From: Candidatus Sumerlaeia bacterium | GTDB lineage: Bacteria > Sumerlaeota > Sumerlaeia > MVZB01 | Assembly (NCBI GenBank): GCA_963580245.1 | Contig: CAUZJO010000001.1 | Location: 67,564 to 131,563 of the forward strand | Direction of reading: 5' to 3' | Length of the DNA stretch: 64,000 nucleotides | In this document: positions 1 through 64,000 of the stretch, piece by piece | How the letters are laid out: each line of letters begins with the position of its first letter | Position numbering within the stretch: the first letter of the stretch is position 1 | Translations under genes and position numbers: made by a program | The notes under the pieces: model-generated | Told to the model about the DNA's origin: nothing | The model's input: only the letters and a program-made list of their open reading frames with translations | The model's database searches: none

Positions 1-746
1 AGCCGACCTGGGGCTTCTCGGGGTCGCCGTTGCTCCTGGGCGACCGGGTGATCTTCAACGCCGGCGTCACGGTGGCATTCAACAAGGCCGACGGCTCGGT
101 CGCTTGGAAGACGGGCAACCGCGGCGCGGCATATTCGTCGCCGGTAGCCTTCAAGAACAAGGACGGCGAGACGTTGCTGGCGATTTTCAACCAGCCGGGT
201 CTGGACGTGCTGAGGGCCGACAACGGCAAGCGAGTGGCGAATTACGAATGGCCGACCTCCTACGACGTCAACGCCGCGACGCCGATCATTTCCGGTCAGT
301 TGATCTTCATCTCGTCGGGCTACAACGCCGGGGCGGTGCTGATGCGGCTCAAGGGCGGGCGGCTGAGCAAGATTTGGCGCAGCCGTGTGATGCGCAACCA
401 TTTCGGCAGTTCGGTGTCGTGGGAAGGCCACCTCTATGGCTTTGACGAGAGCCGGCTGCGATGCGTGCAGTTCAGCACGGGTCAGGAGCGGTGGACCGAG
501 GGCGACCTGGGCAAAGGCACGCTGCTGGCGGCCGGGGGCAAGTTGATCATCCTGAGCGAGGAGGGCGAATTGGTGATCGCCGAGGCCTCGCCCGAGGGCT
601 TCCGGGAACTCGCGCGTCGGCAGGTCCTTGGAGGCCGCTGCTGGGTCGCGCCGGTCTTATCGGGCGGTCGGCTTTACGTGAAGAACAATATCGGCCGCCT
701 GCTGGCCTTCGACCTGCGCGAGTCTGGCGGCGATTCCGGAGGCTAA
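1..746 (+). CDS. PQQ-like beta-propeller repeat protein (BamB-like), 5'-partial. The reading frame is open from the window edge.
   Basis: The frame is open from nt 3 and the ORF track gives 30..746. The translation has repeated beta-propeller/PQQ-type blades (…GQLIFISSGYNAG…, …GKLIILSEEGELV…, …GGRLYVKNNIGRLLAFDL). There is no start codon inside the window. Confidence 0.55.
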   Translation, partial: PTWGFSGSPLLLGDRVIFNAGVTVAFNKADGSVAWKTGNRGAAYSSPVAFKNKDGETLLAIFNQPGLDVLRADNGKRVANYEWPTSYDVNAATPIISGQLIFISSGYNAGAVLMRLKGGRLSKIWRSRVMRNHFGSSVSWEGHLYGFDESRLRCVQFSTGQERWTEGDLGKGTLLAAGGKLIILSEEGELVIAEASPEGFRELARRQVLGGRCWVAPVLSGGRLYVKNNIGRLLAFDLRESGGDSGG

Positions 747-814
747 AGCCCGAGGGTTCGTTAGCGGCTCTCACCCTGTTTCAAATCACAGCTATTGCTA
801 ATTAGAATGAAGCA

Positions 815-1420
815 TCACGGCGCGTTCTGCGTGGTTTCGATGCCGCCGAAGGCGAAGAGCTCGCCCGCGGAGACCGTTCCGTTGGTGGGGTCGTAGAAGA
901 CGCGGCGGCGCGCGAAGTAGGAGTCGAACTGGCTGCTGGGGCCCAGCGAGGAGAAGTTGTAGTTGTCGGGGTTGCCGCCGTGGGCGGACTGGCCGCTCTG
1001 GGGATTATCGAAAAAGGCCCCCAGCGTGTTGTAGGCGTAGGTGTAGGGCGGCTGGTCGGGGAAGAGAACGACGAGGGGCGGATTGGGGTCGAACTGATTG
1101 TGGAACGGGTCGTGGGGCAGGCCCGTCACGAAGCTGACCGGGGTGGTCAGGACGCGCAGCCGCAGGGCCGCATCGAAATCGACGAGCGGGTTCGGGGAAT
1201 GGATGTCGTCCCCGTCGGGCGGAAACGTGTTGTAGTCCACGGCGTAGGCCTCGACGGCGGTCTTGAGCGAGCGCATGTCGGCCAGGGCGCGCGCGACCTT
1301 CGAGCGGACCTGGGCCTCGAGAAGATTGGGCACGGCGATCGCCGCGAGGATGGCGATTATCGCCACGACGATCAGTAGTTCGATGAGCGTAAAGCCACGT
1401 TGGATTTTGAAGTGTTTCAT
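815..1420 (-). CDS. Prepilin-type N-terminal cleavage/methylation domain protein (type II secretion pseudopilin-like; the DUF1559-type family common in PVC bacteria).
   Basis: The internal ATG at 1420 gives the N-terminus MKHFKIQRGFTLIELLIVVAIIAILAAIAVPNLL, a class III signal plus hydrophobic helix. The ORF-track start at 1480 adds 20 non-conserved residues. Confidence 0.75.
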   Translation of the reverse strand: MKHFKIQRGFTLIELLIVVAIIAILAAIAVPNLLEAQVRSKVARALADMRSLKTAVEAYAVDYNTFPPDGDDIHSPNPLVDFDAALRLRVLTTPVSFVTGLPHDPFHNQFDPNPPLVVLFPDQPPYTYAYNTLGAFFDNPQSGQSAHGGNPDNYNFSSLGPSSQFDSYFARRRVFYDPTNGTVSAGELFAFGGIETTQNAP

Positions 1421-1645
1421 ATCAACTAGGCACCCGAAACGGAGATTATTATGTGGGTCCAGATGTATCATGGCCTTCAAAATTAAACCAGCGCGGCGGG
1501 TTTGTCAAAACCCAATGACGGCGGGTTGAGCCTTGAGGGTGCATCTCGCGGTTCCGTGAGATGGTGGGATGGTGTATAGTTGCTGCGGCCAAGATAACGT
1601 GGCCCAAGGAGATGTTGCGCATGTTCAAGTTGGAGGTGTTGACCC

Positions 1646-1858
1646 ATGGCCGATCTCAAGACACTCAAGGCGCGCCTGGACCAAATCATGATCAAGGCCG
1701 AGCAGCTGGAGCCCGGCGGCGACCTGGCCGGCCTGATCGACGCGGAGCTGGCCGGATTCAACCGCGAGCTGGCTGAGGCCATCGTCCGGCAGTGTGAGAC
1801 GACGACCACGCGCGAGGGGTCGGATTTTCCTTCCTGTGCGCGGATTATGCTACTATAG
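1646..1858 (+). CDS. Small hypothetical protein of 70 aa, helical at its N-terminus. It may be a real small gene or an upstream leader ORF of prfB.
   Basis: There is an ATG with a GGAGG Shine-Dalgarno 11 nt upstream. It is in the same frame as prfB and separated from it by a single TAG. The C-terminal 20 aa are low-complexity. Confidence 0.3.
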   Translation: MADLKTLKARLDQIMIKAEQLEPGGDLAGLIDAELAGFNRELAEAIVRQCETTTTREGSDFPSCARIMLL

Positions 1859-1930
1859 GCATTCAGCGGTCGCTCACGAGAGCGACGCGCCCCGTTTCGG
1901 GGCAGATTCGATGGGAGCTGGAGACCTTGC

Positions 1931-3046
1931 GTGGTGATTGAACAAGAAGATCTGGCGCCAACCCTGCAACGCGTCCAACAGCGCGTGGCCGAGGCGCGCG
2001 AGTACCTGAACTTCGAGCGGCTCCGTGATCAGATCGAGCAGATGGAGGTGCAGTCGGCCCGCGAGGGGTTTTGGGGCGACGTGGCGGCGGCCCAGGACCA
2101 TATGCGGCGCCTCAATCGGCTCAAGTCATCGCTGACCCCCTGGGAAGCCCTCGAGACGGAGGTCCGAGACGCCCTCGAGCTCGCCGAGATGGCCCAGGGC
2201 GACCCCGCCATGACCCAGGAGCTGATCGAGAACGCCGAAAAGCTGGACCGCACGCTCGGCAGCCTCGAGACGCGTGTCCTGCTCAAGGACCCCGACGACG
2301 AGAAGCCCGCCTACCTCCACATCCACGCCGGGGCCGGCGGCACCGAGTCGTGCGACTGGGTCCAGATGCTGCTGCGGATGTATGCCCGCTGGTGCGAGCG
2401 AAAGGGTTACGAGGTGGAGCAGGTCGAGATGACCGAAGGGGAGGAGGCTGGCCTGCGCAGCGTCACCCTGCTGATCAAGGGCGAGTACCCCTTCGGGATG
2501 CTCAAGTCCGAGTGCGGTGTCCATCGCCTGGTCCGCATCTCGCCCTTCGACGCCAACAAACGGCGCCACACGTCGTTCTGCTCGGTGGACGTCTGGCCCC
2601 AGGTCGATGACAGCATCGAGGTCGATATCAAGGACGAGGACCTCAAGATCGATACGTTTCGCGCGTCGGGGGCGGGCGGCCAGCACGTCAATAAGACCTC
2701 CTCGGCCGTGCGCATCACCCACCTGCCGACCAAGATCGTCGTCTCCTGCCAGAACGAACGCAGTCAGCACCAGAACAAGGCGCGGGCGATCAAGATGCTC
2801 CAGGGACGGCTCTATCAGTTCCACCGCGATCTGCAACTGGCCGAGGAGGCGGTGCGCGAGGATTCGAAGATGGAAATCACATGGGGCAGCCAGATCCGCT
2901 CTTACGTCTTCCAGCCCTACCAGATGGTCAAGGACGTGCGCACCCGCCACGAAACCGGCAACATCCCGGCGGTGATGGACGGCGATATCGACGGTTTCCT
3001 CGAAGCCTACCTGCGTTGGTCGGCCGGCGCTTCGGCACCCAAGTAG
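1931..3046 (+). CDS. prfB: Peptide chain release factor 2.
   Basis: The SPF tripeptide (VRISPFD) and GGQ (SGAGGQHVNKT) motifs are present, and the length of 371 aa fits RF2. The start is GTG. The N-terminal ~25 aa (…AEAREYLNFERL) are in frame with the body. Confidence 0.9.
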   Translation: MVIEQEDLAPTLQRVQQRVAEAREYLNFERLRDQIEQMEVQSAREGFWGDVAAAQDHMRRLNRLKSSLTPWEALETEVRDALELAEMAQGDPAMTQELIENAEKLDRTLGSLETRVLLKDPDDEKPAYLHIHAGAGGTESCDWVQMLLRMYARWCERKGYEVEQVEMTEGEEAGLRSVTLLIKGEYPFGMLKSECGVHRLVRISPFDANKRRHTSFCSVDVWPQVDDSIEVDIKDEDLKIDTFRASGAGGQHVNKTSSAVRITHLPTKIVVSCQNERSQHQNKARAIKMLQGRLYQFHRDLQLAEEAVREDSKMEITWGSQIRSYVFQPYQMVKDVRTRHETGNIPAVMDGDIDGFLEAYLRWSAGASAPK

Positions 3047-3123
3047 GGCCGGGGAGGGAGGCAAAGCCGACACCTCCTCAAAGGCTTCAAACACCGCAAA
3101 CGCGCGGTTTTTCGCCGTCGGCT

Positions 3124-3244
3124 CTCGGCTCCCGTCCTCGTCCTTCGTCCTCGGACTTTTCTGGATTCGATCGGGTGTTCCCAGACCGATGGCCTTTGTT
3201 TCGATTGAAGAATTCGAGGACGAAGGACGAGGACGGGAGCCGAG
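3124..3244. repeat. Large perfect inverted repeat: 30-bp arms (3124-3153 and 3215-3244) around a 61-nt loop, 3' of prfB.
   Basis: ctcggctcccgtcctcgtccttcgtcctcg … cgaggacgaaggacgaggacgggagccgag. A third half-site-like copy, tctcggctcccc, lies at 3310-3321. Confidence 0.8.
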
Positions 3245-3279
3245 TCTCCGACGCGCCATAGCACTTTGGCGACGGTGCG
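3244..3279. repeat. Copy A of a ~37-bp dispersed repeat (gtctccgacgcgccatagcactttggcgacggtgcg).
   Basis: It is ~92% identical to 12181-12217. It sits directly 3' of the big hairpin. Both copies put an identical '…VSDAP*' tail on overlapping ORFs. Confidence 0.75.
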
Positions 3280-3416
3280 AGCCGATCAGATCGGAACTCG
3301 GGGACGCTTCTCGGCTCCCCTTCATTGATACCGCGTTTACTGCGAAAACTGAATAACACCCCCGACATAGCCCTGTTCTGATTGCGCCTATAACTTCATG
3401 CGCGATTCCGCTAGGC

Positions 3417-4631
3417 TTGGGGGCCATGCCGCGCAAGCGAACCAGGCCCCGCAATAACCCGCCGACCAACCAGGCGGAGACTCCGGTTGAAAAGCCGGCG
3501 GCCGGCGACGAGCAGCCCGCCGGGCGTTCCATTCCGTTACGGCGCCGGTTGATTTACCTTGCCGTCCCCCCCATTGGGTTCGTCCTGCTGTTGCTCATGA
3601 TCGAGTTGATCGCGCGGCTGGCGATCGAGCCGGTCAGCAGCCTGGAGACGTTTGTGCGGGTCGCTTACCCCGATTTGGTCGGCGAGAAGGAAGGGGCGCG
3701 CGCATTTGAAGGCGATCCGCTGTTGGCCTGGCGCTTCAAGCCGAACCTCAAGGACCAGTACTGGGATTACACCACGTTCTCGACCAACGAGGCCGGGTTG
3801 CGACACAACGGACCGGTCCGGCGCAAGCCGCGCGGCGGTTTCCGCGTGTTGTGCGTCGGAGACTCGGTGACGTGGGGCTATCGGGTGCCGGTGTCGTTTC
3901 CGGAAGCGCCGTTGCGTTTCAACCCCAAACATCGGCCTTACCCACGACTCCTCGAGGAGATGCTGCGCGCGATGCTCGCCGGACGCGCGGTCGACGTGGT
4001 GACGCTGGCCGTGCCGGGTTACACGAGCCATCAGGGATTGGCCTGGCTGCGGCGCGACATCGGCCGTTACGATCCCGATCTCGTGATCATCTGCTTTGGC
4101 TGGAACGACACTGACACGCGCGCGGCCCCCGACAGCGAGACGCTGCCGATGGGTTGGACCGCGCGGGCGCGTCGGCGGCTGCTGGGTGCCAGCCGGGCGA
4201 TGGTCGCCGCCTCGCGCTGGATCGAGGATCGCCGCGCCGCCGGGAAGGCCGCGACCCCGCCCAAATCCGTCGCGCGTATTTCAGAAGCGCAGTACGTCGA
4301 GAACTTCCGCCGCATGACCGACCTGGTCCGGCGCCGCGGAGCGCGGCCCATCGTCATCGCGCCGATCTATCGCGACGCGGTCACGAACCGAGCCCATGCC
4401 CGCCGCATCGCCGCCCACCGCCAAGCCCTCGCCGACGCCATGCGCGAGCAAGGGACGCCCTATCTGGAGATCCCCGAACTGACCGAAGCCGCCCATCCCG
4501 ACAACGCGGGCCTGTTCGGCGAGCTGATCCACCCGAACCATGTCGGTCACCGGCTGATGACCACCCGGCTGCTGGAGCTGATGCGGGAGCTGAAACTCTT
4601 ACCGGTTCAGGAGCCTGGGAAGGAAGGATAG
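3417..4631 (+). CDS. SGNH/GDSL-family hydrolase (lipase/acylhydrolase-like) with an N-terminal TM anchor.
   Basis: Block I is CVGDSVTWGY (GDS), a GWND-like block is ICFGWNDTD, and the C-terminal histidine region is HPNHVGH. A hydrophobic helix, LIYLAVPPIGFVLLLLMIELIA, follows a basic N-terminus. Confidence 0.6.
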   Translation: MGAMPRKRTRPRNNPPTNQAETPVEKPAAGDEQPAGRSIPLRRRLIYLAVPPIGFVLLLLMIELIARLAIEPVSSLETFVRVAYPDLVGEKEGARAFEGDPLLAWRFKPNLKDQYWDYTTFSTNEAGLRHNGPVRRKPRGGFRVLCVGDSVTWGYRVPVSFPEAPLRFNPKHRPYPRLLEEMLRAMLAGRAVDVVTLAVPGYTSHQGLAWLRRDIGRYDPDLVIICFGWNDTDTRAAPDSETLPMGWTARARRRLLGASRAMVAASRWIEDRRAAGKAATPPKSVARISEAQYVENFRRMTDLVRRRGARPIVIAPIYRDAVTNRAHARRIAAHRQALADAMREQGTPYLEIPELTEAAHPDNAGLFGELIHPNHVGHRLMTTRLLELMRELKLLPVQEPGKEG

Positions 4632-4812
4632 AGACCTCAGCGGTCCCCCAATCAATCTTGGCGCTGAAACGGGTGACTGATATAACTGAGCATGCGAAGG
4701 CGTTCTGTCGCCTCGTCATCCGATAACCATGACGTCAAGAGGACGAGGCCAATAATTATCCATTAACTTTCTGGAATGCCTATCTGGAAGCCTTGGGAAG
4801 TCTCTGTAACGA

Positions 4813-5988
4813 ATGCAACTCCCGGTCTACATGGACAGTCACGCCACCACGCCCTGCGATCCGCGGGTGGTCGAGGCGATGCTGCCGACTTTCACCAAGA
4901 TGTTCGGCAACGCCGCCAGCCGCGACCACGCCTTCGGCTGGGAGGCCGAAGCGTTGGTCGAGCAGGCGCGCGACCGGGTCGCGGACCTGCTCGGTGCCGA
5001 CCCCACCGAAATCGTCTTCACCTCGGGGGCGACCGAGTCCGATAATCTGGCGATCAAGGGGGTTGCCGGCGTCTACGGCGGGAAGGGCCGCCACGTCATC
5101 ACCTGCCAAACCGAGCACGAGGCCGTCCTGGAGACCTGCCGGAGCCTGGAGGCGGGGGGTTTCGAGGTGACGCGCCTGCCGGTGCAGCCCGACGGCTTGA
5201 TCCGCCCCGGCGAGCTGGCCGCGGCCATCCGCGACGACACGATCCTCGTCTCGATCATGTACGCCAACAACGAGATCGGCGTAATCCAGCCGATCGGCGA
5301 GATCGGGCGGCTGTGTAAGGCCAGGGGGGTTCTCTTCCACTGCGACGCAGTCCAGGCGATGGACTGGGTGGCGATCGACGCGCGGGTGCTGGGCATTGAC
5401 CTGCTCTCCATTTCGGGACACAAGATGCACGGGCCCAAGGGGGTCGGGGCACTCTACGCGCGGCGGCGTGGCCCGCGCGTTCGCCTCCAACCCCAGATGA
5501 GCGGTGGGGGTCATGAGCGCGGCCTGCGCTCGGGGACGCTCAACGTGCCGGGGATCGTCGGGCTGGGCAAGGCCGCCGAGATCGCCGCCGCCCAGCGCGA
5601 GGAGGACGGCCGGCGGGTGCGCGGGCTGCGCGACCGGCTCCTCGATGCGATCACCTCGCGCCTGCCCAAAGTCGTCGTCAACGGGTCCCTGGAGCGGCGT
5701 CTCCCCAATAACCTGCACCTATCGTTTCCTGGGATTCGTGCCGAAACGATGCTCAAGGGCATGCGGGATCTGGCCGTCAGCTCAGGGGCAGCCTGCGCCT
5801 CGGCGACCCAGGAGCCCTCCCATGTCCTGCGGGCCCTGGGGGTCCCCGATGAGCTGGCCGAGTGCTCGCTGCGGTTCGGCCTGCACCGTTTCACGACCCC
5901 CGAAGAGGTCGCATTCGCCGCCGACCAGGTCGTCCGGACCGTCCAGCGGCTCCGGGAAAAGAGCCCGAGGGCGAGTATAGACATCTGA
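4813..5988 (+). CDS. iscS: Cysteine desulfurase (IscS/NifS family, PLP-dependent).
   Basis: It starts MQLPVYMDSHATTP. The PLP-lysine region is SISGHKMHGPKGVGALY and the active-site Cys loop is SSGAACAS. The length is 391 aa. Confidence 0.9.
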   Translation: MQLPVYMDSHATTPCDPRVVEAMLPTFTKMFGNAASRDHAFGWEAEALVEQARDRVADLLGADPTEIVFTSGATESDNLAIKGVAGVYGGKGRHVITCQTEHEAVLETCRSLEAGGFEVTRLPVQPDGLIRPGELAAAIRDDTILVSIMYANNEIGVIQPIGEIGRLCKARGVLFHCDAVQAMDWVAIDARVLGIDLLSISGHKMHGPKGVGALYARRRGPRVRLQPQMSGGGHERGLRSGTLNVPGIVGLGKAAEIAAAQREEDGRRVRGLRDRLLDAITSRLPKVVVNGSLERRLPNNLHLSFPGIRAETMLKGMRDLAVSSGAACASATQEPSHVLRALGVPDELAECSLRFGLHRFTTPEEVAFAADQVVRTVQRLREKSPRASIDI

Positions 5989-6167
5989 ATTGAAAGGACT
6001 TACGATCAAAATGAAGGATGGCCGGTTGACGCCTGAGGGCCGTTGTGCTAGGCTCTTTGAGGGTTGACTTTTGAAAGCCGGCCCCTCACAGTATCCTCCG
6101 GGAACTAAAGTCCGCTTCCAGATCAGCACCTTCAACTAGAGATTCGTATCGATCGAGGAGAACGGGA

Positions 6168-6491
6168 ATGCTTCATGTCACGCCGTTGGCGGTTTCAGAG
6201 ATTAAGCGCCTGCTCAAGGATAGGGGTCATCAGGACTATGGGATGCGTGTCGGCGTCAAAGGCGGCGGTTGCTCGGGGCTGTCTTATCTGATGGACGCCG
6301 AAGAGCGGCCCCAGGAACACGACCGGGTCTTCGAGGTGGAAGGGGTCCGATTGTTCTGCGACCCCAAGAGCTATCTCTACCTGAGCGGCCTGACCCTAGA
6401 CTACAGCAATCAACTGATCGGCGGCGGATTCCAATTCAGCAATCCCAACGCCACCCGCACCTGCTCGTGCGGGACCTCGTTCAGCGTTTAA
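6168..6491 (+). CDS. iscA: Iron-sulfur cluster insertion/assembly protein (HesB/IscA/ErpA A-type carrier).
   Basis: It is 107 aa. The three conserved Cys fall in GGCSG … CSCGTSF at the C-terminus. A GAGGAG Shine-Dalgarno sits upstream. Confidence 0.85.
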   Translation: MLHVTPLAVSEIKRLLKDRGHQDYGMRVGVKGGGCSGLSYLMDAEERPQEHDRVFEVEGVRLFCDPKSYLYLSGLTLDYSNQLIGGGFQFSNPNATRTCSCGTSFSV

Positions 6492-6518
6492 GGCGCCTCG
6501 GCGCCTAGAATTCCACCG

Positions 6519-7739
6519 ATGCCCCCCACCCCCCCCACCGATACCTTGCCCTATGCCAAAGACGGCCTGATCCGCCGCAGTTTCGGCCTGAAGTCCGAAA
6601 TCATGGAGGATCTGGACACCGACTATCACTCCGCCATCACCACGCGCATTAGGGAGAATGGAAACCGATGGGAGATGGGCGGCCTGCGCCTGCGGCTGGC
6701 TGCGGAGTTCGGCTTCTGCTACGGGGTCGATAAGGCCATCGACCTGTCCTACGAGACCCGCCGTCGCTTTCCGGACAAGCGGCTCTATCTGACCGGCGAG
6801 ATCATCCATAACCAGCGGGTCAACCGGCGTCTGTTGGAGATGGACTACCGGTTCCTCTCCGGCCAGTACGCCAAGGGTAGCGAGATCGACGAGATCCGGC
6901 CCGAGGACGTGGTCGTCCTTCCGGCCTTTGGGGTGGAGACCGGCCTTCTGCAACGACTGCGCGACATCGGTTGCATCATCGTCGACACCACCTGCGGCTC
7001 GGTCATGCATGTGTGGAAGCGGGTGGAACGCTACGCGCGCGAGGGCTTCACGTCGGTTATCCACGGCAAATGGTTCCACGAGGAGACCATCGCCACCTGT
7101 TCGCACGTCACCCAACATGAAGGGGGCCGCTACCTGGTCGTGCTCGACAAGGAGGAGGCCCGGCAAGTCTGCGATTTTCTGCGCAACGGCCAAGGCGCCC
7201 AGGGGCTGCAAGAGAAGTTCACGAAGGAAATCTCGGAGGGGTTTGATTTCACGCGGGACTTGGAAAAGATCGGCGTGGCGAACCAGACAACGATGCTTTC
7301 ATCGGAGTCGCTCGAGATCGGCGCCATGGTCCGCGAGGCGATGGCCGAGCGACGCGGCGAGGCCTACGCCGCCGAGAATTTCCGCTCCTTCGATACGATC
7401 TGCCATGCCACCCAGGACCGCCAGGACGCCGTGCTGGAGATGATGCGCGAGCCGCCCGACGTGATGATCGTGGTGGGCGGCCTTAACAGCTCCAACACCG
7501 GTCACCTGTGCGAGATCGCCTCCCAGCATTGCCCAACGTATTATATCGACGACGCCTCGCGGCTGCTTTCGCCTCGCGAGATCATGCATAAACCGCCCGA
7601 AGCCGACGCGGCGATGGTCACCAGCTCGGACTGGCTGCCCGAGTGCCGGCCGATTGAGATCGGCCTGACCGCCGGTGCCTCCACTCCCAATAAGCTCATC
7701 GGCGAGGTGGTTGAGCGCCTGGCCCAATGGGAGCTTTAA
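6519..7739 (+). CDS. ispH: 4-hydroxy-3-methylbut-2-enyl diphosphate reductase (IspH/LytB), the long plant/cyanobacterial-type form.
   Basis: Conserved blocks are FCYGVDKAI, IIHNQRV, VDTTCGSVMHVW, GVANQTTM and GGLNSSNTGHL. The length is 406 aa. Confidence 0.85.
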   Translation: MPPTPPTDTLPYAKDGLIRRSFGLKSEIMEDLDTDYHSAITTRIRENGNRWEMGGLRLRLAAEFGFCYGVDKAIDLSYETRRRFPDKRLYLTGEIIHNQRVNRRLLEMDYRFLSGQYAKGSEIDEIRPEDVVVLPAFGVETGLLQRLRDIGCIIVDTTCGSVMHVWKRVERYAREGFTSVIHGKWFHEETIATCSHVTQHEGGRYLVVLDKEEARQVCDFLRNGQGAQGLQEKFTKEISEGFDFTRDLEKIGVANQTTMLSSESLEIGAMVREAMAERRGEAYAAENFRSFDTICHATQDRQDAVLEMMREPPDVMIVVGGLNSSNTGHLCEIASQHCPTYYIDDASRLLSPREIMHKPPEADAAMVTSSDWLPECRPIEIGLTAGASTPNKLIGEVVERLAQWEL

Positions 7740-7782
7740 GGGGCCGTTGGTTGCAGGCTAACCCGAGGCCCCGCCCGCCGTT

Positions 7783-8475
7783 TCAAGAACCCTCGCCCGA
7801 CGGGTAAACCTCGATGACCACGCGGCGATTCATCGTCCGTCCCGCTTCTGTCTGATTGTCCCCCACCGGAGCCGATTCGCCCAAGCCGACCGCTTCGACC
7901 CGCCTTGGATCTACCCGATTGGCGGTCAGGTGATTGCGCACCATATCGGCGCGGCGTTGCGAGAGGTCCACGTTGGTGGCATCGGACCCTTCGCTGCTGG
8001 CGTAACCCATGACGACGACCCGCGAGTCGGGGTATTCAACCAGCACGTCGGCGATCTCGGCGATTTTCTCGGCCCCCTTCGCCGTCAGGGCCGATGAGCC
8101 TTGCTCGAAGAGCACCAGCTCATGGATGCTCAGCTCGAGGTGTTCGGGTCGATAGGCGTCCTCTTCGGGATAATACGTCTCCTCATAAGTCTCGACGTCG
8201 ACCTGATCAATACGGTCGAACTTCTTGGCTTGCCGATCAACGGCCCAGCCGACGCCGGCGCCCAAAAGCCCGCCCGCGGCCGCGCCGATCGCCGCTCCCT
8301 CGTATTTATGACCGGACTGATGACCGATGATCCCGCCGGCCACCGCGCCGGTGATGGCCCCGATCGTCGCCCCGCTAGCCACTTTGTGCTCCCCCATCGT
8401 CTGGCAACCGGTCGGGCCGATGATGAGGACCGGGACCAGCATCCACATCAACCATCGCTGCAACGTCTGTGTCAT
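7783..8475 (-). CDS. OmpA-family (OmpA C-terminal, peptidoglycan-binding) lipoprotein with a Gly-zipper segment.
   Basis: The signal peptide with lipobox is …IIGPTGC. A glycine-zipper region, GAITGAVAGGIIG…GAAIGAAAGGLLGAG, follows. The OmpA_C motifs are …VMGYASSEGSDATNVDLSQRRADMV…NRRVVIEV. Confidence 0.8.
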   Translation of the reverse strand: MTQTLQRWLMWMLVPVLIIGPTGCQTMGEHKVASGATIGAITGAVAGGIIGHQSGHKYEGAAIGAAAGGLLGAGVGWAVDRQAKKFDRIDQVDVETYEETYYPEEDAYRPEHLELSIHELVLFEQGSSALTAKGAEKIAEIADVLVEYPDSRVVVMGYASSEGSDATNVDLSQRRADMVRNHLTANRVDPRRVEAVGLGESAPVGDNQTEAGRTMNRRVVIEVYPSGEGS

Positions 8476-9004
8476 GATTGCGCTCCTTCTCTTCCGAACT
8501 ACTTCGCGGCCACGTTTGGGGCCCCGATCGGGAACGTCACTCCCTCTATGTTAGACTATCTCTATCACAGATGGTTCCGTCATCGCCGCCGCAAAGGTTA
8601 AAGGGGTACGTCTCACGGCTCCTTGAGATGCGCCCAAGGGCCGCGAGCACAAGTCAGTTCTCTTGCTCCCTGAAGGGGAGCAATATGAATAGCCAGGGGT
8701 GACAACCCCTGGCTTGTAGGGGCCCCAAGACGTCACGACCCTGGAGGGGTCGAACAGGCCGCATCACGCTGTGGTTCAACCCTTTCAGGATTGTCGCGAT
8801 TTTGGGACCGCGAACCGTGGTTTGTCACCCACGGCTAATCACATTCGACCCCTGTGGGGTCGCATATAAGGAATGATTTGGTTTCTGCCCCGCGCCGCCA
8901 AGGTTGCCTCTCGCGGGTTCGTCAGATGCAGCCCGTGGTTTATCGGCGGACCGAAACTCCTTGAAAACGGAGGTTCAACGGAGCACTCTGTCCTAAAATG
9001 GAGT

Positions 9005-10570
9005 ATGGGGCACCCAATGGAGACAACGCTAAAACCGCACGTTCAGGTTCGCGGGGAATTCTGTCTGGAGACGCGGCCCAAGTCCTGTGGGGTGATTATC
9101 TTTGGGGCATCGGGCGACCTGACCGCCCGCAAACTGATCCCCTCGCTGTTCACCGTCTATTGCCGCAAGCTGCTGCCCAAGAAGTTCTTCGTGCTCGGCG
9201 CGGCGCGCAGCCCGATGAGCGACGAATCCTTCCGCGACGCGATGCGCGACGGGTTGATGCAGCACGTCAAGAACCCCGATCCCGATCAGATGCGCGAATT
9301 CCTGCGCCACTGCCATTACCATGCGGGCCATTATACCGAGCCGGACCTCTATCAGGAAATAGCCGGGCGGCTCCGCGAGCTCGACCAGAAGTTCGAAACC
9401 GGTGCCCGCCATCTTTTCTACCTGGCCACGCCGCCCAGCCTCTATGCGCCCATCGTCGAGCAGCTGGGGGAGGCCGGCCTCGTAAGTCAGACCGAGGAGG
9501 AAGACGGCGACTGGGCGCGCGTGATCATCGAAAAGCCCTTCGGTCATGATCTGGCCAGCGCGCTGGCGCTCGATCGGCAATTGCGCAAGAACCTGGCCGA
9601 GGACCAGATCTATCGCATCGATCATTACCTGGGTAAGGAGACGGTGCAGAACATCCTGATGTTCCGGTTCGCCAACTCGATCTTCGAGCCGATCTGGAAC
9701 GGGCAGTTCGTCGACCACGTGAAGATCACCGTGGCCGAATCGATCGGCGTCGGCCACCGGGCCGGTTACTTCGAGCAGGCCGGCGTGATACGCGACATGT
9801 TCCAGAACCACATGTTGCAGATGCTGGCGTTGGTCGCGATGGAACCGCCCGCGTCGTTCGACGCCGACCGCGTGCGCGATGAAAAGGTCAAGCTGCTGCG
9901 GGCGATCCGGCCGTTCGACTTCGAGAAGCTCGACGAGGTGTTCATCCGCGGCCAGTACGTCTCGGGCGAGCAGGACGGGGAACAGGTCACGGGTTATCGC
10001 GAAGAGGAAGGGGTCGCCCCCAACTCGCACATCGAGACCTACGCGGCGGTCAAGCTGCAAGTCGACAACTGGCGCTGGCAAGGGGTGCCGATCTACATGC
10101 GCTCGGGCAAGCGCCTGGCGCGGCGTTATAGCGAGATCGCGATCACGTTCAAACACATCCCACACTCGATGTTCAGCCCGCTCAAGCCCGCTGAGTTTCA
10201 TCCCAACGTGCTGGTGCTGAACGTGCAGCCCAACGAAGGGATCGCGTTGATCATGCAGGCCAAGAGCCCCGGGCCCAAGCTGTGCATGAGCACGCTCAAG
10301 ATGGACTTCCATTTCCACGATGTGTTCGATGAGAAGCCGGGCGATGCCTATGAGCGCCTGTTGCTCGACGGGATGCTCGGCGACCAGACGCTGTTCGTGC
10401 GTCACGACGACATGGTGGTGGCCTGGTCGCTGATCACGCCGATCCTCGAGAAGTGGGAAGCGGAAGGCTCCTACGGCCGCGTCTACCCCTACAAACCCGG
10501 CTCCTGGGGCCCCAAGGAGGCCGACGAGCTGCTCGATCGCGAGGGCCGGTATTGGATTAATCCGGTGTGA
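9005..10570 (+). CDS. zwf: Glucose-6-phosphate 1-dehydrogenase.
   Basis: The NADP-binding motif is IIFGASGDLTARKL and the catalytic motif is RIDHYLGKETVQN. The start is uncertain: ATG at 9005 or 9017, or the ORF-track ATG at 8873, which would add 44 non-conserved residues. Confidence 0.88.
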   Translation: MGHPMETTLKPHVQVRGEFCLETRPKSCGVIIFGASGDLTARKLIPSLFTVYCRKLLPKKFFVLGAARSPMSDESFRDAMRDGLMQHVKNPDPDQMREFLRHCHYHAGHYTEPDLYQEIAGRLRELDQKFETGARHLFYLATPPSLYAPIVEQLGEAGLVSQTEEEDGDWARVIIEKPFGHDLASALALDRQLRKNLAEDQIYRIDHYLGKETVQNILMFRFANSIFEPIWNGQFVDHVKITVAESIGVGHRAGYFEQAGVIRDMFQNHMLQMLALVAMEPPASFDADRVRDEKVKLLRAIRPFDFEKLDEVFIRGQYVSGEQDGEQVTGYREEEGVAPNSHIETYAAVKLQVDNWRWQGVPIYMRSGKRLARRYSEIAITFKHIPHSMFSPLKPAEFHPNVLVLNVQPNEGIALIMQAKSPGPKLCMSTLKMDFHFHDVFDEKPGDAYERLLLDGMLGDQTLFVRHDDMVVAWSLITPILEKWEAEGSYGRVYPYKPGSWGPKEADELLDREGRYWINPV

Positions 10571-10663
10571 GGACCGCTCTCGTATGGAAGATGCGGCGCG
10601 TCGGCGACTGAACCCTGAACCCTGGACCCTGACCCCCCCACCCCCCGCTTCCACGTCATCATC

Positions 10664-11509
10664 GTGCTCCACAACAGCGCGCGCTGGGTCGAGGGCTGTT
10701 TGCGGGCGGTCATGGCTCAGTCACCGGCGCCGGCGGAGGTCACGGTGCTCGACAACGCTTCGACCGATGACGGAGCCGAACGGGCACGGTGGAGTTTCCC
10801 GCGTGTTCGGGTATTGGAAAGCCGGGAGAACCTTGGGTTCGCCGGCGGGAATAATCGCGCGGCGCAAGCGGTGCAAGACGCCGACTATCTCTTGCTGCTC
10901 AACCCCGACACCGAGCCGGCCGCCGACTTGCTCGAGCGTTTGGCCGAAGCGTTTAAAAGCGACGAGAAAATCGGCGTGCTCGGTTGCAAGGTGATGGAAA
11001 CCGACGGAAAGACGATCCAGCACGTTGGCGTCCGGTTGCGCGGGAACGGTTTGCCAAGCCACATCGGTCAGGGCGAGCCCGATCGCGGGCAGTACTGCGG
11101 CGTTCATGACCGCGCGAGTGTTCTGGGGGCTGCGATGGCCGTGCGCACGCGGGCCTGGCGAGAATTGGGCGGCCTCGACGAGCGGTTTTGGCCGGCTTAT
11201 TACGAGGAGACCGATTTCTGTTTCCGCGCGCGGCGGGCGGGTTGGCGCGTGGCCGTGGCGTGCGAGGCGAGCGTCGTCCATTTCGATGCCTCGGCTGACC
11301 GCCGGACCGATTGGGGCCACCTCGAGATGTTTTTCCGCGGACGCGCCCGGTTTCTGCTCAAGCACTATCGCCCGCGCGACTGGCTCTTGCGCTACCTGCC
11401 CGACGAGTTGCGCTGGCTGCTTTATTGGGGCAGCAAAGGCATGCGCCGCGTGGCGCTGAGGACGCTGTGGGAATCGGGTTTCGGGTCTCGGGGTTTGGGT
11501 CCTGGGTAG
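10664..11509 (+). CDS. Family 2 glycosyltransferase (GT2). The 5' end is unresolved.
   Basis: GT2 signatures are VTVLDNASTDDG, the DxD-like LLLNPDTE, GVLGCKV and the C-terminal acceptor region. The first conserved beta-strand (RFHVIIVLHNS) extends upstream of the GTG at 10664. There it is separated from an ATG at 10584 by a 7C-A-6C tract, out of frame. Confidence 0.75.
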   Translation: MLHNSARWVEGCLRAVMAQSPAPAEVTVLDNASTDDGAERARWSFPRVRVLESRENLGFAGGNNRAAQAVQDADYLLLLNPDTEPAADLLERLAEAFKSDEKIGVLGCKVMETDGKTIQHVGVRLRGNGLPSHIGQGEPDRGQYCGVHDRASVLGAAMAVRTRAWRELGGLDERFWPAYYEETDFCFRARRAGWRVAVACEASVVHFDASADRRTDWGHLEMFFRGRARFLLKHYRPRDWLLRYLPDELRWLLYWGSKGMRRVALRTLWESGFGSRGLGPG

Positions 11510-11599
11510 GAATATCGGGATGGATATCGGTGAGGATTATTCCAGGGAAAGGGGCCTGTATGGTAAGCTCGGCGAATACGGTGAAACGAATTCGAAACG

Positions 11600-12268
11600 A
11601 TGAAGAACGATTTGAAGACACCCGACGCCCCGATTCATTCCCCCCAACAAATGGAGCCGAATGACGCAGATGAATCATCCATCCTGAACCCTTCCACCCG
11701 AACCCCGAAACCCGAACCCCGAAACCCGATCCACCTCGTCCTCCACGCCCCCCGCATCCCCCAAAACACCGGCCAGATCGCGCGCGGTTGCCTGGCGATG
11801 GGGTGTCGGTTGCATTTGATCAGGCCGCTTGGATTTCGGGTCGATGCGCCCGCGTTGCGGCGGGCGGCCGTTGGCCATCTGGAGCAGGTCGATCTGGAGG
11901 TTCACGCCGACGGCGAGGCGTTTTGGTCGGCGGCGCCGAACCTGGACCGGGTTTGGCTCGTGACCAAACATGGCCGGCTCGATTACGCCGAGGTCGCCTA
12001 TCAGCCGGGCGATTGGTTGATCTTCGGGAACGAGACCGAAGGGCTGCCGCCGGAGTGGCTCCAGCGGCACGCCGAGCGGACCGTGCGCATCCCGATGGTC
12101 AATCCCGCGGCCCGTTGCCTGAACCTGGCGACGGCGGCGGCGGTGGTGATGTTCGAGGCGTTGAGGCAGGTTGGGGGTCGGTCTCCGACGCGCCATAGCC
12201 GCTTTGGCGACGGAGCGGTTTCGGGGGGAAGGGTTCAGGGTTTGGACAGCGCGCCGGTTGACGAATGA
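11600..12268 (+). CDS. trmL: tRNA (cytidine/uridine-2'-O)-methyltransferase of the SpoU/TrmH class (TrmL-like).
   Basis: Motifs are IPQNTGQIARGC, LIFGNETEGLP and VRIPMV…RCLNLATAAAVVMFEALRQ. The N-terminus has a low-complexity extension containing a 2x14-bp tandem repeat. The C-terminal 30 aa read through dispersed repeat copy B. Confidence 0.75.
   Translation: MKNDLKTPDAPIHSPQQMEPNDADESSILNPSTRTPKPEPRNPIHLVLHAPRIPQNTGQIARGCLAMGCRLHLIRPLGFRVDAPALRRAAVGHLEQVDLEVHADGEAFWSAAPNLDRVWLVTKHGRLDYAEVAYQPGDWLIFGNETEGLPPEWLQRHAERTVRIPMVNPAARCLNLATAAAVVMFEALRQVGGRSPTRHSRFGDGAVSGGRVQGLDSAPVDE
12181..12217. repeat. Copy B of the ~37-bp dispersed repeat (gtctccgacgcgccatagccgctttggcgacggagcg).
   Basis: It matches 3244-3279 and lies inside the 3' end of the trmL ORF. 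Confidence 0.75.
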
Positions 12269-13272
12269 TGGCGAGACGCATCAGCGCGCATACTGGGTCA
12301 GCCGGGACGTGTTCCGAATCGGTCGGCCCCCGGCCTAGCGCGGCTGGCGCGAATTCGCAGCCGGCTGCGGCGGGTTTGGAGCCACGGGTTGCGGCAGTTA
12401 TTGTCAATTTTCGGCAACCGGAACTGACGCGCGAGGCCATCGACTCGATTTTTCGCTCCGAAGGGGTGAGCGTGTCGGTTTGCCTCATCGAGAACGCCGG
12501 CGATGGCCAATGGGCGCGGGAGATTTATGACAACGAGCCGAGAGTCGATATCATCGCCAATCCGGAAAACATCGGTTTCGGCGCCGCCTGTAACCAGGGA
12601 ATCGAGCGGGTGCTCGCCGAGGACAACGACTTCGTTTTTCTCCTCAACAACGACGCCACCGTCGACCCCCAAACCCTGACCCTTCTCGCCGCCTCCTCCG
12701 GCCCCCATTCCCAATCCACCTCCGCCCCCAAAATCCTCCTGCCCGACGGGCGGCTCTACGCGGCGGGGGGGGTGGTCGAATTGGGGCGGGCGCGGGCGCG
12801 CAATCGGGGGATTTATGAAACGGATCGGGGGCAGTTCGACCGGCGCGAGCCCGTCGATTTCGCCTCGGCGTGCGCATTGATAATCCCGCGACGCGCGCTG
12901 GAGGGAGGCATCCGGTTCCACGAGCCCTACTTCCTCTACTACGAAGACGCCGACCTCTGCCTGCAACTGCGCAAGGCCGGTTTCCCCATCATCTACGAGC
13001 CCCGCGCCCGAGTGGTGCACCACGAATCGGCCTCAACGCCCCAGAACCGGCGGACCGAGCTTCTCTACTACGAAACGCGAAACCGGATCATTCTGCTTTT
13101 CCGCCATGGTAAAGGCGGGGAGAAAGCCGTGGGATGCGTCTACGTGACGTGTGTGGTGGTGGTTAAGGTGTTTAGCTTGACGCTCCGAGGCCGGTTCGGG
13201 GCATCGTGCGCTTTGTTGGGAGGGCTGATTGATGGCCTGCGAGGTCGCGCCGGCCGAAGGCCTTTGGAATAA
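12265..13272 (+). CDS. Family 2 glycosyltransferase (GT2, rhamnosyl/WcaA-like). The start is uncertain.
   Basis: Signatures are VAAVIVNFRQPELTREAIDS, the DxD-like FLLNNDATVD and IIANPENIGFGAACNQG. The 40-aa N-terminal lead is not conserved. The ATGA at 12265 overlaps the trmL stop. Confidence 0.7.
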   Translation: MMARRISAHTGSAGTCSESVGPRPSAAGANSQPAAAGLEPRVAAVIVNFRQPELTREAIDSIFRSEGVSVSVCLIENAGDGQWAREIYDNEPRVDIIANPENIGFGAACNQGIERVLAEDNDFVFLLNNDATVDPQTLTLLAASSGPHSQSTSAPKILLPDGRLYAAGGVVELGRARARNRGIYETDRGQFDRREPVDFASACALIIPRRALEGGIRFHEPYFLYYEDADLCLQLRKAGFPIIYEPRARVVHHESASTPQNRRTELLYYETRNRIILLFRHGKGGEKAVGCVYVTCVVVVKVFSLTLRGRFGASCALLGGLIDGLRGRAGRRPLE

Positions 13273-13594
13273 AACTGACCGATTGTACATCTGATCAAAA
13301 AGAGTCCGTGCGCCCTTAGCGTTTTCGAGCAGCCCCTTTTCTGTTATCATGGTTTTCGATAGGACGGGAGTTGAGACGTGCGGGTTCCAGTGCTCGAGGG
13401 CGTGACCGAGTGACGGATCCTGGCGCTGAACCTGACGAATCGTGGTTTGCCCGGATGTCGAAATGGGAATAATTGGTATCTCCAGGCCCAAGCGGACCGT
13501 TTGTCGATCGTTAAGTCTTATCCGTGCGTCGTCCGCAACGGCGCAGCCGCCGGATTATCTGACGGTCATTGCGTCGCTGGGCGATTTCTAGACG

Positions 13595-14370
13595 GTGTCG
13601 ATCCCGGATGATCTGCGGCCCGATGTGTTGCGGGTCACGAAGTATATGACCCCGGCCTCGGACAATCCCTCGCTTTTGCAGACCACTTACACCAACGTCA
13701 ACCTCTTCGACCAGCACCTCTTCTTCCTCATCGAGACCTTTCCCGAGCGCTTTGCCGGGATGACGAACTTCGAGTATCACCAGTTGGTCGGCATCCGCGC
13801 CACGCGCACCTACTTCTCGGGGATACTCTATAGTTTTGAGAGCCTGGACGGGTAAGTCGTCTACGGATTCGATATCAACATCTCGTTCCCGTTCGACCAC
13901 AGCGAACACGTCACGCTGGACGAGGTGCGCGGTGCTTATGAGCGCCTGGCCGAGACGTTCGCGCTTCGCCCGTTTGTCTACGCGCCGACCCATCCGGTCG
14001 CCATCGACCGCGCGCGCGGGTGGGAGGACCCCGGCTTCCCGATCGCCTTCCCCGGCGATAATCCCCCGCCCGCCTATGAGCCCTACACGCTGGGCGCGAA
14101 CTACGGCCGCGTGCGCGTGATGACGCTGGCGCAACTGGAACAGGTCAATCGCGACGGGTCGATCAGTTGGCAGGACATCCTGGCGCTCGACCTGGCGCCG
14201 ACCGACGTTGAGGGCGTGTTGGCGGCGGTCGTCACCGGGGGACGCCAGGGCGAGCTTGGGCACTTGGCCGTCCGCACCGCCCGCCGCGGGACGCCCAACG
14301 CCTACGTGCAAAACGCGCATGAAGCGTTCGGGCCGTTCGAAGGCCAGCTCGTGCGGTTGGAGGTCTAAGG
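13595..14370 (+). pseudogene. Segments of a PEP-utilising-enzyme mobile (swivel-His) domain protein, interrupted by in-frame stops.
   Basis: A single frame is open across 13463-14370 except for a TAG at 13589 and a TAA at 13856. The 3' segment carries the PEP-utilisers motif VVTGGRQGELGHLAVRTARRGTPNA. Confidence 0.5.
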
Positions 14371-14375
14371 AGGAC

Positions 14376-16337
14376 ACCTACACGGTCCAGACCGACGTGG
14401 ACCCGGCCGACGCCCAGGCCTGGTGGGACACGCACCGGCCCCTCCTGCCCAACGTTCTCGTGCCAGACCTGGAGTATGACGCGCTCGAGAACGTGCTCGA
14501 AATGGACGTGGATGAGACCAGCGGTCCGCTGGCGGCCAAGTTTGGCGGCAAGGCGGCCAACCTGGCCAAGATGTTCTCGTTCCTCCCCGCCGAGTACCAG
14601 GTTCCGGGCTTCGCGATCCCGTTTCGTTACTATCACGAGTTCATGACAAGCAACCTGATCGCCGACGACCGCTTCGAGCCTCCGGTTTTGCGGACGTACG
14701 AGGACTATCTACGCTCGCTTTTGGAAGACCCCCGGTTCCAGAGCGACGGCCAGTATCGCGCCGAGCGACTCGACGATTTTCGCGACACGATGCGCGACGA
14801 CGGCGTGGTCGATCCGGTGCTGGTCCAGGCGTGGGTCACGCGCATCACCGAGGTGTTCGGTTCGCCGTCGGTCATGGTCCGCTTCCGCTCCTCGTCCAAC
14901 AATGAAGACTCGGTCATCTTCATCGGTGCCGGGCTCTATGACTCGACGTCGGTCTGCGTCGAGGACTCGCTCGACGGTGACAACGTCGGCCCCTCGCGCT
15001 GCGACCCCAACCAGCTCAGGGAACGGACCATTGAGCGGGGCCTCAAGAAGGTGTGGGCCAGCCTGTGGAACTTCCGGGCGTACGAGGAACGCAGCTACTT
15101 CCAGGTCCCCCAGCAGCGGGCGAAGATGGCGATCCTGGTTACCCCGGCATTCCCCGCCGAGGCGTCCAACGGCGTGGCCTTCACCGGCGACCCGATCGTC
15201 GGCCGATCCTCCGGCTACGTGATCAACGCCCAGACCGGCGACGAGAGCGTGGTGTATCCTGACGTCAACGTCCTGCCCGAAAAGGACATCCTGACCATCC
15301 GAGACGGCGAGGTAAGCGGGATCAACCGCGTGCGGCCATCCTCTCTGATGCCGCCGGGCGAGCAAGTCCTGAGCGACGAACAACTGCGCACGCTGGGCCG
15401 GGCGATGGCGATCGTCGACGAAGGCCTGATGATCGACCTCGAAGGCCACGATCGCGAAGACGTGGTCGTGGATATCGAATTCAAGTTCACCCGGGAAGGC
15501 GACCTGATTTTCAAACAGGCCCGCCCCTTCCTGCGTTCGACGCTTCCGCCGCCGCAAACCGATGATTTCTTCCAGATGGTCATTCCCGACGAGATTACGT
15601 TTTGCGAAGCGGGGATCGTCGGCACATTGCGGACCGCGTATGAACACCTGGCCCAGATCGATCTCCAACCGGGGATGATCTACCTGCCCAAGCACCAGGA
15701 AGAAATCCAAGCCGACGTGATCAAGGAGTTCCGCATCGGCCCCGACCAGACGATCGCCCAGCCCCAGGGGCAAGGGCGGTTCACGAGGACCGTTTTCAAG
15801 GGAGACGATAAGACGATCAGTTACGGGTACGAGTGTGAGCAGGCCTTCCTCGCGGGCGAGGAAATGATCACGATCGGGATTCATCAACGGGAATACCATG
15901 AGGGCGATCCCCCGTTCGTGATCGATGAGGACCTCTATACCGACCCGCCGCGCTCGCCGGAATTCGTCTTTGAGATTTTCGGCGAGACCGAAGTGGAGTA
16001 TTTCTTCATGGTACTTTCGGCGTGCGAATTGCCCACGCCTCTTTTTATGAATAACTATCAGTTTGCGGACGGCGGCTGGTTGAACACCTTCACGCGAGTG
16101 ATCGCGACAAACGTTTGCGGCGCGCGGGCCAATTTCGTGTTCGTCGAGGGTTGGCTGCCCGAACTATCGAACCAACGCTTTGTGCAAGATGATTTCTTTT
16201 GCCTCGCCACGGTTGGGGGGTGTCACTACGCGGGCCGAGTTTCCTTGTCGTTTTTGATTCACCCTTCGATGAGGCGCACGGCGTCAGCTTTGACTTCAGG
16301 ACCGTCGAGGTTCTCGATGAAAACCTCGAGCCGTTAA
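14376..16337 (+). CDS. PPDK_N (pyruvate-phosphate dikinase / PEP synthase nucleotide-binding, ATP-grasp-like) domain protein. It is in the +1 frame relative to the upstream segment, and its start is unresolved.
   Basis: Matches to the PEP synthase N-terminal half are FGGKAANLAKM, VRFRSSSNNED, WASLWNFRAYEER and DIEFKFTREGDLIFKQARP. The ORF-track start at 14208 overlaps the upstream frame. Confidence 0.6.
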   Translation, partial: TYTVQTDVDPADAQAWWDTHRPLLPNVLVPDLEYDALENVLEMDVDETSGPLAAKFGGKAANLAKMFSFLPAEYQVPGFAIPFRYYHEFMTSNLIADDRFEPPVLRTYEDYLRSLLEDPRFQSDGQYRAERLDDFRDTMRDDGVVDPVLVQAWVTRITEVFGSPSVMVRFRSSSNNEDSVIFIGAGLYDSTSVCVEDSLDGDNVGPSRCDPNQLRERTIERGLKKVWASLWNFRAYEERSYFQVPQQRAKMAILVTPAFPAEASNGVAFTGDPIVGRSSGYVINAQTGDESVVYPDVNVLPEKDILTIRDGEVSGINRVRPSSLMPPGEQVLSDEQLRTLGRAMAIVDEGLMIDLEGHDREDVVVDIEFKFTREGDLIFKQARPFLRSTLPPPQTDDFFQMVIPDEITFCEAGIVGTLRTAYEHLAQIDLQPGMIYLPKHQEEIQADVIKEFRIGPDQTIAQPQGQGRFTRTVFKGDDKTISYGYECEQAFLAGEEMITIGIHQREYHEGDPPFVIDEDLYTDPPRSPEFVFEIFGETEVEYFFMVLSACELPTPLFMNNYQFADGGWLNTFTRVIATNVCGARANFVFVEGWLPELSNQRFVQDDFFCLATVGGCHYAGRVSLSFLIHPSMRRTASALTSGPSRFSMKTSSR

Positions 16338-16861
16338 ACTCGCGTGAGGTTGCCGCTAGGCATTCTGAGATTCTTGTTCGCGGCCTTTCGATCAAGGAGA
16401 TCATGGTTTCGAACCAGTCCACGCTCGCCGACGAGAGCGGCGAATACGATCCGTGGATCGAAATCCATAACGCGACGTTCTCGGAGGTCGACCTGGAAGG
16501 GCTCGCGCTGACCGGTGACCCCGAAGACGAGTCGAAATGGGTTTTCGGCCCCGGCCTGAGGGTTCCGCCCAAGGGTTATCTGATCGTGTGGGCCGACGGC
16601 CAAACCCGAGCAAGGGCCGCTGCACACCGGCTTCCAGCTGGGTCCCGCCGGCTCGTGGATCGGGTTTTATGACCACGGCCCATACGTCTGGCGCCCGAGT
16701 CAATCACTCAACCTCACCCCCCAAGACCCGGATGTCTCCGAAGGCCGCCTCCCCGACGCCGCGGGCGATTTCACCTCGCTCTCTACCCCCACCCCCGCCG
16801 CCCCCAACGACCCCGCCCGAGGCGGCGAGAACGCGGCGCGTTATGGGTGGCTGTTCGAGTA
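16199..16861 (+). pseudogene. Lamin-tail domain (LTD) segment, frameshifted internally near 16610 and out of frame with the upstream PPDK_N ORF.
   Basis: LTD motifs are IKEIMVSNQS…DPWIEIHNATFSEVDLEGLALTGDP…KWVFGPGLRVPPKGYLIVWADGQ, then after a -1 shift …GPLHTGFQLGPAGSWIGFYD. A G6 tract at 16216-16221 lies at the junction with the upstream frame. Confidence 0.5.
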
Positions 16862-16950
16862 GCTGAGTGCGGATGGCGCGTTCTATTCCGGGCGACTTGC
16901 TCCTGGGGGGTATTCCGTCTCTGTTACGAGAAGCAATTAAGCCCGCCCGC

Positions 16951-17805
16951 TTATTTCAAGAACTTAATCTGAGTCATCGGCCAGGCGCGGAGGAAGGCGC
17001 GGCCTTTGAAGTGGTTGGCGGGGACGCCGCCCCAGAAGCGGCTGTCGAGGCTGCCGGCGGTGTTGTCGCCGAAAACGTAGAACTCGCCCGGTTGGACGTC
17101 GATGGATTCGATCCGGCGGCGGGTCGTGGTGCTGGGATGGGCATACTTGACCTCGGGCAGGTCGCGATAGCCGTGGGTTCGGGTGTTGACGGTCGGCTCG
17201 TAGCGCTGGGTGGTGAAGAAACCGGGTTTCTCGACCCGCCGGCCGTCGCTGATGAGGCCGCCGTTCTTGTCGAAGGTCAGGAGCTGGCCCGGCTCGCCGG
17301 CCAGGCGTTTGATGTAAATCGGCGCCCCGCGTCGGTAGATCTGCTCGGGCACCTTGAACACGACGATATCGCCCTGGGTCGGGTGGCGGAACCAGTAGGC
17401 GAGCTTGTTGACCAGGATGCGGTCGTACTGGAAGCGGAACCGGCGCTGGCGGGCCCATTGGTCGATCTGGGCACGGCTGAACTGGAGCTGGGGGTCGGCG
17501 ACGTAGCGCTTGGGGCCGCGCACAAAGGCGCGGGCTTTGTTGTAGTTCGGGAAGCGGTCCAGGTAGAGGATGTCCTTGCGGCGGTCGCCGTTGAGGTCCT
17601 CGCGCATGACGGCACCGCCCAGCAGCGTGGGGGTCATCGATCCGCTCGGGATTTTGTAGAGCTCGACCAGAAACAGCTTGACGAACATGACGATCGTGAA
17701 GACGAAGACGAGTTCGTCGAACAGGTGGCGGGCGCGCATTGGGAAAGAAACGCGTGGCTTTTCGGGCACTTGCTCTTTGGTTTTGGGGTGTCGGGTTTGG
17801 GGCAT
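16951..17805 (-). CDS. lepB: Signal peptidase I (paralog 1).
   Basis: The S-box is IPSGSMTPTL, the K-box YIKRLAGEPG and the D-box YFVFGDNTAGSLDSRFWGGVP. An N-terminal TM helix is present. Confidence 0.85.
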   Translation of the reverse strand: MPQTRHPKTKEQVPEKPRVSFPMRARHLFDELVFVFTIVMFVKLFLVELYKIPSGSMTPTLLGGAVMREDLNGDRRKDILYLDRFPNYNKARAFVRGPKRYVADPQLQFSRAQIDQWARQRRFRFQYDRILVNKLAYWFRHPTQGDIVVFKVPEQIYRRGAPIYIKRLAGEPGQLLTFDKNGGLISDGRRVEKPGFFTTQRYEPTVNTRTHGYRDLPEVKYAHPSTTTRRRIESIDVQPGEFYVFGDNTAGSLDSRFWGGVPANHFKGRAFLRAWPMTQIKFLK

Positions 17806-17841
17806 GGGCTCGATGGGATTTGGGGGCCGCTGGGGGGCGGC

Positions 17842-18714
17842 TTAGAGGAATTTCATCTGCATCAGCGGCCAGTAGCGCAGAAAGGCGCGGCCCTTGACGT
17901 GCGTGAGCGGGACGCCGCCCCAGTAACGGCTGTCCAGGCTGCTGTCGGTGTTGTCGCCGAAGACGTAGACCTGATCCGGGGGCACGTCGATGCGACGGAG
18001 CTCGGCCTGGCCCCCCATTCTTTTATATTGGATGTCGGGCCGCCCCTTGACGTCTCGATACGGCACTTTGAGGTCGTAGGTCTGGGTTTGGAAGAACTCG
18101 GGCCGTTCGACTCGCCGGCCATTGGCCATTAAGTGGCCTGGGCCGTCGAAGGTCAATTGGTCGCCGGGGCCGCCGACGCAACGCTTGATGAAGATCGGCT
18201 TATCCTGATTCCAGATATGCGGGGGGACCTTGAAGACGGTCACCTCGCCTCGCCGGGGCAGGCGGAACCAGTAGGTCAGCTTGTTGACCAGGATACGGTC
18301 GTATTGCAGCCGCATCGTTCCGTCTTGTGTCATGCGCTCGAGGTCGTCGGCCGTGAGCGTGACTTGACCGTCGGCAACAAATCGGCGGCCATTGCCGAGG
18401 AAACCCAGGGGCGCCTGGCCGTCGCGGATCAGGATCAGGTCGCGTTTGCCGTCTTGGTTGTAATCGACATGGGCCACCCGGCCCCCGATCAGCGTGGGCG
18501 TCATGGAACCGGATGGGATTTTGAACAGCTCGACCATGAAGACGCGGACGAACATGGCCAGGATGAAAGCGATGATCAACGCGTCGGCCCATTCGCGGAC
18601 CACGATCAGCGGGCCATGAGTGCTCCAGGCGGGACCTTCGGTGGGTTCCGAGGGAGCGTCATCGGGGCTAGGGGCGGGAACGGGATCAAATACGGAGGGG
18701 TTGTGTCTGGTCAT
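17842..18714 (-). CDS. lepB: Signal peptidase I (paralog 2).
   Basis: The same boxes are present: IPSGSMTPTL, FIKRCVGGPGD and VYVFGDNTDSSLDSRYWGGVP. The ATG at 18714 avoids overlap with the next gene. The ORF-track start at 18807 is a TTG. Confidence 0.8.
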   Translation of the reverse strand: MTRHNPSVFDPVPAPSPDDAPSEPTEGPAWSTHGPLIVVREWADALIIAFILAMFVRVFMVELFKIPSGSMTPTLIGGRVAHVDYNQDGKRDLILIRDGQAPLGFLGNGRRFVADGQVTLTADDLERMTQDGTMRLQYDRILVNKLTYWFRLPRRGEVTVFKVPPHIWNQDKPIFIKRCVGGPGDQLTFDGPGHLMANGRRVERPEFFQTQTYDLKVPYRDVKGRPDIQYKRMGGQAELRRIDVPPDQVYVFGDNTDSSLDSRYWGGVPLTHVKGRAFLRYWPLMQMKFL

Positions 18715-18757
18715 GAAGGGGTTTGCGCCGATGGCCGCGGCGGGGTCCGGCGGCGGA

Positions 18758-19369
18758 TCACTTTTCGACGTAAGTCCTATCGTAATAATACTTTGCGCGA
18801 TCGGCAATATTCTTGATGGTCTGATTGGGGTGCTCGGAAAACCGCTCGCTGATCTCTAAATAGCAGGCCTGCATCTCGGCGTAGTTTTCTCGCCGGAAAT
18901 AACACTGCCCCTGATCGTAAAGCGATTTGGCCTGGAGGAAGTCATGCTCGGGGTAGACTTCGGCCAACTTTTTGAACTCCGTGATCTCCCGCAGCAGGCA
19001 CCTTTTGCTCACCCGCACTTTGTCGGGGATATCAAGGCCCGCGTCCATTTCGACGACCGTCAATTTGGCCAGCGGGGTGAATTGACGATCGTCCGGGAAG
19101 TACTCGCCGACCCGACTGTAGATTTCCCGAACGACCTCCCGGATGCTCATGAGTTTCTTTTTGTTACTGGCGATCAGGGGCAGATTCCGTTTCTCGCGAT
19201 AGTCCTCGGCATATTTGAATTGGCCGGCGGCGTCTTCTTTCCTCGGGACGGTGACCACCGGCCCCTTACGAGCGCAACCCAGGGGCCCGCACAGGCCGAC
19301 AAGAAGCAACGCAATCCACGCCACCCGCCCGTGAAATAGATACCGATTGAGGTCAATGGGGTACTGCAT
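18758..19369 (-). CDS. Hypothetical lipoprotein.
   Basis: The signal peptide with lipobox is WIALLLVGLCGPLGCA, taking the ATG at 19369. The body is helical (…CYFRRENYAEMQACYLEISERF…). Confidence 0.5.
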   Translation of the reverse strand: MQYPIDLNRYLFHGRVAWIALLLVGLCGPLGCARKGPVVTVPRKEDAAGQFKYAEDYREKRNLPLIASNKKKLMSIREVVREIYSRVGEYFPDDRQFTPLAKLTVVEMDAGLDIPDKVRVSKRCLLREITEFKKLAEVYPEHDFLQAKSLYDQGQCYFRRENYAEMQACYLEISERFSEHPNQTIKNIADRAKYYYDRTYVEK

Positions 19370-19699
19370 GGACCGAATGGGACCGTCTAACAACATCAGT
19401 CTCTGATCCCCCGTGGTCGTGAGGGTTCCGCCCGCCCCTTGGGGCCGGATGACCATCTGCTTGGGGCGGCGGGTGGATCGGCCAAGGCCCTAATATCGAA
19501 GAGTCGGCCGGGAAATGTCAAACCATATCTTGATGAGTTCACGGGCCCCGATGGCCCCGCGCCCCGTGGCATCGCGGGCTGGGGAGTCCCGCGCGGACGC
19601 CGAGGGGCGTAATTGCGGGTTGACAGGGGCATCTTCTTTCCGATAAAAACCAAGGGCAACGCCGCCGAGGAAACCTCGCGATAGGAAGGTTACGCTCCT

Positions 19700-20782
19700 A
19701 TGAACGACAAACCCATGATTCATTCTTCGGTCAAGGCACCCCACCGATTCCTGCTTCTCGGTGGGTGCCTGCTCCTGATGGGTCCGCTTGGCTGGGCGCA
19801 GATCGGCGGCGGTTTCATCGCCCCGTCCTCGGCCCTGGACGCGCTCAGTTCGGGACCGGTTGGACCCGGTGGGGCGGGGGCACTTGCTCTGGATCGGGCC
19901 AGGAACCTGCCGGGCGCGCCACCGGGGCCGGTGCAGCCGACGACTCCGGCCCGAACGACGCTATCCCCGGGCCGCGGCTTTGCCGTGCCGGCCTTGCCGG
20001 GGGGGGCCGCCGAGACGCTCGATCCGGTCATCCCCAAGGAGAAAGTCATGGCGGGCACGCGCGTTCGGGATCACATCACCGGCGAACTGCTCGATGACCC
20101 GCACGAGCAACTGGTCCCCGCCTCCGAGCAAACCAATTTCTACGACGACGGGACGCACGGCGACATCGAGGCTGGCGACGGGAAGTTTTCGCTGGTGGAT
20201 GTACGCGACGATGTATTGGGCGAGGGCACCCAGCGGGCCAAGGAACAGTTGGTCAGGGCCCTGGTGGTGGCCGAGAATCTGAGCCCCCTCGAGTTCTACG
20301 GGTTCACGTTGATGAGCACCGAGCTGCATGCGCCCTACCGGCCCAAGAGCTCCTGGAAGCTGGTGCCCGATCCCGAAGGGGGCCCCGGCTTGACCCTGGC
20401 CCAAGTCCCCGTGGAGCGGCCCAAGGACGTGCCCGATTATCGCGAGTGGGTGGGCCGCAAGGACGACAAGGTCAAGGAGGACTGGGCCGACCGCTTCCTG
20501 AAAAGCTACCGCATCAACCCCGACAGCCTTGAGAGCGAATTCTATCCTCTTTATATCCCGAATCCGCCCCAGCCTCCCCAGGTGGAGCCTCCGGACGCGG
20601 ACCAGTGGACCCCGTTCAGCGACCCCGACGCGATAACCCGCTTGCTAAGCGGCCAGGGCGCGGACACGACCGGATTCGGCGGCGGGGGGGCTAGTTCGCC
20701 ATTTGGGCCTCGCGGCGGCGTGACCGGTGTGTCCATGAATCCCGGCACCTCGAGCAATTATTTCGGCACGACGGCGAGATAA
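19700..20782 (+). CDS. Secreted hypothetical protein, Pro/Gly-rich.
   Basis: The signal peptide is FLLLGGCLLLMGPLGWAQ. No recognisable catalytic motif. Confidence 0.5.
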   Translation: MNDKPMIHSSVKAPHRFLLLGGCLLLMGPLGWAQIGGGFIAPSSALDALSSGPVGPGGAGALALDRARNLPGAPPGPVQPTTPARTTLSPGRGFAVPALPGGAAETLDPVIPKEKVMAGTRVRDHITGELLDDPHEQLVPASEQTNFYDDGTHGDIEAGDGKFSLVDVRDDVLGEGTQRAKEQLVRALVVAENLSPLEFYGFTLMSTELHAPYRPKSSWKLVPDPEGGPGLTLAQVPVERPKDVPDYREWVGRKDDKVKEDWADRFLKSYRINPDSLESEFYPLYIPNPPQPPQVEPPDADQWTPFSDPDAITRLLSGQGADTTGFGGGGASSPFGPRGGVTGVSMNPGTSSNYFGTTAR

Positions 20783-20802
20783 TCACCCCAGAAGGCTGAT
20801 CC

Positions 20803-21240
20803 ATGGCACTGTCCCCCACTGAAGTCGAAGTTTTGTATGGCGAATCCAAGAAACTGCTGGAATTGTGGATGCGTACCAAGTTGGCCTTCCTGAAGGCCTT
20901 CGGAGGCGGGGAGATCTCCAAGGAGCAGGAGAACGACTATCTGCAACTCAAGAGCGAGATCTCGCGGATGTATCGCGCCATGGGCGAACGATTGCCCAAG
21001 GGGCTGCATTTCGACGGCGACAAGATGATGGAGATGCTCAAGAACGCGATGACCATGGAGCACCTCAAACGCCAGCCCCCGTCGGAGCGCCGGACGTTCT
21101 ACGGCACCTGGCATCGGGTCTATATTAAGCTGACCCGCACGCTGGGGGCGCTCGAGGTGATGGGTGAGGGCTATTATCCGCACATGCACCGCAAGCTGCT
21201 CGAAGTCAAAGGCGGCGCGGGCAAGGGCAAGAAAAAGTGA
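20803..21240 (+). CDS. Hypothetical protein of 145 aa, basic, with a Lys-rich C-terminal tail.
   Basis: It is an intact ORF with a 20-bp gap to the upstream gene and shows coding-like periodicity. Confidence 0.45.
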   Translation: MALSPTEVEVLYGESKKLLELWMRTKLAFLKAFGGGEISKEQENDYLQLKSEISRMYRAMGERLPKGLHFDGDKMMEMLKNAMTMEHLKRQPPSERRTFYGTWHRVYIKLTRTLGALEVMGEGYYPHMHRKLLEVKGGAGKGKKK

Positions 21241-21261
21241 TTTCACGGGAGGAGGGGTGAC

Positions 21262-24200
21262 GTGATTACCCTGCGCAACGTTCGGAACCTCGGCGGGCTG
21301 CTCGCCGTCGGCCTATTGTTGGCGACGACGATGGGCTGCAACAAGATGCTGGCCAACTTCTCGCTCAGCAAGGCGGAGAAACGCGCGACCGAGGCCGAAG
21401 ATAACCGGGCGGCCGAGTTCACGCCCCAGCAACTCGAGGAGACGCAAGCCAAGATCAACCAGGCGGCTGGCGAGATCGAGAGGCAGGACTTCAAGACCGC
21501 GCGCCTATCCGCCAAAAAGGCGGCCGACCTGAGTAAGGAGTTGCTGGAGCGGACCAAGACGCTGCGCGCCGAGGCCGAACGCAACGAGGCCAACACCTGG
21601 ATCGAACGCGCCCGCCTCAACGACGCCCAGAGCGTCAACGACCTGCTCTTTCAGCAGCTCCTGGTGGACAACCAATCAGGACTGGAGCGATACGATAAAC
21701 AGAAGTGGAACAAGGCCATCGAGATCTTCGATAAGGTCAAGAAGGATGTCCGCCACCTTCTGTACACGCTGGAGACCGATGCCAAGCAGTCCCTGGTCGA
21801 GACCGAGGGGATGCAGGAGGCCTTGCTGGAGGAAGGGGCGCTGGAGCACGCGCCGGAGTACGTCAATGAAATCGACCAGCAAATCGAGGACATCCGCAGG
21901 GCCATCGAGGTCGAGTACAACTATCGCAGTGCCATCGCCACGGCCGACCTTGCGCGCCAGACCAAGCAAGAGGGCATCCAGGAAACCAAGCGCGTCAAGA
22001 GCGACAAGCAACTGACCGAGATTGAAAACCTGCTCGATGAGGCCACCAATCTGGGGTCCGAGATTTACGCGCCCCAGACCTATCGGGCCGTGGGCAAAGA
22101 ATTCGACGGCCTGATCACCCAATACTACAATCAGAATTACGACACGGTCCTCACGTCGGCCCCCGTGCTCAAGCCCAAGGTCCTCGACTTGATCGTGGAG
22201 ACCAAGCGGGTGGCGGCCGGGACCAAGATCCAGGAAGTGCGGACGGCCATCAACAACCTGGTCGACGACAAGGCGCGCTCTTATCTGCCCGGGCGCGTCG
22301 AACTGTTGGAGTCGCTGCTCAAGGACGCCAAGGACCAGTATGACCAGGAGGCCTTCACCGATTCCAAGGAGGTCAGCCTGCGCGCGCTGGAACTGGAACA
22401 GAAGATCATCGACGAGTTCGACGACCTTGCCCAGCAGGAGTACTCCGCGGCCTCCGACGTGATGGGGACCGCCGAGGGCGTGTTCGAGCAGATGCAGGAC
22501 ATCTTCGACCGCCAGATTCCGGGAAAATGGTCCGAAACGGTTCAGGCCTTCGAGGACTCCAAACAGGTCTTCAAGGAGGAGCTGAATCGCCGGCTCAACA
22601 ACGCCCGCATTAGCCTGGGCCTGGCGGCCAACGAGCGCGGGGAGCAGGACTTCGACCTGTCGATCGAGACCGCCAAGCGCGTTGGCATCGAGGCCGAAGA
22701 CGTCCGCCAGCAGACCTTCCGCGTGGTGGCGCACAACGCCATCCTTGACCTGTCCAACATGGTCAGCCATTACGAGCGCGAAGGGGGACGGCGCTACGCC
22801 CGGACCGAGTTGGACAAGACCATCAACATGCTGGAGGAGTGCAAGAACCTGCTGTCGGTCGAGCAGTATCGCGAGGCCGTCAAACGCACCTCGGACACCA
22901 AGGCGCAGCTCGAAGTGATGGTCCAAGAACTGGAGCGCGTCGCCGAGTCCCGCATCCTGGACGCGACCAAGGCGCTCGCGCAAGCCAAGGATGACCGCGC
23001 CGAGAATTTCGAGAGTTCTCTCTACTCGCAGTCGCTGGTCAGCCTGGAGGAAGCCAAGCTGGCCCTGGAGGCCGAAGGAATGCAACTGGCCATTGAATCG
23101 GCGATTCAAGCCGAAACGATCGCCGCGGACGCCTCTTCGGGGGCGTTACGCCAGTGGACCGAAGACCTGATGCGGGCCAGTGACGACTACCTGGCCAAGG
23201 CGCGCGCGGCCGACGCCGCGCGTTACGCGCCCGAACAGTTCCAAAAGGCCTCGGACCTCAGGCGCAATCTTCAAACGTTGCATGATCAATCCGTCTTCCG
23301 CGATGCGATCGAGCTTGGCGCGCAGGTGGTCGCCGAGTCGAGCGACGCACTCTATGCGAAGGTGATCGAAGCCGAAGACGACATCGCCACCGCCCGGCGT
23401 TACGAAGGTTGGGAGTTTGAGCGGGAGCGGTTGGCCGAAGCCATTGTCAGCGCCAAGACTTCTCGCGACCTGATGGACAAGGGGGAGTACAATCTTTCGG
23501 AACAGTTCGCGTGGAACACCATCGTGATCGCCCAGGACGTGACCAAGAAGGCCAAGCGCAAGGGATTTGAATTCCGCATGAACAATCTGGAGGCGCGGAT
23601 GGAGGAGGCCCGCATCAAGGGCGCCGGTTACTATCAGGTCGGGGACTTGTCCAATGTCCTCGCCGAGATGAACGCGCTACGCCAATCCTTCAGCACCGAT
23701 AGCTATGAAGATTTCGCCGAAAAGGTCGAACGGCTCGATACGCAGTTGACCAGCCTGGTGGAAATGACGCCCGACGTTCTTCGGGACATGGTGCTCGTGA
23801 TGGGCGACCAGCTGGCCGAGCTGGAGCGGCGCGGCGCGGCCGAACACATGCCGGCCAAGGTGGATGAGGTCGAACGCAAGATCAAGTACGCGCAGATCGA
23901 TTACAAGGGCGAGAAATACCGACCCAGTTTCCAGAACATCAAGGACGCCCAGGCGATCATGCAGGAGGTCGCCGTCAACCTGGACGAACGGGAATTCGAC
24001 GCCGATCTCAACGATCACTTAACCGAGTTTGGCGACGAGTTGAGCAAGTTTGGCGTCATTCTCAACATGGGTCCCACCGTCATGTCGCAGCTGATCGTCG
24101 GCACCAACGGCCAGGCCAAGGCCACCTCGATCCTGTCGGCGAGTTCACCCTCGGACCTTCGGACTCGCGTGACCGAAATCGGCGCGGAGCTCACGCAGAT

Positions 24201-24465
24201 GCACCCACCCGACTCTCGGGTCTCGCAATGGCAAGTGACCGTGAATATGCTGAGCAAGGCCAAGACGGCATCCGCCAACTTCGAGAAACTGCTGATCCTT
24301 GATCAGTATAGCCTCCAGGAGGCCAAGGAGATCGTCCAGACCGCTTACCTGCAGATGTTTCAGGCCAAAGCCGAACAGGAAGAGATCCAGAGAACGATCG
24401 AGTATCCCCACAGGAAGCTCCGACCCGCCGGCGTCGAGCGTGTCGTCTCCTTCCAGGGATATTAA
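21262..24465 (+). CDS. Very large (1067 aa) coiled-coil-rich lipoprotein of unknown function.
   Basis: The lipobox LLATTMGC is followed by ~1000 aa of E/K/A/Q/L-rich heptad-like sequence. Confidence 0.6.
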   Translation: MITLRNVRNLGGLLAVGLLLATTMGCNKMLANFSLSKAEKRATEAEDNRAAEFTPQQLEETQAKINQAAGEIERQDFKTARLSAKKAADLSKELLERTKTLRAEAERNEANTWIERARLNDAQSVNDLLFQQLLVDNQSGLERYDKQKWNKAIEIFDKVKKDVRHLLYTLETDAKQSLVETEGMQEALLEEGALEHAPEYVNEIDQQIEDIRRAIEVEYNYRSAIATADLARQTKQEGIQETKRVKSDKQLTEIENLLDEATNLGSEIYAPQTYRAVGKEFDGLITQYYNQNYDTVLTSAPVLKPKVLDLIVETKRVAAGTKIQEVRTAINNLVDDKARSYLPGRVELLESLLKDAKDQYDQEAFTDSKEVSLRALELEQKIIDEFDDLAQQEYSAASDVMGTAEGVFEQMQDIFDRQIPGKWSETVQAFEDSKQVFKEELNRRLNNARISLGLAANERGEQDFDLSIETAKRVGIEAEDVRQQTFRVVAHNAILDLSNMVSHYEREGGRRYARTELDKTINMLEECKNLLSVEQYREAVKRTSDTKAQLEVMVQELERVAESRILDATKALAQAKDDRAENFESSLYSQSLVSLEEAKLALEAEGMQLAIESAIQAETIAADASSGALRQWTEDLMRASDDYLAKARAADAARYAPEQFQKASDLRRNLQTLHDQSVFRDAIELGAQVVAESSDALYAKVIEAEDDIATARRYEGWEFERERLAEAIVSAKTSRDLMDKGEYNLSEQFAWNTIVIAQDVTKKAKRKGFEFRMNNLEARMEEARIKGAGYYQVGDLSNVLAEMNALRQSFSTDSYEDFAEKVERLDTQLTSLVEMTPDVLRDMVLVMGDQLAELERRGAAEHMPAKVDEVERKIKYAQIDYKGEKYRPSFQNIKDAQAIMQEVAVNLDEREFDADLNDHLTEFGDELSKFGVILNMGPTVMSQLIVGTNGQAKATSILSASSPSDLRTRVTEIGAELTQMHPPDSRVSQWQVTVNMLSKAKTASANFEKLLILDQYSLQEAKEIVQTAYLQMFQAKAEQEEIQRTIEYPHRKLRPAGVERVVSFQGY

Positions 24466-24474
24466 ACCGTGGAT

Positions 24475-24597
24475 ATGCTGCTCAAAATATTCTCCGCCGA
24501 CTATTACGTCTATTGGGTGGAATTGTTGACGATCGCCGCGATTCTGGTGCTGTTGTTCTATGTCTTCTACGCGCTGAACCTGTTCAAAAAAGATTGA
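24475..24597 (+). CDS. Small (40 aa) single-pass membrane protein. It is too short to appear in the ORF track.
   Basis: MLLKIFSADYYVYWVELLTIAAILVLLFYVFYALNLFKKD begins 9 bp after the coiled-coil gene stop and contains a hydrophobic helix. Confidence 0.4.
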   Translation: MLLKIFSADYYVYWVELLTIAAILVLLFYVFYALNLFKKD

Positions 24598-24660
24598 ATC
24601 ACGGGCTATTGCTTCTATAATCTCCAGTCCGTCAGAACCGTGAGTTAGCAAGAAGGCACG

Positions 24661-25215
24661 ATGGTTAAAGCTCCACCGAAGCCCCCCAAGAAGGGGGGGG
24701 CCACCAATGCCGCCAGGGACCGGCAGTCCAGGTTCAGGTTGACCAAGCCCCAGAAGGCCTATGTGGGCGAGCTGCTCAAGCTCGAGAACCGCGTCGCCCT
24801 CTGCCGCGAGTTCATCAACTTGTGGATGCAGTTTTTCCGTTTTTTCGCCGCGGACCTGAGCGAGAAAGAGATCACGCAGGCCGAGGAGAAAGCGTTTTTC
24901 CAGGCCATGTCGGCCTTGGCGCGCAAGCATTTCCTGTTCGTCGAGATGATGGGCGACACCTTCGACCGCGGCGGCGACGTCATTGATGTCCTGGGCGTTG
25001 CCGTCAGCCTGGCCAACATCCAGGTCATGCCCGAGAACACCCGCTCCAAACTCGAGCTGGATTGGCACAACCTGTTCCTCGACATGAACCGGGCGCTGGG
25101 ACGCCTGATCCGACGCCTGCCCGGCAACATGAGCCTGTCCGAAGCCCTCGCCTCGCTCAGCAAGACGGCCCCCGCCAAGCCCGCGCCCAAGCCCGCCCAA
25201 AGCAAGGGAAAATGA
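24661..25215 (+). CDS. Hypothetical protein of 184 aa.
   Basis: It is an intact ORF whose stop overlaps the downstream start (ATGA at 25212-25215). Confidence 0.45.
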   Translation: MVKAPPKPPKKGGATNAARDRQSRFRLTKPQKAYVGELLKLENRVALCREFINLWMQFFRFFAADLSEKEITQAEEKAFFQAMSALARKHFLFVEMMGDTFDRGGDVIDVLGVAVSLANIQVMPENTRSKLELDWHNLFLDMNRALGRLIRRLPGNMSLSEALASLSKTAPAKPAPKPAQSKGK

Positions 25216-25745
25216 GGACCTATCACGAGCAGACGGCGCGGCGTTTCCACTCGGGGAAAGAGGTGGAGGCAGCGGTCCGGTCCGGTGAGTCTCTGGAAGG
25301 GGCCGACCTGAGCGGGCTGAATCTGTCCGGGATGGACCTGTCGGGGGCGGACCTGGGTGGGGCCCGCCTGAGCGGTGCCGATTTGTCGGGCACCCAACTG
25401 AGGGAGGCGCGACTGGAACGGGCGATGCTTGACCACGTCCAAGCCGCCGGTGCCGACCTGAGTGCCGTCCGCGCCGAGTTCGCCGTCTTCGGCCTGGCCG
25501 ACCTGCGCCAGGCCCGACTGGAGGGGGCGGGCCTGCGCCGCGCCAACCTGGTCGGCGTGAACGCGGAAGAGGCCAATTTCAGGGGCGCGGACGTCTATTA
25601 CGCGCGTTTCGCGGCCGCCAAGCTGCACGGGGCCGACTTCACCGGTGCCAACGTCGAACGGACGATTTTCCGCGCCGCCGATATCCGAGACGCAAGCCTG
25701 CGCGAGACACGGGGCGCGGCGAATTTCGATCGGGTCAGGAAGTGA
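25212..25745 (+). CDS. Pentapeptide-repeat protein.
   Basis: Tandem A(D/N)LxG-type pentapeptides run as ADLSGLNLSGMDLSGADLGGARLSGADLSGTQL… The ORF-track 5' extension from 25062 overlaps the upstream gene in another frame. Confidence 0.75.
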   Translation: MRTYHEQTARRFHSGKEVEAAVRSGESLEGADLSGLNLSGMDLSGADLGGARLSGADLSGTQLREARLERAMLDHVQAAGADLSAVRAEFAVFGLADLRQARLEGAGLRRANLVGVNAEEANFRGADVYYARFAAAKLHGADFTGANVERTIFRAADIRDASLRETRGAANFDRVRK

Positions 25746-26350
25746 AGTCCGGCATGTTGCTCCGCCATTTCATGCTCGACGTCGGTCCGCTCGAGTCCAA
25801 CGCCTTTCTCATGGCGGACCTTGAATCGCGGACCGGGCTGCTGGTGGATGCCGGGGCCTTTGAGTCGGCCATCGTCGCGGTGGCCGAAGAACACGACCTC
25901 CGGATGGCCGCCGTCCTATTGACGCACCTGCACTGGGACCACGTGGACGGCCTGGGTGAATACCTGAAACGATGGCCTGGAGCCCGGGTCCATGCGCCCG
26001 CGCGGCCCCCCTCGGTGCCCGACGCCCAGATCGTCGGCCACGGCGACGAGTTCGACGTGGGCCCTTTCCACTTCCAGGCACTCAAGACCTCCGGTCACAC
26101 GCCCGAATCGATCTCTTACTATTGCGCCGGCGCGGGGGTGTGCTTCGTCGGCGACTGTATCTTCGCGGGCTCGGTCGGCGGAACCAGCAGCGACGCCCTT
26201 TTCGAAGAGGAAACGGGCCATATCCGCAACCACCTATTCACATTGCCCGAGATGACGGAATTGCTCTCGGGTCACGGTCCGGTCACCACCGTGGCCATCG
26301 AGAAACAGGCCAACCCGTTCCTCAAACCCGGCTTCGGTCGCACCGCATAA
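25742..26350 (+). CDS. MBL-fold metallo-hydrolase (glyoxalase II / GloB-like).
   Basis: The HxHxDH motif is LLTHLHWDHVDGL. A second metal-ligand His-containing block follows (LKTSGHTPESIS, LLSGHGPVT). The length is 202 aa. Confidence 0.75.
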   Translation: MKSGMLLRHFMLDVGPLESNAFLMADLESRTGLLVDAGAFESAIVAVAEEHDLRMAAVLLTHLHWDHVDGLGEYLKRWPGARVHAPARPPSVPDAQIVGHGDEFDVGPFHFQALKTSGHTPESISYYCAGAGVCFVGDCIFAGSVGGTSSDALFEEETGHIRNHLFTLPEMTELLSGHGPVTTVAIEKQANPFLKPGFGRTA

Positions 26351-26409
26351 CGAGCCCACCCTCCCGGTCCCGTCCCGACGATGTCCAAAGGCGCCGGGGA
26401 TGGGGTATC

Positions 26410-27837
26410 GTGGGCTTTGAGGCCTGGGACTGGATTGATGAAAATAGGGTGGGAAATCACCTGAAATTTGAGAAATCTAGCCCGGTGCAAGCACCGGCGG
26501 GCGAGGTTTTCGCCTGGCACCAGCAGCCCGGGGCCTTCGAGCGGCTCACGCCCCCGTGGAGCAGGATTGAAGTCATCGAGCGTCCCAGCCGCATCGAGAA
26601 TGGCTCGCGAGTCGTCATTCGGATGAAGGTTGGACCCGTGTGGCGGCGGTGGGTGGCCGAGTACTGCGATTTTGAACAGGGACGCCAGTTCGCCGACGTT
26701 CAGCCCGAAGGCCCCTTCGCCTACTGGAGGCATTTACACCGGTTCAGCGCCGACGGAGAGACCGCCAGTCGGCTCAAGGACCTGATCGAGTATGAGCTGC
26801 CGCTGGGAGCACTGGGACGGGCGTTGGCCGGTCGCCATGCGCGGCGCGAGCTGGAGCGTGAGTTTCGCTATCGGCACGCGGTCACGGTCGGCGACCTCGA
26901 AATGCTGGAGCGCCACCGCCGCGCCGGCGCGGGGCCGATGCACGTCTTGGTCAGCGGCTCCTCGGGTCTGATCGGATCGCAACTGGTCCATATGCTCTCC
27001 TGCGGCGGGCATCGGGTCACCCGCCTGGTTCGCCGCCCGCCTCGCCCGGGTCAGGCCGAAGTGCGGCTGTCAGCCGAATCGGGGGGCTTCGAAGGCGGGG
27101 GGCTCGAGGGCCTTGATGCGGTGGTCCATCTGGCCGGCGAAAACGTCGTGGCGGGGTTCTGGAACGCCGGCCTCAAGCAACGCATCCGCGACAGCCGGGT
27201 CGAGGGCACGCGCCGTTTGTGCGAGGCGCTGGCCGGTCTGGACCCTCCCCCGCGCGCGCTCGTGTGCGCCTCGGCCCTCGGCTATTACGGCGACCGCGGC
27301 GATGAAGAACTGGAAGAACGAAGCGGGCCGGGCGAGAGCTTCCTGGCCGATGTCTGCCGCCAATGGGAGGCGGCGACCGAACCCGCCCGAGAGGCCGGGA
27401 TGCGGGTGGTCAAGCTGCGCGTCGGCGTCGTGTTGAGCCCCGCCGGCGGCGCGCTGGTCAAAATGCTGACGCCTTTTTGGTTGGGACTCGGCGGCCGCCT
27501 GGGCCACGGGCGGCAGTGGATGAGCTGGATCGCGCTGGACGACGCGCTCGACGTGATCTACCACGCGCTGATGGATGAGCAGCTAGAAGGCCCGGTCAAC
27601 GCCGTCACCCCCCACCCGGTGACCAACGCGGAGTTCACCAAAACGCTGGGTCGCGTGTTGCGGCGGCCGACCATTTTCCCCGCGCCGGCCTTTGCCCTGC
27701 GACTTGCCGTGGGAGAACTGGCGGACGAGCTGCTCCTGACCAGCGCGCGAGTTGTTCCCCGCCGGCTTACCGACCGTGGGCATTCATTCCGTTATCCGCA
27801 GTTGGAGGACGCATTGCGCCACGTCCTGGGGCGGTGA
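26410..27837 (+). CDS. Fusion of an N-terminal SRPBCC (polyketide-cyclase/START-like) domain with a TIGR01777/YfcH-type NAD-dependent epimerase family domain (SDR39U1 with C-terminal DUF1731).
   Basis: The SRPBCC region is KFEKSSPVQAPAGEVFAWHQQPGAFERLTPPW. The Rossmann GxxGxxG is VLVSGSSGLIGSQLV. The DUF1731-like C-terminus is …FPAPAFALRLAVGELADELLLTSARVVP. The start is uncertain (GTG 26410 or 26449). The ORF-track 5' extension to 25972 overlaps the MBL gene. Confidence 0.65.
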   Translation: MGFEAWDWIDENRVGNHLKFEKSSPVQAPAGEVFAWHQQPGAFERLTPPWSRIEVIERPSRIENGSRVVIRMKVGPVWRRWVAEYCDFEQGRQFADVQPEGPFAYWRHLHRFSADGETASRLKDLIEYELPLGALGRALAGRHARRELEREFRYRHAVTVGDLEMLERHRRAGAGPMHVLVSGSSGLIGSQLVHMLSCGGHRVTRLVRRPPRPGQAEVRLSAESGGFEGGGLEGLDAVVHLAGENVVAGFWNAGLKQRIRDSRVEGTRRLCEALAGLDPPPRALVCASALGYYGDRGDEELEERSGPGESFLADVCRQWEAATEPAREAGMRVVKLRVGVVLSPAGGALVKMLTPFWLGLGGRLGHGRQWMSWIALDDALDVIYHALMDEQLEGPVNAVTPHPVTNAEFTKTLGRVLRRPTIFPAPAFALRLAVGELADELLLTSARVVPRRLTDRGHSFRYPQLEDALRHVLGR

Positions 27838-27934
27838 GAAACCGGTGTCCGGCAACTCCGTGACGGTGAGGACCGGGGACGAGATCCAATGGGCATGAGA
27901 GGGGAGCACGCTTCGCGAGGGCGATCGGGCCCAG

Positions 27935-28315
27935 CTACGCCATGGTTCTCAAGACGGAATTCACAACTTCGCGATCGAACGCTTGCGGGTCGAATTCACC
28001 CCCGATCCAATCCAATAACTCCTGATGCTCCTCGTGATTGGGATCGCCGATCACTTCGAGAAAATGTTCGTAGCCCCAGACGCCGCCGCAGTCTTCCGGG
28101 GGGCATGCGCGCTTGCCGGCCAGGCATGCGGGGTAGCGCATGTCCTCCTTGGGCGGGCCGACCTGCTCGATCACCAGCCGATGGAGCCAGCTGTCGCCGA
28201 AGTCGTACTGATAGGTGAACTTCGCGCCCTTTCCCCGTACGACGTCGCGGAGTGCCGATTTCGTTTCGTTCAACACCTCCACGCCGAAGTCCATATCAAA
28301 ACGCAGCCATCCCAT
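27935..28315 (-). pseudogene. N-terminally truncated plasmid pRiA4b ORF-3-like protein (PF07929 family, an IS/plasmid passenger gene).
   Basis: There is a strong match to the family's C-terminal half: YQYDFGDSWLHRLVIE…GKRACPPEDCGGVWGYEHFLEVIGDPNHEEHQELLDWIGGEFDPQAFD. The family's N-terminal ~60 aa are absent. The apparent N-terminus is encoded inside the palindrome at 28304-28345. Confidence 0.7.
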
Positions 28316-28345
28316 AAGAATTCTCGAATTCTTATGGGATGGCTG
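28304..28345. repeat. Perfect 20+2+20 bp palindrome (cagccatcccataagaattc-tc-gaattcttatgggatggctg), with a degenerate extra right-arm copy at ~28388-28410.
   Basis: It is self-complementary as read. Both strands therefore encode the same peptide, QPSHKNSRILMGWL, which is seen in two ORF-track entries. Confidence 0.85.
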
Positions 28346-28767
28346 TGAAAATAAAGCGCATTTCACAATGACAACCCGAATTCCGCAGGGCTGTGGGATG
28401 GCTCTGAAACGAGGTTGCGTTCATGGAGCCGGCCGGCCGATATTATCCGCTCTATCAGCGGGCGCGCTATCGGGAAAACAAGGTTCGATGGGTCCAGCGA
28501 GAACGGTTCGTGGCAGATGCTCCGCTTGACTGGTAGGGAATTCGGGCATGCAAGAAGCGCGCGAAATCAGACGCAAGAATGAGAACTGTTGGCAAGGGCG
28601 CCACGCAATGAAGCGTCATCGCTTATACCGGCCGCGGCGGTGATCATCTCGAAGCACCCGCGAAAAACGACAGCGCATCCACCCGCCGATACGTCGCGAA
28701 GGGGCGCTCATCGCGGCGACAGGCCGATCGGGCGTGGATCGATCGATCAGTCGCGCGCTCGGATCGG

Positions 28768-30726
28768 TCAATCCAAAGCCCTGACCATCAGCTCCGCGAT
28801 ACGTCGGCTAAACGCGCTGGGATCGGCCAGTTTGCCGTCTTCGGAAAGCACCGCCTGGCCGTGCAAGAGCTCGGCGTATTCGGCGAGTCGCGGGTCTTGG
28901 GGGTCTTTTTCAAACAATGATGACAGTTTCTCGACGATGGGATGGTTAGGGTTGAGTTCCAGGATGCGTTTGACTTCCGGCACGTCCTGGCCCATTGATT
29001 TCAGGATCTGTTCGAGCTGCGGCGTGAGGTCGGCCTGTTCACCGACGAGGCACGCCGGCGAGGTCGTCAGTCGGCTGGAGAGCCGGACCTCCTTGACGTG
29101 CTTCTCAAGCTTGCCCTTGATGGCCTCGAGCAGCGATTGATACGTCTGCTCCTGCTCCTTGCGTTCCTCCTCGGCTTTTTTCTTCTCTTCCTCGTCGCCC
29201 AGTTCGATCTCGCCCTTGCCGACCGACTTGAACGGCTTATCCTTGTGTTCGAAGACCCCGCCGGTCCAGATCTCGTCGATCGGGTCGCTCAGCAGCAGGA
29301 CCTCGTAGCCCTTGTCGCGAAACGCCTCGAGGTGAGGTGAGTTCTCGATCGCCCCGCGCGACTGACCCGTCATGTAATAGACCGCGTCCTGCCCGTCCTT
29401 CATCCGGCCCACGTAATCCTGCAACGTGCTCAGCCCCCCGTCGACCTGCGTGGACTCGAACAGGCACAGATCGAGCAGCGCCTCGCGGTTGCGTTCATCA
29501 TGAATGATGCCTTCCTTGATCACGCGGCCGAACTGGCGCCAGAATTTCTCGAACGACTCGGCCTCGTCCGCCTGCATCCTGCGCAGCGTATCGAGGACCT
29601 TGCGCACCAGGCTGTTGCGGATCAGACGGATCTGGCGGTTCTGTTGCAGGATCTCGCGCGAGATGTTGAGCGAGAGGTCTTCGGAATCGACGACGCCGCG
29701 GATGAACCGGAAGTACTCGGGGATCAGCTCCTTGCAATCGTGCATGATGAAGACGCGCTTGATATAGAGTTGTATCCCGTGGTCGCCGTCGGGCATCAGG
29801 ATATTGATCGGCGCCTGGGACGGGATATAGAGCAGCGCGCGGAACTCGTGGGTCCCCTCGGCCTTTATGCTGAACCACTTGAGCGGGTCGGTCCAGTCGT
29901 GGCTGATGTGTTTGTAGAATTCCTTGAATTCCTCTTCCTTGACCTCGCTCTCGGGCCGGGTCCAGATCGCCTTCATCGAGTTGAGTGTTTGGTCCTCGAC
30001 GACGGTCCGCTCCTGGGCGCCTTCCTTGGGTTTACCTTCCTCGTCGCGTTCAATCTCGCTACGCTCAACCTGCATGCGGATGGGATACGAGACGAAGTCG
30101 GAATACTTTTTGACGGTTTGCCGAATGACCCATTCCTGCGTGAAGTCCTCGACCCCCTCTTCCTCGCTGACCGGTTTGAGGTGAAGCGTGACGGTGACGC
30201 CCTGGGCGGACCGTTCGGCTTCCTCCATCGTGTAGCGGCCGTCACCGTGCGATTCCCACTTCCAGGCCTGCTCTTCGCCGGCGCGGCGGGTGACGAGCGT
30301 CACGCGGTCGGCCACCATGAAGCTGGAATAGAAGCCGACGCCAAATTGTCCGATGAGTTCGGTCGGCACGTCGCTCTTCTTGGTTTGCTTGACCAGCTCG
30401 AGGAAATCGGCGGTCCCCGACTTGGCGATCGTTCCGATAAAACGGATGATCTCGTCGTGATTCATCCCGATCCCGTTGTCGCTGACCGAGAGCGTGCGCT
30501 TGTCCCCGTCCACTTCGATGTGGATATGGGCGTCTTCGGTCAGGTTGCCCAGCTTCTCACTGGTCAGGGCCTCGAAGCGCAGTTTGTCGAGGGCGTCGGA
30601 GGCGTTCGAGATCAGCTCGCGCAGGAATATCTCCTTGTGCGAGTATACTGAATGAATCATCAGATCCAAAAGCTGCTTGGCCTCGGTCTGGAATTCATGG
30701 GTTTCGATCGTGGCGGTCATCGTCAA
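28768..30726 (-). CDS. htpG: Molecular chaperone HtpG (Hsp90).
   Basis: The N-terminal ATPase motifs are FLRELISNASDALDKLRF and GQFGVGFYSSFMVADRV. The length is 652 aa, with GGAGGAG as Shine-Dalgarno. Confidence 0.92.
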   Translation of the reverse strand: MTMTATIETHEFQTEAKQLLDLMIHSVYSHKEIFLRELISNASDALDKLRFEALTSEKLGNLTEDAHIHIEVDGDKRTLSVSDNGIGMNHDEIIRFIGTIAKSGTADFLELVKQTKKSDVPTELIGQFGVGFYSSFMVADRVTLVTRRAGEEQAWKWESHGDGRYTMEEAERSAQGVTVTLHLKPVSEEEGVEDFTQEWVIRQTVKKYSDFVSYPIRMQVERSEIERDEEGKPKEGAQERTVVEDQTLNSMKAIWTRPESEVKEEEFKEFYKHISHDWTDPLKWFSIKAEGTHEFRALLYIPSQAPINILMPDGDHGIQLYIKRVFIMHDCKELIPEYFRFIRGVVDSEDLSLNISREILQQNRQIRLIRNSLVRKVLDTLRRMQADEAESFEKFWRQFGRVIKEGIIHDERNREALLDLCLFESTQVDGGLSTLQDYVGRMKDGQDAVYYMTGQSRGAIENSPHLEAFRDKGYEVLLLSDPIDEIWTGGVFEHKDKPFKSVGKGEIELGDEEEKKKAEEERKEQEQTYQSLLEAIKGKLEKHVKEVRLSSRLTTSPACLVGEQADLTPQLEQILKSMGQDVPEVKRILELNPNHPIVEKLSSLFEKDPQDPRLAEYAELLHGQAVLSEDGKLADPSAFSRRIAELMVRALD

Positions 30727-30889
30727 GGGTCTCCTCCAATGGCGGTCGTCGCATCAATTACTGGCGTTCTCTGGCGGGTGGCGGAGCAATCTTATCGTTT
30801 GACCGCCACCTACAGTAACAGAACTATTACCACGACCAGCGTTGGGAATCACCTGGTTTTTGTAGATTCTTTCGTATCAATAGGACGCG

Positions 30890-31035
30890 GATGACGCGGA
30901 TTTTACGGATTCACACCGATCAGAGAATAATTAAAACTTGTTTATATATTGCCTTAATCCGTGAAAATCTGTCAAATCCGTATCATCTGTGTTCCATAAT
31001 TCGCGAGAATCCGTTGAATCCGCGTCATCCGCGTT
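30890..31035. promoter_or_regulatory. AT-rich (40% GC) module in the htpG promoter region. It is bounded by 15-bp inverted repeats and carries multiple CGGATT/AATCCG half-sites. It is either a candidate heat-shock operator or a MITE-like insertion.
   Basis: ggatgacgcggattc at 30889-30903 and gaatccgcgtcatcc at 31021-31035 are perfect reverse complements. Inside, CGGATT occurs twice on the left and AATCCG four times on the right. GC is 40%, against ~63% for the window. Confidence 0.5.
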
Positions 31036-31040
31036 CCATA

Positions 31041-31310
31041 TCAAAAGCTCGACGAGATCGTTCTTTCATATTCGGGAAAGTATCTGTTGATCAGCGGCAG
31101 GTCGAAACGCGACAGAATCATCGTATTGCTCTCACGTTCGAGCAGGAACTCGAACGACCGCTTGATCAGTTCCGCCTCCGATGCCTTGCCACCCGTCAGC
31201 TTTTGATAATAGGCCGGATCAAGCGTCACCGTGTGCGTCGTGGTCGACTTGTCTTCAACGGTCACGTGATATGAATCCGCGCCTTTCTCTTCAACGAGTA
31301 TGTTCGCCAT
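31041..31310 (-). CDS. Small hypothetical protein of 89 aa, divergent from the carbohydrate cluster and co-directional with htpG.
   Basis: The ATG has a GGGAGG Shine-Dalgarno 10 nt upstream. The composition is coding-like (MANILVEEKGADSYHVTVEDKSTTTHTVTLDPAYYQKL…). Confidence 0.5.
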   Translation of the reverse strand: MANILVEEKGADSYHVTVEDKSTTTHTVTLDPAYYQKLTGGKASEAELIKRSFEFLLERESNTMILSRFDLPLINRYFPEYERTISSSF

Positions 31311-31527
31311 AGGTGTCCGCCTCCCATTTGTCCGGCATTCGGAAAACCATGGGTTAATAATACACCCCGGGCCTTAATGTCAAGCCTTCATGACCGCATC
31401 GGCCCATTCGGGTATGATGCAGTTTTGGGAGTCAACGCAATTTGAGGATTACTTGTTTGACACCGTGCCGGTAAGGGATTAGTCTGGGAGCTGGAGATTA
31501 AAGTACGCGCTGTATCGGAGCGACTGA

Positions 31528-33144
31528 TTGGCTCGGAGCGGACATATGGGATATTTCAGTTTACGCCGGCAATCCCTCAGCGGGAATGTTGTGCCGCTTC
31601 TTCTGTTTCTATGTGGCGGATTGCTCTCTGGTTTATGCGCTGGTGAGCCGCCCCGTCAATCCAGATATCTCCTGCTCGATTCACGGATCGTTGAGAAGAC
31701 CGAAAACGTCAAACTCACCGTCGGCACCGTCGGCAAGCACCCCGCCAATCCCCTGTTCGGTGAAGATAACCCATGGGAGCCTCGGTTGGACAACTTGTAT
31801 GGGACGATCATGTACGACGAAGAGGACGGCCTGTATAAACTTTGGTATAACCCCTTTGTGCTCGACGGCGCGATGACCCGCACGCCCCCCGATCGACGCC
31901 TGCCCGAAACGGATCCTCCCGGCGATCCCAGCGACCCCGAGAGCCTGACCACCTATATGAAGATGCATTCTCCGGCGAGGGCTCAGCTAGGCAATGATTC
32001 CGAGGAAACCATCGCAAGTTGGTACGGCATGCAACGCGTGAGCGGCGTTTGTTACGCGACTTCCACGGACGGAATCCATTGGGAGAAACCCCTGATGGAC
32101 CTTGTCACGTTTCAGGGCCGCAAGAGCAACATCGTTTTCTGGGGGGCGCACGGACCGGGCGTGTTATACGATCCGCTCGAGCGCGACCCGGCCCGGCGTT
32201 ACAAGATGTTTTTCAGCTATCATTTTCGCGAGCCGGTGCTCCCCGGCAGCCCAAAACTGGACTCCTATCCGTTCATGTCGGTTGCGTTCTCGCCCGATGG
32301 CTTGCGTTGGGGAGAGCCGATCGCGGTTCCGGAACTCCGCGTCGCGGGCGACACCCACAGCAATACCTTCTGGGCGCCTGAATTGAACAAATACGTGGGG
32401 ATTACGCGTCATTGGGAAGACGGCCGGGTCCATCGCGAAAGCCAACGGCTCGTCTACCGCACCGAGACCGCGGACTTCATAAATTGGAGCGAAGCCGAGG
32501 AAGTCCTGCGCGGCACGAAATCCGATCAGGTCTACGCGATGCCCGTTTTCCGACACGCCGGCGTCTATCTTGGGTTTGCCACGATCCTGCGAGTGCGCGA
32601 AGACCGTTCGCACTGTGAATTGGCCTGGAGCCCCGATACGATCCATTGGGAGCGCATCGATCCGGGGACGCCGCTGATTCCGAACGGGGGCGAGGTCGGA
32701 GACTACGATTGGGGATGCGTCTTCGCGTGCGATAACCCCGTGTTCCTCGACGACGAAATACGTCTTTTCTATGAAGGTTCGAATGGGATCCACGGGGGAT
32801 GGCGTAATTCGTTTCTCTGCCTGGCGAGCCTGCGGCCCGATGGGTTCGCGGGCTACGAGCCGTCATCGGATGAGACGAACGGGAACGTGTGGACGCAGCC
32901 CGTTATCTGTCAAGGGGCGAACCTGCGCGTCTCCGCGGACGCGGCCGGCGGGGCCCTCAGGGTCGGCATCGTCGGTGACGCGGACCGGTCAATCGAACGT
33001 TGCAAGCCGATCCAGGGCGATGTGAGCGACACCGTCGTTCAATGGAGCGATGCCGGTAACCTTGCGCCATACCACGGCGGGCCGATTCAACTCCAGTTCG
33101 AGTTGGACGGCGCCAAGCTCTATTCTTTCAGCTTTGCGGATTGA
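31528..33144 (+). CDS. Secreted glycoside-hydrolase-like five-bladed beta-propeller protein (GH43/GH32/GH130 superfamily; exact family not resolved).
   Basis: A signal peptide is present. There are repeated propeller-blade signatures with conserved Asp/Trp (…STDGIHWEKP…, …FSPDGLRWGEP…, …WSPDTIHWERI…, …FYEGSNGIHGGW…). Confidence 0.4.
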   Translation: MARSGHMGYFSLRRQSLSGNVVPLLLFLCGGLLSGLCAGEPPRQSRYLLLDSRIVEKTENVKLTVGTVGKHPANPLFGEDNPWEPRLDNLYGTIMYDEEDGLYKLWYNPFVLDGAMTRTPPDRRLPETDPPGDPSDPESLTTYMKMHSPARAQLGNDSEETIASWYGMQRVSGVCYATSTDGIHWEKPLMDLVTFQGRKSNIVFWGAHGPGVLYDPLERDPARRYKMFFSYHFREPVLPGSPKLDSYPFMSVAFSPDGLRWGEPIAVPELRVAGDTHSNTFWAPELNKYVGITRHWEDGRVHRESQRLVYRTETADFINWSEAEEVLRGTKSDQVYAMPVFRHAGVYLGFATILRVREDRSHCELAWSPDTIHWERIDPGTPLIPNGGEVGDYDWGCVFACDNPVFLDDEIRLFYEGSNGIHGGWRNSFLCLASLRPDGFAGYEPSSDETNGNVWTQPVICQGANLRVSADAAGGALRVGIVGDADRSIERCKPIQGDVSDTVVQWSDAGNLAPYHGGPIQLQFELDGAKLYSFSFAD

Positions 33145-33220
33145 GCATTCCAGGGGTCCGGGACGAATCTGCTTCGACGGGCCAATATATCTAAAGAGGG
33201 AAGCCGGTCTAAGGCGTGTG

Positions 33221-34456
33221 ATGGGCGTCATCGGAGACACTCAGGGTCTTGGCGTAAGACATCCGCGGGATTGGCCGCGCGAGGCGAAAGCATCGGAAAA
33301 GGACACGGGCGTTCCCGTTTCGTTCGAGGAATTGGAACGCAAGGCCCGCGAGAAGCTGCCGCCGGAAATCTATGACTTCGTGGCCGGCGGGGCGGGCGGC
33401 GAGGAGACGATGCGGGCCAATCGTCAGGCCTTTCAGCGCCGGTGGTTGGTGCCGCGCATGTTGCGTGACGTCTCCCGATGCAGGACGGACATTGAACTGC
33501 TGGGTGCCCGACATCCCGCGCCGGTTTTGCTGGGGCCGGTGGGGTGCTTGGCCCTTGTGAACCCGGAGGGAGAGGTGGCGGTTGCGCGAGCGGCGGCTTC
33601 GGCCGGGCTCACTTATGTGTTGAGTAACGCCTCGAGCCACGGCATCGAAGCGGTGGCCGAAGCCATGGGAGACGCCCCTCGCTGGTTCCAGCTTTACGTC
33701 AGTCCGGACCACAAACTGAACTCAAGTTTTCTCAAACGGGCCCAGTCCGCGGGCTATCGCGCCGTCATGGTGACGGTCGACACCAAACGCCTGGGCTGGC
33801 GGGAACGGCTCATCAAGCGGGGCTACAACCCGCAACGCGTGGGTCATGGGATGGGGGTTTACCTGAGCGATCCGCATTTTCGCGGGCTCATTCCGGAGTC
33901 CGCCAAGGAGGATCACCAGACCGTCTTCGATACCTTCGCCCGGGTGGCGATCAATGACGCGCTGACGATCGAAGATGTTCGCCGCCTGCGGGATCAGACG
34001 CCCTTGCCGATCCTGCTCAAGGGCATTCTGCACCCCGAAGAGGCGGCCGAGGCGGTCGAGCACGGCGTCAGTGGCATCGTTGTCTCCAACCACGGGGGCC
34101 GGCAACTGGAAGGCGCCATCAGCGCCCTGGACGCCCTGCCGGGGATTGTCAAGGCCGTGGCCGGTCGCGCGGCGGTGTTGCTCGATGGCGGCGTGCGCCG
34201 CGCCCCGGACGCGCTCAAAGCCATCGCGCTCGGCGCCGACGCCGTCATGCTCGCTCGGCCCTACGTCTATGGGCTGGCGTTGGCGGGAGAGCGTGGCGTG
34301 GGGCAGGTCCTACAGAATTTCCTCGCCGACTTCCACACGTCTTTGGCGCTGGTCGGCTGCGGCTCCGTTGAAGAGCTTGACGCCTCGTTTATTACCGAAG
34401 GCCCCTGGTATGGGGGCGGGGTTGGTCCGGCCGAGGTCGGCGGCGCATCCGAGTAA
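33221..34456 (+). CDS. FMN-dependent alpha-hydroxy-acid dehydrogenase/oxidase (L-lactate dehydrogenase LldD / glycolate oxidase family).
   Basis: Matches include EIYDFVAGGAGGEETMRAN, WFQLYV, MVTVDT and ILLKGIL…GIVVSNHGGRQL…LLDGGVRRAPDALKAIALGADAVMLARPY. The start is taken at the ATG at 33221. The ORF-track start at 33050 overlaps the upstream gene. Confidence 0.8.
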   Translation: MGVIGDTQGLGVRHPRDWPREAKASEKDTGVPVSFEELERKAREKLPPEIYDFVAGGAGGEETMRANRQAFQRRWLVPRMLRDVSRCRTDIELLGARHPAPVLLGPVGCLALVNPEGEVAVARAAASAGLTYVLSNASSHGIEAVAEAMGDAPRWFQLYVSPDHKLNSSFLKRAQSAGYRAVMVTVDTKRLGWRERLIKRGYNPQRVGHGMGVYLSDPHFRGLIPESAKEDHQTVFDTFARVAINDALTIEDVRRLRDQTPLPILLKGILHPEEAAEAVEHGVSGIVVSNHGGRQLEGAISALDALPGIVKAVAGRAAVLLDGGVRRAPDALKAIALGADAVMLARPYVYGLALAGERGVGQVLQNFLADFHTSLALVGCGSVEELDASFITEGPWYGGGVGPAEVGGASE

Positions 34457-34529
34457 ACGTCCGATACGGATTGGTCGGATACAGATTGGAACGGCGGCGC
34501 ATCGTCCTGCCAAGGGTCCGCGCCGTTGT

Positions 34530-36026
34530 TTACTGGGCGCCTCTCCCCGGCTTCATAACGATGATCCGATCCAGCTCCTCGCCGTCCTTCCTCACCTGCC
34601 GAATCTTCAACCGGTTTCCGTCTACCTCGACGTACGTAAACTGATGGACATCGGCGATGTACTTCGCCGTGTAGGGCTGCCAGGTTTCCGAATTGTCGGT
34701 TTGCTCGGGACTGTGGAGCTGCTGATTCCCGCCCCCGCCGGTAACGTAATAAATCACGCCTTCCGGGGTCGTGTCCGTCTTGCCGTCGAACTCGCGGTCG
34801 AGTGCGAAGCTTCCCGGGATTTCATGGCCTTGCTCCTTGACGGGACCGGTCGGCCTGGGATCGGCAGTGAATTTCAATGGATAGGTGCGCTGGTAGGCGT
34901 GGGTGTATCCGCAGAATACCACGTTAACGCCCCCCTCCTCGAACAGGTCGGCCACGATCCGCATTTTTTGCGTATGTGGAAACATGGTGGACGAATTGAA
35001 GGGTGGAAGGTAACAGGCGACGAACTTCCACGTGGCGTCCTTCGCCGCTTCCAGGTCTTGCCTGAGCCAATCCCGAAGCATCGGGTCGTTCCAATCGGCA
35101 TGGGGGTTCCATGAATCCAGCATCGTCCAGTGCGAATCGGCGTAATCGAAGGAATAGTTGGCCATGCGCGGGTATCGATCGCCGGTGGCGGTCAGGATGG
35201 CCTGCTCCCGCTCGGCCGTGCCGCCCAGGGGAAACGTGTTCGGTCCCCCAACTTGAAGCGCTGGGCCATTCAGGGGTTGGGACCAGTACATGTAATACGC
35301 GAATCCGTCGGGATGGGCGTCGAGGGGTTGACCGCTATCGTGTTGCCCCAAGCCCGCCAGAAACAACGTGGACCTTATCAGCGGCGCGCCGACGTCCGCG
35401 GAAGCTTGATCGGCGTTATAGATCGGGAAATACTTCTCGCGATACTCACTGATCCGGCCGTCGTTATAAATGATGTCGCCGGGGATGACCACGAAGTCCG
35501 GCTTCCATTGGTGGACTTGATGCGCGACTTCCTTCTGTTCGGGGCTGTTGACGCCGCAGTCCGCCATCACCACGCATTGAAACGGCCGGCCCGCGGGCTT
35601 GCGCGCCATTGCCTCGGCCGAAAAGACGATCTCCCCGTTTCGTGATACCCGATACTCGAAAAACCCGCCCGGCTTCAGACCCGTGAGCGACGCGCGATAG
35701 ACACGGTGAGGCGCAATCGACTCGACGGCAACGCGGCGCCAGGTGGGAGTTCCGCAGTCCGTCCATGCAACTCCATCGACCGGCCGCGATTGAACCGACC
35801 AGTCCGCGTCCGTGTCCTCGGCATGCCAAAGCAGCTCCAGGCTTTCGGCTCGGGCGAGTTTCGCGGCGTCGCCCAGTTGCAGGTATGGCTTCACAATAAA
35901 GGGAACCGGATCAGGTGATTCCGCATCCGGGGCCTGCGCCAAGGCGGACGGTCCCGTCACGCGCGCGCAACCGATGCAAAACGCAAACAGATACAGGAAC
36001 CGATTGACCGTCACGCGTGGAACCAT
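34530..36026 (-). CDS. Secreted metallophosphoesterase (calcineurin-like, purple-acid-phosphatase-like).
   Basis: A signal peptide is present. The phosphoesterase blocks are VVMADCG, IPGDIIYNDG, LAGLGQHD and FCGYTHAYQR. Confidence 0.6.
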   Translation of the reverse strand: MVPRVTVNRFLYLFAFCIGCARVTGPSALAQAPDAESPDPVPFIVKPYLQLGDAAKLARAESLELLWHAEDTDADWSVQSRPVDGVAWTDCGTPTWRRVAVESIAPHRVYRASLTGLKPGGFFEYRVSRNGEIVFSAEAMARKPAGRPFQCVVMADCGVNSPEQKEVAHQVHQWKPDFVVIPGDIIYNDGRISEYREKYFPIYNADQASADVGAPLIRSTLFLAGLGQHDSGQPLDAHPDGFAYYMYWSQPLNGPALQVGGPNTFPLGGTAEREQAILTATGDRYPRMANYSFDYADSHWTMLDSWNPHADWNDPMLRDWLRQDLEAAKDATWKFVACYLPPFNSSTMFPHTQKMRIVADLFEEGGVNVVFCGYTHAYQRTYPLKFTADPRPTGPVKEQGHEIPGSFALDREFDGKTDTTPEGVIYYVTGGGGNQQLHSPEQTDNSETWQPYTAKYIADVHQFTYVEVDGNRLKIRQVRKDGEELDRIIVMKPGRGAQ

Positions 36027-36050
36027 GATGGGACCTCAACTCATCGAGGA

Positions 36051-38108
36051 TTACTCGTTCTCATCCGACCAGATGGAATCAAGCCGCCAAACGTCCAGGC
36101 TTTTGACCGACGTGGTCCCGGCGTTCGAGAACACTTCAACGCCCAGGTCAGTCGGAGGCACGGAGATGGACTCGGTGTAAACGACCCAATCGTTGGCGAA
36201 AACTTCCAGGGAGTGCTTATCCAGAAAGACTTGAAGCCGCAGGGTTTGCTCGCCCTCCATCAATTTTGCTGGTGTCTTGTCGCCCGCCACCTCGAGGTAT
36301 TCGCCGTCGCAGGCGATTCGCACGAAACGGCTCCCGTCTTGCGAGCATCGCACTTTCAGACCGAACTCCTCGGCGCCGCCGGGTTCGAATTCAACTTTGA
36401 TTTCGAGCAAGTCGCCCTCGATGCCTATGACCCGCCGGGACTCATCGGTCAGCTTGATGTTCGATTGACCGACGTGCTCGCGGCGTAGTTTTTCGAGCTC
36501 CGGAACCGGCCGCTGCCCCAACCGACCGTCCGGCCGAAGCTCGAAGATGCGGGGAAGCGATAATCCGACCGGTCCAATGCCAAAACCAATCCGGCGGCCA
36601 TCTCCATCCTCCAAGGTTTCGCAAAAGATGAAGTGGCCCGTAAACTTGTGCATATCGCCCTGGGTCGGGTCATGATCGGCCACGCCCGCGTAGTCCAGAT
36701 AGTCCTGAAACTCCGGCGTAAATTTGTATTTGTCCCAGTCAAAGTTCCCCACGAAGTACTGGCTCGGACCGAAGGGCTCGGCGGCGACGACCCATTTGTC
36801 CCCAAGGGGAAACATGTCCGGTTCCTCCCAGCCCCTGGTCTCGGCGACGTACGGGACGCTCAGAAAATCCCAATGAATCAGATCCCACGAGCCGTACAGG
36901 GAGAAGCAACCCTTATACTCCTCGCCGAAAAACTGCCCGCCCCCAAGGATCATGTACCACCTGTTTTCATGCTTGAACAGCGCGCAATCGGTCCCGTGGG
37001 TCATGGGATTCTCCGGCGTATTCGTGATGACCGGATTCGTTTTGTACTTGCGCCACGTGACCCACTCCTGGTCGCCCACGGCCGCCATCTGATCCATCGC
37101 GCGTTCCGAACTGCGACTGGTATAGAAAATCCTCGGGACGCCGTCGTCGCCGACCGCGACCGCGCCGGACGCGCAGTAAAACTCGCCGTTCTCCTCCGAC
37201 GGCCAAATCGCCGGCGGCAAATCCTCCCAATAGACCAGGTCCTTCGAGCGCGCGTGCGCCCAGAAGTTATGGGAGAATATGTCCCTGCGGTCGCCGAATG
37301 GGTTGTAGATGTAGAACAGGTGATAATAACCGTCATGATAGTAGACGGTGTGACCGCCAAACCCGAACACGCGAGACTGGTAATGGTAACCGCGTCGCGG
37401 CGGCGCCTTTGCCTTGGCTCGCTTCACGTTTTCATCGGCTCGCCGGATGAGATCGGGACTGCTCAGAATGTCCGCGTTGGGTTGATCGCCTTGAAAGATC
37501 TGGTCGACGCAGATGAACCCGTCGGGGCCGGCGAAGTTATCCACGATCCGAATCCGCGCGGACTTGCCGCGCATCGATCGGACGTCCCACGACGCCCATT
37601 TCATCTCGACCCCGCCGTCGCTCGCGAGGCCGTCGCCCGTCTTCGTCCGTAAAACCACGTGGTCGCCGACCGCAAGCCGGTTATGGTGAGTGGTCAGCAA
37701 ATCGAAAGTATACGGAACGACGCCCGGGTCGACCAACAGATTGACGCATACCTCATCGCCCCAAAAGTCCACCGGCTTTTTCACCAGGCGGCCCCCGGGG
37801 TGATAGCCCCCGCCGACAAGAAAGTTGATGTAGTCCCGCTCGATCACGAACGAAGGCGACATCAGCACGCCCTTGGATGCTTCACCACCGTGAACGGAGT
37901 TCACGTACCCCATGCCCAAGAACCCTTCGACCGGTCTGAGGCCGGGGAGCGGGGTATTAACCGGGCCCGGCCCAAACGCGTCCCCCGACACCTGCCAATC
38001 TCCATAGTCATCGGCCTCGAATTGACCTATGAAGATTTCCTGCCCATTGCCAACGGCCGTCAAGAGCATAAACATCAAGAACCAGTAGATGCGCGGCTGT
38101 GTTTTCAA
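36051..38108 (-). CDS. Secreted GH32-fold protein, copy 1 of 3. It has an N-terminal ~200-aa extra domain, a five-bladed propeller and a GH32 C-terminal beta-sandwich. The catalytic nucleophile Asp is replaced by Gly.
   Basis: It aligns to GH32 as follows. WMNDPNG…YHLFYQYNP corresponds to FGFGGHTV…YHLFYIYNP, so there is no Asp. FRDP corresponds to GTDC, retaining the Asp. WECP corresponds to WEEP, retaining the Glu. The GH32C tail is …LEVFANDWVV…VWRLDSIW. The start is TTG with an AAAGAGG Shine-Dalgarno. Confidence 0.75.
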   Translation of the reverse strand: MKTQPRIYWFLMFMLLTAVGNGQEIFIGQFEADDYGDWQVSGDAFGPGPVNTPLPGLRPVEGFLGMGYVNSVHGGEASKGVLMSPSFVIERDYINFLVGGGYHPGGRLVKKPVDFWGDEVCVNLLVDPGVVPYTFDLLTTHHNRLAVGDHVVLRTKTGDGLASDGGVEMKWASWDVRSMRGKSARIRIVDNFAGPDGFICVDQIFQGDQPNADILSSPDLIRRADENVKRAKAKAPPRRGYHYQSRVFGFGGHTVYYHDGYYHLFYIYNPFGDRRDIFSHNFWAHARSKDLVYWEDLPPAIWPSEENGEFYCASGAVAVGDDGVPRIFYTSRSSERAMDQMAAVGDQEWVTWRKYKTNPVITNTPENPMTHGTDCALFKHENRWYMILGGGQFFGEEYKGCFSLYGSWDLIHWDFLSVPYVAETRGWEEPDMFPLGDKWVVAAEPFGPSQYFVGNFDWDKYKFTPEFQDYLDYAGVADHDPTQGDMHKFTGHFIFCETLEDGDGRRIGFGIGPVGLSLPRIFELRPDGRLGQRPVPELEKLRREHVGQSNIKLTDESRRVIGIEGDLLEIKVEFEPGGAEEFGLKVRCSQDGSRFVRIACDGEYLEVAGDKTPAKLMEGEQTLRLQVFLDKHSLEVFANDWVVYTESISVPPTDLGVEVFSNAGTTSVKSLDVWRLDSIWSDENE

Positions 38109-38188
38109 GGTCGCCTACCTCTTTCTAATAGGGTGTCATCCACGTTCGCGGAATGATCCGCCAACAAAACCGAAGGTTCTCCATCCCG

Positions 38189-40243
38189 TCACCAGATCGA
38201 GTCCAACTTCCAAATATCGAGCCGCTTCACTTTCGCCGAACCCCCAGCGGAAAACAATTCAATTCCCAAGTCCGTCGCCGGCGCGGAGACCCTCACCGTA
38301 TAAACCACCCAATCGTTGGCGAAGACTTCTATGATATGTTGATCGATGAAGACGTGCAGACGCAACGTCGATTCTCCTTCCATGAGATCGGCGGGGATTC
38401 GTTCGCCGCTGACCTCGAGGCGCTCCCCATCATAACGGATCGGAACATATTGGGATCCGTCCGCGGAACGCCGTAGCTTCAACCCGAATTCCTGGGCCGA
38501 GCCGGGGACGAATTCCACTTTGACCTCGAGCATGTTCCCTTCGATACCGCGAATCACGTGGGACGTATCCACGAGGTCCACGTCCGTTTCAGCATAGTGT
38601 TCCCCTCTTAACTTGGCTAATGCTTCTATCGGCCGCTGGGCGAGCTTGCCGTCGGGCCTGATCGTCAGCACCCGCGGCAGCGACTGGCCACCCGGCGCCA
38701 TGCCCATGTAGATCATGCGGCCGTCCTTATCCTCGAACGGCGTGCAGCCATAAAACGATCCTGAATATTCCGCGTGGCCGTGCGTTTTGGGATCGTGCTT
38801 CTCGGAACCGACGAAATCCACGAAACTGTGCACCTCCGGCGTAAAGGTGACATTTTCCCAATCGAAGGTGCCCGTATAGTATTGAGTCGGGCCGAAGGGT
38901 TCGAAGATAACGACCCATTTATCACCCAGCTTAAACATCTCGGGCTCTTCCCACCCTTTCGTCTCGGCGACGTAAGGAAGGCCCACAAACTCCCAATTCA
39001 TCAAGTCGTCGGACCCATGAAGGGTAAAGCAGCCCTTGGTTTCGCCGTCTACTTTGATCTTGCCTCCGAGAACCATGTACCATCGGCCCTCGTGCTTGAA
39101 CACGCTGCAATCGGTCCCGGTGCCGTTGATCCTCATGGCCATCGGGTTATCCGGAGTATTCGTGATCACCGGATTCGTCGCGACCTTGCGCCATTTCTCG
39201 AAGGTAGCGTCGCCCACGGCCGCCATCTGATCCATGGGCCGTTCCGAACTGCGACTGGTGTAGAAAATCCATGGCGTGCCGTCGTCGCCAATGACCGCGG
39301 CGCCGGACGCGCAATAGAACTCGCCGTTATCCTCCGACGGCCAGATCACCACGGACATGTCTTCCCAATACACCAGGTCCTTGGAGCGCGCGTGACGCCA
39401 GAAATTATGGTTCCAGACGTCCTTGCGATCCCAAAAAGGATCATAGATGTAGAACAGGTGATAGTATCCGTCGTGATAGACGCAAGTCGGCCCGCCGAAC
39501 CCGAACACCGCCGGTGTGTAATGGTAACCGCGACGCGACGGGGCCTTCTTTTCCGCTCGTTGCACGTTTTCGTTGGCGCGATGCAAAATGTCGGCGCGGG
39601 TATAGATGTCCCTTTGGGGTTGGTCGCTCTGCGCGATCTGATCGACGCAGATGAACCCCTCCGATCCGGAATGGTTGTCCACGACCTGAATCCGCGCGGT
39701 TTGGCCCCGCAGGGACCGGACATCCCAGGTTTCCCACTGCAGTTCAACGTTTCCGGCGGGCGAGAGGCCGGGCCCCGTCGTCGTGCGCAGGACAATCCGA
39801 TCACCCACGGCAAGCCGATGATGTCCGGTGTGAATATGATCGAAGGTCAGCGGGAGCCCGACGGGCTTGATGAGCAGGTTCACGCAGCACTCGTCCCCCC
39901 AGAAATCTCGAGGCGCCCTGGTCCGCCGGCTTCCCCGGTGATGTCCGCCGCCGATCTGGAAGTTGATAAAGTCACGTTCGATGACGAATTCCGGCGAAGT
40001 CAGGACACCCTTGGCCGCCTCTCCTCCGTGAAAGGAGTTGATAAAGCGCCCGTTTTCCCATCCCCTCACTGCCGGCTGTCCGGGGAGCGCGCCCGTTACC
40101 GGTTCCTGGCCGAACGCTTCCCCGGAAACTTGCCATTCCCCATGGTCCTCTGCCTCGAAATCGTTAATGAAAACATCACCCGCCGCGCTGGAGATGGCGT
40201 ACAAGAAGACGTGCAGAGCAATCCAAGGGATTATGCGCCTCAT
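38189..40243 (-). CDS. Secreted GH32-fold protein, copy 2 of 3, lacking the nucleophile Asp.
   Basis: The architecture is the same, with FGFGGPTCVYHDGYYHLFYIYDP, GTDCSVFKHEGRWYMVLGG and WEEPEMFKLGD. The ATG at 40243 with an AGGAGA Shine-Dalgarno gives a signal peptide MRRIIPWIALHVFLYAISSAAG. Confidence 0.75.
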   Translation of the reverse strand: MRRIIPWIALHVFLYAISSAAGDVFINDFEAEDHGEWQVSGEAFGQEPVTGALPGQPAVRGWENGRFINSFHGGEAAKGVLTSPEFVIERDFINFQIGGGHHRGSRRTRAPRDFWGDECCVNLLIKPVGLPLTFDHIHTGHHRLAVGDRIVLRTTTGPGLSPAGNVELQWETWDVRSLRGQTARIQVVDNHSGSEGFICVDQIAQSDQPQRDIYTRADILHRANENVQRAEKKAPSRRGYHYTPAVFGFGGPTCVYHDGYYHLFYIYDPFWDRKDVWNHNFWRHARSKDLVYWEDMSVVIWPSEDNGEFYCASGAAVIGDDGTPWIFYTSRSSERPMDQMAAVGDATFEKWRKVATNPVITNTPDNPMAMRINGTGTDCSVFKHEGRWYMVLGGKIKVDGETKGCFTLHGSDDLMNWEFVGLPYVAETKGWEEPEMFKLGDKWVVIFEPFGPTQYYTGTFDWENVTFTPEVHSFVDFVGSEKHDPKTHGHAEYSGSFYGCTPFEDKDGRMIYMGMAPGGQSLPRVLTIRPDGKLAQRPIEALAKLRGEHYAETDVDLVDTSHVIRGIEGNMLEVKVEFVPGSAQEFGLKLRRSADGSQYVPIRYDGERLEVSGERIPADLMEGESTLRLHVFIDQHIIEVFANDWVVYTVRVSAPATDLGIELFSAGGSAKVKRLDIWKLDSIW

Positions 40244-40276
40244 CCAGATTGTCTCCTCTTTCAATGGATCGTCCAT

Positions 40277-42337
40277 CTACCAAATAGAGGCCAACTTCCA
40301 GATTTCGAGGTTCTTCACCTTCGTCGAACCCCCAGCGGAAAACAATTCGATTCCCAAGTCCGTCGCCGGCGCGGAGACCGCCACCGTATAGACCACCCAA
40401 TCATTGGCGAAGACTTCCATGATATGTTGATCGATAAAGACGTGAAGCCGCAACGTGGTTTCGCCTTCCATGAGATCGGCGGGGATTCGTTCGCCGCTGA
40501 CCTCGAGGCGCTCCCCATCATAACGGATCGGAATATTTTGGGATCCGTCCGCGGAACGCCGTAGCTTCAACCCGAATTCCTGGGCCGAGCCGGGGACGAA
40601 TTCCACTTTGACCTCGAGCATGTTCCCCTCGATGCCATGAATCACATGGGACTCATCCGCGAGGTCCACGTCCGTTTTCGCGTAGTGTTCCCCTCTTAAT
40701 TTAGCCAACGCCTCGATAGGTTTCTGGGCGAGTTTGCCGTCGGGCCGCATCGTCAGCACCCGGGGTAGCGACTGGCCACCCGGCGCCATGCCCATGTAGA
40801 TCATGCGGCCGTCCTTATCCTCGAACGGCGTGCATCCATAAAACGATCCCGAGTATTCCGCATGGCCGTGCGTCTTGGGATCGTGCTTCTCCGAGCCGAC
40901 GAAATCGACGAAACCATGCACTTCGGGCGTAAAGGTGTAATTCTCCCAATCGAAGCTGCCGGTATAGTATTGAGTCGGGCCGAAGGGCTCGAAGATGACG
41001 ACCCATTTGTCGCCCAGTTTAAACATCTCGGGCTCTTCCCACCCTTTGGTGTCGGCGACGTAGGGAACGCTCACGAATTCCCAGTCGATCAGGTCGTCCG
41101 ACGCGTGCAGGGAGTAACATCCTTTGTATTCGCCGTCGACCATCTTGAGTCCTCCAAGGACCATGTACCACTTATCCTCATGTTTAAATATGCCACAATC
41201 CGTCCCGTGGGTCATGGGATTATCCGGCGTGTTGGTGATGACGGCATTGGTCGGATACTTGCGCCAGGTCGTTAAATCCGCGTCTCCCACCGCCGCCATC
41301 TGGTCCATGGGCCGCTCCGAACTGCGGCTTGTGTAAAATAGCCTCGGCACGCCGTTGTCGTCGATCACGGCCGCGCCCGAGGCGCAATAGAACTCGCCAT
41401 TGTCCTCCGAAGGCCAGATCTCCACGTCCAAGTCTTCCCAATACACCAGGTCCTTGGATCGCGCGTGACGCCAGAAATTGTGGTTCCATGTGTCCTTACG
41501 GTCCCAAAACGGGTCATAGATATAGAACAGATGATAGTACCCGTCGTGATAAACGCAAGTCGGTCCGCCGAAACCGAAGACAGGCGCATTGTAGTGGTAA
41601 GCGTGACGCGGCGGGGCTTCTTTTTCGGCTTTCGCGACGTTTTCATTGGCGCGCCGCAGAATGTCGGCGTCGTGCAAGACGTCCCATCGGGGCTGATCAC
41701 TCTGGACGATTTGATCGACGCAGATGAAACCGTGCCGCCCCGCATTGTTATCAACGATCCGGATCTGGGCCGTCTTGCCGCGTAGGGTTCGGACGTCCCA
41801 GGTCGCCCATTCCAACTCGACCCGATCGTCCGAATCCAAGCCCGGGCCGGTCGTCGTGCGCAGGGCGATCTTGTCGCCGACGGCCAGTCGGTGATGTCCG
41901 GCGTTAATGGTTTCGAACGTATAGACCAGCTCGGCCGGATCGAGGAGTAGGGTTAGACAACACTCCTCGCCGTAAAACTCCTTCGGCTCGCGGATGTTGC
42001 GTTTTCCCAGGTGGTATCCACCACCGACGAGAAAGTTGATATAGTCCCGTTCGATCACGAAAGGCGGCGAAGTCAGAACACCCTTCGAAGCTTCTCCGCC
42101 ATGACGAGAGTACAACAGACGGTCCCCGGAATAGCCCTTTATCGACGGTTGGTCGACTCGGGGCCCCACGGTGGGGCCCGCGCCGAACGCTTTTCCCGTC
42201 ACCGCCCATTCTTCAAATGACTCATTCTCGAAATCGGCGATGAGAAGATCTTGCGAGCCGGCCGGCGTGACCACGTTCGCAAACATTGCCGCCAGAAACC
42301 ACAGGTGGCCTAAGCATCTTTTTGCGCGTTTTCCCAT
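40277..42337 (-). CDS. Secreted GH32-fold protein, copy 3 of 3, lacking the nucleophile Asp.
   Basis: Its C-terminal third is ~93% identical to copy 2, including identical nucleotide stretches. It is separated from copy 2 by only 33 bp. Confidence 0.75.
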   Translation of the reverse strand: MGKRAKRCLGHLWFLAAMFANVVTPAGSQDLLIADFENESFEEWAVTGKAFGAGPTVGPRVDQPSIKGYSGDRLLYSRHGGEASKGVLTSPPFVIERDYINFLVGGGYHLGKRNIREPKEFYGEECCLTLLLDPAELVYTFETINAGHHRLAVGDKIALRTTTGPGLDSDDRVELEWATWDVRTLRGKTAQIRIVDNNAGRHGFICVDQIVQSDQPRWDVLHDADILRRANENVAKAEKEAPPRHAYHYNAPVFGFGGPTCVYHDGYYHLFYIYDPFWDRKDTWNHNFWRHARSKDLVYWEDLDVEIWPSEDNGEFYCASGAAVIDDNGVPRLFYTSRSSERPMDQMAAVGDADLTTWRKYPTNAVITNTPDNPMTHGTDCGIFKHEDKWYMVLGGLKMVDGEYKGCYSLHASDDLIDWEFVSVPYVADTKGWEEPEMFKLGDKWVVIFEPFGPTQYYTGSFDWENYTFTPEVHGFVDFVGSEKHDPKTHGHAEYSGSFYGCTPFEDKDGRMIYMGMAPGGQSLPRVLTMRPDGKLAQKPIEALAKLRGEHYAKTDVDLADESHVIHGIEGNMLEVKVEFVPGSAQEFGLKLRRSADGSQNIPIRYDGERLEVSGERIPADLMEGETTLRLHVFIDQHIMEVFANDWVVYTVAVSAPATDLGIELFSAGGSTKVKNLEIWKLASIW

Positions 42338-42891
42338 GTGTCGAGTCTCTTTTTCGTGAAGGTTATTGGATGTACCCCGGCGAGTTCAACTTGGCTGAAA
42401 CTCAAGATCACCCTTCTATCCAAGCACATGATCCGGTGAAATCAGCCGTCATCAATTCTCAACCGCGATTCATGACGCGCATCATAGTCCGGTATCCTCG
42501 CGATAATCAAGGATTTCGTGTAAGTTCGGACGGCCCGCAAAGGTTCGTAACATTCGAATGTTTCTCCTCCGCGGCGGGCAACCCCGCGATTCAGCGGATA
42601 CACGACGCCCGGGGAATAATCCATCAGCCCGAGGGATTGGAATAACACTGAGAACCAAGAAGAATCGCGCCATTCCACGAACGACCCACACGAATAGATA
42701 GGCCACCCGTGGTCGGGGCGCGGGGAATGATGCTGTTCGCGCGAGGTCGACGCCTAGAGTGCCTGCCAATGCGTTTTGCCGAGCAGCAGTTTGTCAATGA
42801 AGATGATGAGTGCGAGCATGTGTGCTGAGAACCGGATGAGAGTTTGTTGATCGGGGGTGGGTCCGGATCAGACGAGGACAATACTTCGGAA

Positions 42892-43830
42892 CTATTCCGT
42901 TGCCGCCTGTTGCTCCTGAGGTTGAATGCGCTGCATCGCGCGTGCCGCGTTCTTGCGGATCGTCTTATTCGGGTCCTCCATCAGGATCTGGAGATCGGCG
43001 AGCGCGGCGTCGCCGAACGAACGGGCCAGTTCCTGGATGGCCGTCTGGCGAACGCGCACGTCGGTGTCGCCGTGGGCGACCTCGGCCAGGACGTTGCGCG
43101 CCGCATCGCTGCCGACCCGCGCGACGGCGTTAATCGATTCGAGCCGCACGTCGCGGTTGGGGTCGTTGCGGAGATGATCGGCCAGGGTATCGAGCGAGCC
43201 TTCGCGTCCCGAGAGGGCCTGGACCGAGTTGAACCGCAACCGCGACTTTTCTTCATTGTCGAGGATATCAGCGATGGCGTCTCCGGCTTCGGCTTCGGGG
43301 CGCTCGGCCAGCGATCCGATGATCTCCTTGCGCATGCTGAAACCATCTTCTTCCTTGAAAAGCGTTTCGAGTGTCGGCACGGCCTCTTCGTCCTCGATCT
43401 GGCCCAAGGCGTCGATCAGCAACATCTTCTGATGCGTCGCCCCGGCCTCGTCATACATACCGGAGATCGCCCGCGAACCGCCGGACCCCAGCTTGGCCAG
43501 TCGCCGGACGTATTCCGCGGAAGTCTTCCTGCGCTTTTCGATGAGCGCCTTGGCATCGTCATAATCGAGCATTCCGGCGTATCCATAAAGGTCGCGATGC
43601 TTCTCCAAGATGTCGGCCACCATCGCCTTCATGGCGCGTTCGGAGGGTTTGTTCGGCGCTTTGGCGGGGGGCCGGCCCTCGGCCCGCATGCTCTCGGGAA
43701 CCACGGGGAGCCTTCTCGGTTTCACCGTCGCCGCGGGCTCTTCGATCGCTTTGTCAAGGGGTCCTTGTGTAAGCCACACGCTTGTGGCCAGAACCAGTGC
43801 CGCCAATCCGACGTAAAGCCAACGTTTCAT
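42892..43830 (-). CDS. Secreted HEAT / PBS-lyase-like repeat protein.
   Basis: A signal peptide is present. Repeated ~30-aa helical units with D/E…R…A motifs (…DPNRDVRLESINAVARVG…, …GDTDVRVRQTAIQELARSFG…, …DPNKTIRKNAARAM…) mark the HEAT repeats. Confidence 0.65.
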   Translation of the reverse strand: MKRWLYVGLAALVLATSVWLTQGPLDKAIEEPAATVKPRRLPVVPESMRAEGRPPAKAPNKPSERAMKAMVADILEKHRDLYGYAGMLDYDDAKALIEKRRKTSAEYVRRLAKLGSGGSRAISGMYDEAGATHQKMLLIDALGQIEDEEAVPTLETLFKEEDGFSMRKEIIGSLAERPEAEAGDAIADILDNEEKSRLRFNSVQALSGREGSLDTLADHLRNDPNRDVRLESINAVARVGSDAARNVLAEVAHGDTDVRVRQTAIQELARSFGDAALADLQILMEDPNKTIRKNAARAMQRIQPQEQQAATE

Positions 43831-43860
43831 TGTATACGACTCCTCAATCAGTCATCATTG

Positions 43861-46800
43861 TCATTCTTTGCGAGATCGCCAGTTCTTGCCGTGGATCTCG
43901 TAGGTTGTCACGTCGAACTCGCCACAACCAATCATCGTCACACCGGCCTCGCCGATGGAGAACTCGACCTTGGCCTGCTGCGGCATCGACTTCGTGATAC
44001 CCGTGATGGGCACCTTAATCCAGAACCGACCATCGGTCGGGAAGTAGGTGTTGCTCCCGGCTCCAGAAGAGCCCTCTTCCTCGGATGCTTCTTGACAGTA
44101 GATTTCATCAGTGAGGCCGTCACTCGCATCCCCGTCTCGGTACCAGTAGATCGTGCTCCCCGGCTCCAGTTGATCCGGGTACAGCACATCTATTCTGTCG
44201 TGATTGGTCCTGAACGGGAACAGTGACGTGGCGTCACCATTCTCATACACCGTCAGGATCGTGATACCGTCGATCGTGATCGGCAGCGTCGCATCGCCGA
44301 ACCTGTAATTGAACCGCGTCTCATCGCTGTGGATGAACCGCGTCTTGAGACTTCCCACGTCGTTCGGCAAGTTCGGGTCACGCTTCGCATCGTATTTTTG
44401 CGAGTTCTTCCAACGAAACGTGACTTTCTCCTTATGGTCTGCCTTGTACTTCCACTTCTCGCGATTGTCCGTCGGGTTGTTGTCTTTGATCTCGTAGATG
44501 ATATCGTCATTCTGATAGCCCACGATCGACGCGTCATCGCCGAACGACACCTTGAGCGACCCCATGCCGATATTTCCACTACGGAAGTCGGGCGCCATAT
44601 TGCCGTCCTGTAGGCTCAACGCGCCGTAGAAGGCGGCATATTCAGGCTCGTCGCCGTTGAAGCGAACCCAACTATGCATGATCTCGGCGCCGATCACATC
44701 GGTGCAATCAGTCGGTGGGGCTTCACCGTCAACGAACACGCAGATCATCCCCGCGGCGAATCCGCCCCGCCCGTCACCGATCGAGTAGGTGCAGCTGTCG
44801 GAGCCGCAGTAGCCGGGATTCGGTACATAACGGATATCCCCATTAGGCATGACGGTGGCGGTCCCGTTGGAGGGATTGGTCACATCCAGAACCGATATAT
44901 CGTCGCCATTGGGGTCCATGTCGTTGGCGAGGGCGTCAATGAATACCGCCGTCTCTTCGGGGGTCAATTCCGCGTTGCCTTGCGTGACGGGCGGATCGTT
45001 CGTCTCCGCCTCCCCCGTGCAATGCGGGGTGCCCTTCTGGCCGCAGTTGAACTGCAGCAGGCAGTAGCGGATCTGTAGACCCGTCCAGCGCTCCGGCCCA
45101 CCCGGCGCGCTGCCGAGCGGATTCGTGCACAAGAAGTCATCGGCATCCTCGATGCACTGCAGCACCTCGGCGTTGGGGCAGGCGCCCTGGGCGACGTTGA
45201 GCTTGGCCGCGATGAGCTGCTGTGCCACCATCATCGTGATATCTCCACGCTGGCGGGTGTGGCTCTCGAGGATCTCCACCAACTCCGCTTTGGTCATGAT
45301 ATTGCCGTCACAGCCAATTTCGAGCTCCTCGACGGGCCACGCAGCGGGATGTTTTTTCCAGTAGCGACTGGTGTGAACACAATTGGTCGAACAGTCCTCG
45401 GTGATGACTTGGGATTTGCTGACCGAGTTGCCGCTGCTGTCGGTCGCCGTCCACGTCCGTAGGATGGCCGTGTATCCTGCTTGACCGATCGTCTCCTCGG
45501 TGAAGGAAACGGGCACGATGCCGTCGCACGCGTCCTCGGCCGTCACGTCGGAGGGAGCAGGCGCATCCACGCAGCAAGTGACGGTCGCGTCAGCGGGAAC
45601 GCCGATCAACTCGGGTTTGGTGACATCGGGAGTAACGGTGATCACGACCGTGTCGATATCGGTTTCGCCGTCCGGATCGAAGGAACCGCTGCCGTCAAGC
45701 GTGACCGTTGCGCAGTCGACCGTTTGGTCCAGACCGGCATCGGCTGTTGGAGGATTGTTAACGCCAGTCGGAAGATCGTTCTCGCCATTCGGATCTCCGC
45801 CGCCATCATCAGCAGCAGCAGCGGGGGCCGGCATGGCCAGGACGGCCGCGTACCAGGTCACCGAGTCGGGACTGACAAGCGACGCGTCGCTCGATGGGAT
45901 GATCTGCACGGTCACCTCCGTGGCGTTGGCCGGGATCATGAGCGAGAAGCCCAGTGCATCTGCTTCGGCACCGTTCGCCGAAGAGATCAGGTTATCGAAC
46001 GGCGTCGTGATGCCGTCGATCGTGATCTCAACCTTGTCGGACCGATTGACTTCACCGTCGTCGAGCAGTAAGTCAAGCGTCGCGGGTCGGAGGAAGGCAA
46101 GAGGATTGAACGTGAAAGTCTGGGCCATGGTGCGGTCGAGCGGATCGATGAAGATCGTCGGATCCGCCGCGAAGTCGTGGCCATCAAGAATTTGGATTTT
46201 CTGGTTCATGGTCGCGTCATCATAGATCACGATGATGCCCGCGCTATCGTTATTGGCGCTGAAAGACATCCCGTCGAGGCTCAGAGAGTTCGCCCCGTCG
46301 GTAACCAAGCCCAGGGCCGTGATGTCGGCCCGGTAGGCCTGACTGGCGCCCAGCGGCATGACGCTGGATTCGCCGATCAGCTCGCCGGTGACATCCATGC
46401 CGTTGACGCTGATCATATCATCGCCGCCAATACAGGGTGAGCTCCCGAATCCGGCTCCGTGCCAGATGATGTTGTCAATCGAGTAGGACCCGCCGCCGTC
46501 GGGCGCCAGCCCCATGGGGATGATGGTCACCGATTCCAGTTCAACATGAGCCAGCTTCGCGAGAACGAACGTTTCGAAATCCGCGAGCGGACCAACCGAG
46601 TCGATGATGCTGTCCAGAGGGAACGTCTCGGAGATCGTCGTGCCGACGGTCAGAATTCCGACGACGGTCAGCGAGGTCGCGTTCGGGAAGTCTATCCCAT
46701 CCCTGAACCCCTCGGCGCCGTCGAATTGGATCAGGCTGAACGGCTCGCCGCCGGGCCGGCTGATCGTGAGCGGACCGCCCGCGTTAGGTCCGCCCGATTC

Positions 46801-47330
46801 GCTGGCCAGGATTTGCGAGCCGTTGTCCGCGCACCCCTGTGGGCAAGAGGTCGGATCCTCGACGACGAAGATGTTGCCGTTCGGGATGTAGAAGTTGAGT
46901 CCATCGATGAGTTCGTGGAGCCCTAGGTTGATAAACGGCGAGGGCGCTTGGCTTACGTCGACCGCTTCAAAGTCCATGATGTTTTCGGCGCCCGTGCCGG
47001 TCGAGCCGTAGCCTAAACCGCTTCCGATTACGAGGATGTTGTCGATGGAGTACGCGCCGTCGCCCGCCGGAGAGGCCCCGGTGGCGCTAAAGGTGGCCGA
47101 GATGAGGTCGGCGGTGGCCAAGTCCGAGGTGTAATGAATCTGGAAATCCTCGTCGGGTCCGTCAACGTCGATCAGGTCGTCCATGATAACGGTCTCGGAA
47201 ACCATTCCGCCGCCGGCAAGCACGCCCTCGATCGTAACCGTAGTCGCTCGAGGGAAATCCGGATTGGATGCAATACCCTCGGCCAGTTGGAGTTTGCAGA
47301 TCCTGAACGTCCCGCCATCGTGATCGGCGC
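43861..47330 (-). CDS. Large cell-surface protein, C-terminal ~1150 aa. It carries PKD-like and cadherin-like/Big repeats, and its frame continues upstream of the ORF-track start.
   Basis: The PKD-like motif is DAGLDQTVDCATVTLDGSGSFDPDGE. The cadherin/Big-like motif is VFIDALANDMDPNGDDISVLDVTNPSNGTATVMPNGDIRYVPNPGYCGSDSCTYSIGDG. Internal repeats of type GGGSYSIDNI also occur. The frame stays open and protein-like to ~47350, which is upstream of the GTG at 47223. Confidence 0.6.
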
Positions 47331-47781
47331 GCCGGGGATATTGCCGTCGCTATCTAGGGTGTTCATGGTTTGGGTCTCGTTGTGCGCGCATCCGCCGAAA
47401 CAGGCCCCGGCTTCGTCAATGATGAAAATACTTTCAGTGCAAGTGAAGTCGAATCCACCCGCGCTTGTCATCGTTCCCACATCCAGGTGCGGAGCGCCCG
47501 CCAGATCGACGTCTTCAAAATCGATCAGGTGTCCTTCCACCGCGCCCCGTCCATACCAGTACAGGAGCGCTTGTTTGATCGCCGCGCCGGCGGGAACGTT
47601 AACGTTGAGCGCGGCCGGTTGAGTGTTCAGTCCTGTTCCCCCAACCGCGACGCCACTCCCGGATTGGATTGGAATGCTGGGGACACCCAGCGTTTCATTT
47701 CCATCGGCCCAGACGTTGAATGATGTGAGTGCCACGAGCAAAATCCAAAAAATGGATGCGCGGGCTGTCGAAACGGCAAAA
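47172..47781 (-). CDS. N-terminal signal-peptide part of the same large surface protein, in a different frame (frameshift or pseudogene).
   Basis: The ATG at 47781 with a GGAGG Shine-Dalgarno gives MQSFAVSTARASIFWILLVALTSFNVWA. It is protein-like to ~47330, after which the downstream frame takes over. The ORF-track 5' extension to 48293 is not supported. Confidence 0.55.
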
Positions 47782-48438
47782 GATTGCATATTAGAAGGCC
47801 TCCTATTTTCAGGGAAGAGAGAGGAAGCAAAAACGGAGCCAACTCTAATCAGGGGCGGCCCGGCGCCGTCCTGGGGATCGTTATCGCTTATGTTTTCTCC
47901 GTTTAAGACCACTTGGGCCTTTCTAACGATGTCAAGAGTCGGGATTGTTGGCGAAATCGACCAACTCTTGTCCGGGCCGTAACTGATTGAGATGAGACCG
48001 CCCACCCGACGCTTAGACCCCAGGTTCCCGCGAAAAACATCCCGAATTGAATCCAATGTGCAGCCCGGTGCATCCTCGCGGCGGGAAAGTAAACAAACCC
48101 CTGCTATTCGTGGTCGGGTCGGATCATTCCATCCGGATACGAATCGTGGGTGATTGGGTGGGCGCACGCCGTGCCATCCATCGAAGATCGTGAAAACAAT
48201 CACAATCCGGGGAGGAGAAATCGGATAGGTAAGAACGTTGTTTTGAGCGGGGTGATCGCCAAAATCGACCAACGATTGTCGAAAATGGCCCACTTCAGGA
48301 AAGCGCGAGATCCATCCATATTGAACTTGTGGTTAATGACCGAGTCGTGTTTGCTTTGGCTGTGCGAAGCGCGTTATTCGGTTCAGACCGCTTCGCGCGA
48401 ACGTATCAGGCGTAAAAGTCAGTCAGACGGCGCATGCC

Positions 48439-49425
48439 ATGAAATCCGAAACCGCGACCGACATCGATGACCTGTTGCTCAAGACCAGCCGGACTTTCGG
48501 CATCTCGATCCCGCGCTTGCCCCATCCGCTGCGTGATGAGATCACCCTGGCCTACCTCTTGTTTCGCATCGCCGACACCTTCGAGGACGCGACGCGATGG
48601 CCGATGCAAACCAAGATCAACGCCCTCGATGATTTCGCGCGGGCACTCCAAGGCGCCTCGGCCGAGCGCATCAGGGGATTGTCCGCCCGCTGGGTCGAGG
48701 CTCCCCCGTGTGACCATGAGGGATACATCGAGTTGCTCGCCCAGACCCCGTCGGTGGTGGAGCAGGCGCTGGGACTTCCGGACCCCTCTTGCCGGCGAAT
48801 CATCGCGCACACCCTACGTACCATCGACGGGATGAAAGTCTATGTGGCGCGCACGACGCCGGCGGGGCAGTTGCGACTTGAGGATATCGAAGACCTGCGC
48901 CGCTATTGCTACGTGGTGGCCGGGATCGTCGGCGAGATGCTGACCGATCTGTTCCTGCTTCACTGCGCTTCCCTGGGCAAGGTCGAGGGCGTCCTGAGAG
49001 AAAAGGCCAAACTGTTCGGCGAAGGGCTGCAACTGGTCAATATCCTCAAGGATTGCGCCGGCGACGCCGACGAGGGGCGTTTTTATATCCCCGAGACGGT
49101 CGGTCGGGGCCGCGTGTTCGCGCTGGCGCGCCACAGCCTGGAGGAGGCCGCCGATTACCTGCTCACGGCGCGCGAAAGCGGGGCGGCCCCCGGCATGCTT
49201 GCTTTTCTGGCCCTGCCGCTGTTCCTGGCCTGGGGGACGCTTGATAGGGTCGAGGCCGCCGGACCCGGCGCTAAACTCACCCGCCCCGAGGTCCTGCGCT
49301 TCATCGCGTGCGTCGATCAAGCCTTCGAAGCACCCGACGCCAACGTAACCATCGAATTCCTCCACGAACTCTGCCGGTCCGTGGTCCAGGCCGATCACGA
49401 CGGCGTCCGGTCTTCGCGGGCCTGA
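48439..49425 (+). CDS. Squalene/phytoene synthase family protein (head-to-head isoprenyl-diphosphate synthase, HpnC/HpnD/CrtB-like).
   Basis: Conserved blocks are SRTFGISI, LLFRIADTFEDA, YCYVVAGIVGEMLT and GEGLQLVNILKD. Confidence 0.75.
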   Translation: MKSETATDIDDLLLKTSRTFGISIPRLPHPLRDEITLAYLLFRIADTFEDATRWPMQTKINALDDFARALQGASAERIRGLSARWVEAPPCDHEGYIELLAQTPSVVEQALGLPDPSCRRIIAHTLRTIDGMKVYVARTTPAGQLRLEDIEDLRRYCYVVAGIVGEMLTDLFLLHCASLGKVEGVLREKAKLFGEGLQLVNILKDCAGDADEGRFYIPETVGRGRVFALARHSLEEAADYLLTARESGAAPGMLAFLALPLFLAWGTLDRVEAAGPGAKLTRPEVLRFIACVDQAFEAPDANVTIEFLHELCRSVVQADHDGVRSSRA

Positions 49426-49617
49426 TGTCGGCGCGGGGTCTCTTCCGAGCTTTTGCGAGCTGAGCCCTGGGACCGGGTCGGCCACCATGACCGGGAGTCC
49501 CTCCGCCCCCCGGCGTTTAGCGCTTTGGCGGGGCCGCTTGGAATGTTAGGATGGACGGCCATTGGGAAGCCCACGATCAGCCTGATGATTAGGCGCGGAA
49601 AGAAAGGTGAAGGGCTA

Positions 49618-50256
49618 ATGAGTCTGTTTCCATCGTCACCCCCACGAATCGACCATGAGGGCCTGGATGAACACCTGGCGACCCACGAGACTAATCCCCG
49701 CATCGCCGAGTTGACCCACCAGTTGCTTGCCGAAATCGGGGAGGACCCCGACCGTCAGGGCCTGGCGCGCACCCCCGTCCGCGTGGCCAAGACGTGGAAT
49801 GAACTGACCCGCGGTTACCGGACAAACCTCGAGGACCTCGTCAACGGGGCGATCTATGATGAGAAATACGACGAGATGGTCGCCGTCAAGAGCATCAATT
49901 TCTTCTCGCTCTGCGAACATCACCTGATTCCCTTTTTCGGCCGCTGCAACGTGGCCTACATTCCGAACGGGCGGGTGATCGGCCTATCCAAGATCCCGCG
50001 CATCGTCGAAATGTTCGCCCGACGCCTCCAGCTCCAGGAGCGCCTGACCGCCCAGATCGCCGAATCGATCGACGGCGTGCTGCGTCCCAAGGGCGTGGCG
50101 GTGGTCATGGAGGCCTATCACATGTGCATGATGATGCGCGGCGTCGAGAAGCAGGATAGCGTGACCACGACCAGCGAGATGCTGGGGGTCTTCAAGACCA
50201 ATCCCCAGACCCGCAACGAGTTTCTCAGCCTGATGTCGATGAAGCTGACCTCCTAA
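49618..50256 (+). CDS. folE: GTP cyclohydrolase I.
   Basis: Conserved blocks are [50 protein letters not shown] and [16 protein letters not shown]. The start is taken at the ATG at 49618, which has a GAAGGG Shine-Dalgarno. Confidence 0.88.
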
Positions 50257-50293
50257 CCGAACCGATTCCTGAACCGCGTCTGGGAGAACGATC

Positions 50294-51097
50294 ATGAAAG
50301 CGAAATCTCGATCGGGGCGATTCATGATGAAACGGCTCGCCGCCGTGACGTTGCTGGGGTTCCTATGGCTGGCGGCCGCCGTACCCCCCGCGACCGCTGG
50401 CCGTGTTGAAGGCATCAGTGATGGCGGCGGCCGAGGCGGCTCGTCCGGTGAGTCCTCGGGCGATCACGTGGGTCGGGCCGGCGGTGACGGCGAGGGCCGG
50501 AGTGCCGGGCGCGTGGGCCGCCACGAATTCAATCGCAACTACAACGACGCGGGGGACAGCGATGTCCGTCGCCGGGGCGATGAGCGGGGGGGCAACGCCG
50601 GGCGCGATCGCCGTCGCCGGGCCGGTGACGATTATGGCGGCCATGACCCCCACGGCGATCATCGCAGGTATCGGGATCGATATTACGGTTCCCACCCAGA
50701 CTATTATCCCCGCGCTTACCGTCATTATTACGGTCCCCCTTTCTATTACTATACCGACCGCCACGAGGACGACGCGCCCCTCGGGCGATCGAGCGCGAGT
50801 CACACAGTGGTCCCGCGCGACAGCCTGTGGCTCGAGGGCCGTTACGCATGGAGCCCCAAAGAGGACGTGCTCGAGGGTGAGTTCGTTGATGTTTTCCACC
50901 CCGCCGGCCACCGCCAACTCGAGGACGGAACGCTGGAGTTGCTTGAAGAGGAACGAACCACGCGCGAGCCGAAGGTCCGCATCATATTGACCAAGACCTG
51001 GATCGAGGGGCAGTACGACCCAGACTTTGCGCCTGCCCCCGATGCTGCTGACCCCGGGCCTTCGGATGACGCTCCCGGCCGGCGGGAGGAAGAGTAG
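50294..51097 (+). CDS. Secreted low-complexity protein, Arg/Asp/Gly-rich with a Tyr/Pro-rich block.
   Basis: The signal peptide is LAAVTLLGFLWLAAAVPPATA. RGD/GDR-type low-complexity sequence follows, then HRRYRDRYYGSHPDYYPRAYRHYYGPPFYYY. Confidence 0.5.
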   Translation: MKAKSRSGRFMMKRLAAVTLLGFLWLAAAVPPATAGRVEGISDGGGRGGSSGESSGDHVGRAGGDGEGRSAGRVGRHEFNRNYNDAGDSDVRRRGDERGGNAGRDRRRRAGDDYGGHDPHGDHRRYRDRYYGSHPDYYPRAYRHYYGPPFYYYTDRHEDDAPLGRSSASHTVVPRDSLWLEGRYAWSPKEDVLEGEFVDVFHPAGHRQLEDGTLELLEEERTTREPKVRIILTKTWIEGQYDPDFAPAPDAADPGPSDDAPGRREEE

Positions 51098-51376
51098 ATG
51101 GAACCGATCGCTCCCGAACTGCTCGAAATCCTCGTCTGCCCCGAATCGCACCAACCCGTTCGCCCGGTGCCAGCCGAGATCGTCAAGCGGCTGGCCGCGC
51201 TCCAGGCCGAGGGACGGCTCAAGAACCGTGTCGGCCAGCCGGTCACCGACGCCCTCCAGGCCGCCCTTGTCCGCGAAGACGGCCGCTACGCCTATCCGGT
51301 CACGGACGGCATCCCGGTGATGCTGATCGATGAAGCCCTACCCCTGGACCAGCTGGACACGCCCCCAGACCAATGA
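51098..51376 (+). CDS. Trm112-family protein (YcaR-like).
   Basis: It is 92 aa. LEILVCPES … YPVTDGIPVMLIDEA is the Trm112p signature. Confidence 0.75.
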   Translation: MEPIAPELLEILVCPESHQPVRPVPAEIVKRLAALQAEGRLKNRVGQPVTDALQAALVREDGRYAYPVTDGIPVMLIDEALPLDQLDTPPDQ

Positions 51377-51452
51377 TCGCATCACAACGCAGAGCTGCTC
51401 CGGCCGTTCGCGCGGCAATATCCCCCGCGCGCGGGCTTGGCCGAGACAGCCG

Positions 51453-52373
51453 ATGAGCGCCGTGCGATTCTCCGTCGTCATCCCGGTCCGCAACCGCCCC
51501 GCCGAAATACGCCGCTGCGTATGGGGCGTGCGGACATGCGAGTATCCGGAAGACCGCTACGAGATTATCGTCGTCGACAACGGCTCGACCGACCGCACCG
51601 CCACCGAGGCCGAGCGCGCCGGGGCCTGGGTCGTCCGCGAGCCGGTCGCCAACCGCTGCCGGGCGCGCAACCTGGGCGTGGCCGCCGCCCGCGGCCGCTG
51701 GATCGTTTTCCTCGACAGCGATTGCGTCCCCGCGCGTGGCTGGTTGGCCGCCCTTGGACGGGCCGTCGAGGCGGTGGAATCGGACGGTGCCGGCGACCGC
51801 ATCGCGGCGCTGGCCGGCCCGGTGCGGCCCGCGCCCCCCACCACGACCGTCGAGGCCTACATCGCCCGACGCCGTTGGATCGATCAGGAGAAATTCCTGG
51901 CCGAAGGCCGCCGTTACTCTCCCCCCTTCGCCGCCACCGCGAACCTGACCGTCCGCCGCGACCTCTATCGGGGCCTGGGGGGGCTCGATCCAGACCTGGC
52001 GACCGCGGGCGAGGACGCGGATTTCTGCTGGCGGCTGGCCGGGGAGGGTTGGCGGCTCCGATACGTCCCCGAAGCCGAGGTCACCCACCACCACCGGGCC
52101 ACGCTGGGCGGCCTGTGGTGTCAGGCCTATCATTACGGGATCGGCAACGCCGAGCTGTTCGCCAAATGGCGCCGCCAGTGGGGGGCTTGCTGCTGGATCG
52201 AACCGTCGCACTATATTTGGGCGTTGAAAGCCTCTCTAAAAACCCCGATCCAATCTTGGCGGGGAGGCAACCCGCTGGATCGCCAAACCCCGCTCTACGA
52301 TGCGATGTCCAATGTAGCAATGGCTCTGGGTCGCGCCGTGGGTGGGATGCGCAGGGGGGTTTTGGTCCTGTAA
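51453..52373 (+). CDS. Family 2 glycosyltransferase.
   Basis: Signatures are FSVVIPVRNR, IIVVDNGSTDRT and FLDSDCVP (DxD). The start is taken at the ATG at 51453. The ORF-track start at 51330 overlaps the Trm112-family gene. Confidence 0.75.
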   Translation: MSAVRFSVVIPVRNRPAEIRRCVWGVRTCEYPEDRYEIIVVDNGSTDRTATEAERAGAWVVREPVANRCRARNLGVAAARGRWIVFLDSDCVPARGWLAALGRAVEAVESDGAGDRIAALAGPVRPAPPTTTVEAYIARRRWIDQEKFLAEGRRYSPPFAATANLTVRRDLYRGLGGLDPDLATAGEDADFCWRLAGEGWRLRYVPEAEVTHHHRATLGGLWCQAYHYGIGNAELFAKWRRQWGACCWIEPSHYIWALKASLKTPIQSWRGGNPLDRQTPLYDAMSNVAMALGRAVGGMRRGVLVL

Positions 52374-52756
52374 GGGGTCACGGACGGCAAGGCTCGATAA
52401 AAATGAGAGACCCGCGCATCTCAAATTGACGGGCGAGGACGACATCTTGTCCCGACCTGAGGGTGCTTTTCCGCCAAGAGGATGTGCGGATTTCCGCACA
52501 AATCGCAAAATGAAACACCCACTGCCGCACAACATTGTGCATGGACAACCGAACGGGGAGGATTTTTTCGTTCGCGAGTAATAGTCTAAGGATTCAGGCG
52601 TTCTAGCGACTAAAGGACTGGGATGTCAGTTGTTAGGCCGCCCGTGGCCCAACGGCGAAAGATCCCGATCCCCCTTCGGTCTGAGGGCCGAACGGCGAGA
52701 TCCACTCAAGATTCCAAGGACGGCCTTCGCAATTGGCCCGCTTTTAGCTCTAAACC

Positions 52757-55273
52757 GTGCTTAGCATAGATGGCCGACCTGAACTGGCGTTGATGACAAT
52801 GAAGAACTTGGCTGCTCATCCCATGGGTGATGTTACAGACAGAAGCGCATTCGGGCGGCCGCTCCTCGTCGCGATTCTTGTGTTAGCGCTCTTTCAGGCG
52901 GCCGGGACGCCCGCCATGGCGCAGCCCGCCGCTCCCGGCGAGGACGACGCGCATGCTCGCGGTCGGCTGATCACCGACGTCAATTCGATCCAACCGGGCC
53001 AGCCTTTCCACCTCGGTTTTCTGTTCGATATGGACCCCGGCTGGCACATCTATTGGGCCAACAGCGGTGACGCGGGTTTGCCCACCAGCATCGCCTGGGA
53101 GTTGCCCGAGGGCTTTAGTGCCGGGCCGATCCAGTGGCCGGTGCCCGAGCGGATCGAGGCGGGCGGGCTGATCACCTATGGCTATCACGGTAAGGTTTTA
53201 CTTTTCGCCACGATCACCCCGCCTGGCGAGGGGTCGGTGGCTTCGGGGCCTCTCGGATTCAGTGCTAGGTCCGACTGGCTGGTCTGCGAGGAGATCTGCG
53301 TCCCGGGCGATGCGGCGGGCAACCTGCGGCTCGCTTTCGGCGACGGTGCCCCTTCGGTCGAGGCGCCGATCTTTCAGAAATTCGCTGGCCGGCTCCCCCA
53401 GCGCACGCTTTTCGATTCGGGCAAGGTCGATCTCGAAGAAGCGGATTGGCCGCTGGGCGTCCACGCGCGCGTGGACGATCCCAGGCCCGTTCCCGGCGAG
53501 CCGACCCAATGGACCCTCGAGTTCGCTCCGCGCTCGCCCTGGCGGATTGACGTTGCCGCGAAAGGCGACCAGGCGGCGGGCGTTTTCCCTCTGGTCCCCA
53601 CCAAGTGGAAGGCCGGTCACGCCGAGGCCGTTCAGACCGCGCCGGAGAGCATCGTTTTCAGTTGGTCGCCCCAGCCGCGGGCAAGAGCCAAGCCCACGGA
53701 GGCATATGCGGACGTGCAGGACTTGGACTCCTCCATGCTGCTACAGGCCGTGGTCCGGCTCCCTCTGATCAACCCCCAGACCAACGAGCGCAAGTTGTCG
53801 TTGTTCACGGTGGCAAGGGCCGCCGAGGTGGCCTCGCCCGGCCAGACGGCGGCCGGCGGCGCACCGGCACCGACGACGAAGGTTGAGCAACCGACCGAGC
53901 CTGCTCCCGCCGGGTCCGCCCCCGATCAACAGGCCGAGGCCGCGCCCGGACTGAGCTTCCTCGGTGAATCAGAGGCGGTGTTGCCCTTGTGGCTGATGCT
54001 GATCTACGCCTTCATCGGCGGCGTGATCCTGAACATCATGCCGTGCGTATTGCCGGTCGTCTCGCTCAAGGTTTTGGGGTTCGTCCGCCAGTCGGGCGAG
54101 CATCCGCGCCGCGTGCTGCTGCTGGGATTGACGTACGCCGCCGGAGTCCTGGTTTCGTTCCTCGTGCTGGCGTTGGCCGTGATCGGGGTGCAGACTGCCG
54201 GATCACAGGTGGGTTGGGGTTTCCAAATGCAGGAACCGCGATTTGTCATCGTGATGGCGACGATCGTGCTGGTTTTCGGCTTGAGCCTGTTTGGCGTGTT
54301 TACGATCGATCTACCAGGGTCCGCGGCGTCGGGGATGGGGGCCGCCGCGCGAAGCGAAGGATTCGGCGGGTCATTCTTCAACGGCGTGCTGGCCACCGCA
54401 TTGGCCACCCCTTGCACGGCCCCGTTCCTTGGCGTGGCGTTGGGGTTCGCCTTCTCGCAGTCATCCGGCGTCGTTGTGTTGTTCTTCTTAACGATCGGCG
54501 CGGGGCTTGCGGTGCCCTATGTGCTGCTTGCCATCAAGCCCGCATGGCTGCGCGCGCTCCCGAAACCGGGTCCCTGGATGGAGACGTTCAAGCAACTAAT
54601 GGGGTTCCTCTTACTGGCGACGCTGGTATGGCTGTTGCACGTGCTGGGTCAGCTCGTGGACGCCGCCGGGTTGACCTGGACTCTGGCCTACTTGGTGGCG
54701 GTCGGCTTCGGCTGCTGGATCGTGGGCAAGGGGCTTTACATGCGGGCCGGTCGGCGACGTATGGCATGGGTCTCCGCGTTGCTGCTGGTCGCGATTGGCT
54801 ACGCCATTTTTCCCGGACGCTACCTGAAAGGCTTCGAGCGACGGATCAGCCAGCAGGTTGAAACCGGCACGGCCCAGACTGCTTTGGCGAGCCATGGCCT
54901 GATTCAGTGGGAACCCTTCTCGGTGGATCGAATCGAACAACTCGTGGACGACGGGCGGACCGTCTTTGTTGATTTCACGGCCGAGTGGTGCATTACGTGT
55001 AAGTTTAATGAGAGCACCGTTTTGGAGACCGAACGGATCCGAGAAGCTTTTGAAGCGCACGAAGTCGTCCCCCTGAAGGCGGACTGGACTAGCCGAGATG
55101 AATCAATCGGCGCCGTCCTGCGCCAGTTCGGCCGTAGCGGCGTTCCGCTTTACGTGATCTTTCCGGCCGGGCGCGCTTCGGATCCAATCGTCCTCCCCAC
55201 ATTGATTACGGCGGGGATGATTGAGGAAAACCTGAAGGAGGCCGACGCGCGGACGATCGCGGCTTCACGCTAG
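52757..55273 (+). CDS. dsbD: Thiol:disulfide interchange protein DsbD (protein-disulfide reductase).
   Basis: The N-terminal DsbD-alpha domain carries CEEICVPG. The central multi-TM DsbD-beta domain carries the IMPCVLPVVSL cysteine helix. The C-terminal thioredoxin domain carries WCITCK. The signal-peptide start is ambiguous (52757 or 52793). Confidence 0.85.
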   Translation: MLSIDGRPELALMTMKNLAAHPMGDVTDRSAFGRPLLVAILVLALFQAAGTPAMAQPAAPGEDDAHARGRLITDVNSIQPGQPFHLGFLFDMDPGWHIYWANSGDAGLPTSIAWELPEGFSAGPIQWPVPERIEAGGLITYGYHGKVLLFATITPPGEGSVASGPLGFSARSDWLVCEEICVPGDAAGNLRLAFGDGAPSVEAPIFQKFAGRLPQRTLFDSGKVDLEEADWPLGVHARVDDPRPVPGEPTQWTLEFAPRSPWRIDVAAKGDQAAGVFPLVPTKWKAGHAEAVQTAPESIVFSWSPQPRARAKPTEAYADVQDLDSSMLLQAVVRLPLINPQTNERKLSLFTVARAAEVASPGQTAAGGAPAPTTKVEQPTEPAPAGSAPDQQAEAAPGLSFLGESEAVLPLWLMLIYAFIGGVILNIMPCVLPVVSLKVLGFVRQSGEHPRRVLLLGLTYAAGVLVSFLVLALAVIGVQTAGSQVGWGFQMQEPRFVIVMATIVLVFGLSLFGVFTIDLPGSAASGMGAAARSEGFGGSFFNGVLATALATPCTAPFLGVALGFAFSQSSGVVVLFFLTIGAGLAVPYVLLAIKPAWLRALPKPGPWMETFKQLMGFLLLATLVWLLHVLGQLVDAAGLTWTLAYLVAVGFGCWIVGKGLYMRAGRRRMAWVSALLLVAIGYAIFPGRYLKGFERRISQQVETGTAQTALASHGLIQWEPFSVDRIEQLVDDGRTVFVDFTAEWCITCKFNESTVLETERIREAFEAHEVVPLKADWTSRDESIGAVLRQFGRSGVPLYVIFPAGRASDPIVLPTLITAGMIEENLKEADARTIAASR

Positions 55274-55396
55274 GCGGCGTCGCGTAAACGAGTCGTGTAG
55301 GAAAGTTTCCTCCCGTGCGTTTTAACAAGGGGAGGCAGGGGACAGGTTAAGCGCCCGTCCACCATTTCAGTCGATTCAAAAGAAGGAGGATTTCAG

Positions 55397-56020
55397 ATGC
55401 AATTCGGTACGAAACTCGCTCTAGGGCTATTGGCCCTGTTCGTGTTGGTCGCCGGCACCGCTTACGCGGGGATTGATTCGGACAAGAAAGTCAAACTTGG
55501 CGAGCCGGCCGTCGACTTTACGCTCAATGACTCCGAGGGCAAGCAGCACAGCCTTTCCGACTTCAAGGGCAAGACGGTGGTGTTGGTCTGGACGAACCCG
55601 GACTGCCCATACGTGGTTCCGCACTGCCAATCGCGCACGCTTGATGCGATCGACGCGAAGTTCGATGATGAGAAGGTGGCGATTCTCCAGATCGATAGCA
55701 CCGACACCGGCTCGGTCGAACGCACCAAGAAGACGGCGCAAAAGTATGAGTTGGAAGTCATGACGCTGCATGACTTCGACGGCAAGGTGGGGCGGACCTA
55801 CGGTGCCAAGACGACCCCCCATTGCTTCGTGATCGACGCCGAGGGCAAACTCGTTTATGAAGGCGCCCTCGACAACGCGCCGCGTGGGCAAATCAGGGGC
55901 GATGACACGAAAAAGGTCAATTACGTCGAGGCCGCGCTCAACGACGTGATGGCGGGCCGCGCACCGGCCATCCAATCGACGACGCCTTACGGCTGCGGCG
56001 TCAAATATGCCAAGAAGTAA
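55397..56020 (+). CDS. Secreted thioredoxin-fold protein (redoxin/AhpC-TSA/TlpA-like).
   Basis: A signal peptide is present. GKTVVLVWTNPDCPYVVPHC … AKTTPHCFVID is thioredoxin-fold-like, but the CxxC is atypical. Confidence 0.5.
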   Translation: MQFGTKLALGLLALFVLVAGTAYAGIDSDKKVKLGEPAVDFTLNDSEGKQHSLSDFKGKTVVLVWTNPDCPYVVPHCQSRTLDAIDAKFDDEKVAILQIDSTDTGSVERTKKTAQKYELEVMTLHDFDGKVGRTYGAKTTPHCFVIDAEGKLVYEGALDNAPRGQIRGDDTKKVNYVEAALNDVMAGRAPAIQSTTPYGCGVKYAKK

Positions 56021-56417
56021 GGAGCTTTTGCGGGACGCAACACACCCGTAAGTTTTGTCCCGGGCCGACCATCCCTTATATGGTTGACGTCCCGGCAAAA
56101 ACAGCCTGCAGGCAGCGGTCCGGTCTGCTCAATTCGGTTATCCCTCTTCCCTTCCCCCCTCCCATCTAAGCCAGTGGGGTAATCGAACAGGCCGGACCGC
56201 AGGATTTACCCGGCGCGGTGACCGCCCCAACGAACGGGCGGTCGCCGCGCCGATCTTTTTATTATAGCACTTATCCCCATTATGCCAGCGGATCGCACGT
56301 TTTTATTTGGCTGGGTTTCTCGCCTGGCGCGGAGGCGCCGTGCCGTCTTAGCATCCTGGGAGAGAGTCGGCCTCCCGAGCACCGCCGGCGTGACGGTCCG
56401 CATTCCCGCAAGAGCCC

Positions 56418-57641
56418 ATGGGATCACCCCATCCACAGCCTCCACAGCATGACGGGCCAGGGTCCGCGCCCCGGTCGATTCTGCACGTCGATATGGACGC
56501 CTTTTTCGCCGCCGTCGAGATGCTCGATCGGCCCGAGCTGCGAGGCAAGGCGATCATCGTGGGTGGGCTGCCCGAGGAGCGGGGCGTGGTGGCGACGGCC
56601 TCCTACGAGGCGCGGCAATTCGGCGTGCACAGCGCGATGAGTTCGCACCAGGCGTACCGGCTCTGCCCCCGCGCGATTTTCGTCAAGCCGCGCGGCACCC
56701 GCTACGCCGAGATCTCGCGCCAAGTATTCCAGATCTTCGAGGATTTCACGCCGATCACGGAGAAGGTCTCGATCGACGAAGCGTTCCTGGACGTGACGGG
56801 GAGCTTTGGGCTGTTTGGTTCGCCCGAGGCGATCGGGCACGAGATCAAGCGACGGATCCTCGAGGAATTGGGTTTGGTGGCCTCGGTCGGCGTGGCGCCG
56901 AACAAGTTCCTGGCCAAGCTGGCCAGCGACCTGGAGAAGCCCGACGGGTTCGTCGTCATCCGCGCCGGAGAGGCCAAGGTCCTCTTGGCCGGCCTGCCGA
57001 TCGGCAAGCTGTGGGGCGTGGGCAAGGTCACGCGCGGCAAACTGGAGCGACTGGGCATTCGGCGCATCGGCGACCTGCGGGCGATCCCGCCTCAGGACCT
57101 GGAACGTCATCTCGGCTCGCAGGCGCGGACCCTGCTCGACCTGGCCCGGGGGATCGACGATCGGCCGGTGGTGGTGGATGCGGAGGCCAAATCGATCGGC
57201 GCGGAAACGACCTTCGTGCGTGATATCGCGGGCCGTCGGCAGCTTCACGAACACCTCGACCGCCTGGTTGAGCGAGTCGCCCGGCGGCTGCGCGACAAGG
57301 GCCGGCGCGCGCGAACGATCCACCTCAAGGCCCGCTACGCCGATTTCACGACCGTCACGCGGGCACACACGCTCCCCAGTCCCACCGCCCTCACCTCGGT
57401 CATCCGCGACACCGCGCGCGAACTCCTGGACCGCAAGCTGGGCCGGGCCGACCGGCCGCTGCGCCTGCTGGGGGTCTCGGCGAGCAACCTGAAGCGGGCC
57501 GACGAGGGGCAACTCGAACTGTTTCCCGATGGACGGGAAGAGAAGGCCGAACGGGTTGACCATCTGATCGATGATCTGCAGGACAAGTACGGCGAGCAAA
57601 AGATTCATCGCGGCAAGGGGTCGAGAGATCGAACGGCTTGA
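56418..57641 (+). CDS. dinB: DNA polymerase IV (Y-family).
   Basis: Matches are ILHVDMDAFFAAVE, SYEARQFGVHSAMS and SIDEAFLDVTG. A little-finger domain follows. The 20-aa N-terminal lead is not conserved. Confidence 0.88.
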   Translation: MGSPHPQPPQHDGPGSAPRSILHVDMDAFFAAVEMLDRPELRGKAIIVGGLPEERGVVATASYEARQFGVHSAMSSHQAYRLCPRAIFVKPRGTRYAEISRQVFQIFEDFTPITEKVSIDEAFLDVTGSFGLFGSPEAIGHEIKRRILEELGLVASVGVAPNKFLAKLASDLEKPDGFVVIRAGEAKVLLAGLPIGKLWGVGKVTRGKLERLGIRRIGDLRAIPPQDLERHLGSQARTLLDLARGIDDRPVVVDAEAKSIGAETTFVRDIAGRRQLHEHLDRLVERVARRLRDKGRRARTIHLKARYADFTTVTRAHTLPSPTALTSVIRDTARELLDRKLGRADRPLRLLGVSASNLKRADEGQLELFPDGREEKAERVDHLIDDLQDKYGEQKIHRGKGSRDRTA

Positions 57642-57855
57642 GGAGACGCCCGCTTTTCATAACCGTCCCTTCAACTATCCCGCTCTTGAATCAATCCGAG
57701 TTTTGTTTGAGAGTACTCGGGGGCGCGCAAGTGGACATTCATATTGCGGCCGGCATCATTGCCACCATATGATGAAAGTGGGTTGGATGATGGTCAAATA
57801 GGCTGATGCGAACTTCGATCATCAGCCAGCGACCGCGAATAATTTGGAGTCCGTC

Positions 57856-58083
57856 GTGTTTGAACGAGAAACTCAGACCTATCAGGACCACTTGGAAAAG
57901 TTGCTCGCCAAGGAGGGTAAATATGTCTTGATCAAGGGCGAAGATATTATCGATACGTTCGATACATACAAAGATGCCCTCAAGGTTGCGTATGACCGTT
58001 TCGGACTGGAGAGCGACTTCCTCGTCAAACAGATCAGCGCCAGCGAGCAGATCGTTCATTTTAGTCGTGATATTCAGTCCTGA
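57856..58083 (+). CDS. Small protein of unknown function (~75 aa), the first gene of a lower-GC two-gene cassette.
   Basis: The GTG at 57856 has a GGAG Shine-Dalgarno 6 nt upstream; the ORF-track TTG at 57844 is the alternative. It has an alpha/beta-like pattern (…EGKYVLIKGEDIIDTFDTYKDALKVAYDRFG…). Its stop overlaps the next start (TGATG). Confidence 0.5.
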   Translation: MFERETQTYQDHLEKLLAKEGKYVLIKGEDIIDTFDTYKDALKVAYDRFGLESDFLVKQISASEQIVHFSRDIQS

Positions 58084-58526
58084 TGCCCCACATGACCGAT
58101 AAATTGTCCCGCTTGGGTGCCATTGCGGACTTTGAGATTTCCGTTAGTAGGCCAAGACGGGATGCCCTCGTCAGGGCGGGTAAACCGCTGCCCACGGGGC
58201 ACGTGATCCGAGGTCTGATCGATACGGGAGCCAGTCGAACATGCGTTGATTCGTGCGTACTTGCGGACCTTGATCTCAAACCGACGGGTGTGGTCTCCAT
58301 CCGAACGCCGTCCACCGGTAAGTCGGCGCACCAGGCGAAGGAATTCGACGTGAGCATTACGTTGCTCCATCCCAAGGCGTCAAGCAATATTCTTACGTTA
58401 CCGGTCATCGAATCGGACTTGGATGATGGGGCCTATGGCTACCAGGTGCTTGTGGGGCGTGATATTCTCGGTATGTGCTTGTTTATCTACGATGGCCCCT
58501 CAGCGAGTTTTACTCTGTCCTTCTGA
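58083..58526 (+). CDS. Retropepsin-like clan AA aspartic protease (bacterial DTGA-type, 147 aa).
   Basis: The active-site motif is GLIDTGASRTCVD, with a C-terminal VLVGRDIL block. It is translationally coupled to the upstream small ORF. The local GC of ~50% contrasts with ~63% for the window. Confidence 0.7.
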   Translation: MPHMTDKLSRLGAIADFEISVSRPRRDALVRAGKPLPTGHVIRGLIDTGASRTCVDSCVLADLDLKPTGVVSIRTPSTGKSAHQAKEFDVSITLLHPKASSNILTLPVIESDLDDGAYGYQVLVGRDILGMCLFIYDGPSASFTLSF

Positions 58527-58650
58527 CCTCAGTCTCTCCCATCCAGAACCCGCCGCGACGAATGAGCCTATTGCGCTCTTGGGGTGTTCTTTCTATGGTG
58601 TGGGTCGCTGGAAAGACCCCATGGTGGGGTATATTCGTGAAGGGACCGAA

Positions 58651-59991
58651 ATGTTGGCTGAGACGGCCTTAGATCACCTAAGCGAAGAGGCCCGCGCAAT
58701 CTTTATGGCGGCGGTCCGGGGGGTTGAGCCGGGTCGATTGATGGCGGGGCTGGATTGGGCCGATCTGGCGGGTCGGCCGGTTGACGCGTTTGAACGGGTC
58801 CGGGTGATCGGCGCCGGCAAGGCGGGCATTCCGATGGCCCGCGCGGCTGAAGATGCCCTGGGGGGGCGCATCGCGGGTGGGGTGGTTGTCGTCCCGCATG
58901 GCTATCGCGCGACGCTACCGGCCGGATTGGCCCCGCCGGACACGATCGAGGTGGTCGAGGCCGGCCATCCGCTTCCCGACGCGCAGGGCGTGGAGGCGGC
59001 GCGGCGGTGTTTGACGCTGGCCGAGGGCTGCGGGCCCGCCGAGTTGCTCCTGGTGCTGATTTCGGGCGGCGGGTCGGCGTTGTGGCTGGCGTTCGCGGGC
59101 GGGATCCCGCTCGAAGACGCCCAGGCGGCGTTCGGGCTGCTCCTGCGTAGTGGGGCGACGATCCATGAGTTCAACACCGTTCGCAAGCATCTGTCGCGCA
59201 TCGGCGGCGGCCAGTTGGCCAAGGTGGCGGGGGGCGCGGGGGCGGTGGTCGGGTTGGTCATTTCCGACGTCATCGGGGACAGCCTCAGCTCGATCGCGAG
59301 CGGCCCGCTCGTGCCCGATCCCACCACTTTCGGCGATGCAGAGGACGTGCTGCGGCGCCATGACCTGATCGACAAGCTGCCCGCCTCGGTCCTCAGGCGA
59401 ATCGAGGACGGGGTGTCCAATCCCGACCTGGAGACACCCAAACCCGGATTGCCCTTGTTTGAAGGCGTCCGAACGCACCTGCTTGCCGGCAACCGGCAGG
59501 CACTGGAGGCGGCCGTCGCCGAGGCCCGACGCCGCGGATTCCACGCGCGCGTCTTGACCGAGGACCTCCAAGGCGAGGCGCGCGAGGTCGGCGAACACCT
59601 GGTGGCGATCGCCGCTCAAGACGACACCCCGCGGCCGAGTTGCCTGCTGTGGGGCGGCGAGACGACGGTGACGGTGAAGGGCCGGGGCAGGGGAGGTCGC
59701 AATCAGGAAGTGGTGCTGGGGGCGGCCCGCGCGATGCGAGGGTTGGAGCAGTGGATGCTGGTCCTCAGCGGTGGGACCGACGGGATCGACGGCCCCACCG
59801 ACGCGGCCGGCGCCTGGGCTTCGCCGGCGACCGCGCGGGGGGCCGAGGCCGCGGGCCTGTCCATGGACGACGCCCTCGCCGACAACGACGCCTACCCCTT
59901 TTTTGAACGTCTCGGTCAGCTAATCAAAACAGGCCCGACTCACACGAACGTGATGGACGTCATGATTGTGCTGCGCGGCGAGAAGGGCTGA
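58651..59991 (+). CDS. Glycerate 2-kinase of the MOFRL family (GckA/TtuD-type).
   Basis: DUF4147-like N-terminal and MOFRL C-terminal blocks are present: VIGAGKAGIPMA, LVLISGGGSAL, EFNTVRKHLSRIGGGQLA and VISDVIGDSLSSIASGP. The ATG at 58651 has a GAAGGGA Shine-Dalgarno. The ORF-track start at 58423 overlaps the protease gene. Confidence 0.72.
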   Translation: MLAETALDHLSEEARAIFMAAVRGVEPGRLMAGLDWADLAGRPVDAFERVRVIGAGKAGIPMARAAEDALGGRIAGGVVVVPHGYRATLPAGLAPPDTIEVVEAGHPLPDAQGVEAARRCLTLAEGCGPAELLLVLISGGGSALWLAFAGGIPLEDAQAAFGLLLRSGATIHEFNTVRKHLSRIGGGQLAKVAGGAGAVVGLVISDVIGDSLSSIASGPLVPDPTTFGDAEDVLRRHDLIDKLPASVLRRIEDGVSNPDLETPKPGLPLFEGVRTHLLAGNRQALEAAVAEARRRGFHARVLTEDLQGEAREVGEHLVAIAAQDDTPRPSCLLWGGETTVTVKGRGRGGRNQEVVLGAARAMRGLEQWMLVLSGGTDGIDGPTDAAGAWASPATARGAEAAGLSMDDALADNDAYPFFERLGQLIKTGPTHTNVMDVMIVLRGEKG

Positions 59992-60177
59992 AGCGATGCC
60001 GGGTTCGCATAGAACGGCCGTGATGTCGCCGTGGAGGGGATTGGAGAACGGCAAGGGCATGACAGCGCTCGACGCCGGCGCGGGGAAAGGGCACGGTGCC
60101 CGCGACGATCGGATGAAGGCCGATGATCGGGCCCCGGCACGGAAAACGCCGAAGGGCTGGAATGGGTTGTTGATTTC

Positions 60178-61287
60178 ATGACGCACGACTATGTCATCGT
60201 CGGGGCCGGGCTTTTCGGCGCGGTCTTCGCCCAGCAGTTGCGAGAGCACGGCAAACGGGCGTTGGTCCTGGACAAGCGCGATCACATCGGCGGCAACTGT
60301 TACTCCCACGACCATGAAGACACCAACATCACCATCCACAAATACGGCACCCACATCTTCCACACCAACAACGACCAGGTGTGGCGCTACATCAATCGCT
60401 TTACCGAGTTCAATCGCTATCAACACCGCGTTCTGACGACGCATCGCGACCGTGTTTACGCGATGCCGATCAACCTGGGAACGATCAATCAGTTCTACGG
60501 GCTCAACCTCAAGCCGGGCGAGGTGGAGGCCTTCATCGCGTCCAAGCGCGAAGGGATCAGCCATCCGCGCAACCTGGAGGAGAAAGCCATCAGCCTCATC
60601 GGGCGCGACCTCTACGAGGCGTTCATCAAGGGCTACACGATGAAGCAATGGGATTGCGACCCCAAGGAGCTACCGGCCAACATCATCACGCGCCTGCCGG
60701 TGCGCGAGTCTTATTATGATTCCTATTTCAACGACCGCTATCAGGGCATTCCGATTGGCGGGTACACGCCGATCTTCAAGCGGTTGTTCGAGGGGATCGA
60801 CGTGGAGTTGGGGGTCGACTTCTTTGAAGACCCCGATCACTGGCGGTGCCGCGCGCGACGGATCATCTACACCGGGCCGATCGACCGCTATTTCGATTAT
60901 CAATTCGGCCGGCTCGGTTGGCGCAGCGTGCGCTTCGACCCCGAACGACTGGCCATCGAGGACTTCCAGGGCACGAGCGTGATGAACTACGCCGACCTCG
61001 ACGCGTCCCACACGCGCATCCACGAACCCAAACACCTGCACCGCGAAAAGACCCACACGCCCAACACGACCGTCATCATCCGCGAGTACGCGCAGACCAA
61101 CAACGACCAGCCCTACTACCCCGTCAATTCCGAAGCCGACAAAAAGATCCTCGCCCAATACGCGGCATTGCAGGCCGAGGAGCGCGGCGTGATCTTCGGC
61201 GGCCGGTTGGCGGAGTATAAGTATTACGACATGCACCAGGTCATCGGCTCGGCGCTGAGCAAAGCGGCCAAAGAGCTGAGTCGCTGA
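60178..61287 (+). CDS. glf: UDP-galactopyranose mutase.
   Basis: The FAD site is YVIVGAGLFGAVFA. Also present are HIGGNCYS and HKYGTHIFHTNN, with glf-typical length and order. Confidence 0.88.
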   Translation: MTHDYVIVGAGLFGAVFAQQLREHGKRALVLDKRDHIGGNCYSHDHEDTNITIHKYGTHIFHTNNDQVWRYINRFTEFNRYQHRVLTTHRDRVYAMPINLGTINQFYGLNLKPGEVEAFIASKREGISHPRNLEEKAISLIGRDLYEAFIKGYTMKQWDCDPKELPANIITRLPVRESYYDSYFNDRYQGIPIGGYTPIFKRLFEGIDVELGVDFFEDPDHWRCRARRIIYTGPIDRYFDYQFGRLGWRSVRFDPERLAIEDFQGTSVMNYADLDASHTRIHEPKHLHREKTHTPNTTVIIREYAQTNNDQPYYPVNSEADKKILAQYAALQAEERGVIFGGRLAEYKYYDMHQVIGSALSKAAKELSR

Positions 61288-61331
61288 GGACGGAATCGCG
61301 GCGCCGTCAGGCAAGACCGGCAAACCGTGGA

Positions 61332-62294
<963 letters not shown>

Positions 62295-62354
62295 TGTGAT
62301 GATTCTACTGGATACGGCGGGTAAGCAAAGGGAATAAGAGACAGCAACGGCGGG

Positions 62355-63713
62355 TCACACCAATTCGTGGACCGGGGCGCCGGTTTTGTCGCCGGTGGAG
62401 TTGGCAATCTTGATGGGGCGGCCGATGGGATGCATGTATTCCTTGGTCCAATCGATGCCGAAGGCTTTGTAGAGGGTCGCGTAGAGGTCGCCGATGGTGA
62501 CCATGCGGTCGGCGACGTAGGCGCCGCGCTCGTCGCTGGCGCCGATGACCTGGCCCCCGCGGATGCCGCCGCCGGCGAGCGCAACGGTCCAGCATTCGGG
62601 CCAGTGATCGCGCCCCTGGCCGACGTTCACGTCGGCGGTGCGGCCGAACTCGCCCATCATCAGGACGACCGTGGACTCCAGCATTCCGCGCTCCTCGAGG
62701 TCATCGAGCAGGGCTGTGATCGTGCGGTCGAACTGCGGGCCGAGCGACTCGCGCATTTTCTTGTCGTTGAAATCATGCGTGTCCCAACCGACCTTCGTAA
62801 ACCCGTTGGCCGTGACGAACCGGCTGCCCGCCTCGACCAGCCGGCGCGCAAGCAGGATGCTCTGGCCGGCCTCGTCGCGCCCGTAGGCGTCCCGGGTCTT
62901 ATCCGATTCCTTGGATAGGTCAAACGCCTCGCGCGCGTTGGGCGAGGTGATCATGTTCCAGGCCTGTTCGGTGAAGCGGTCCATCTTGGCGAACTTGGCG
63001 GCCTCGACCTTCTCGCGATAGAACTGGTCCACCATCTTGAGAAACGAACGGCGGCCCGCGATGCGCTCGGGCGACAGATGGACCGGCACGCTCAGGTCGG
63101 GCATGTCGTAAGCCGCGAGGACGTCCTCGCCCATCGACGAGCCGGAGCTGGGCTTGGGGACGAACATCGGGTCGTTTTCGGGCGCGATGATGTGGCCGCG
63201 GAACGCGTCGTTATAGCGATGATCCATCTCGGGGATCATCAGGTGGGGCGGGACGTTGTTGCGCGCGCCCATCTCGTTGGTGATGATCGAGCCGAAACTG
63301 GGGAACTTCATCGCGGGGTTCGGGCTGTGGCCGGTGACGGCGAAGTGCGTGGCCTGCAAGTGGTTGTTTTCCTTGGAGTGCATCGAGCGGATCAGCGCGA
63401 TCCTGTCCATCCGCTGCGCCAAGGTGGGGAACAACTCCGAAATCTGGATGCCGGGGACGTTGGTGGAGATGGGCCTGAACGAGCTGCTGGGCTTGGGGTC
63501 CCAGGTGTCCATCTGGCTTTGGCCGCCCTCGAGCCAGATCAGGATGCAGGCCTGCGCCTTGGCCTTTCGGACCGATTCTTCGGCGGCCAGGGCGTGTTGC
63601 AGCCGCAGGACTTGAGGCAAGCCGATGCCCAGGAAGCCGAGCGAGCCGACGCGCAGGAAGTCCCGCCGCTTGAAATGGCCACCCGAGCAAGTTTTTGCGA
63701 GCTTCAGCGACAT
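62355..63713 (-). CDS. DUF1501 domain protein (sulfatase-like fold, Tat-signal; PVC-typical).
   Basis: The twin-arginine signal is KRRDFLRVGSLGFLG. The ILIWLEGGQSQMDTWDPKP block is typical of DUF1501. AGGAG is the Shine-Dalgarno. Confidence 0.75.
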   Translation of the reverse strand: MSLKLAKTCSGGHFKRRDFLRVGSLGFLGIGLPQVLRLQHALAAEESVRKAKAQACILIWLEGGQSQMDTWDPKPSSSFRPISTNVPGIQISELFPTLAQRMDRIALIRSMHSKENNHLQATHFAVTGHSPNPAMKFPSFGSIITNEMGARNNVPPHLMIPEMDHRYNDAFRGHIIAPENDPMFVPKPSSGSSMGEDVLAAYDMPDLSVPVHLSPERIAGRRSFLKMVDQFYREKVEAAKFAKMDRFTEQAWNMITSPNAREAFDLSKESDKTRDAYGRDEAGQSILLARRLVEAGSRFVTANGFTKVGWDTHDFNDKKMRESLGPQFDRTITALLDDLEERGMLESTVVLMMGEFGRTADVNVGQGRDHWPECWTVALAGGGIRGGQVIGASDERGAYVADRMVTIGDLYATLYKAFGIDWTKEYMHPIGRPIKIANSTGDKTGAPVHELV

Positions 63714-63732
63714 GCAGACTCCTACTGGAGAA

Positions 63733-64000
63733 TCATACCAGTTCCTCGAGCGGGACGCCAGTCTTGTCCTCGAGCGAGTTGGCGATCTTGATCGGCCGGC
63801 CGATGGGGTGCATGTATTCCTTGGTCCAGTCGATCCCGAAGGCCTTGTAGACGGTCGCGAACACGTCGCCCATCGAGACCATCCGTTCGGCGACGTAGGC
63901 GCCGCGCTCGTCGCTGGCGCCGATGACCTGGCCGCCCCGGATGCCGCCGCCGGCGAGGACCCCCGTCCAGCATTCGGGCCAGTGGTCGCGCCCGCCCCCT
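63733..64000 (-). CDS. Second DUF1501 paralog. Only the C-terminal part is in the window; it continues past the edge.
   Basis: The nucleotide sequence over 63733-64000 is ~85% identical to 62355-62620. The translation ends …LEELV*. Confidence 0.65.
   Translation of the reverse strand, partial: GGGRDHWPECWTGVLAGGGIRGGQVIGASDERGAYVAERMVSMGDVFATVYKAFGIDWTKEYMHPIGRPIKIANSLEDKTGVPLEELV

Follow-up and report, generated by a model that had tools for sequence, protein, structure and literature searches.

GH32 is among the best-understood glycosidase families. Its five-bladed propeller superfold is also that of GH130, whose inverting phosphorylases, like GH99 and the substrate-assisted families, dispense with an enzyme nucleophile or base. 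In such enzymes, phosphate or a group of the substrate replaces the missing carboxylate, and only one general acid remains. The roles of the Asp, the Glu, and the RDP residues in GH32 have been described: the RDP Arg is completely conserved in clan GH-J and modulates the acid/base's pKa, and the RDP Asp holds two ring hydroxyls beside the anomeric carbon (PMC3360783). Plant defective invertases such as tobacco Nin88 also have the GH32 fold and act outside the cell, with normal sucrose activity lost; they lack the Asp/Lys couple and some of the Trp residues holding the glucose moiety (PMC3713406).

Here, we analyzed three GH32 genes in a 64,000-nucleotide stretch of DNA (the window) and their known relatives. 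We compared this clade with canonical bacterial β-fructofuranosidases, levanases, and sucrose-6-phosphate hydrolases (PDB 7vco, 1uyp/1w2t, and 6num). The nearest planctomycetal relatives of canonical type that carry this N-domain (P0029-P0040) are 33-39% identical. The clade shares with canonical GH32 the GH32N and GH32C domains, the propeller and β-sandwich, the accessory N-domain, the RDP Asp, and the EC Glu, as well as framework motifs including YHLFY, HARSKDLVYWE, NP, and SLPR. Unlike canonical GH32, it has no nucleophile Asp and carries two new Glu residues and a 16-residue insertion. The three genes represent a rare, apparently undescribed branch of GH32, probably with a new job.

Gene array, domain architecture, and fold

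The first-pass annotation of this DNA had reported three tandem paralogs of 685, 695, and 686 aa, and these open reading frames were found, all on the minus strand (Table 1). Copy 1 is identical to P0001 (100% over 685 aa). The copy 2 frame reaches position 40276 from its first ATG, which gives 695 aa; the 33-nt gap reported between copies 2 and 3 matches the public 684-aa start. The domain architecture was borne out as well: each copy has a putative signal peptide, read from a basic N-terminus and a hydrophobic run in the sequence, an N-terminal β-sandwich domain, a GH32 propeller, and a GH32 C-terminal β-sandwich.

Table 1. Features of the GH32 array and the adjacent gene (window coordinates)
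Feature	Position	Strand	Details
Metallophosphoesterase	34530..36026	-	Apparent signal peptide; Pfam Metallophos E 5.5e-8
Copy 1	36051..38108	-	685 aa, TTG start; from ORF list and Pfam; copy used for AF2 model
Copy 1 aa 473-492	36633..36692	-	Includes 16-residue clade-specific insertion; pLDDT ~69
Copy 1 EPFGP, aa 444-448	36765..36779	-	E444 at end of blade-4 strand B
Copy 1 WEEP, aa 427-430	36819..36830	-	EC counterpart
Copy 1 GTDC, aa 372-375	36984..36995	-	RDP counterpart
Copy 1 FGFGGHT, aa 248-254	37347..37367	-	In place of WMNDPNG (alignments)
Copy 1 N-terminal domain, ~aa 23-215	37464..38042	-	Homologous to canonical bacterial GH32 accessory domain
Copy 2	38189..40243	-	684 aa from MRRII (public gene call, = P0003)
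Copy 2 WEEP equivalent	38942-38953	-	
Copy 2 GTDC equivalent	39107-39118	-	
Copy 2 FGFGGHT equivalent	39485-39505	-	
Copy 3	40277..42337	-	686 aa; Pfam GH32N E 1.5e-37, GH32C E 4.5e-18
Copy 3 WEEP equivalent	41030-41041	-	
Copy 3 GTDC equivalent	41195-41206	-	
Copy 3 FGFGGHT equivalent	41558-41578	-	

Assignment to GH32, originally made from motifs, was upheld by Pfam, PDB sequence, and Foldseek searches. All three copies match Pfam Glyco_hydro_32N, at E 1e-36 to 4e-38, as well as Glyco_hydro_32C, at E 4.5e-18 to 1e-19, with 127-132 bits for PF00251 (cut-off 22.1) and 66-70 bits for PF08244 (cut-off 21.9). The Glyco_hydro_32N match starts at profile position 15, immediately past the WMNDPNG motif. 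The best PDB sequence matches are GH32 without exception. An AF2 model of copy 1 (pLDDT 87.2, pTM 0.84) has a strand pattern that fits five four-stranded blades plus the sandwich, and its top 50 Foldseek matches are all GH32 structures (E 1e-31, target-normalized TM 0.77). The first-pass annotation had left room for a non-GH32 family, and none exceeds its cut-off in Pfam or NCBIfam. GH43 matches only copy 2, at 25.4 bits, below the Pfam cut-off of 32.2. The GH130-type model NF052550 of NCBIfam has a cut-off of 450 bits and scores only 14.5 (E 0.017); likeness to GH130 is one of analogy only, with no sequence membership, and the predicted secretion would be unusual for phosphorylases.

The N-domain has no Pfam match to DUF4980 or DUF4975 even at E <1. 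That of copy 1 shares 36% identity with a domain internal to a Streptomyces GH32 protein (E 5e-32) and, by hhalign, aligns with the N-domain of the canonical relatives, with clade-specific insertions.

Nucleophile loop and catalytic residues

The motifs FGFGG(H/P)T, GTDC, and WEEP occur in all three copies where they had been placed; in the alignment, copy 2 has five extra residues directly ahead of its TD motif. We checked the nucleophile position in three independent ways, using phmmer against 7vco, MAFFT with 30 canonical GH32 sequences, and hhalign profile-profile comparison, and none places an acidic residue there. The hhalign comparison of the clade and canonical profiles (probability 100%, E 1e-163) sets G251 opposite the nucleophile Asp. 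This position is Gly or a gap in 28/28 clade members versus Asp in 30/30 canonical sequences, and the clade loop is Gly-rich and one residue shorter than the canonical one. The other two catalytic carboxylates, the RDP Asp (D374) and the EC acid/base Glu (E428), are each invariant in all 28 members, so the pattern of one loss and two retentions described earlier is confirmed. The residues beside them have changed: the RDP Arg (T373 in copy 1) is Thr in 24/28 and Val in 4/28, and the Cys of EC is Glu (E429) in 27/28.

The earlier proposal that these are not classical retaining β-fructofuranosidases is supported by the loss of the nucleophile Asp; judged from sequence, the copies cannot belong to that class. 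Automatic annotation calls these proteins "beta-fructofuranosidase" or "sucrose-6-phosphate hydrolase." For this clade, either label is almost certainly wrong, and fructan use would therefore be over-predicted in marine Planctomycetota.

D259 of VYHDGYY had been raised as a possible occupant of the nucleophile site. We rejected it, as the residue varies within the clade (D 11, N 6, E 6, K 4, and G 1; n = 28) and lies at the far end of strand A, off the active-site face of the copy 1 model. In three clade members, an Asp is found two residues ahead of the nucleophile-equivalent Gly.

Rebuilt pocket

The losses are uniform across the clade. The W, N, D, P, N, and G of the loop are all gone, and further clade-wide replacements, beyond T373 and E429, are Q to I267 (FYQ), F to A313 (FSGS), YA to I/V plus V/G, and W to L/M/I511. 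Two pocket Trp residues are replaced. We tested the fructosyl-binding set of the -1 subsite, comprising the loop Asn, the FYQ Gln, the WG.M Trp, the FSGS Phe and Ser, and the blade-5 pocket Trp, with contacts as listed in PMC3360783. Only the Ser is generally retained, and the rest are Gly, Ile, Ala, Leu, or variable. The Pfam GH32N score is ~280-320 bits in canonical GH32 and ~130 in the clade.

There are also gains. E444 is a clade-specific Glu, invariant in 28/28. By hairpin strand register in the model, it should adjoin E429, and both side chains would point away from E428. The 16-residue insertion lies where blade 4 connects to blade 5, on the active-site face, and its D480 (24/28) and H484 (25/28) are well kept. 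The pocket-facing blade starts are among the most conserved positions of the clade.

Could one of these carboxylates restore the original chemistry? The proteins would then still be β-fructofuranosidases or fructanases, with E429, E444, D480, or the loop Asp of a TRD(F/V)GG sub-branch as nucleophile or base. The clade-specific fixation of E429 and E444, the position of D480 on a top-face loop, the loop Asp of three members, and an N-domain common to canonical fructanases all speak for this. Nevertheless, we consider it quite improbable, as the residues gripping the fructosyl unit (Asn, Gln, Arg, Phe, and Trp positions; contacts in PMC3360783) have nearly all gone, E429 and E444 are probably directed away from E428, D259 is not conserved, and no fructose-utilization genes are found near clade members.

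Clade distribution and intermediate types

The same residue pattern is present in all ~26 known relatives, from several genomes. They make up three clusters at 50% identity among 14,611 GH32-like cluster representatives, in a search covering 1.84 billion cluster representatives. Nearly all relatives are in marine Planctomycetota MAGs, often as tandem arrays, and all are metagenome-derived. Arrays of diverged paralogs elsewhere include four genes in L005 and, in MAG GCA_964473105, at least six. A full-text literature search turned up no account of a bacterial GH32 clade that lacks the nucleophile, although its coverage was incomplete and an earlier description is possible.

The same arrays yield two intermediate GH32 types, type B with "YSN(G/A)xH" (P0027, P0121, and L005 15657-17714) and type C with "NGDPDG" (P0028 and P0123). 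Both resemble the clade in architecture, occurrence in marine MAGs, the blade-5 insertion, and loss of the RDP Arg and EC Cys. Unlike the clade, type B retains the FYQ Gln and a WGH motif and has V, not E, after the catalytic Glu, and the type C loop retains an Asp.

Array history and selection

Pairwise identity is 60% for copies 1 and 2, 59% for copies 1 and 3, and 76% for copies 2 and 3. The dS is saturated (~2) for copy 1 against the other two and 0.82 for copy 2 against copy 3, and dN/dS values of 0.16-0.20 indicate purifying selection. Near-identical stretches in copies 2 and 3 had been taken as a sign of recent amplification. Such stretches are present (86-95% nucleotide identity) but confined to the 3' third of the genes. 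Furthermore, copy 3 has an ortholog elsewhere, P0005, which is 91% identical overall and whose N-domain is 89% identical to that of copy 3 and only 60% to that of copy 2. The high dS, the limited similar stretch, and the P0005 pattern show the duplication to be old, with the similar 3' stretch a product of gene conversion; recent amplification does not hold.

These data also bear on whether a recent local amplification left gene copies that are now decaying into pseudogenes. Tandem genes that lack a key catalytic residue might suggest as much, but the reading frames are intact, the duplication is old, and the idea is refuted by the dN/dS values, the identical substitutions in ~26 relatives of several genomes, and the ~90 alignment columns that are invariant in the clade. 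We give it almost no weight.

Proposed function

We tentatively favor, with not quite even confidence, the reading that the clade is a neofunctionalized GH32 subfamily, almost confined to marine Planctomycetota and probably still catalytic by a non-canonical route. The argument for catalysis is that every member has lost the same one catalytic residue and kept the other two, whereas uneven loss among members would be expected of a pseudoenzyme. Expansion into arrays is likewise typical of enzymes acting on heterogeneous polymers. The proteins appear to be secreted and have the full GH32 body of accessory N-domain, five-bladed propeller, and C-terminal β-sandwich. They retain two of the three catalytic carboxylates, E428 as the general acid/base counterpart and D374, with the blade-1 nucleophile loop turned into a shorter, Gly-rich one. 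Almost all bulky fructose-contacting side chains have been swapped for small or hydrophobic ones, and E429, E444, and the top-face insertion are fixed as gains. Classical double displacement on β-fructofuranosides is thereby ruled out. In the mechanism that we think most likely, the glycosidic bonds of some other marine glycan would be cleaved or rearranged. E428 would protonate the leaving group, and the attacking group would be supplied from outside blade 1. The attacker may be a group of the substrate, acting intramolecularly or as a neighboring group, or phosphate or another exogenous anion that occupies the Gly-rich pocket left vacant, or a water molecule that one of the new carboxylates activates. 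Within one array, different linkages may be covered by the diverged paralogs.

A narrower version, which we regard as unlikely, is that the nucleophile was deleted to admit a substrate group or phosphate, making these substrate-assisted or anhydro-forming glycosidases, or phosphorylases, with a marine glycan rather than a fructan as target. An extracytoplasmic phosphorylase would be unusual. If true, this would be a new activity class in clan GH-J.

Against catalysis, the loss of the RDP Arg means that E428 could have ceased working as an acid, and D374 and E428 could be retained purely for sugar binding. The genomic context gives no hint of a substrate. The clade might instead be a non-catalytic pseudoenzyme family, a secreted glycan-binding (lectin-like) or regulatory GH32 scaffold in which D374 and E428 serve only as hydrogen-bonding ligands for sugar. 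We find this somewhat unlikely but worth weighing. It would suit a nucleophile missing in all members, the concomitant loss of the Arg that tunes the acid/base pKa (PMC3360783), an accessory binding-type N-domain that has been kept, and the existence in plants of inactive GH32 proteins with a regulatory role (PMC3713406). It fits less well with an acid/base Glu that is invariant in 28/28 though unneeded for binding, with new carboxylates fixed beside that Glu, and with arrays of diverged paralogs, which suit enzymes better than regulators. Nor do the plant proteins offer a precedent, as they retain the triad. The clade has a broken triad, which puts it outside the plant-type defective invertase class as defined in PMC3713406; its fructosyl pocket has also been rebuilt, and its lineage is bacterial and unrelated. 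If inactive, the clade would be a bacterial GH32 pseudoenzyme of another kind than the plant ones. If active, as we favor, it would illustrate how the scaffold of a retaining glycosidase is re-tooled after removal of its nucleophile and could point to an unrecognized marine glycan substrate.

Genomic neighborhood

The neighbors of the array had been read as a sugar-processing locus. We compared the ORFs of 11 clade loci by all-against-all BLAST, and no neighbor of the array recurs beside clade members in the 10 other loci, nor did direct comparison of the uncharacterized neighbors find anything. Only GH32 genes are common to the 11 loci, and one sulfatase and one GT4 recur once each. The wider window holds unrelated genes, for example those for HtpG, a HEAT-repeat protein, phytoene/squalene synthase, and GTP cyclohydrolase; the sugar-processing reading thus finds no support. 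A promoter and terminator scan gave counts at or below those of shuffled sequence. The metallophosphoesterase gene, for which the other clade loci have no counterpart, shares the strand of copy 1, lies downstream of it by 24 nt, and may be co-transcribed with it.

Family assignment and fold of the three copies

Copies 1, 2, and 3 belong to GH32 by both sequence and fold. The first-pass annotation had made this assignment from motifs, and it is now backed by Pfam, PDB sequence, and Foldseek searches. All three copies match Pfam Glyco_hydro_32N at 127–132 bits and Glyco_hydro_32C at 66–70 bits (cut-off 22 for both), and the Glyco_hydro_32N alignment opens at profile position 15, right behind the nucleophile motif. 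The NCBIfam sucrose-6-phosphate hydrolase and BfrA models match at sub-threshold scores only. The top PDB sequence matches are GH32 throughout, with 7vco first (E 2e-31).

Copy 1 was modeled with AlphaFold2 on an input alignment of 28 sequences, at a pLDDT of 87.2 and a pTM of 0.84. Read from N- to C-terminus, the strand pattern of the model is consistent with a sandwich, a linker helix, five blades of four strands each, and a second sandwich. GH32 structures made up all of the top 50 Foldseek matches to this model in the PDB, with E values down to 3.5e-31 and a target-normalised TM of up to 0.77. The N-terminal domain (~200 aa) has no match in Pfam. It shares 36% identity (E 5e-32) with a domain that is repeated inside Streptomyces GH32 proteins, and it can be aligned with the N-domain of the nearest canonical relatives, except for insertions specific to the clade, by which we mean the Asp-less GH32 relatives that share the loop pattern of the copies.

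Loss of the nucleophile and remodeling of the -1 pocket

GH32 enzymes are retaining, with a nucleophile Asp (WMNDPNG), an acid/base Glu (EC), and a transition-state stabilizer Asp (RDP) (PMC3360783). According to PMC3360783, the fructosyl unit is hydrogen-bonded directly by the nucleophile, by the Asp of RDP, and by a Trp, and conservation of the RDP Arg is complete across clan GH-J. We judged the nucleophile position by three alignments: a phmmer match to 7vco, a MAFFT alignment that included 30 canonical GH32 sequences, and an hhalign comparison of the clade profile with one made from 26 canonical relatives (probability 100%, E 1e-163). Each of them sets the loop F248-G-F-G-G-H-T254 (copy 1 numbering throughout), which is one residue shorter, opposite W-x-N-D-P-N-G, and aligns the nucleophile Asp to G251 or a gap, the RDP Asp to D374 (in GTDC), and the EC Glu to E428 (in WEEP). 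The acid/base Glu and RDP Asp are retained by every clade member. The alignments agree with the initial reading that only the nucleophile of the triad is lost.

The Asp of VYHDGYY (D259) had been named as a possible rescue nucleophile. It is not conserved among the 28 aligned clade members (D 11, N 6, E 6, K 4, G 1), and in the copy 1 model it sits at the far end of strand A, off the active-site face. We rejected this candidate. In one sub-branch (homologs P0024, P0025, and P0026, and a gene at 10001–12034 of locus L010), the loop reads TRD(F/V)GG, with an Asp two residues ahead of the nucleophile-equivalent Gly. Within that branch alone, this Asp may mark a partial reversion or act as an alternative catalytic residue.

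We then compared the 28 clade members with the 30 canonical sequences residue by residue. Wherever a canonical position is at least 85% conserved and is a known or likely part of the -1 pocket lining, the clade has a substitution.

Canonical pocket positions and their replacements in the clade
Canonical	Clade
Loop W, N, D, P, N, G	G, G, gap, G, H/P, T
Gln of FYQ	I267
First Trp of WG.M motif	Variable
Gly of WGHA	Lys or Arg
Phe of FSGS	A313
Arg of RDP	T373
Cys of EC	E429
YA pair, blade 5	I/V/Y plus V/G
Blade-5 Trp	L/M/I

Most of the substitutions put a small or hydrophobic side chain where a bulky or polar one stood, so the clade pocket is probably larger and less polar than the canonical one. 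A relocated nucleophile that preserves fructosidase activity is quite improbable, as the fructose-binding residues are lost as well. Since every member lacks the nucleophile and has lost most of the fructosyl pocket, the copies are not classical retaining beta-fructofuranosidases. The automatic names that source databases give to clade proteins are unreliable.

The clade has also gained residues, just as uniformly. E429 occurs in 27 of 28 members and E444 in all 28; going by the hairpin register of the model, the two should lie side by side on the blade 4 face opposite E428. The connection between blades 4 and 5 carries a 16-residue insertion with D480 (24/28) and H484 (25/28). Plant invertases have a flexible aglycone-positioning Asp/Lys loop at this site (PMC3713406).

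Organization, selection, and age of the array

Positions of the genes and other features are listed below. With the public start for copy 2, copies 3 and 2 are 33 nt apart, and the gap between copies 2 and 1 is 80 nt. The N-terminus of each copy, basic and then hydrophobic, looks like a Sec signal peptide.

Features of the window
Feature	Position	Strand	Remarks
Intergenic stretch, HtpG to 538-aa gene	30727–31527		
538-aa protein	31528–33144	+	Hydrophobic N-terminal helix
FMN-dependent alpha-hydroxy-acid dehydrogenase ORF	33050–34456	+	Pfam match aa 99–449
Metallophosphoesterase gene	34530–36026	-	Apparent signal peptide; 24 nt beyond copy 1, same strand
Copy 1, 685 aa	36051–38108	-	TTG start
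Copy 2, ORF	38189–40276	-	Public gene calls: start at MRRII, 684 aa, 38189–40243
Copy 2 insertion (MRINGTG)	39107–39135		aa ~370–379; 5 residues, immediately ahead of TD motif
Copy 3, 686 aa	40277–42337	-	

Copy 1 shares 60% protein identity with copy 2 and 59% with copy 3, and copies 2 and 3 share 76%. The insertion in copy 2 is paralog-specific, is at the pocket rim, and also occurs in homolog P0014 (GPIGGTG). The dN/dS ratio is 0.16 for copy 1 against either of the others and 0.20 for copy 2 against copy 3, and the clade alignment has ~90 invariant columns. These values refute gene decay and indicate that the genes are functional and under purifying selection.

Near-identical stretches in copies 2 and 3 had been taken as a sign of recent amplification. 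The stretches are present, at 86–95% DNA identity, but are confined to the 3' thirds (38189–38950 versus 40277–41040). The 5' halves are 48–72% identical with saturated synonymous sites, and pS is ~0.65 in the 5' half versus 0.14–0.23 in parts of the 3' third. Synonymous sites are also saturated between copy 1 and the other two (dS ~2). P0005, a database homolog, is an ortholog of copy 3 at 91% identity. N-domain identity is 89% between copy 3 and P0005 and 59% between copies 2 and 3, and in the C-terminal part, which is likewise homogenized in P0005, every pair of the three is 89–92% identical. Because the copy 3 N-domain is near that of P0005 and far from that of copy 2 while the C-termini are alike, the duplication that gave copies 2 and 3 is older than the split from the species of P0005. 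Gene conversion between old paralogs, rather than recent amplification, best accounts for the 3' likeness.

Distribution of the clade and related types

A word-indexed search of 5.8 billion proteins found the Asp-less loop in ~26 clusters (90% identity level), each at least 47% identical to copy 1; every match below ~40% identity has WxNDPNG and FYQ. An exhaustive HMM search with the clade profile against 1.84 billion cluster representatives (E 1e-3 or better) recovered 14,611 GH32-like proteins. Only three had clade-level scores (1,090–1,143 bits), and the next scored 769, 644, and 478 bits. The 769-bit match is an intermediate type, and the remainder are canonical or near-canonical.

Among 185,579 species, at one genome per species, only ~five MAGs carry the clade. 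They include a Pirellulaceae MAG from Station ALOHA, two from the Canada Basin, and one labeled Sumerlaeota (GCA_964473105) with at least six clade copies. One clade sequence is annotated as Pirellulaceae bacterium, and genes neighboring clade members include PSCyt1, PSD1, and DUF1501, which we take to be typical of Planctomycetota. Labels of clade-carrying MAGs differ: some are Candidatus Sumerlaeota and Myxococcales (loci L007, L011, L013, L001 (GCA_964473105); L008), and others are Pirellulaceae or Planctomycetota, which could reflect mis-binning, mislabeling, or horizontal transfer.

Tandem arrays recur. Locus L005 has four consecutive GH32-like genes, three from the clade and one of type B. 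Type B proteins (L005 15657–17714; P0027; P0121), found in the same arrays, have an Asp-free loop, YSN(G/A)xH, retain the Gln of FYQ and the WGH motif, and have Val in place of the RDP Arg and EC Cys. They look like evolutionary intermediates from canonical GH32 to the clade. Type C proteins (L011 1510–4428; P0028; P0123) are ~960 aa and adjoin a clade member. Their loop, NGDPDG, has one extra residue and retains the Asp; the RDP Arg is absent, the EC motif is EV, and the blade-5 insertion is common with the clade.

Possible function

We tentatively favor a clade that is still catalytic on a different glycan, in which E428 would be the general acid and the attacking group would be supplied other than by the lost nucleophile. 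The chemistry might be substrate-assisted or intramolecular attack, attack involving a phosphate inside the Gly-rich cavity, or activation of water by a new carboxylate. We prefer this reading because residues are either lost or retained throughout the clade, new carboxylates have become fixed beside the catalytic Glu, the most conserved positions are pocket-facing, and the family expands as arrays of diverged paralogs. The main rival, a glycan-binding pseudoenzyme, is somewhat less likely in our view; loss of the pKa-modulating Arg speaks for it. Whether catalytic or binding, the clade is a clean, rare, and well-delimited lead, within a textbook family, to either a novel activity or a novel kind of pseudoenzyme. 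We found no description of a nucleophile-less bacterial GH32 clade in the literature searched, whose coverage is incomplete.

Genomic context

The host is uncultured, and the context gives no functional hint. The copies are flanked by genes for an FMN-dependent dehydrogenase, a metallophosphoesterase, a HEAT-repeat protein, a 1,120-aa cadherin/Ig-like protein, HtpG, phytoene/squalene synthase, and GTP cyclohydrolase I. When the window was compared with 10 other clade loci, they had no neighboring gene family in common. The sugar-processing locus proposed in the first-pass annotation is not supported.

The 538-aa protein, first described as a secreted propeller GH-like gene product, has a five-bladed propeller plus sandwich in its AlphaFold2 model (pLDDT 85), which places it in the GH43/32/130/159 superfold, although it fits none of the described families. 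It has no match in Pfam, NCBIfam, or PDB sequences, and the model is only distantly like GH159, GH43, GH130, and GH32 structures and a GalNAc deacetylase (E ~1e-10, 10–17% identity). Its more than 2,160 homologs are mainly Planctomycetota "hypothetical proteins," some fused to BNR/sialidase or DUF1080 domains. It looks like a member of a large, uncharacterized glycosidase-like family. The dehydrogenase ORF has a 98-aa N-terminal extension that shares 95 nt with the 3' end of the gene before it; the ORF's true start is probably further downstream. The intergenic stretch ahead of the 538-aa gene is inside the lowest-G+C 2-kb bin (30001–32000; ~0.55 versus ~0.62 elsewhere in the window), and its sole ORF has atypical codon-position G+C.

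Follow-up and report, generated by a model that had tools for sequence, protein, structure and literature searches.

What is the role of a small gene whose stop codon overlaps the start of a retropepsin-like aspartic protease gene, the two lying together in a segment of lowered GC content between a DinB-type DNA polymerase gene and a gene of the glycerate kinase type? The question is raised by a locus of Candidatus Sumerlaeia bacterium (GCA_963580245.1, CAUZJO010000001.1:67564-131563) that we have studied within a stretch of 64,000 nucleotides, referred to below as the window and numbered from its first letter. Free-standing prokaryotic retropepsin-like proteases are numerous, but partners or substrates are known, as far as we are aware, for hardly any of them. 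The original prediction was that the two genes form a compositionally foreign cassette with the architecture of a small toxin/antitoxin-like or defense module. The reading that we favor, and in which we place about even confidence, is a type II toxin-antitoxin (TA) like module in which the protease would be the effector and the small protein, which resembles DUF5678, would neutralize it by way of its C-terminal tail. The features of the locus are as follows.

56418..57641, + strand: DinB-type Y-family DNA polymerase gene (Pfam IMS/IMS_C), flanking and outside the module
57642..57855, + strand: upstream intergenic spacer, 50.9% GC, with a promoter match, an inverted repeat and a Shine-Dalgarno sequence inside
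57856..58083, + strand: small protein gene, 75 aa, GTG start, based on sequence, homologues and gene call
58033..58080, + strand: codons for the small-protein C-terminal tail, residues 60-75, ISASEQIVHFSRDIQS, a putative protease-binding element
58083..58526, + strand: retropepsin-like (clan AA) aspartic protease gene, 147 aa, candidate effector/toxin
58221..58235, + strand: codons for the catalytic motif D47-T-G-A-S51, from sequence and alignment
58455..58463, + strand: codons for G125-R-D127, the second retropepsin signature, from sequence and alignment to the GRD of HTLV-1 protease
58527..58620, + strand: downstream spacer with a weak terminator-like hairpin at 58573-58587, preceding the glycerate-kinase-type gene
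58621..59991, + strand: gene of DUF4147+MOFRL glycerate-kinase / hydroxypyruvate-reductase type (Pfam domains), flanking and outside the module

The coordinates confirm the overlap that had been described for the ~75-aa and 147-aa ORFs, with the stop codon of the small gene (TGA, 58081-58083) and the ATG of the protease gene (58083-58085) sharing one base, the A of the stop being the first base of the start (TGATG). The preferred start of the small ORF is the GTG at 57856, and the canonical Shine-Dalgarno sequence claimed for it is present as a GGAG (57846-57849) that sits 6 nt 5' of the start. An alternative TTG start at 57844 would give a protein of 79 aa; the GTG is preferred because it agrees with the homologues as well as with the public gene call on a metagenome contig of identical sequence (L002). 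The boundaries of both genes are identical in that gene call, which places the dinB start at 56493. The neighbors are also those named at the outset, as established by the IMS/IMS_C domains upstream and the DUF4147 and MOFRL domains downstream, and a spurious small ORF is excluded by clear conserved homologues in other genomes (38-58% identity, E values down to 1e-15).

The pair had been described as a cassette of ~50% GC in a window of ~63%. The segment 57642-58560 has a GC content of 52.7%, as against 61.7% for the window, 66.8% for dinB and 69.2% for the glycerate-kinase-type gene, and both genes of the pair (GC/GC3 of 0.465/0.592 for the small gene and 0.554/0.635 for the protease gene) are clear low outliers relative to the 41 long ORFs of the window, for which the mean GC is 0.629±0.032 and the mean GC3 0.774±0.071. 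On the basis of these segment, window, flank and ORF figures the dip is real but milder than first stated, and it is not unique, a second low-GC patch at 30.1-31.2 kb of the window being even lower than the module segment. Insertion of the pair between the flanking housekeeping genes is a candidate event, with composition as its sole basis. The closest homologues of the flanking glycerate-kinase gene are at most 60% identical, the named ones among the closest being from Rhodothermales, and in the two relatives that were compared, Rhodocaloribacter (L087) and L088, each 58% identical, dinB does not adjoin the glycerate-kinase gene. Flanking repeats were considered as insertion scars and rejected; a 14-nt direct repeat at 57675/58568 matches at 12 of its 14 positions, with about 2 expected by chance (an estimate), and inverted repeat pairs around the cassette, which are similar in this respect, were rejected likewise.

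The hairpin noted upstream of the small gene does exist, as an inverted repeat (GGCTGATG at 57801-57808 and CATCAGCC at 57820-57827) with a stem of 8 bp, rather than the 6 bp first given, and a loop of 11 nt, but it is neither clearly above chance nor conserved. One of 30 shuffled sequences yielded an equally long stem, the z-score of the RNA fold is -1.27, and across 75 loci there is no conserved inverted repeat upstream of the module, with a mean best stem of 6.0 as compared to 5.5 in shuffled sequences; the hairpin was rejected as an operator or attenuator on these grounds. The same spacer contains a weak sigma-70-like match by consensus only (TGGACA-16-CATCAT, 57732-57759). The terminator-like hairpin downstream of the protease gene is a single site where 1.4 are expected in shuffled sequences and so provides no evidence of function, and a search of Rfam over the entire window gave no match.

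The 147-aa protein carries the catalytic motif LIDTGAS at residues 45-51 (DTGAS at 47-51), of which D47, T48, G49 and A50 are invariant in the protease alignment. Among close relatives DTGA, TPST, LPVIE and GRD are all invariant, and D[TS]GA is found in 57 of the 59 family proteases, as is G[RM][DN]. In the profile searches that the original prediction proposed for the protease, the curated Pfam models considered (Asp_protease_2, gag-asp_proteas and RVP) gave sub-threshold matches, with 20.7 bits for Asp_protease_2 where the threshold is 24.3, and no NCBIfam model matches. Distant relatives (L070 and L089) do exceed the Pfam protease threshold, with 27.5 and 28.1 bits, and the family profile can be aligned with HTLV-1 protease (E 2e-4) over a stretch that extends from near residue 24 past DTGA as far as GRD. 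A Foldseek search with the AF2 model of the protein (pLDDT 81, pTM 0.74) returned Rickettsia APRc (5c9f, E 4e-5) as the top match, followed by the RSV, FIV and HTLV-1 proteases and DDI1 (E values to 1e-3). The protein contains a conserved N-terminal β-hairpin plus helix of ~38 residues, and neither a hydrophobic stretch nor a TM segment was found in it, the maximum Kyte-Doolittle mean over 19 residues being 1.18. Because of the motifs, the profile match, the fold model and the lack of a TM segment we conclude that the 147-aa protein is, as judged from sequence and model, a soluble single-lobe retropepsin-like aspartic protease, presumably homodimeric and catalytically competent, in keeping with its original assignment to clan AA with an intact DTGAS site and no TM segment. 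Retropepsins must homodimerize in order to bring two DTG aspartates together.

With APRc the window protease shares the single-lobe clan AA fold (TM 0.58-0.66) and the DTG and GRD-type motifs. APRc, SpoIIGA and PerP are membrane-embedded or periplasmic enzymes that are involved in envelope or sigma-factor processing. Unlike these, the window protease has no TM segment or signal peptide, including the N-terminal TM segments of the APRc or TIGR02281 type, it has the N-terminal extension of ~38 residues, and it always comes with a small partner gene. The HTLV-1, FIV and RSV proteases and the RVP domain of DDI1 have the same fold and the same catalytic signature at an identity of only 10-17%; unlike the retroviral enzymes the window protease lies outside any polyprotein or retroelement, with no RT, integrase or gag nearby, and unlike DDI1 it has no UBL or UBA domains.

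A profile of the small protein, searched against 1.84 billion representatives, matches 3984 clusters at E ≤ 1e-3 and 1342 at E ≤ 1e-10, the clusters being defined at 50% identity. Protease fusions were rejected as an explanation of the larger family members, which are tandem duplications of the domain. The match of the small protein to DUF5678 (Pfam PF18929) scores 17.9 bits (E 0.003), below the gathering score of 23.2, and DUF5678 is found at E ≤ 1 in 5 of 16 relatives. An AF2 model with a pLDDT of 81 consists of helix 3-19, strands 23-27 and 30-35, helix 38-49 and strand 56-59, and compares with Pandoravirus DUF5678 proteins at TM values of 0.64-0.69. On profile score and predicted structure, the 75-aa protein is related to DUF5678 distantly and below threshold; it has an α/β core and is distinguished from DUF5678 by an extra N-terminal helix and by the conserved C-terminal tail of this clade. 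We know of no function for DUF5678. The small-protein family is mostly acidic.

The tail, comprising about residues 60-75, is modeled with low confidence in the monomer, with pLDDT values of 59 and then 44. It nevertheless contains a family motif, E64-x-[VI]-x-[FYH]-[FIV]-[ST]-R71, in which the E is present in 72, the R in 62 and the aromatic residue in 56 of the 77 small proteins, and such a combination of conservation and low pLDDT is expected for a segment that folds on binding. Aspartic proteases prefer aromatic-hydrophobic P1-P1' pairs and their cleft binds sequences of this kind; the aromatic-hydrophobic dipeptide of the tail would fit a pseudo-substrate inhibitor or, equally, a cleavable substrate. 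An analogy for the former is provided by yeast IA3, an intrinsically disordered protein inhibitor of proteinase A, which is a two-lobe pepsin-type enzyme. By this analogy the small protein would block one particular aspartic protease through a disordered segment that becomes folded when bound, although IA3 has no relation in sequence or fold to the small protein, for which we infer inhibition.

How strictly the two genes belong together was assessed from both sides. When loci were sought with the protease, 11 distinct ones included DNA on its 5' side, and in every one of them a homologous small gene immediately precedes it, often with an overlap and sometimes missed by the gene caller. When the small protein was the query, scanning one genome for each GTDB species gave 62 loci. 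The complete set of loci contains 77 distinct small proteins, of which 59 are followed by a full-length protease that starts between -26 and +31 nt from the small-gene stop. Among the loci examined no intact protease was seen without a small gene, nor any genome with several copies of the module. From these comparisons both ORFs appear as real, conserved genes, and the pair as conserved and translationally coupled. Pairwise identities among the small proteins track those among the proteases closely (r = 0.79, Mantel 0/999), from which we conclude that the two are inherited and diverge together as a co-evolving unit.

[quoted passage not shown] This case is a locus of a Coatesbacteria MAG (L067) in which the gene of a clear member of the small-protein family (family HMM, E 6e-26) shares an ATGA overlap with that of a 131-aa Doc, identified by Pfam Fic (E 7e-13) and by the motif HIFCDGNKR, and in which a charged C-terminal extension of different sequence takes the place of the usual tail. 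Panacea and Phd-C with Doc exemplify reusable antitoxin cores with toxin-specific C-terminal neutralizing elements (NetFlax preprint, 10.1101/2023.03.22.533649). On the partner swap we place the small protein in the antitoxin role with the tail as a putative toxin-specific element, and the reading of the pair as toxin and antitoxin is independently supported by this homologue, which would tie the partner protein to classical TA biology.

The likeness to Phd-Doc and Panacea/PanA thus includes a bicistronic arrangement with a coupled small first gene, a patchy and mobile occurrence, a reusable core with a variable C-terminal tail, and one member that is itself paired with Doc. The differences are that the effector here is a retropepsin-like aspartic protease, that the DUF5678-like core is without a recognizable DNA-binding domain, and that toxicity and neutralization are predictions here. 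The combination of a DNA-binding antitoxin and an autoregulatory operator that is usual in type II systems was not found, there being no recognizable DNA-binding antitoxin fold in the small protein and no conserved operator across the loci. The TA-like or defense architecture originally proposed is supported in part, by a conserved, coupled and co-varying pair with a patchy occurrence and a Doc-paired homologue; a DNA-binding fold and a match in PADLOC were not found.

The manner in which the pair decays bears on the assignment of roles. An intact small gene with no trace of a protease is found in nine loci, and five more retain protease remnants, so that small genes stand beside deleted, truncated, IS-disrupted or stop-containing proteases (L020, L021, L025, L029, L033, L049, L056, L062, L065, L066, L071, L074, L075 and L084). 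In L049 a Mutator-family transposase on the opposite strand begins ~30 nt past the truncated protease ORF, in L056 the protease is split by an insertion of ~1.3 kb, and that of L084 has an in-frame stop. The protease-type tail is retained in the orphan small proteins of L020, L021, L029, L033 and L062. The pattern is as predicted for a toxin/antitoxin relation and is suggestive; as statistical proof the asymmetry was rejected, with 10/10 versus 47/61 (Fisher p = 0.09), and it is open to ascertainment bias because most loci were found via the small protein.

The mechanism that we propose is that of a self-contained, horizontally mobile module of two genes of the type II toxin-antitoxin kind. 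The cytoplasmic single-lobe retropepsin-like protease encoded downstream would homodimerize and act as the effector ('toxin'), and the small acidic DUF5678-like protein encoded upstream, and coupled to it, would be the cognate neutralizing partner ('antitoxin'). A compact α/β core would bear the tail E-x-V-x-[FY]-[FIV]-[ST]-R, disordered when alone, and by binding of this tail the protease would be held inactive. The likeliest binding sites would be the substrate cleft, which the tail would occupy as a pseudo-substrate, and the dimer interface. Were the small protein lost, the protease would be freed onto cellular or invader proteins. The sequence comparisons suggest for the small protein the part of an antitoxin-type partner by which the protease is restrained, and physical binding, tail-mediated inhibition, toxicity, the trigger and the substrates are the parts of the model that we infer. 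We know of no precedent for an aspartic-protease toxin.

The tail can also be read in a way that makes nothing in the pair toxic. The protease would then cleave the small protein at the aromatic-hydrophobic dipeptide, maturing or activating it, and the conserved [FYH]-[FIV] in a segment modeled as flexible is indeed of the P1-P1' type favored by aspartic proteases; tight coupling and co-evolution, moreover, suit any obligate pair. We consider such an enzyme-substrate relation unlikely, however. Small genes outlive the protease in about 14 loci, which is odd for a precursor needing processing, the L067 member is paired with the Doc toxin and no processing enzyme, and there is no signal peptide, transporter or other maturation gene near the pair.

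Further evidence on the proposed toxin-antitoxin-like module comes from its distribution. The 62 genome loci are all from MAGs, in the majority Acidobacteriota, with others from Planctomycetota, Gemmatimonadota, Proteobacteria, Nitrospirota, Chloroflexota, Binatia, Poribacteria, WOR-3, Coatesbacteria and a CPR bacterium, as well as from two archaeal MAGs, one of a Woesearchaeote and one of a Thermoplasmata archaeon. The closest relatives of the window pair are in Planctomycetota and Acidobacteriota MAGs (49-58% identity). Among the 139 ORFs that directly flank the pairs 131 Pfam families are represented, with no conserved third gene; the only recurrent neighbor is an IS1-family transposase, which in seven loci precedes the small gene by 68-138 nt. 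Several loci have TA genes, an integrase or defense genes in the vicinity, the further neighbors including ParE/antitoxin, MazE-like, phage integrase, Shedu SduA-like, HNH/PtuB-like, SoFic and Imm8 genes and, as identified by eye, a DUF433-like/PIN-like pair. One contig of IMG/VR matches the protease, with the pair at the end of this phage-like contig, whose ORFs look by eye like a prohead protease, a small terminase and a tape measure; the search of IMG/VR with the small protein gave no match. Patchy phyla, ever-different neighbors and IS1, plasmid and phage-like associations indicate by comparison of sequences that the module is horizontally spread, and the pair, whose conservation and mobility the original prediction proposed to examine, is conserved across genomes for 59/77 distinct small proteins and for 11/11 loci counted from the protease.

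These neighborhoods invite the more specific view of a dedicated anti-phage (abortive-infection) system of TA-like architecture, in which a phage cue would release the protease. Some neighbors match defense models (Shedu SduA, PtuB-like HNH and SoFic), one pair is carried by the phage-like contig, and an orphan small-protein homologue with a protease-type tail, whose gene adjoins a phage Dam methylase gene in an early region of phage-like type, could be an anti-defense decoy. Only a handful of the 139 neighbors are defense-like, however, neither protein matches any family of PADLOC-DB v2 at E ≤ 1 or any PHROGs family, and no match was found in 50,697 deposited phage genomes, and we regard a dedicated anti-phage function as rather unlikely.

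An obligate pair might alternatively consist of a protease and its specificity adaptor, activator or assembly factor, in the way that ClpS serves ClpAP. The match of the small protein to ClpS is below any reliable threshold, the patchy spread, variable context, low GC and links to IS, plasmid and phage are unlike those of a housekeeping system, and orphan small genes and a Doc partner would be left unexplained; an adaptor or regulator pair is in our estimation quite improbable. A reversal of roles, with the small protein as toxin and the protease as proteolytic antitoxin in the manner of the ImmA-type proteases in RosmerTA, has a precedent in protease-domain antitoxins (NetFlax preprint, 10.1101/2023.03.22.533649) but is very improbable, given small genes that are intact without any protease in 9 to 14 loci and a small-protein homologue that holds the antitoxin position 5' of Doc, an established toxin.

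We found no description of the toxin-antitoxin-like pairing of a retropepsin-like protease and a DUF5678-like protein in the literature that could be searched or in Pfam, NCBIfam, PADLOC and PHROGs. Nothing was found for the small protein in NCBIfam either, no paper linking DUF5678 or retropepsins with antitoxins was retrieved in a literature search, and a retropepsin-like aspartic protease effector appears in no TA catalogue or paper searched. Because the pairing is undescribed in these sources, a TA-like module of this kind would have a new class of effector and a new antitoxin core. More tentatively, and we would call this possible rather than probable, the locus may represent an unrecognized class of TA or conflict module in which a latent cytoplasmic retropepsin is the effector, the DUF5678-like protein is the antitoxin, an exchangeable tail sets the specificity and orphan antitoxins of phage perhaps serve in counter-defense. 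Such a class would be widespread in uncultivated soil and sediment bacteria and in some archaea, and it would bring a new family of antitoxin domains and, for retropepsins, the first protein inhibitor of natural origin.

The module provides a prokaryotic retropepsin-like protease with an obligate partner and with a testable mechanism of inhibition by a tail, as well as hypotheses on the function of a large family of small proteins without annotation, which comprises about 4000 clusters at 50% identity. Should the protease prove a true toxin or defense effector, aspartic proteolysis would join the TA and abortive-infection repertoire, and a natural proteinaceous inhibitor of a retropepsin would be of possible structural and biotechnological interest. 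An experimental entry point is offered by a cultured organism, Methylobacterium radiotolerans NYY1, whose plasmid pNYY1_5 carries one distant pair, WP_234742552.1 / WP_234742553.1, the only one found in the plasmid search, annotated as 'hypothetical protein' plus 'aspartyl protease family protein'.

In three loci (L049, L056 and L084) the gene for the DUF5678-like small protein, the proposed antitoxin, is intact while the adjoining retropepsin-like protease gene has been inactivated. In L049 a transposase gene of the Mutator family, on the opposite strand, lies within ∼30 nt 3' of the truncated protease ORF, in L056 the protease gene is split by an insertion of ∼1.3 kb and in L084 its reading is interrupted by an in-frame stop.

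Protease genes inactivated beside an intact small gene
L049 5222-5368, truncated protease ORF
L049 5375-6583, minus strand, Mutator-family transposase
L056 5235-5522 and 6802-6936, split protease gene
L084 631-750 and 753-1064, stop-interrupted protease gene

Seven independent loci carry an IS1-family transposase gene 68-138 nt directly 5' of the small gene, in both orientations and with 41-64% identity to the L049 copy (BLAST, L049 copy as query); in some of these loci a short-loop palindrome lies ∼15-19 nt 5' of the small gene. This proximity reflects either IS1 targeting of the small-gene promoter region or movement of the pair at the IS edge.

IS1-family transposase genes 5' of the small gene
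L023 4040-4894
L030 4504-4890
L031 4295-4924
L032 3965-4894
L039 3958-4857, minus strand
L048 4037-4906, minus strand
L049 3991-4920, BLAST query copy

In L067 the place of the protease is taken by a canonical Doc toxin (HIFCDGNKR), whose gene overlaps at ATGA, and is translationally coupled to, the gene of a small-protein homologue with a C-terminal tail that differs from the conserved protease-type tail. A single protease is preceded by two tandem small-domain genes in L078, and fused tandem duplications of the domain occur in many metagenomic proteins of 170-305 aa (P0145, P0152, P0168, P0225 and others).

Doc-paired homologue and tandem small-domain genes
L067 4974-5273, small-protein homologue
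L067 5270-5665, Doc toxin
L078 4560-4748 and 4992-5189, tandem small-domain genes

Orphan small genes were also found. The 107-aa homologue P0018 retains the protease-type tail and is encoded within a row of small co-stranded genes with PHROG hits, adjoined by a phage Dam methyltransferase gene (phrog_111, E 1e-57). P0018 may act as an antitoxin decoy carried by a phage. The gene immediately 3' of the orphan in L062 encodes a polymorphic-toxin immunity protein, Imm8 (E 2e-31), and is followed by DUF433-like and PIN-like ORFs that, assigned by eye only, look like a further TA pair; the region is a conflict-gene cluster.

Orphan homologue P0018 and the L062 cluster
L090 1207-1530, P0018
L091 3001-3324, P0018
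L092 1321-1644, P0018
L062 1517-1915, 1920-2144 and 2122-2454, conflict-gene cluster

A 44.6-kb plasmid from a cultured isolate of Methylobacterium radiotolerans carries a distant form of the pair (78 aa + 132 aa; L089, NZ_CP090584.1 21381-22060), adjoining a PrtN-family pyocin activator gene. The Saci_1895 family, small (∼100 aa) retropepsin-domain proteins, has been reported to accompany type III-D CRISPR loci of Sulfolobales (PMC3973734), a further case of a free-standing prokaryotic retropepsin in a conflict-system setting.

The lowest-GC stretch of the window is 30100-31500 (minimum 49.4%, 919-nt window from 30601), spanning the start of an HtpG-like gene and a gap of ∼800 nt that holds a plausible 89-aa ORF; Rfam gave no match in this stretch.

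Genes at the lowest-GC stretch
28768-30726, minus strand, HtpG-like gene (assigned by eye)
31041-31310, minus strand, plausible 89-aa ORF

GC also falls locally, to ≤55% over 919 nt, at 47350-47700 and 41900-43800 of the window.
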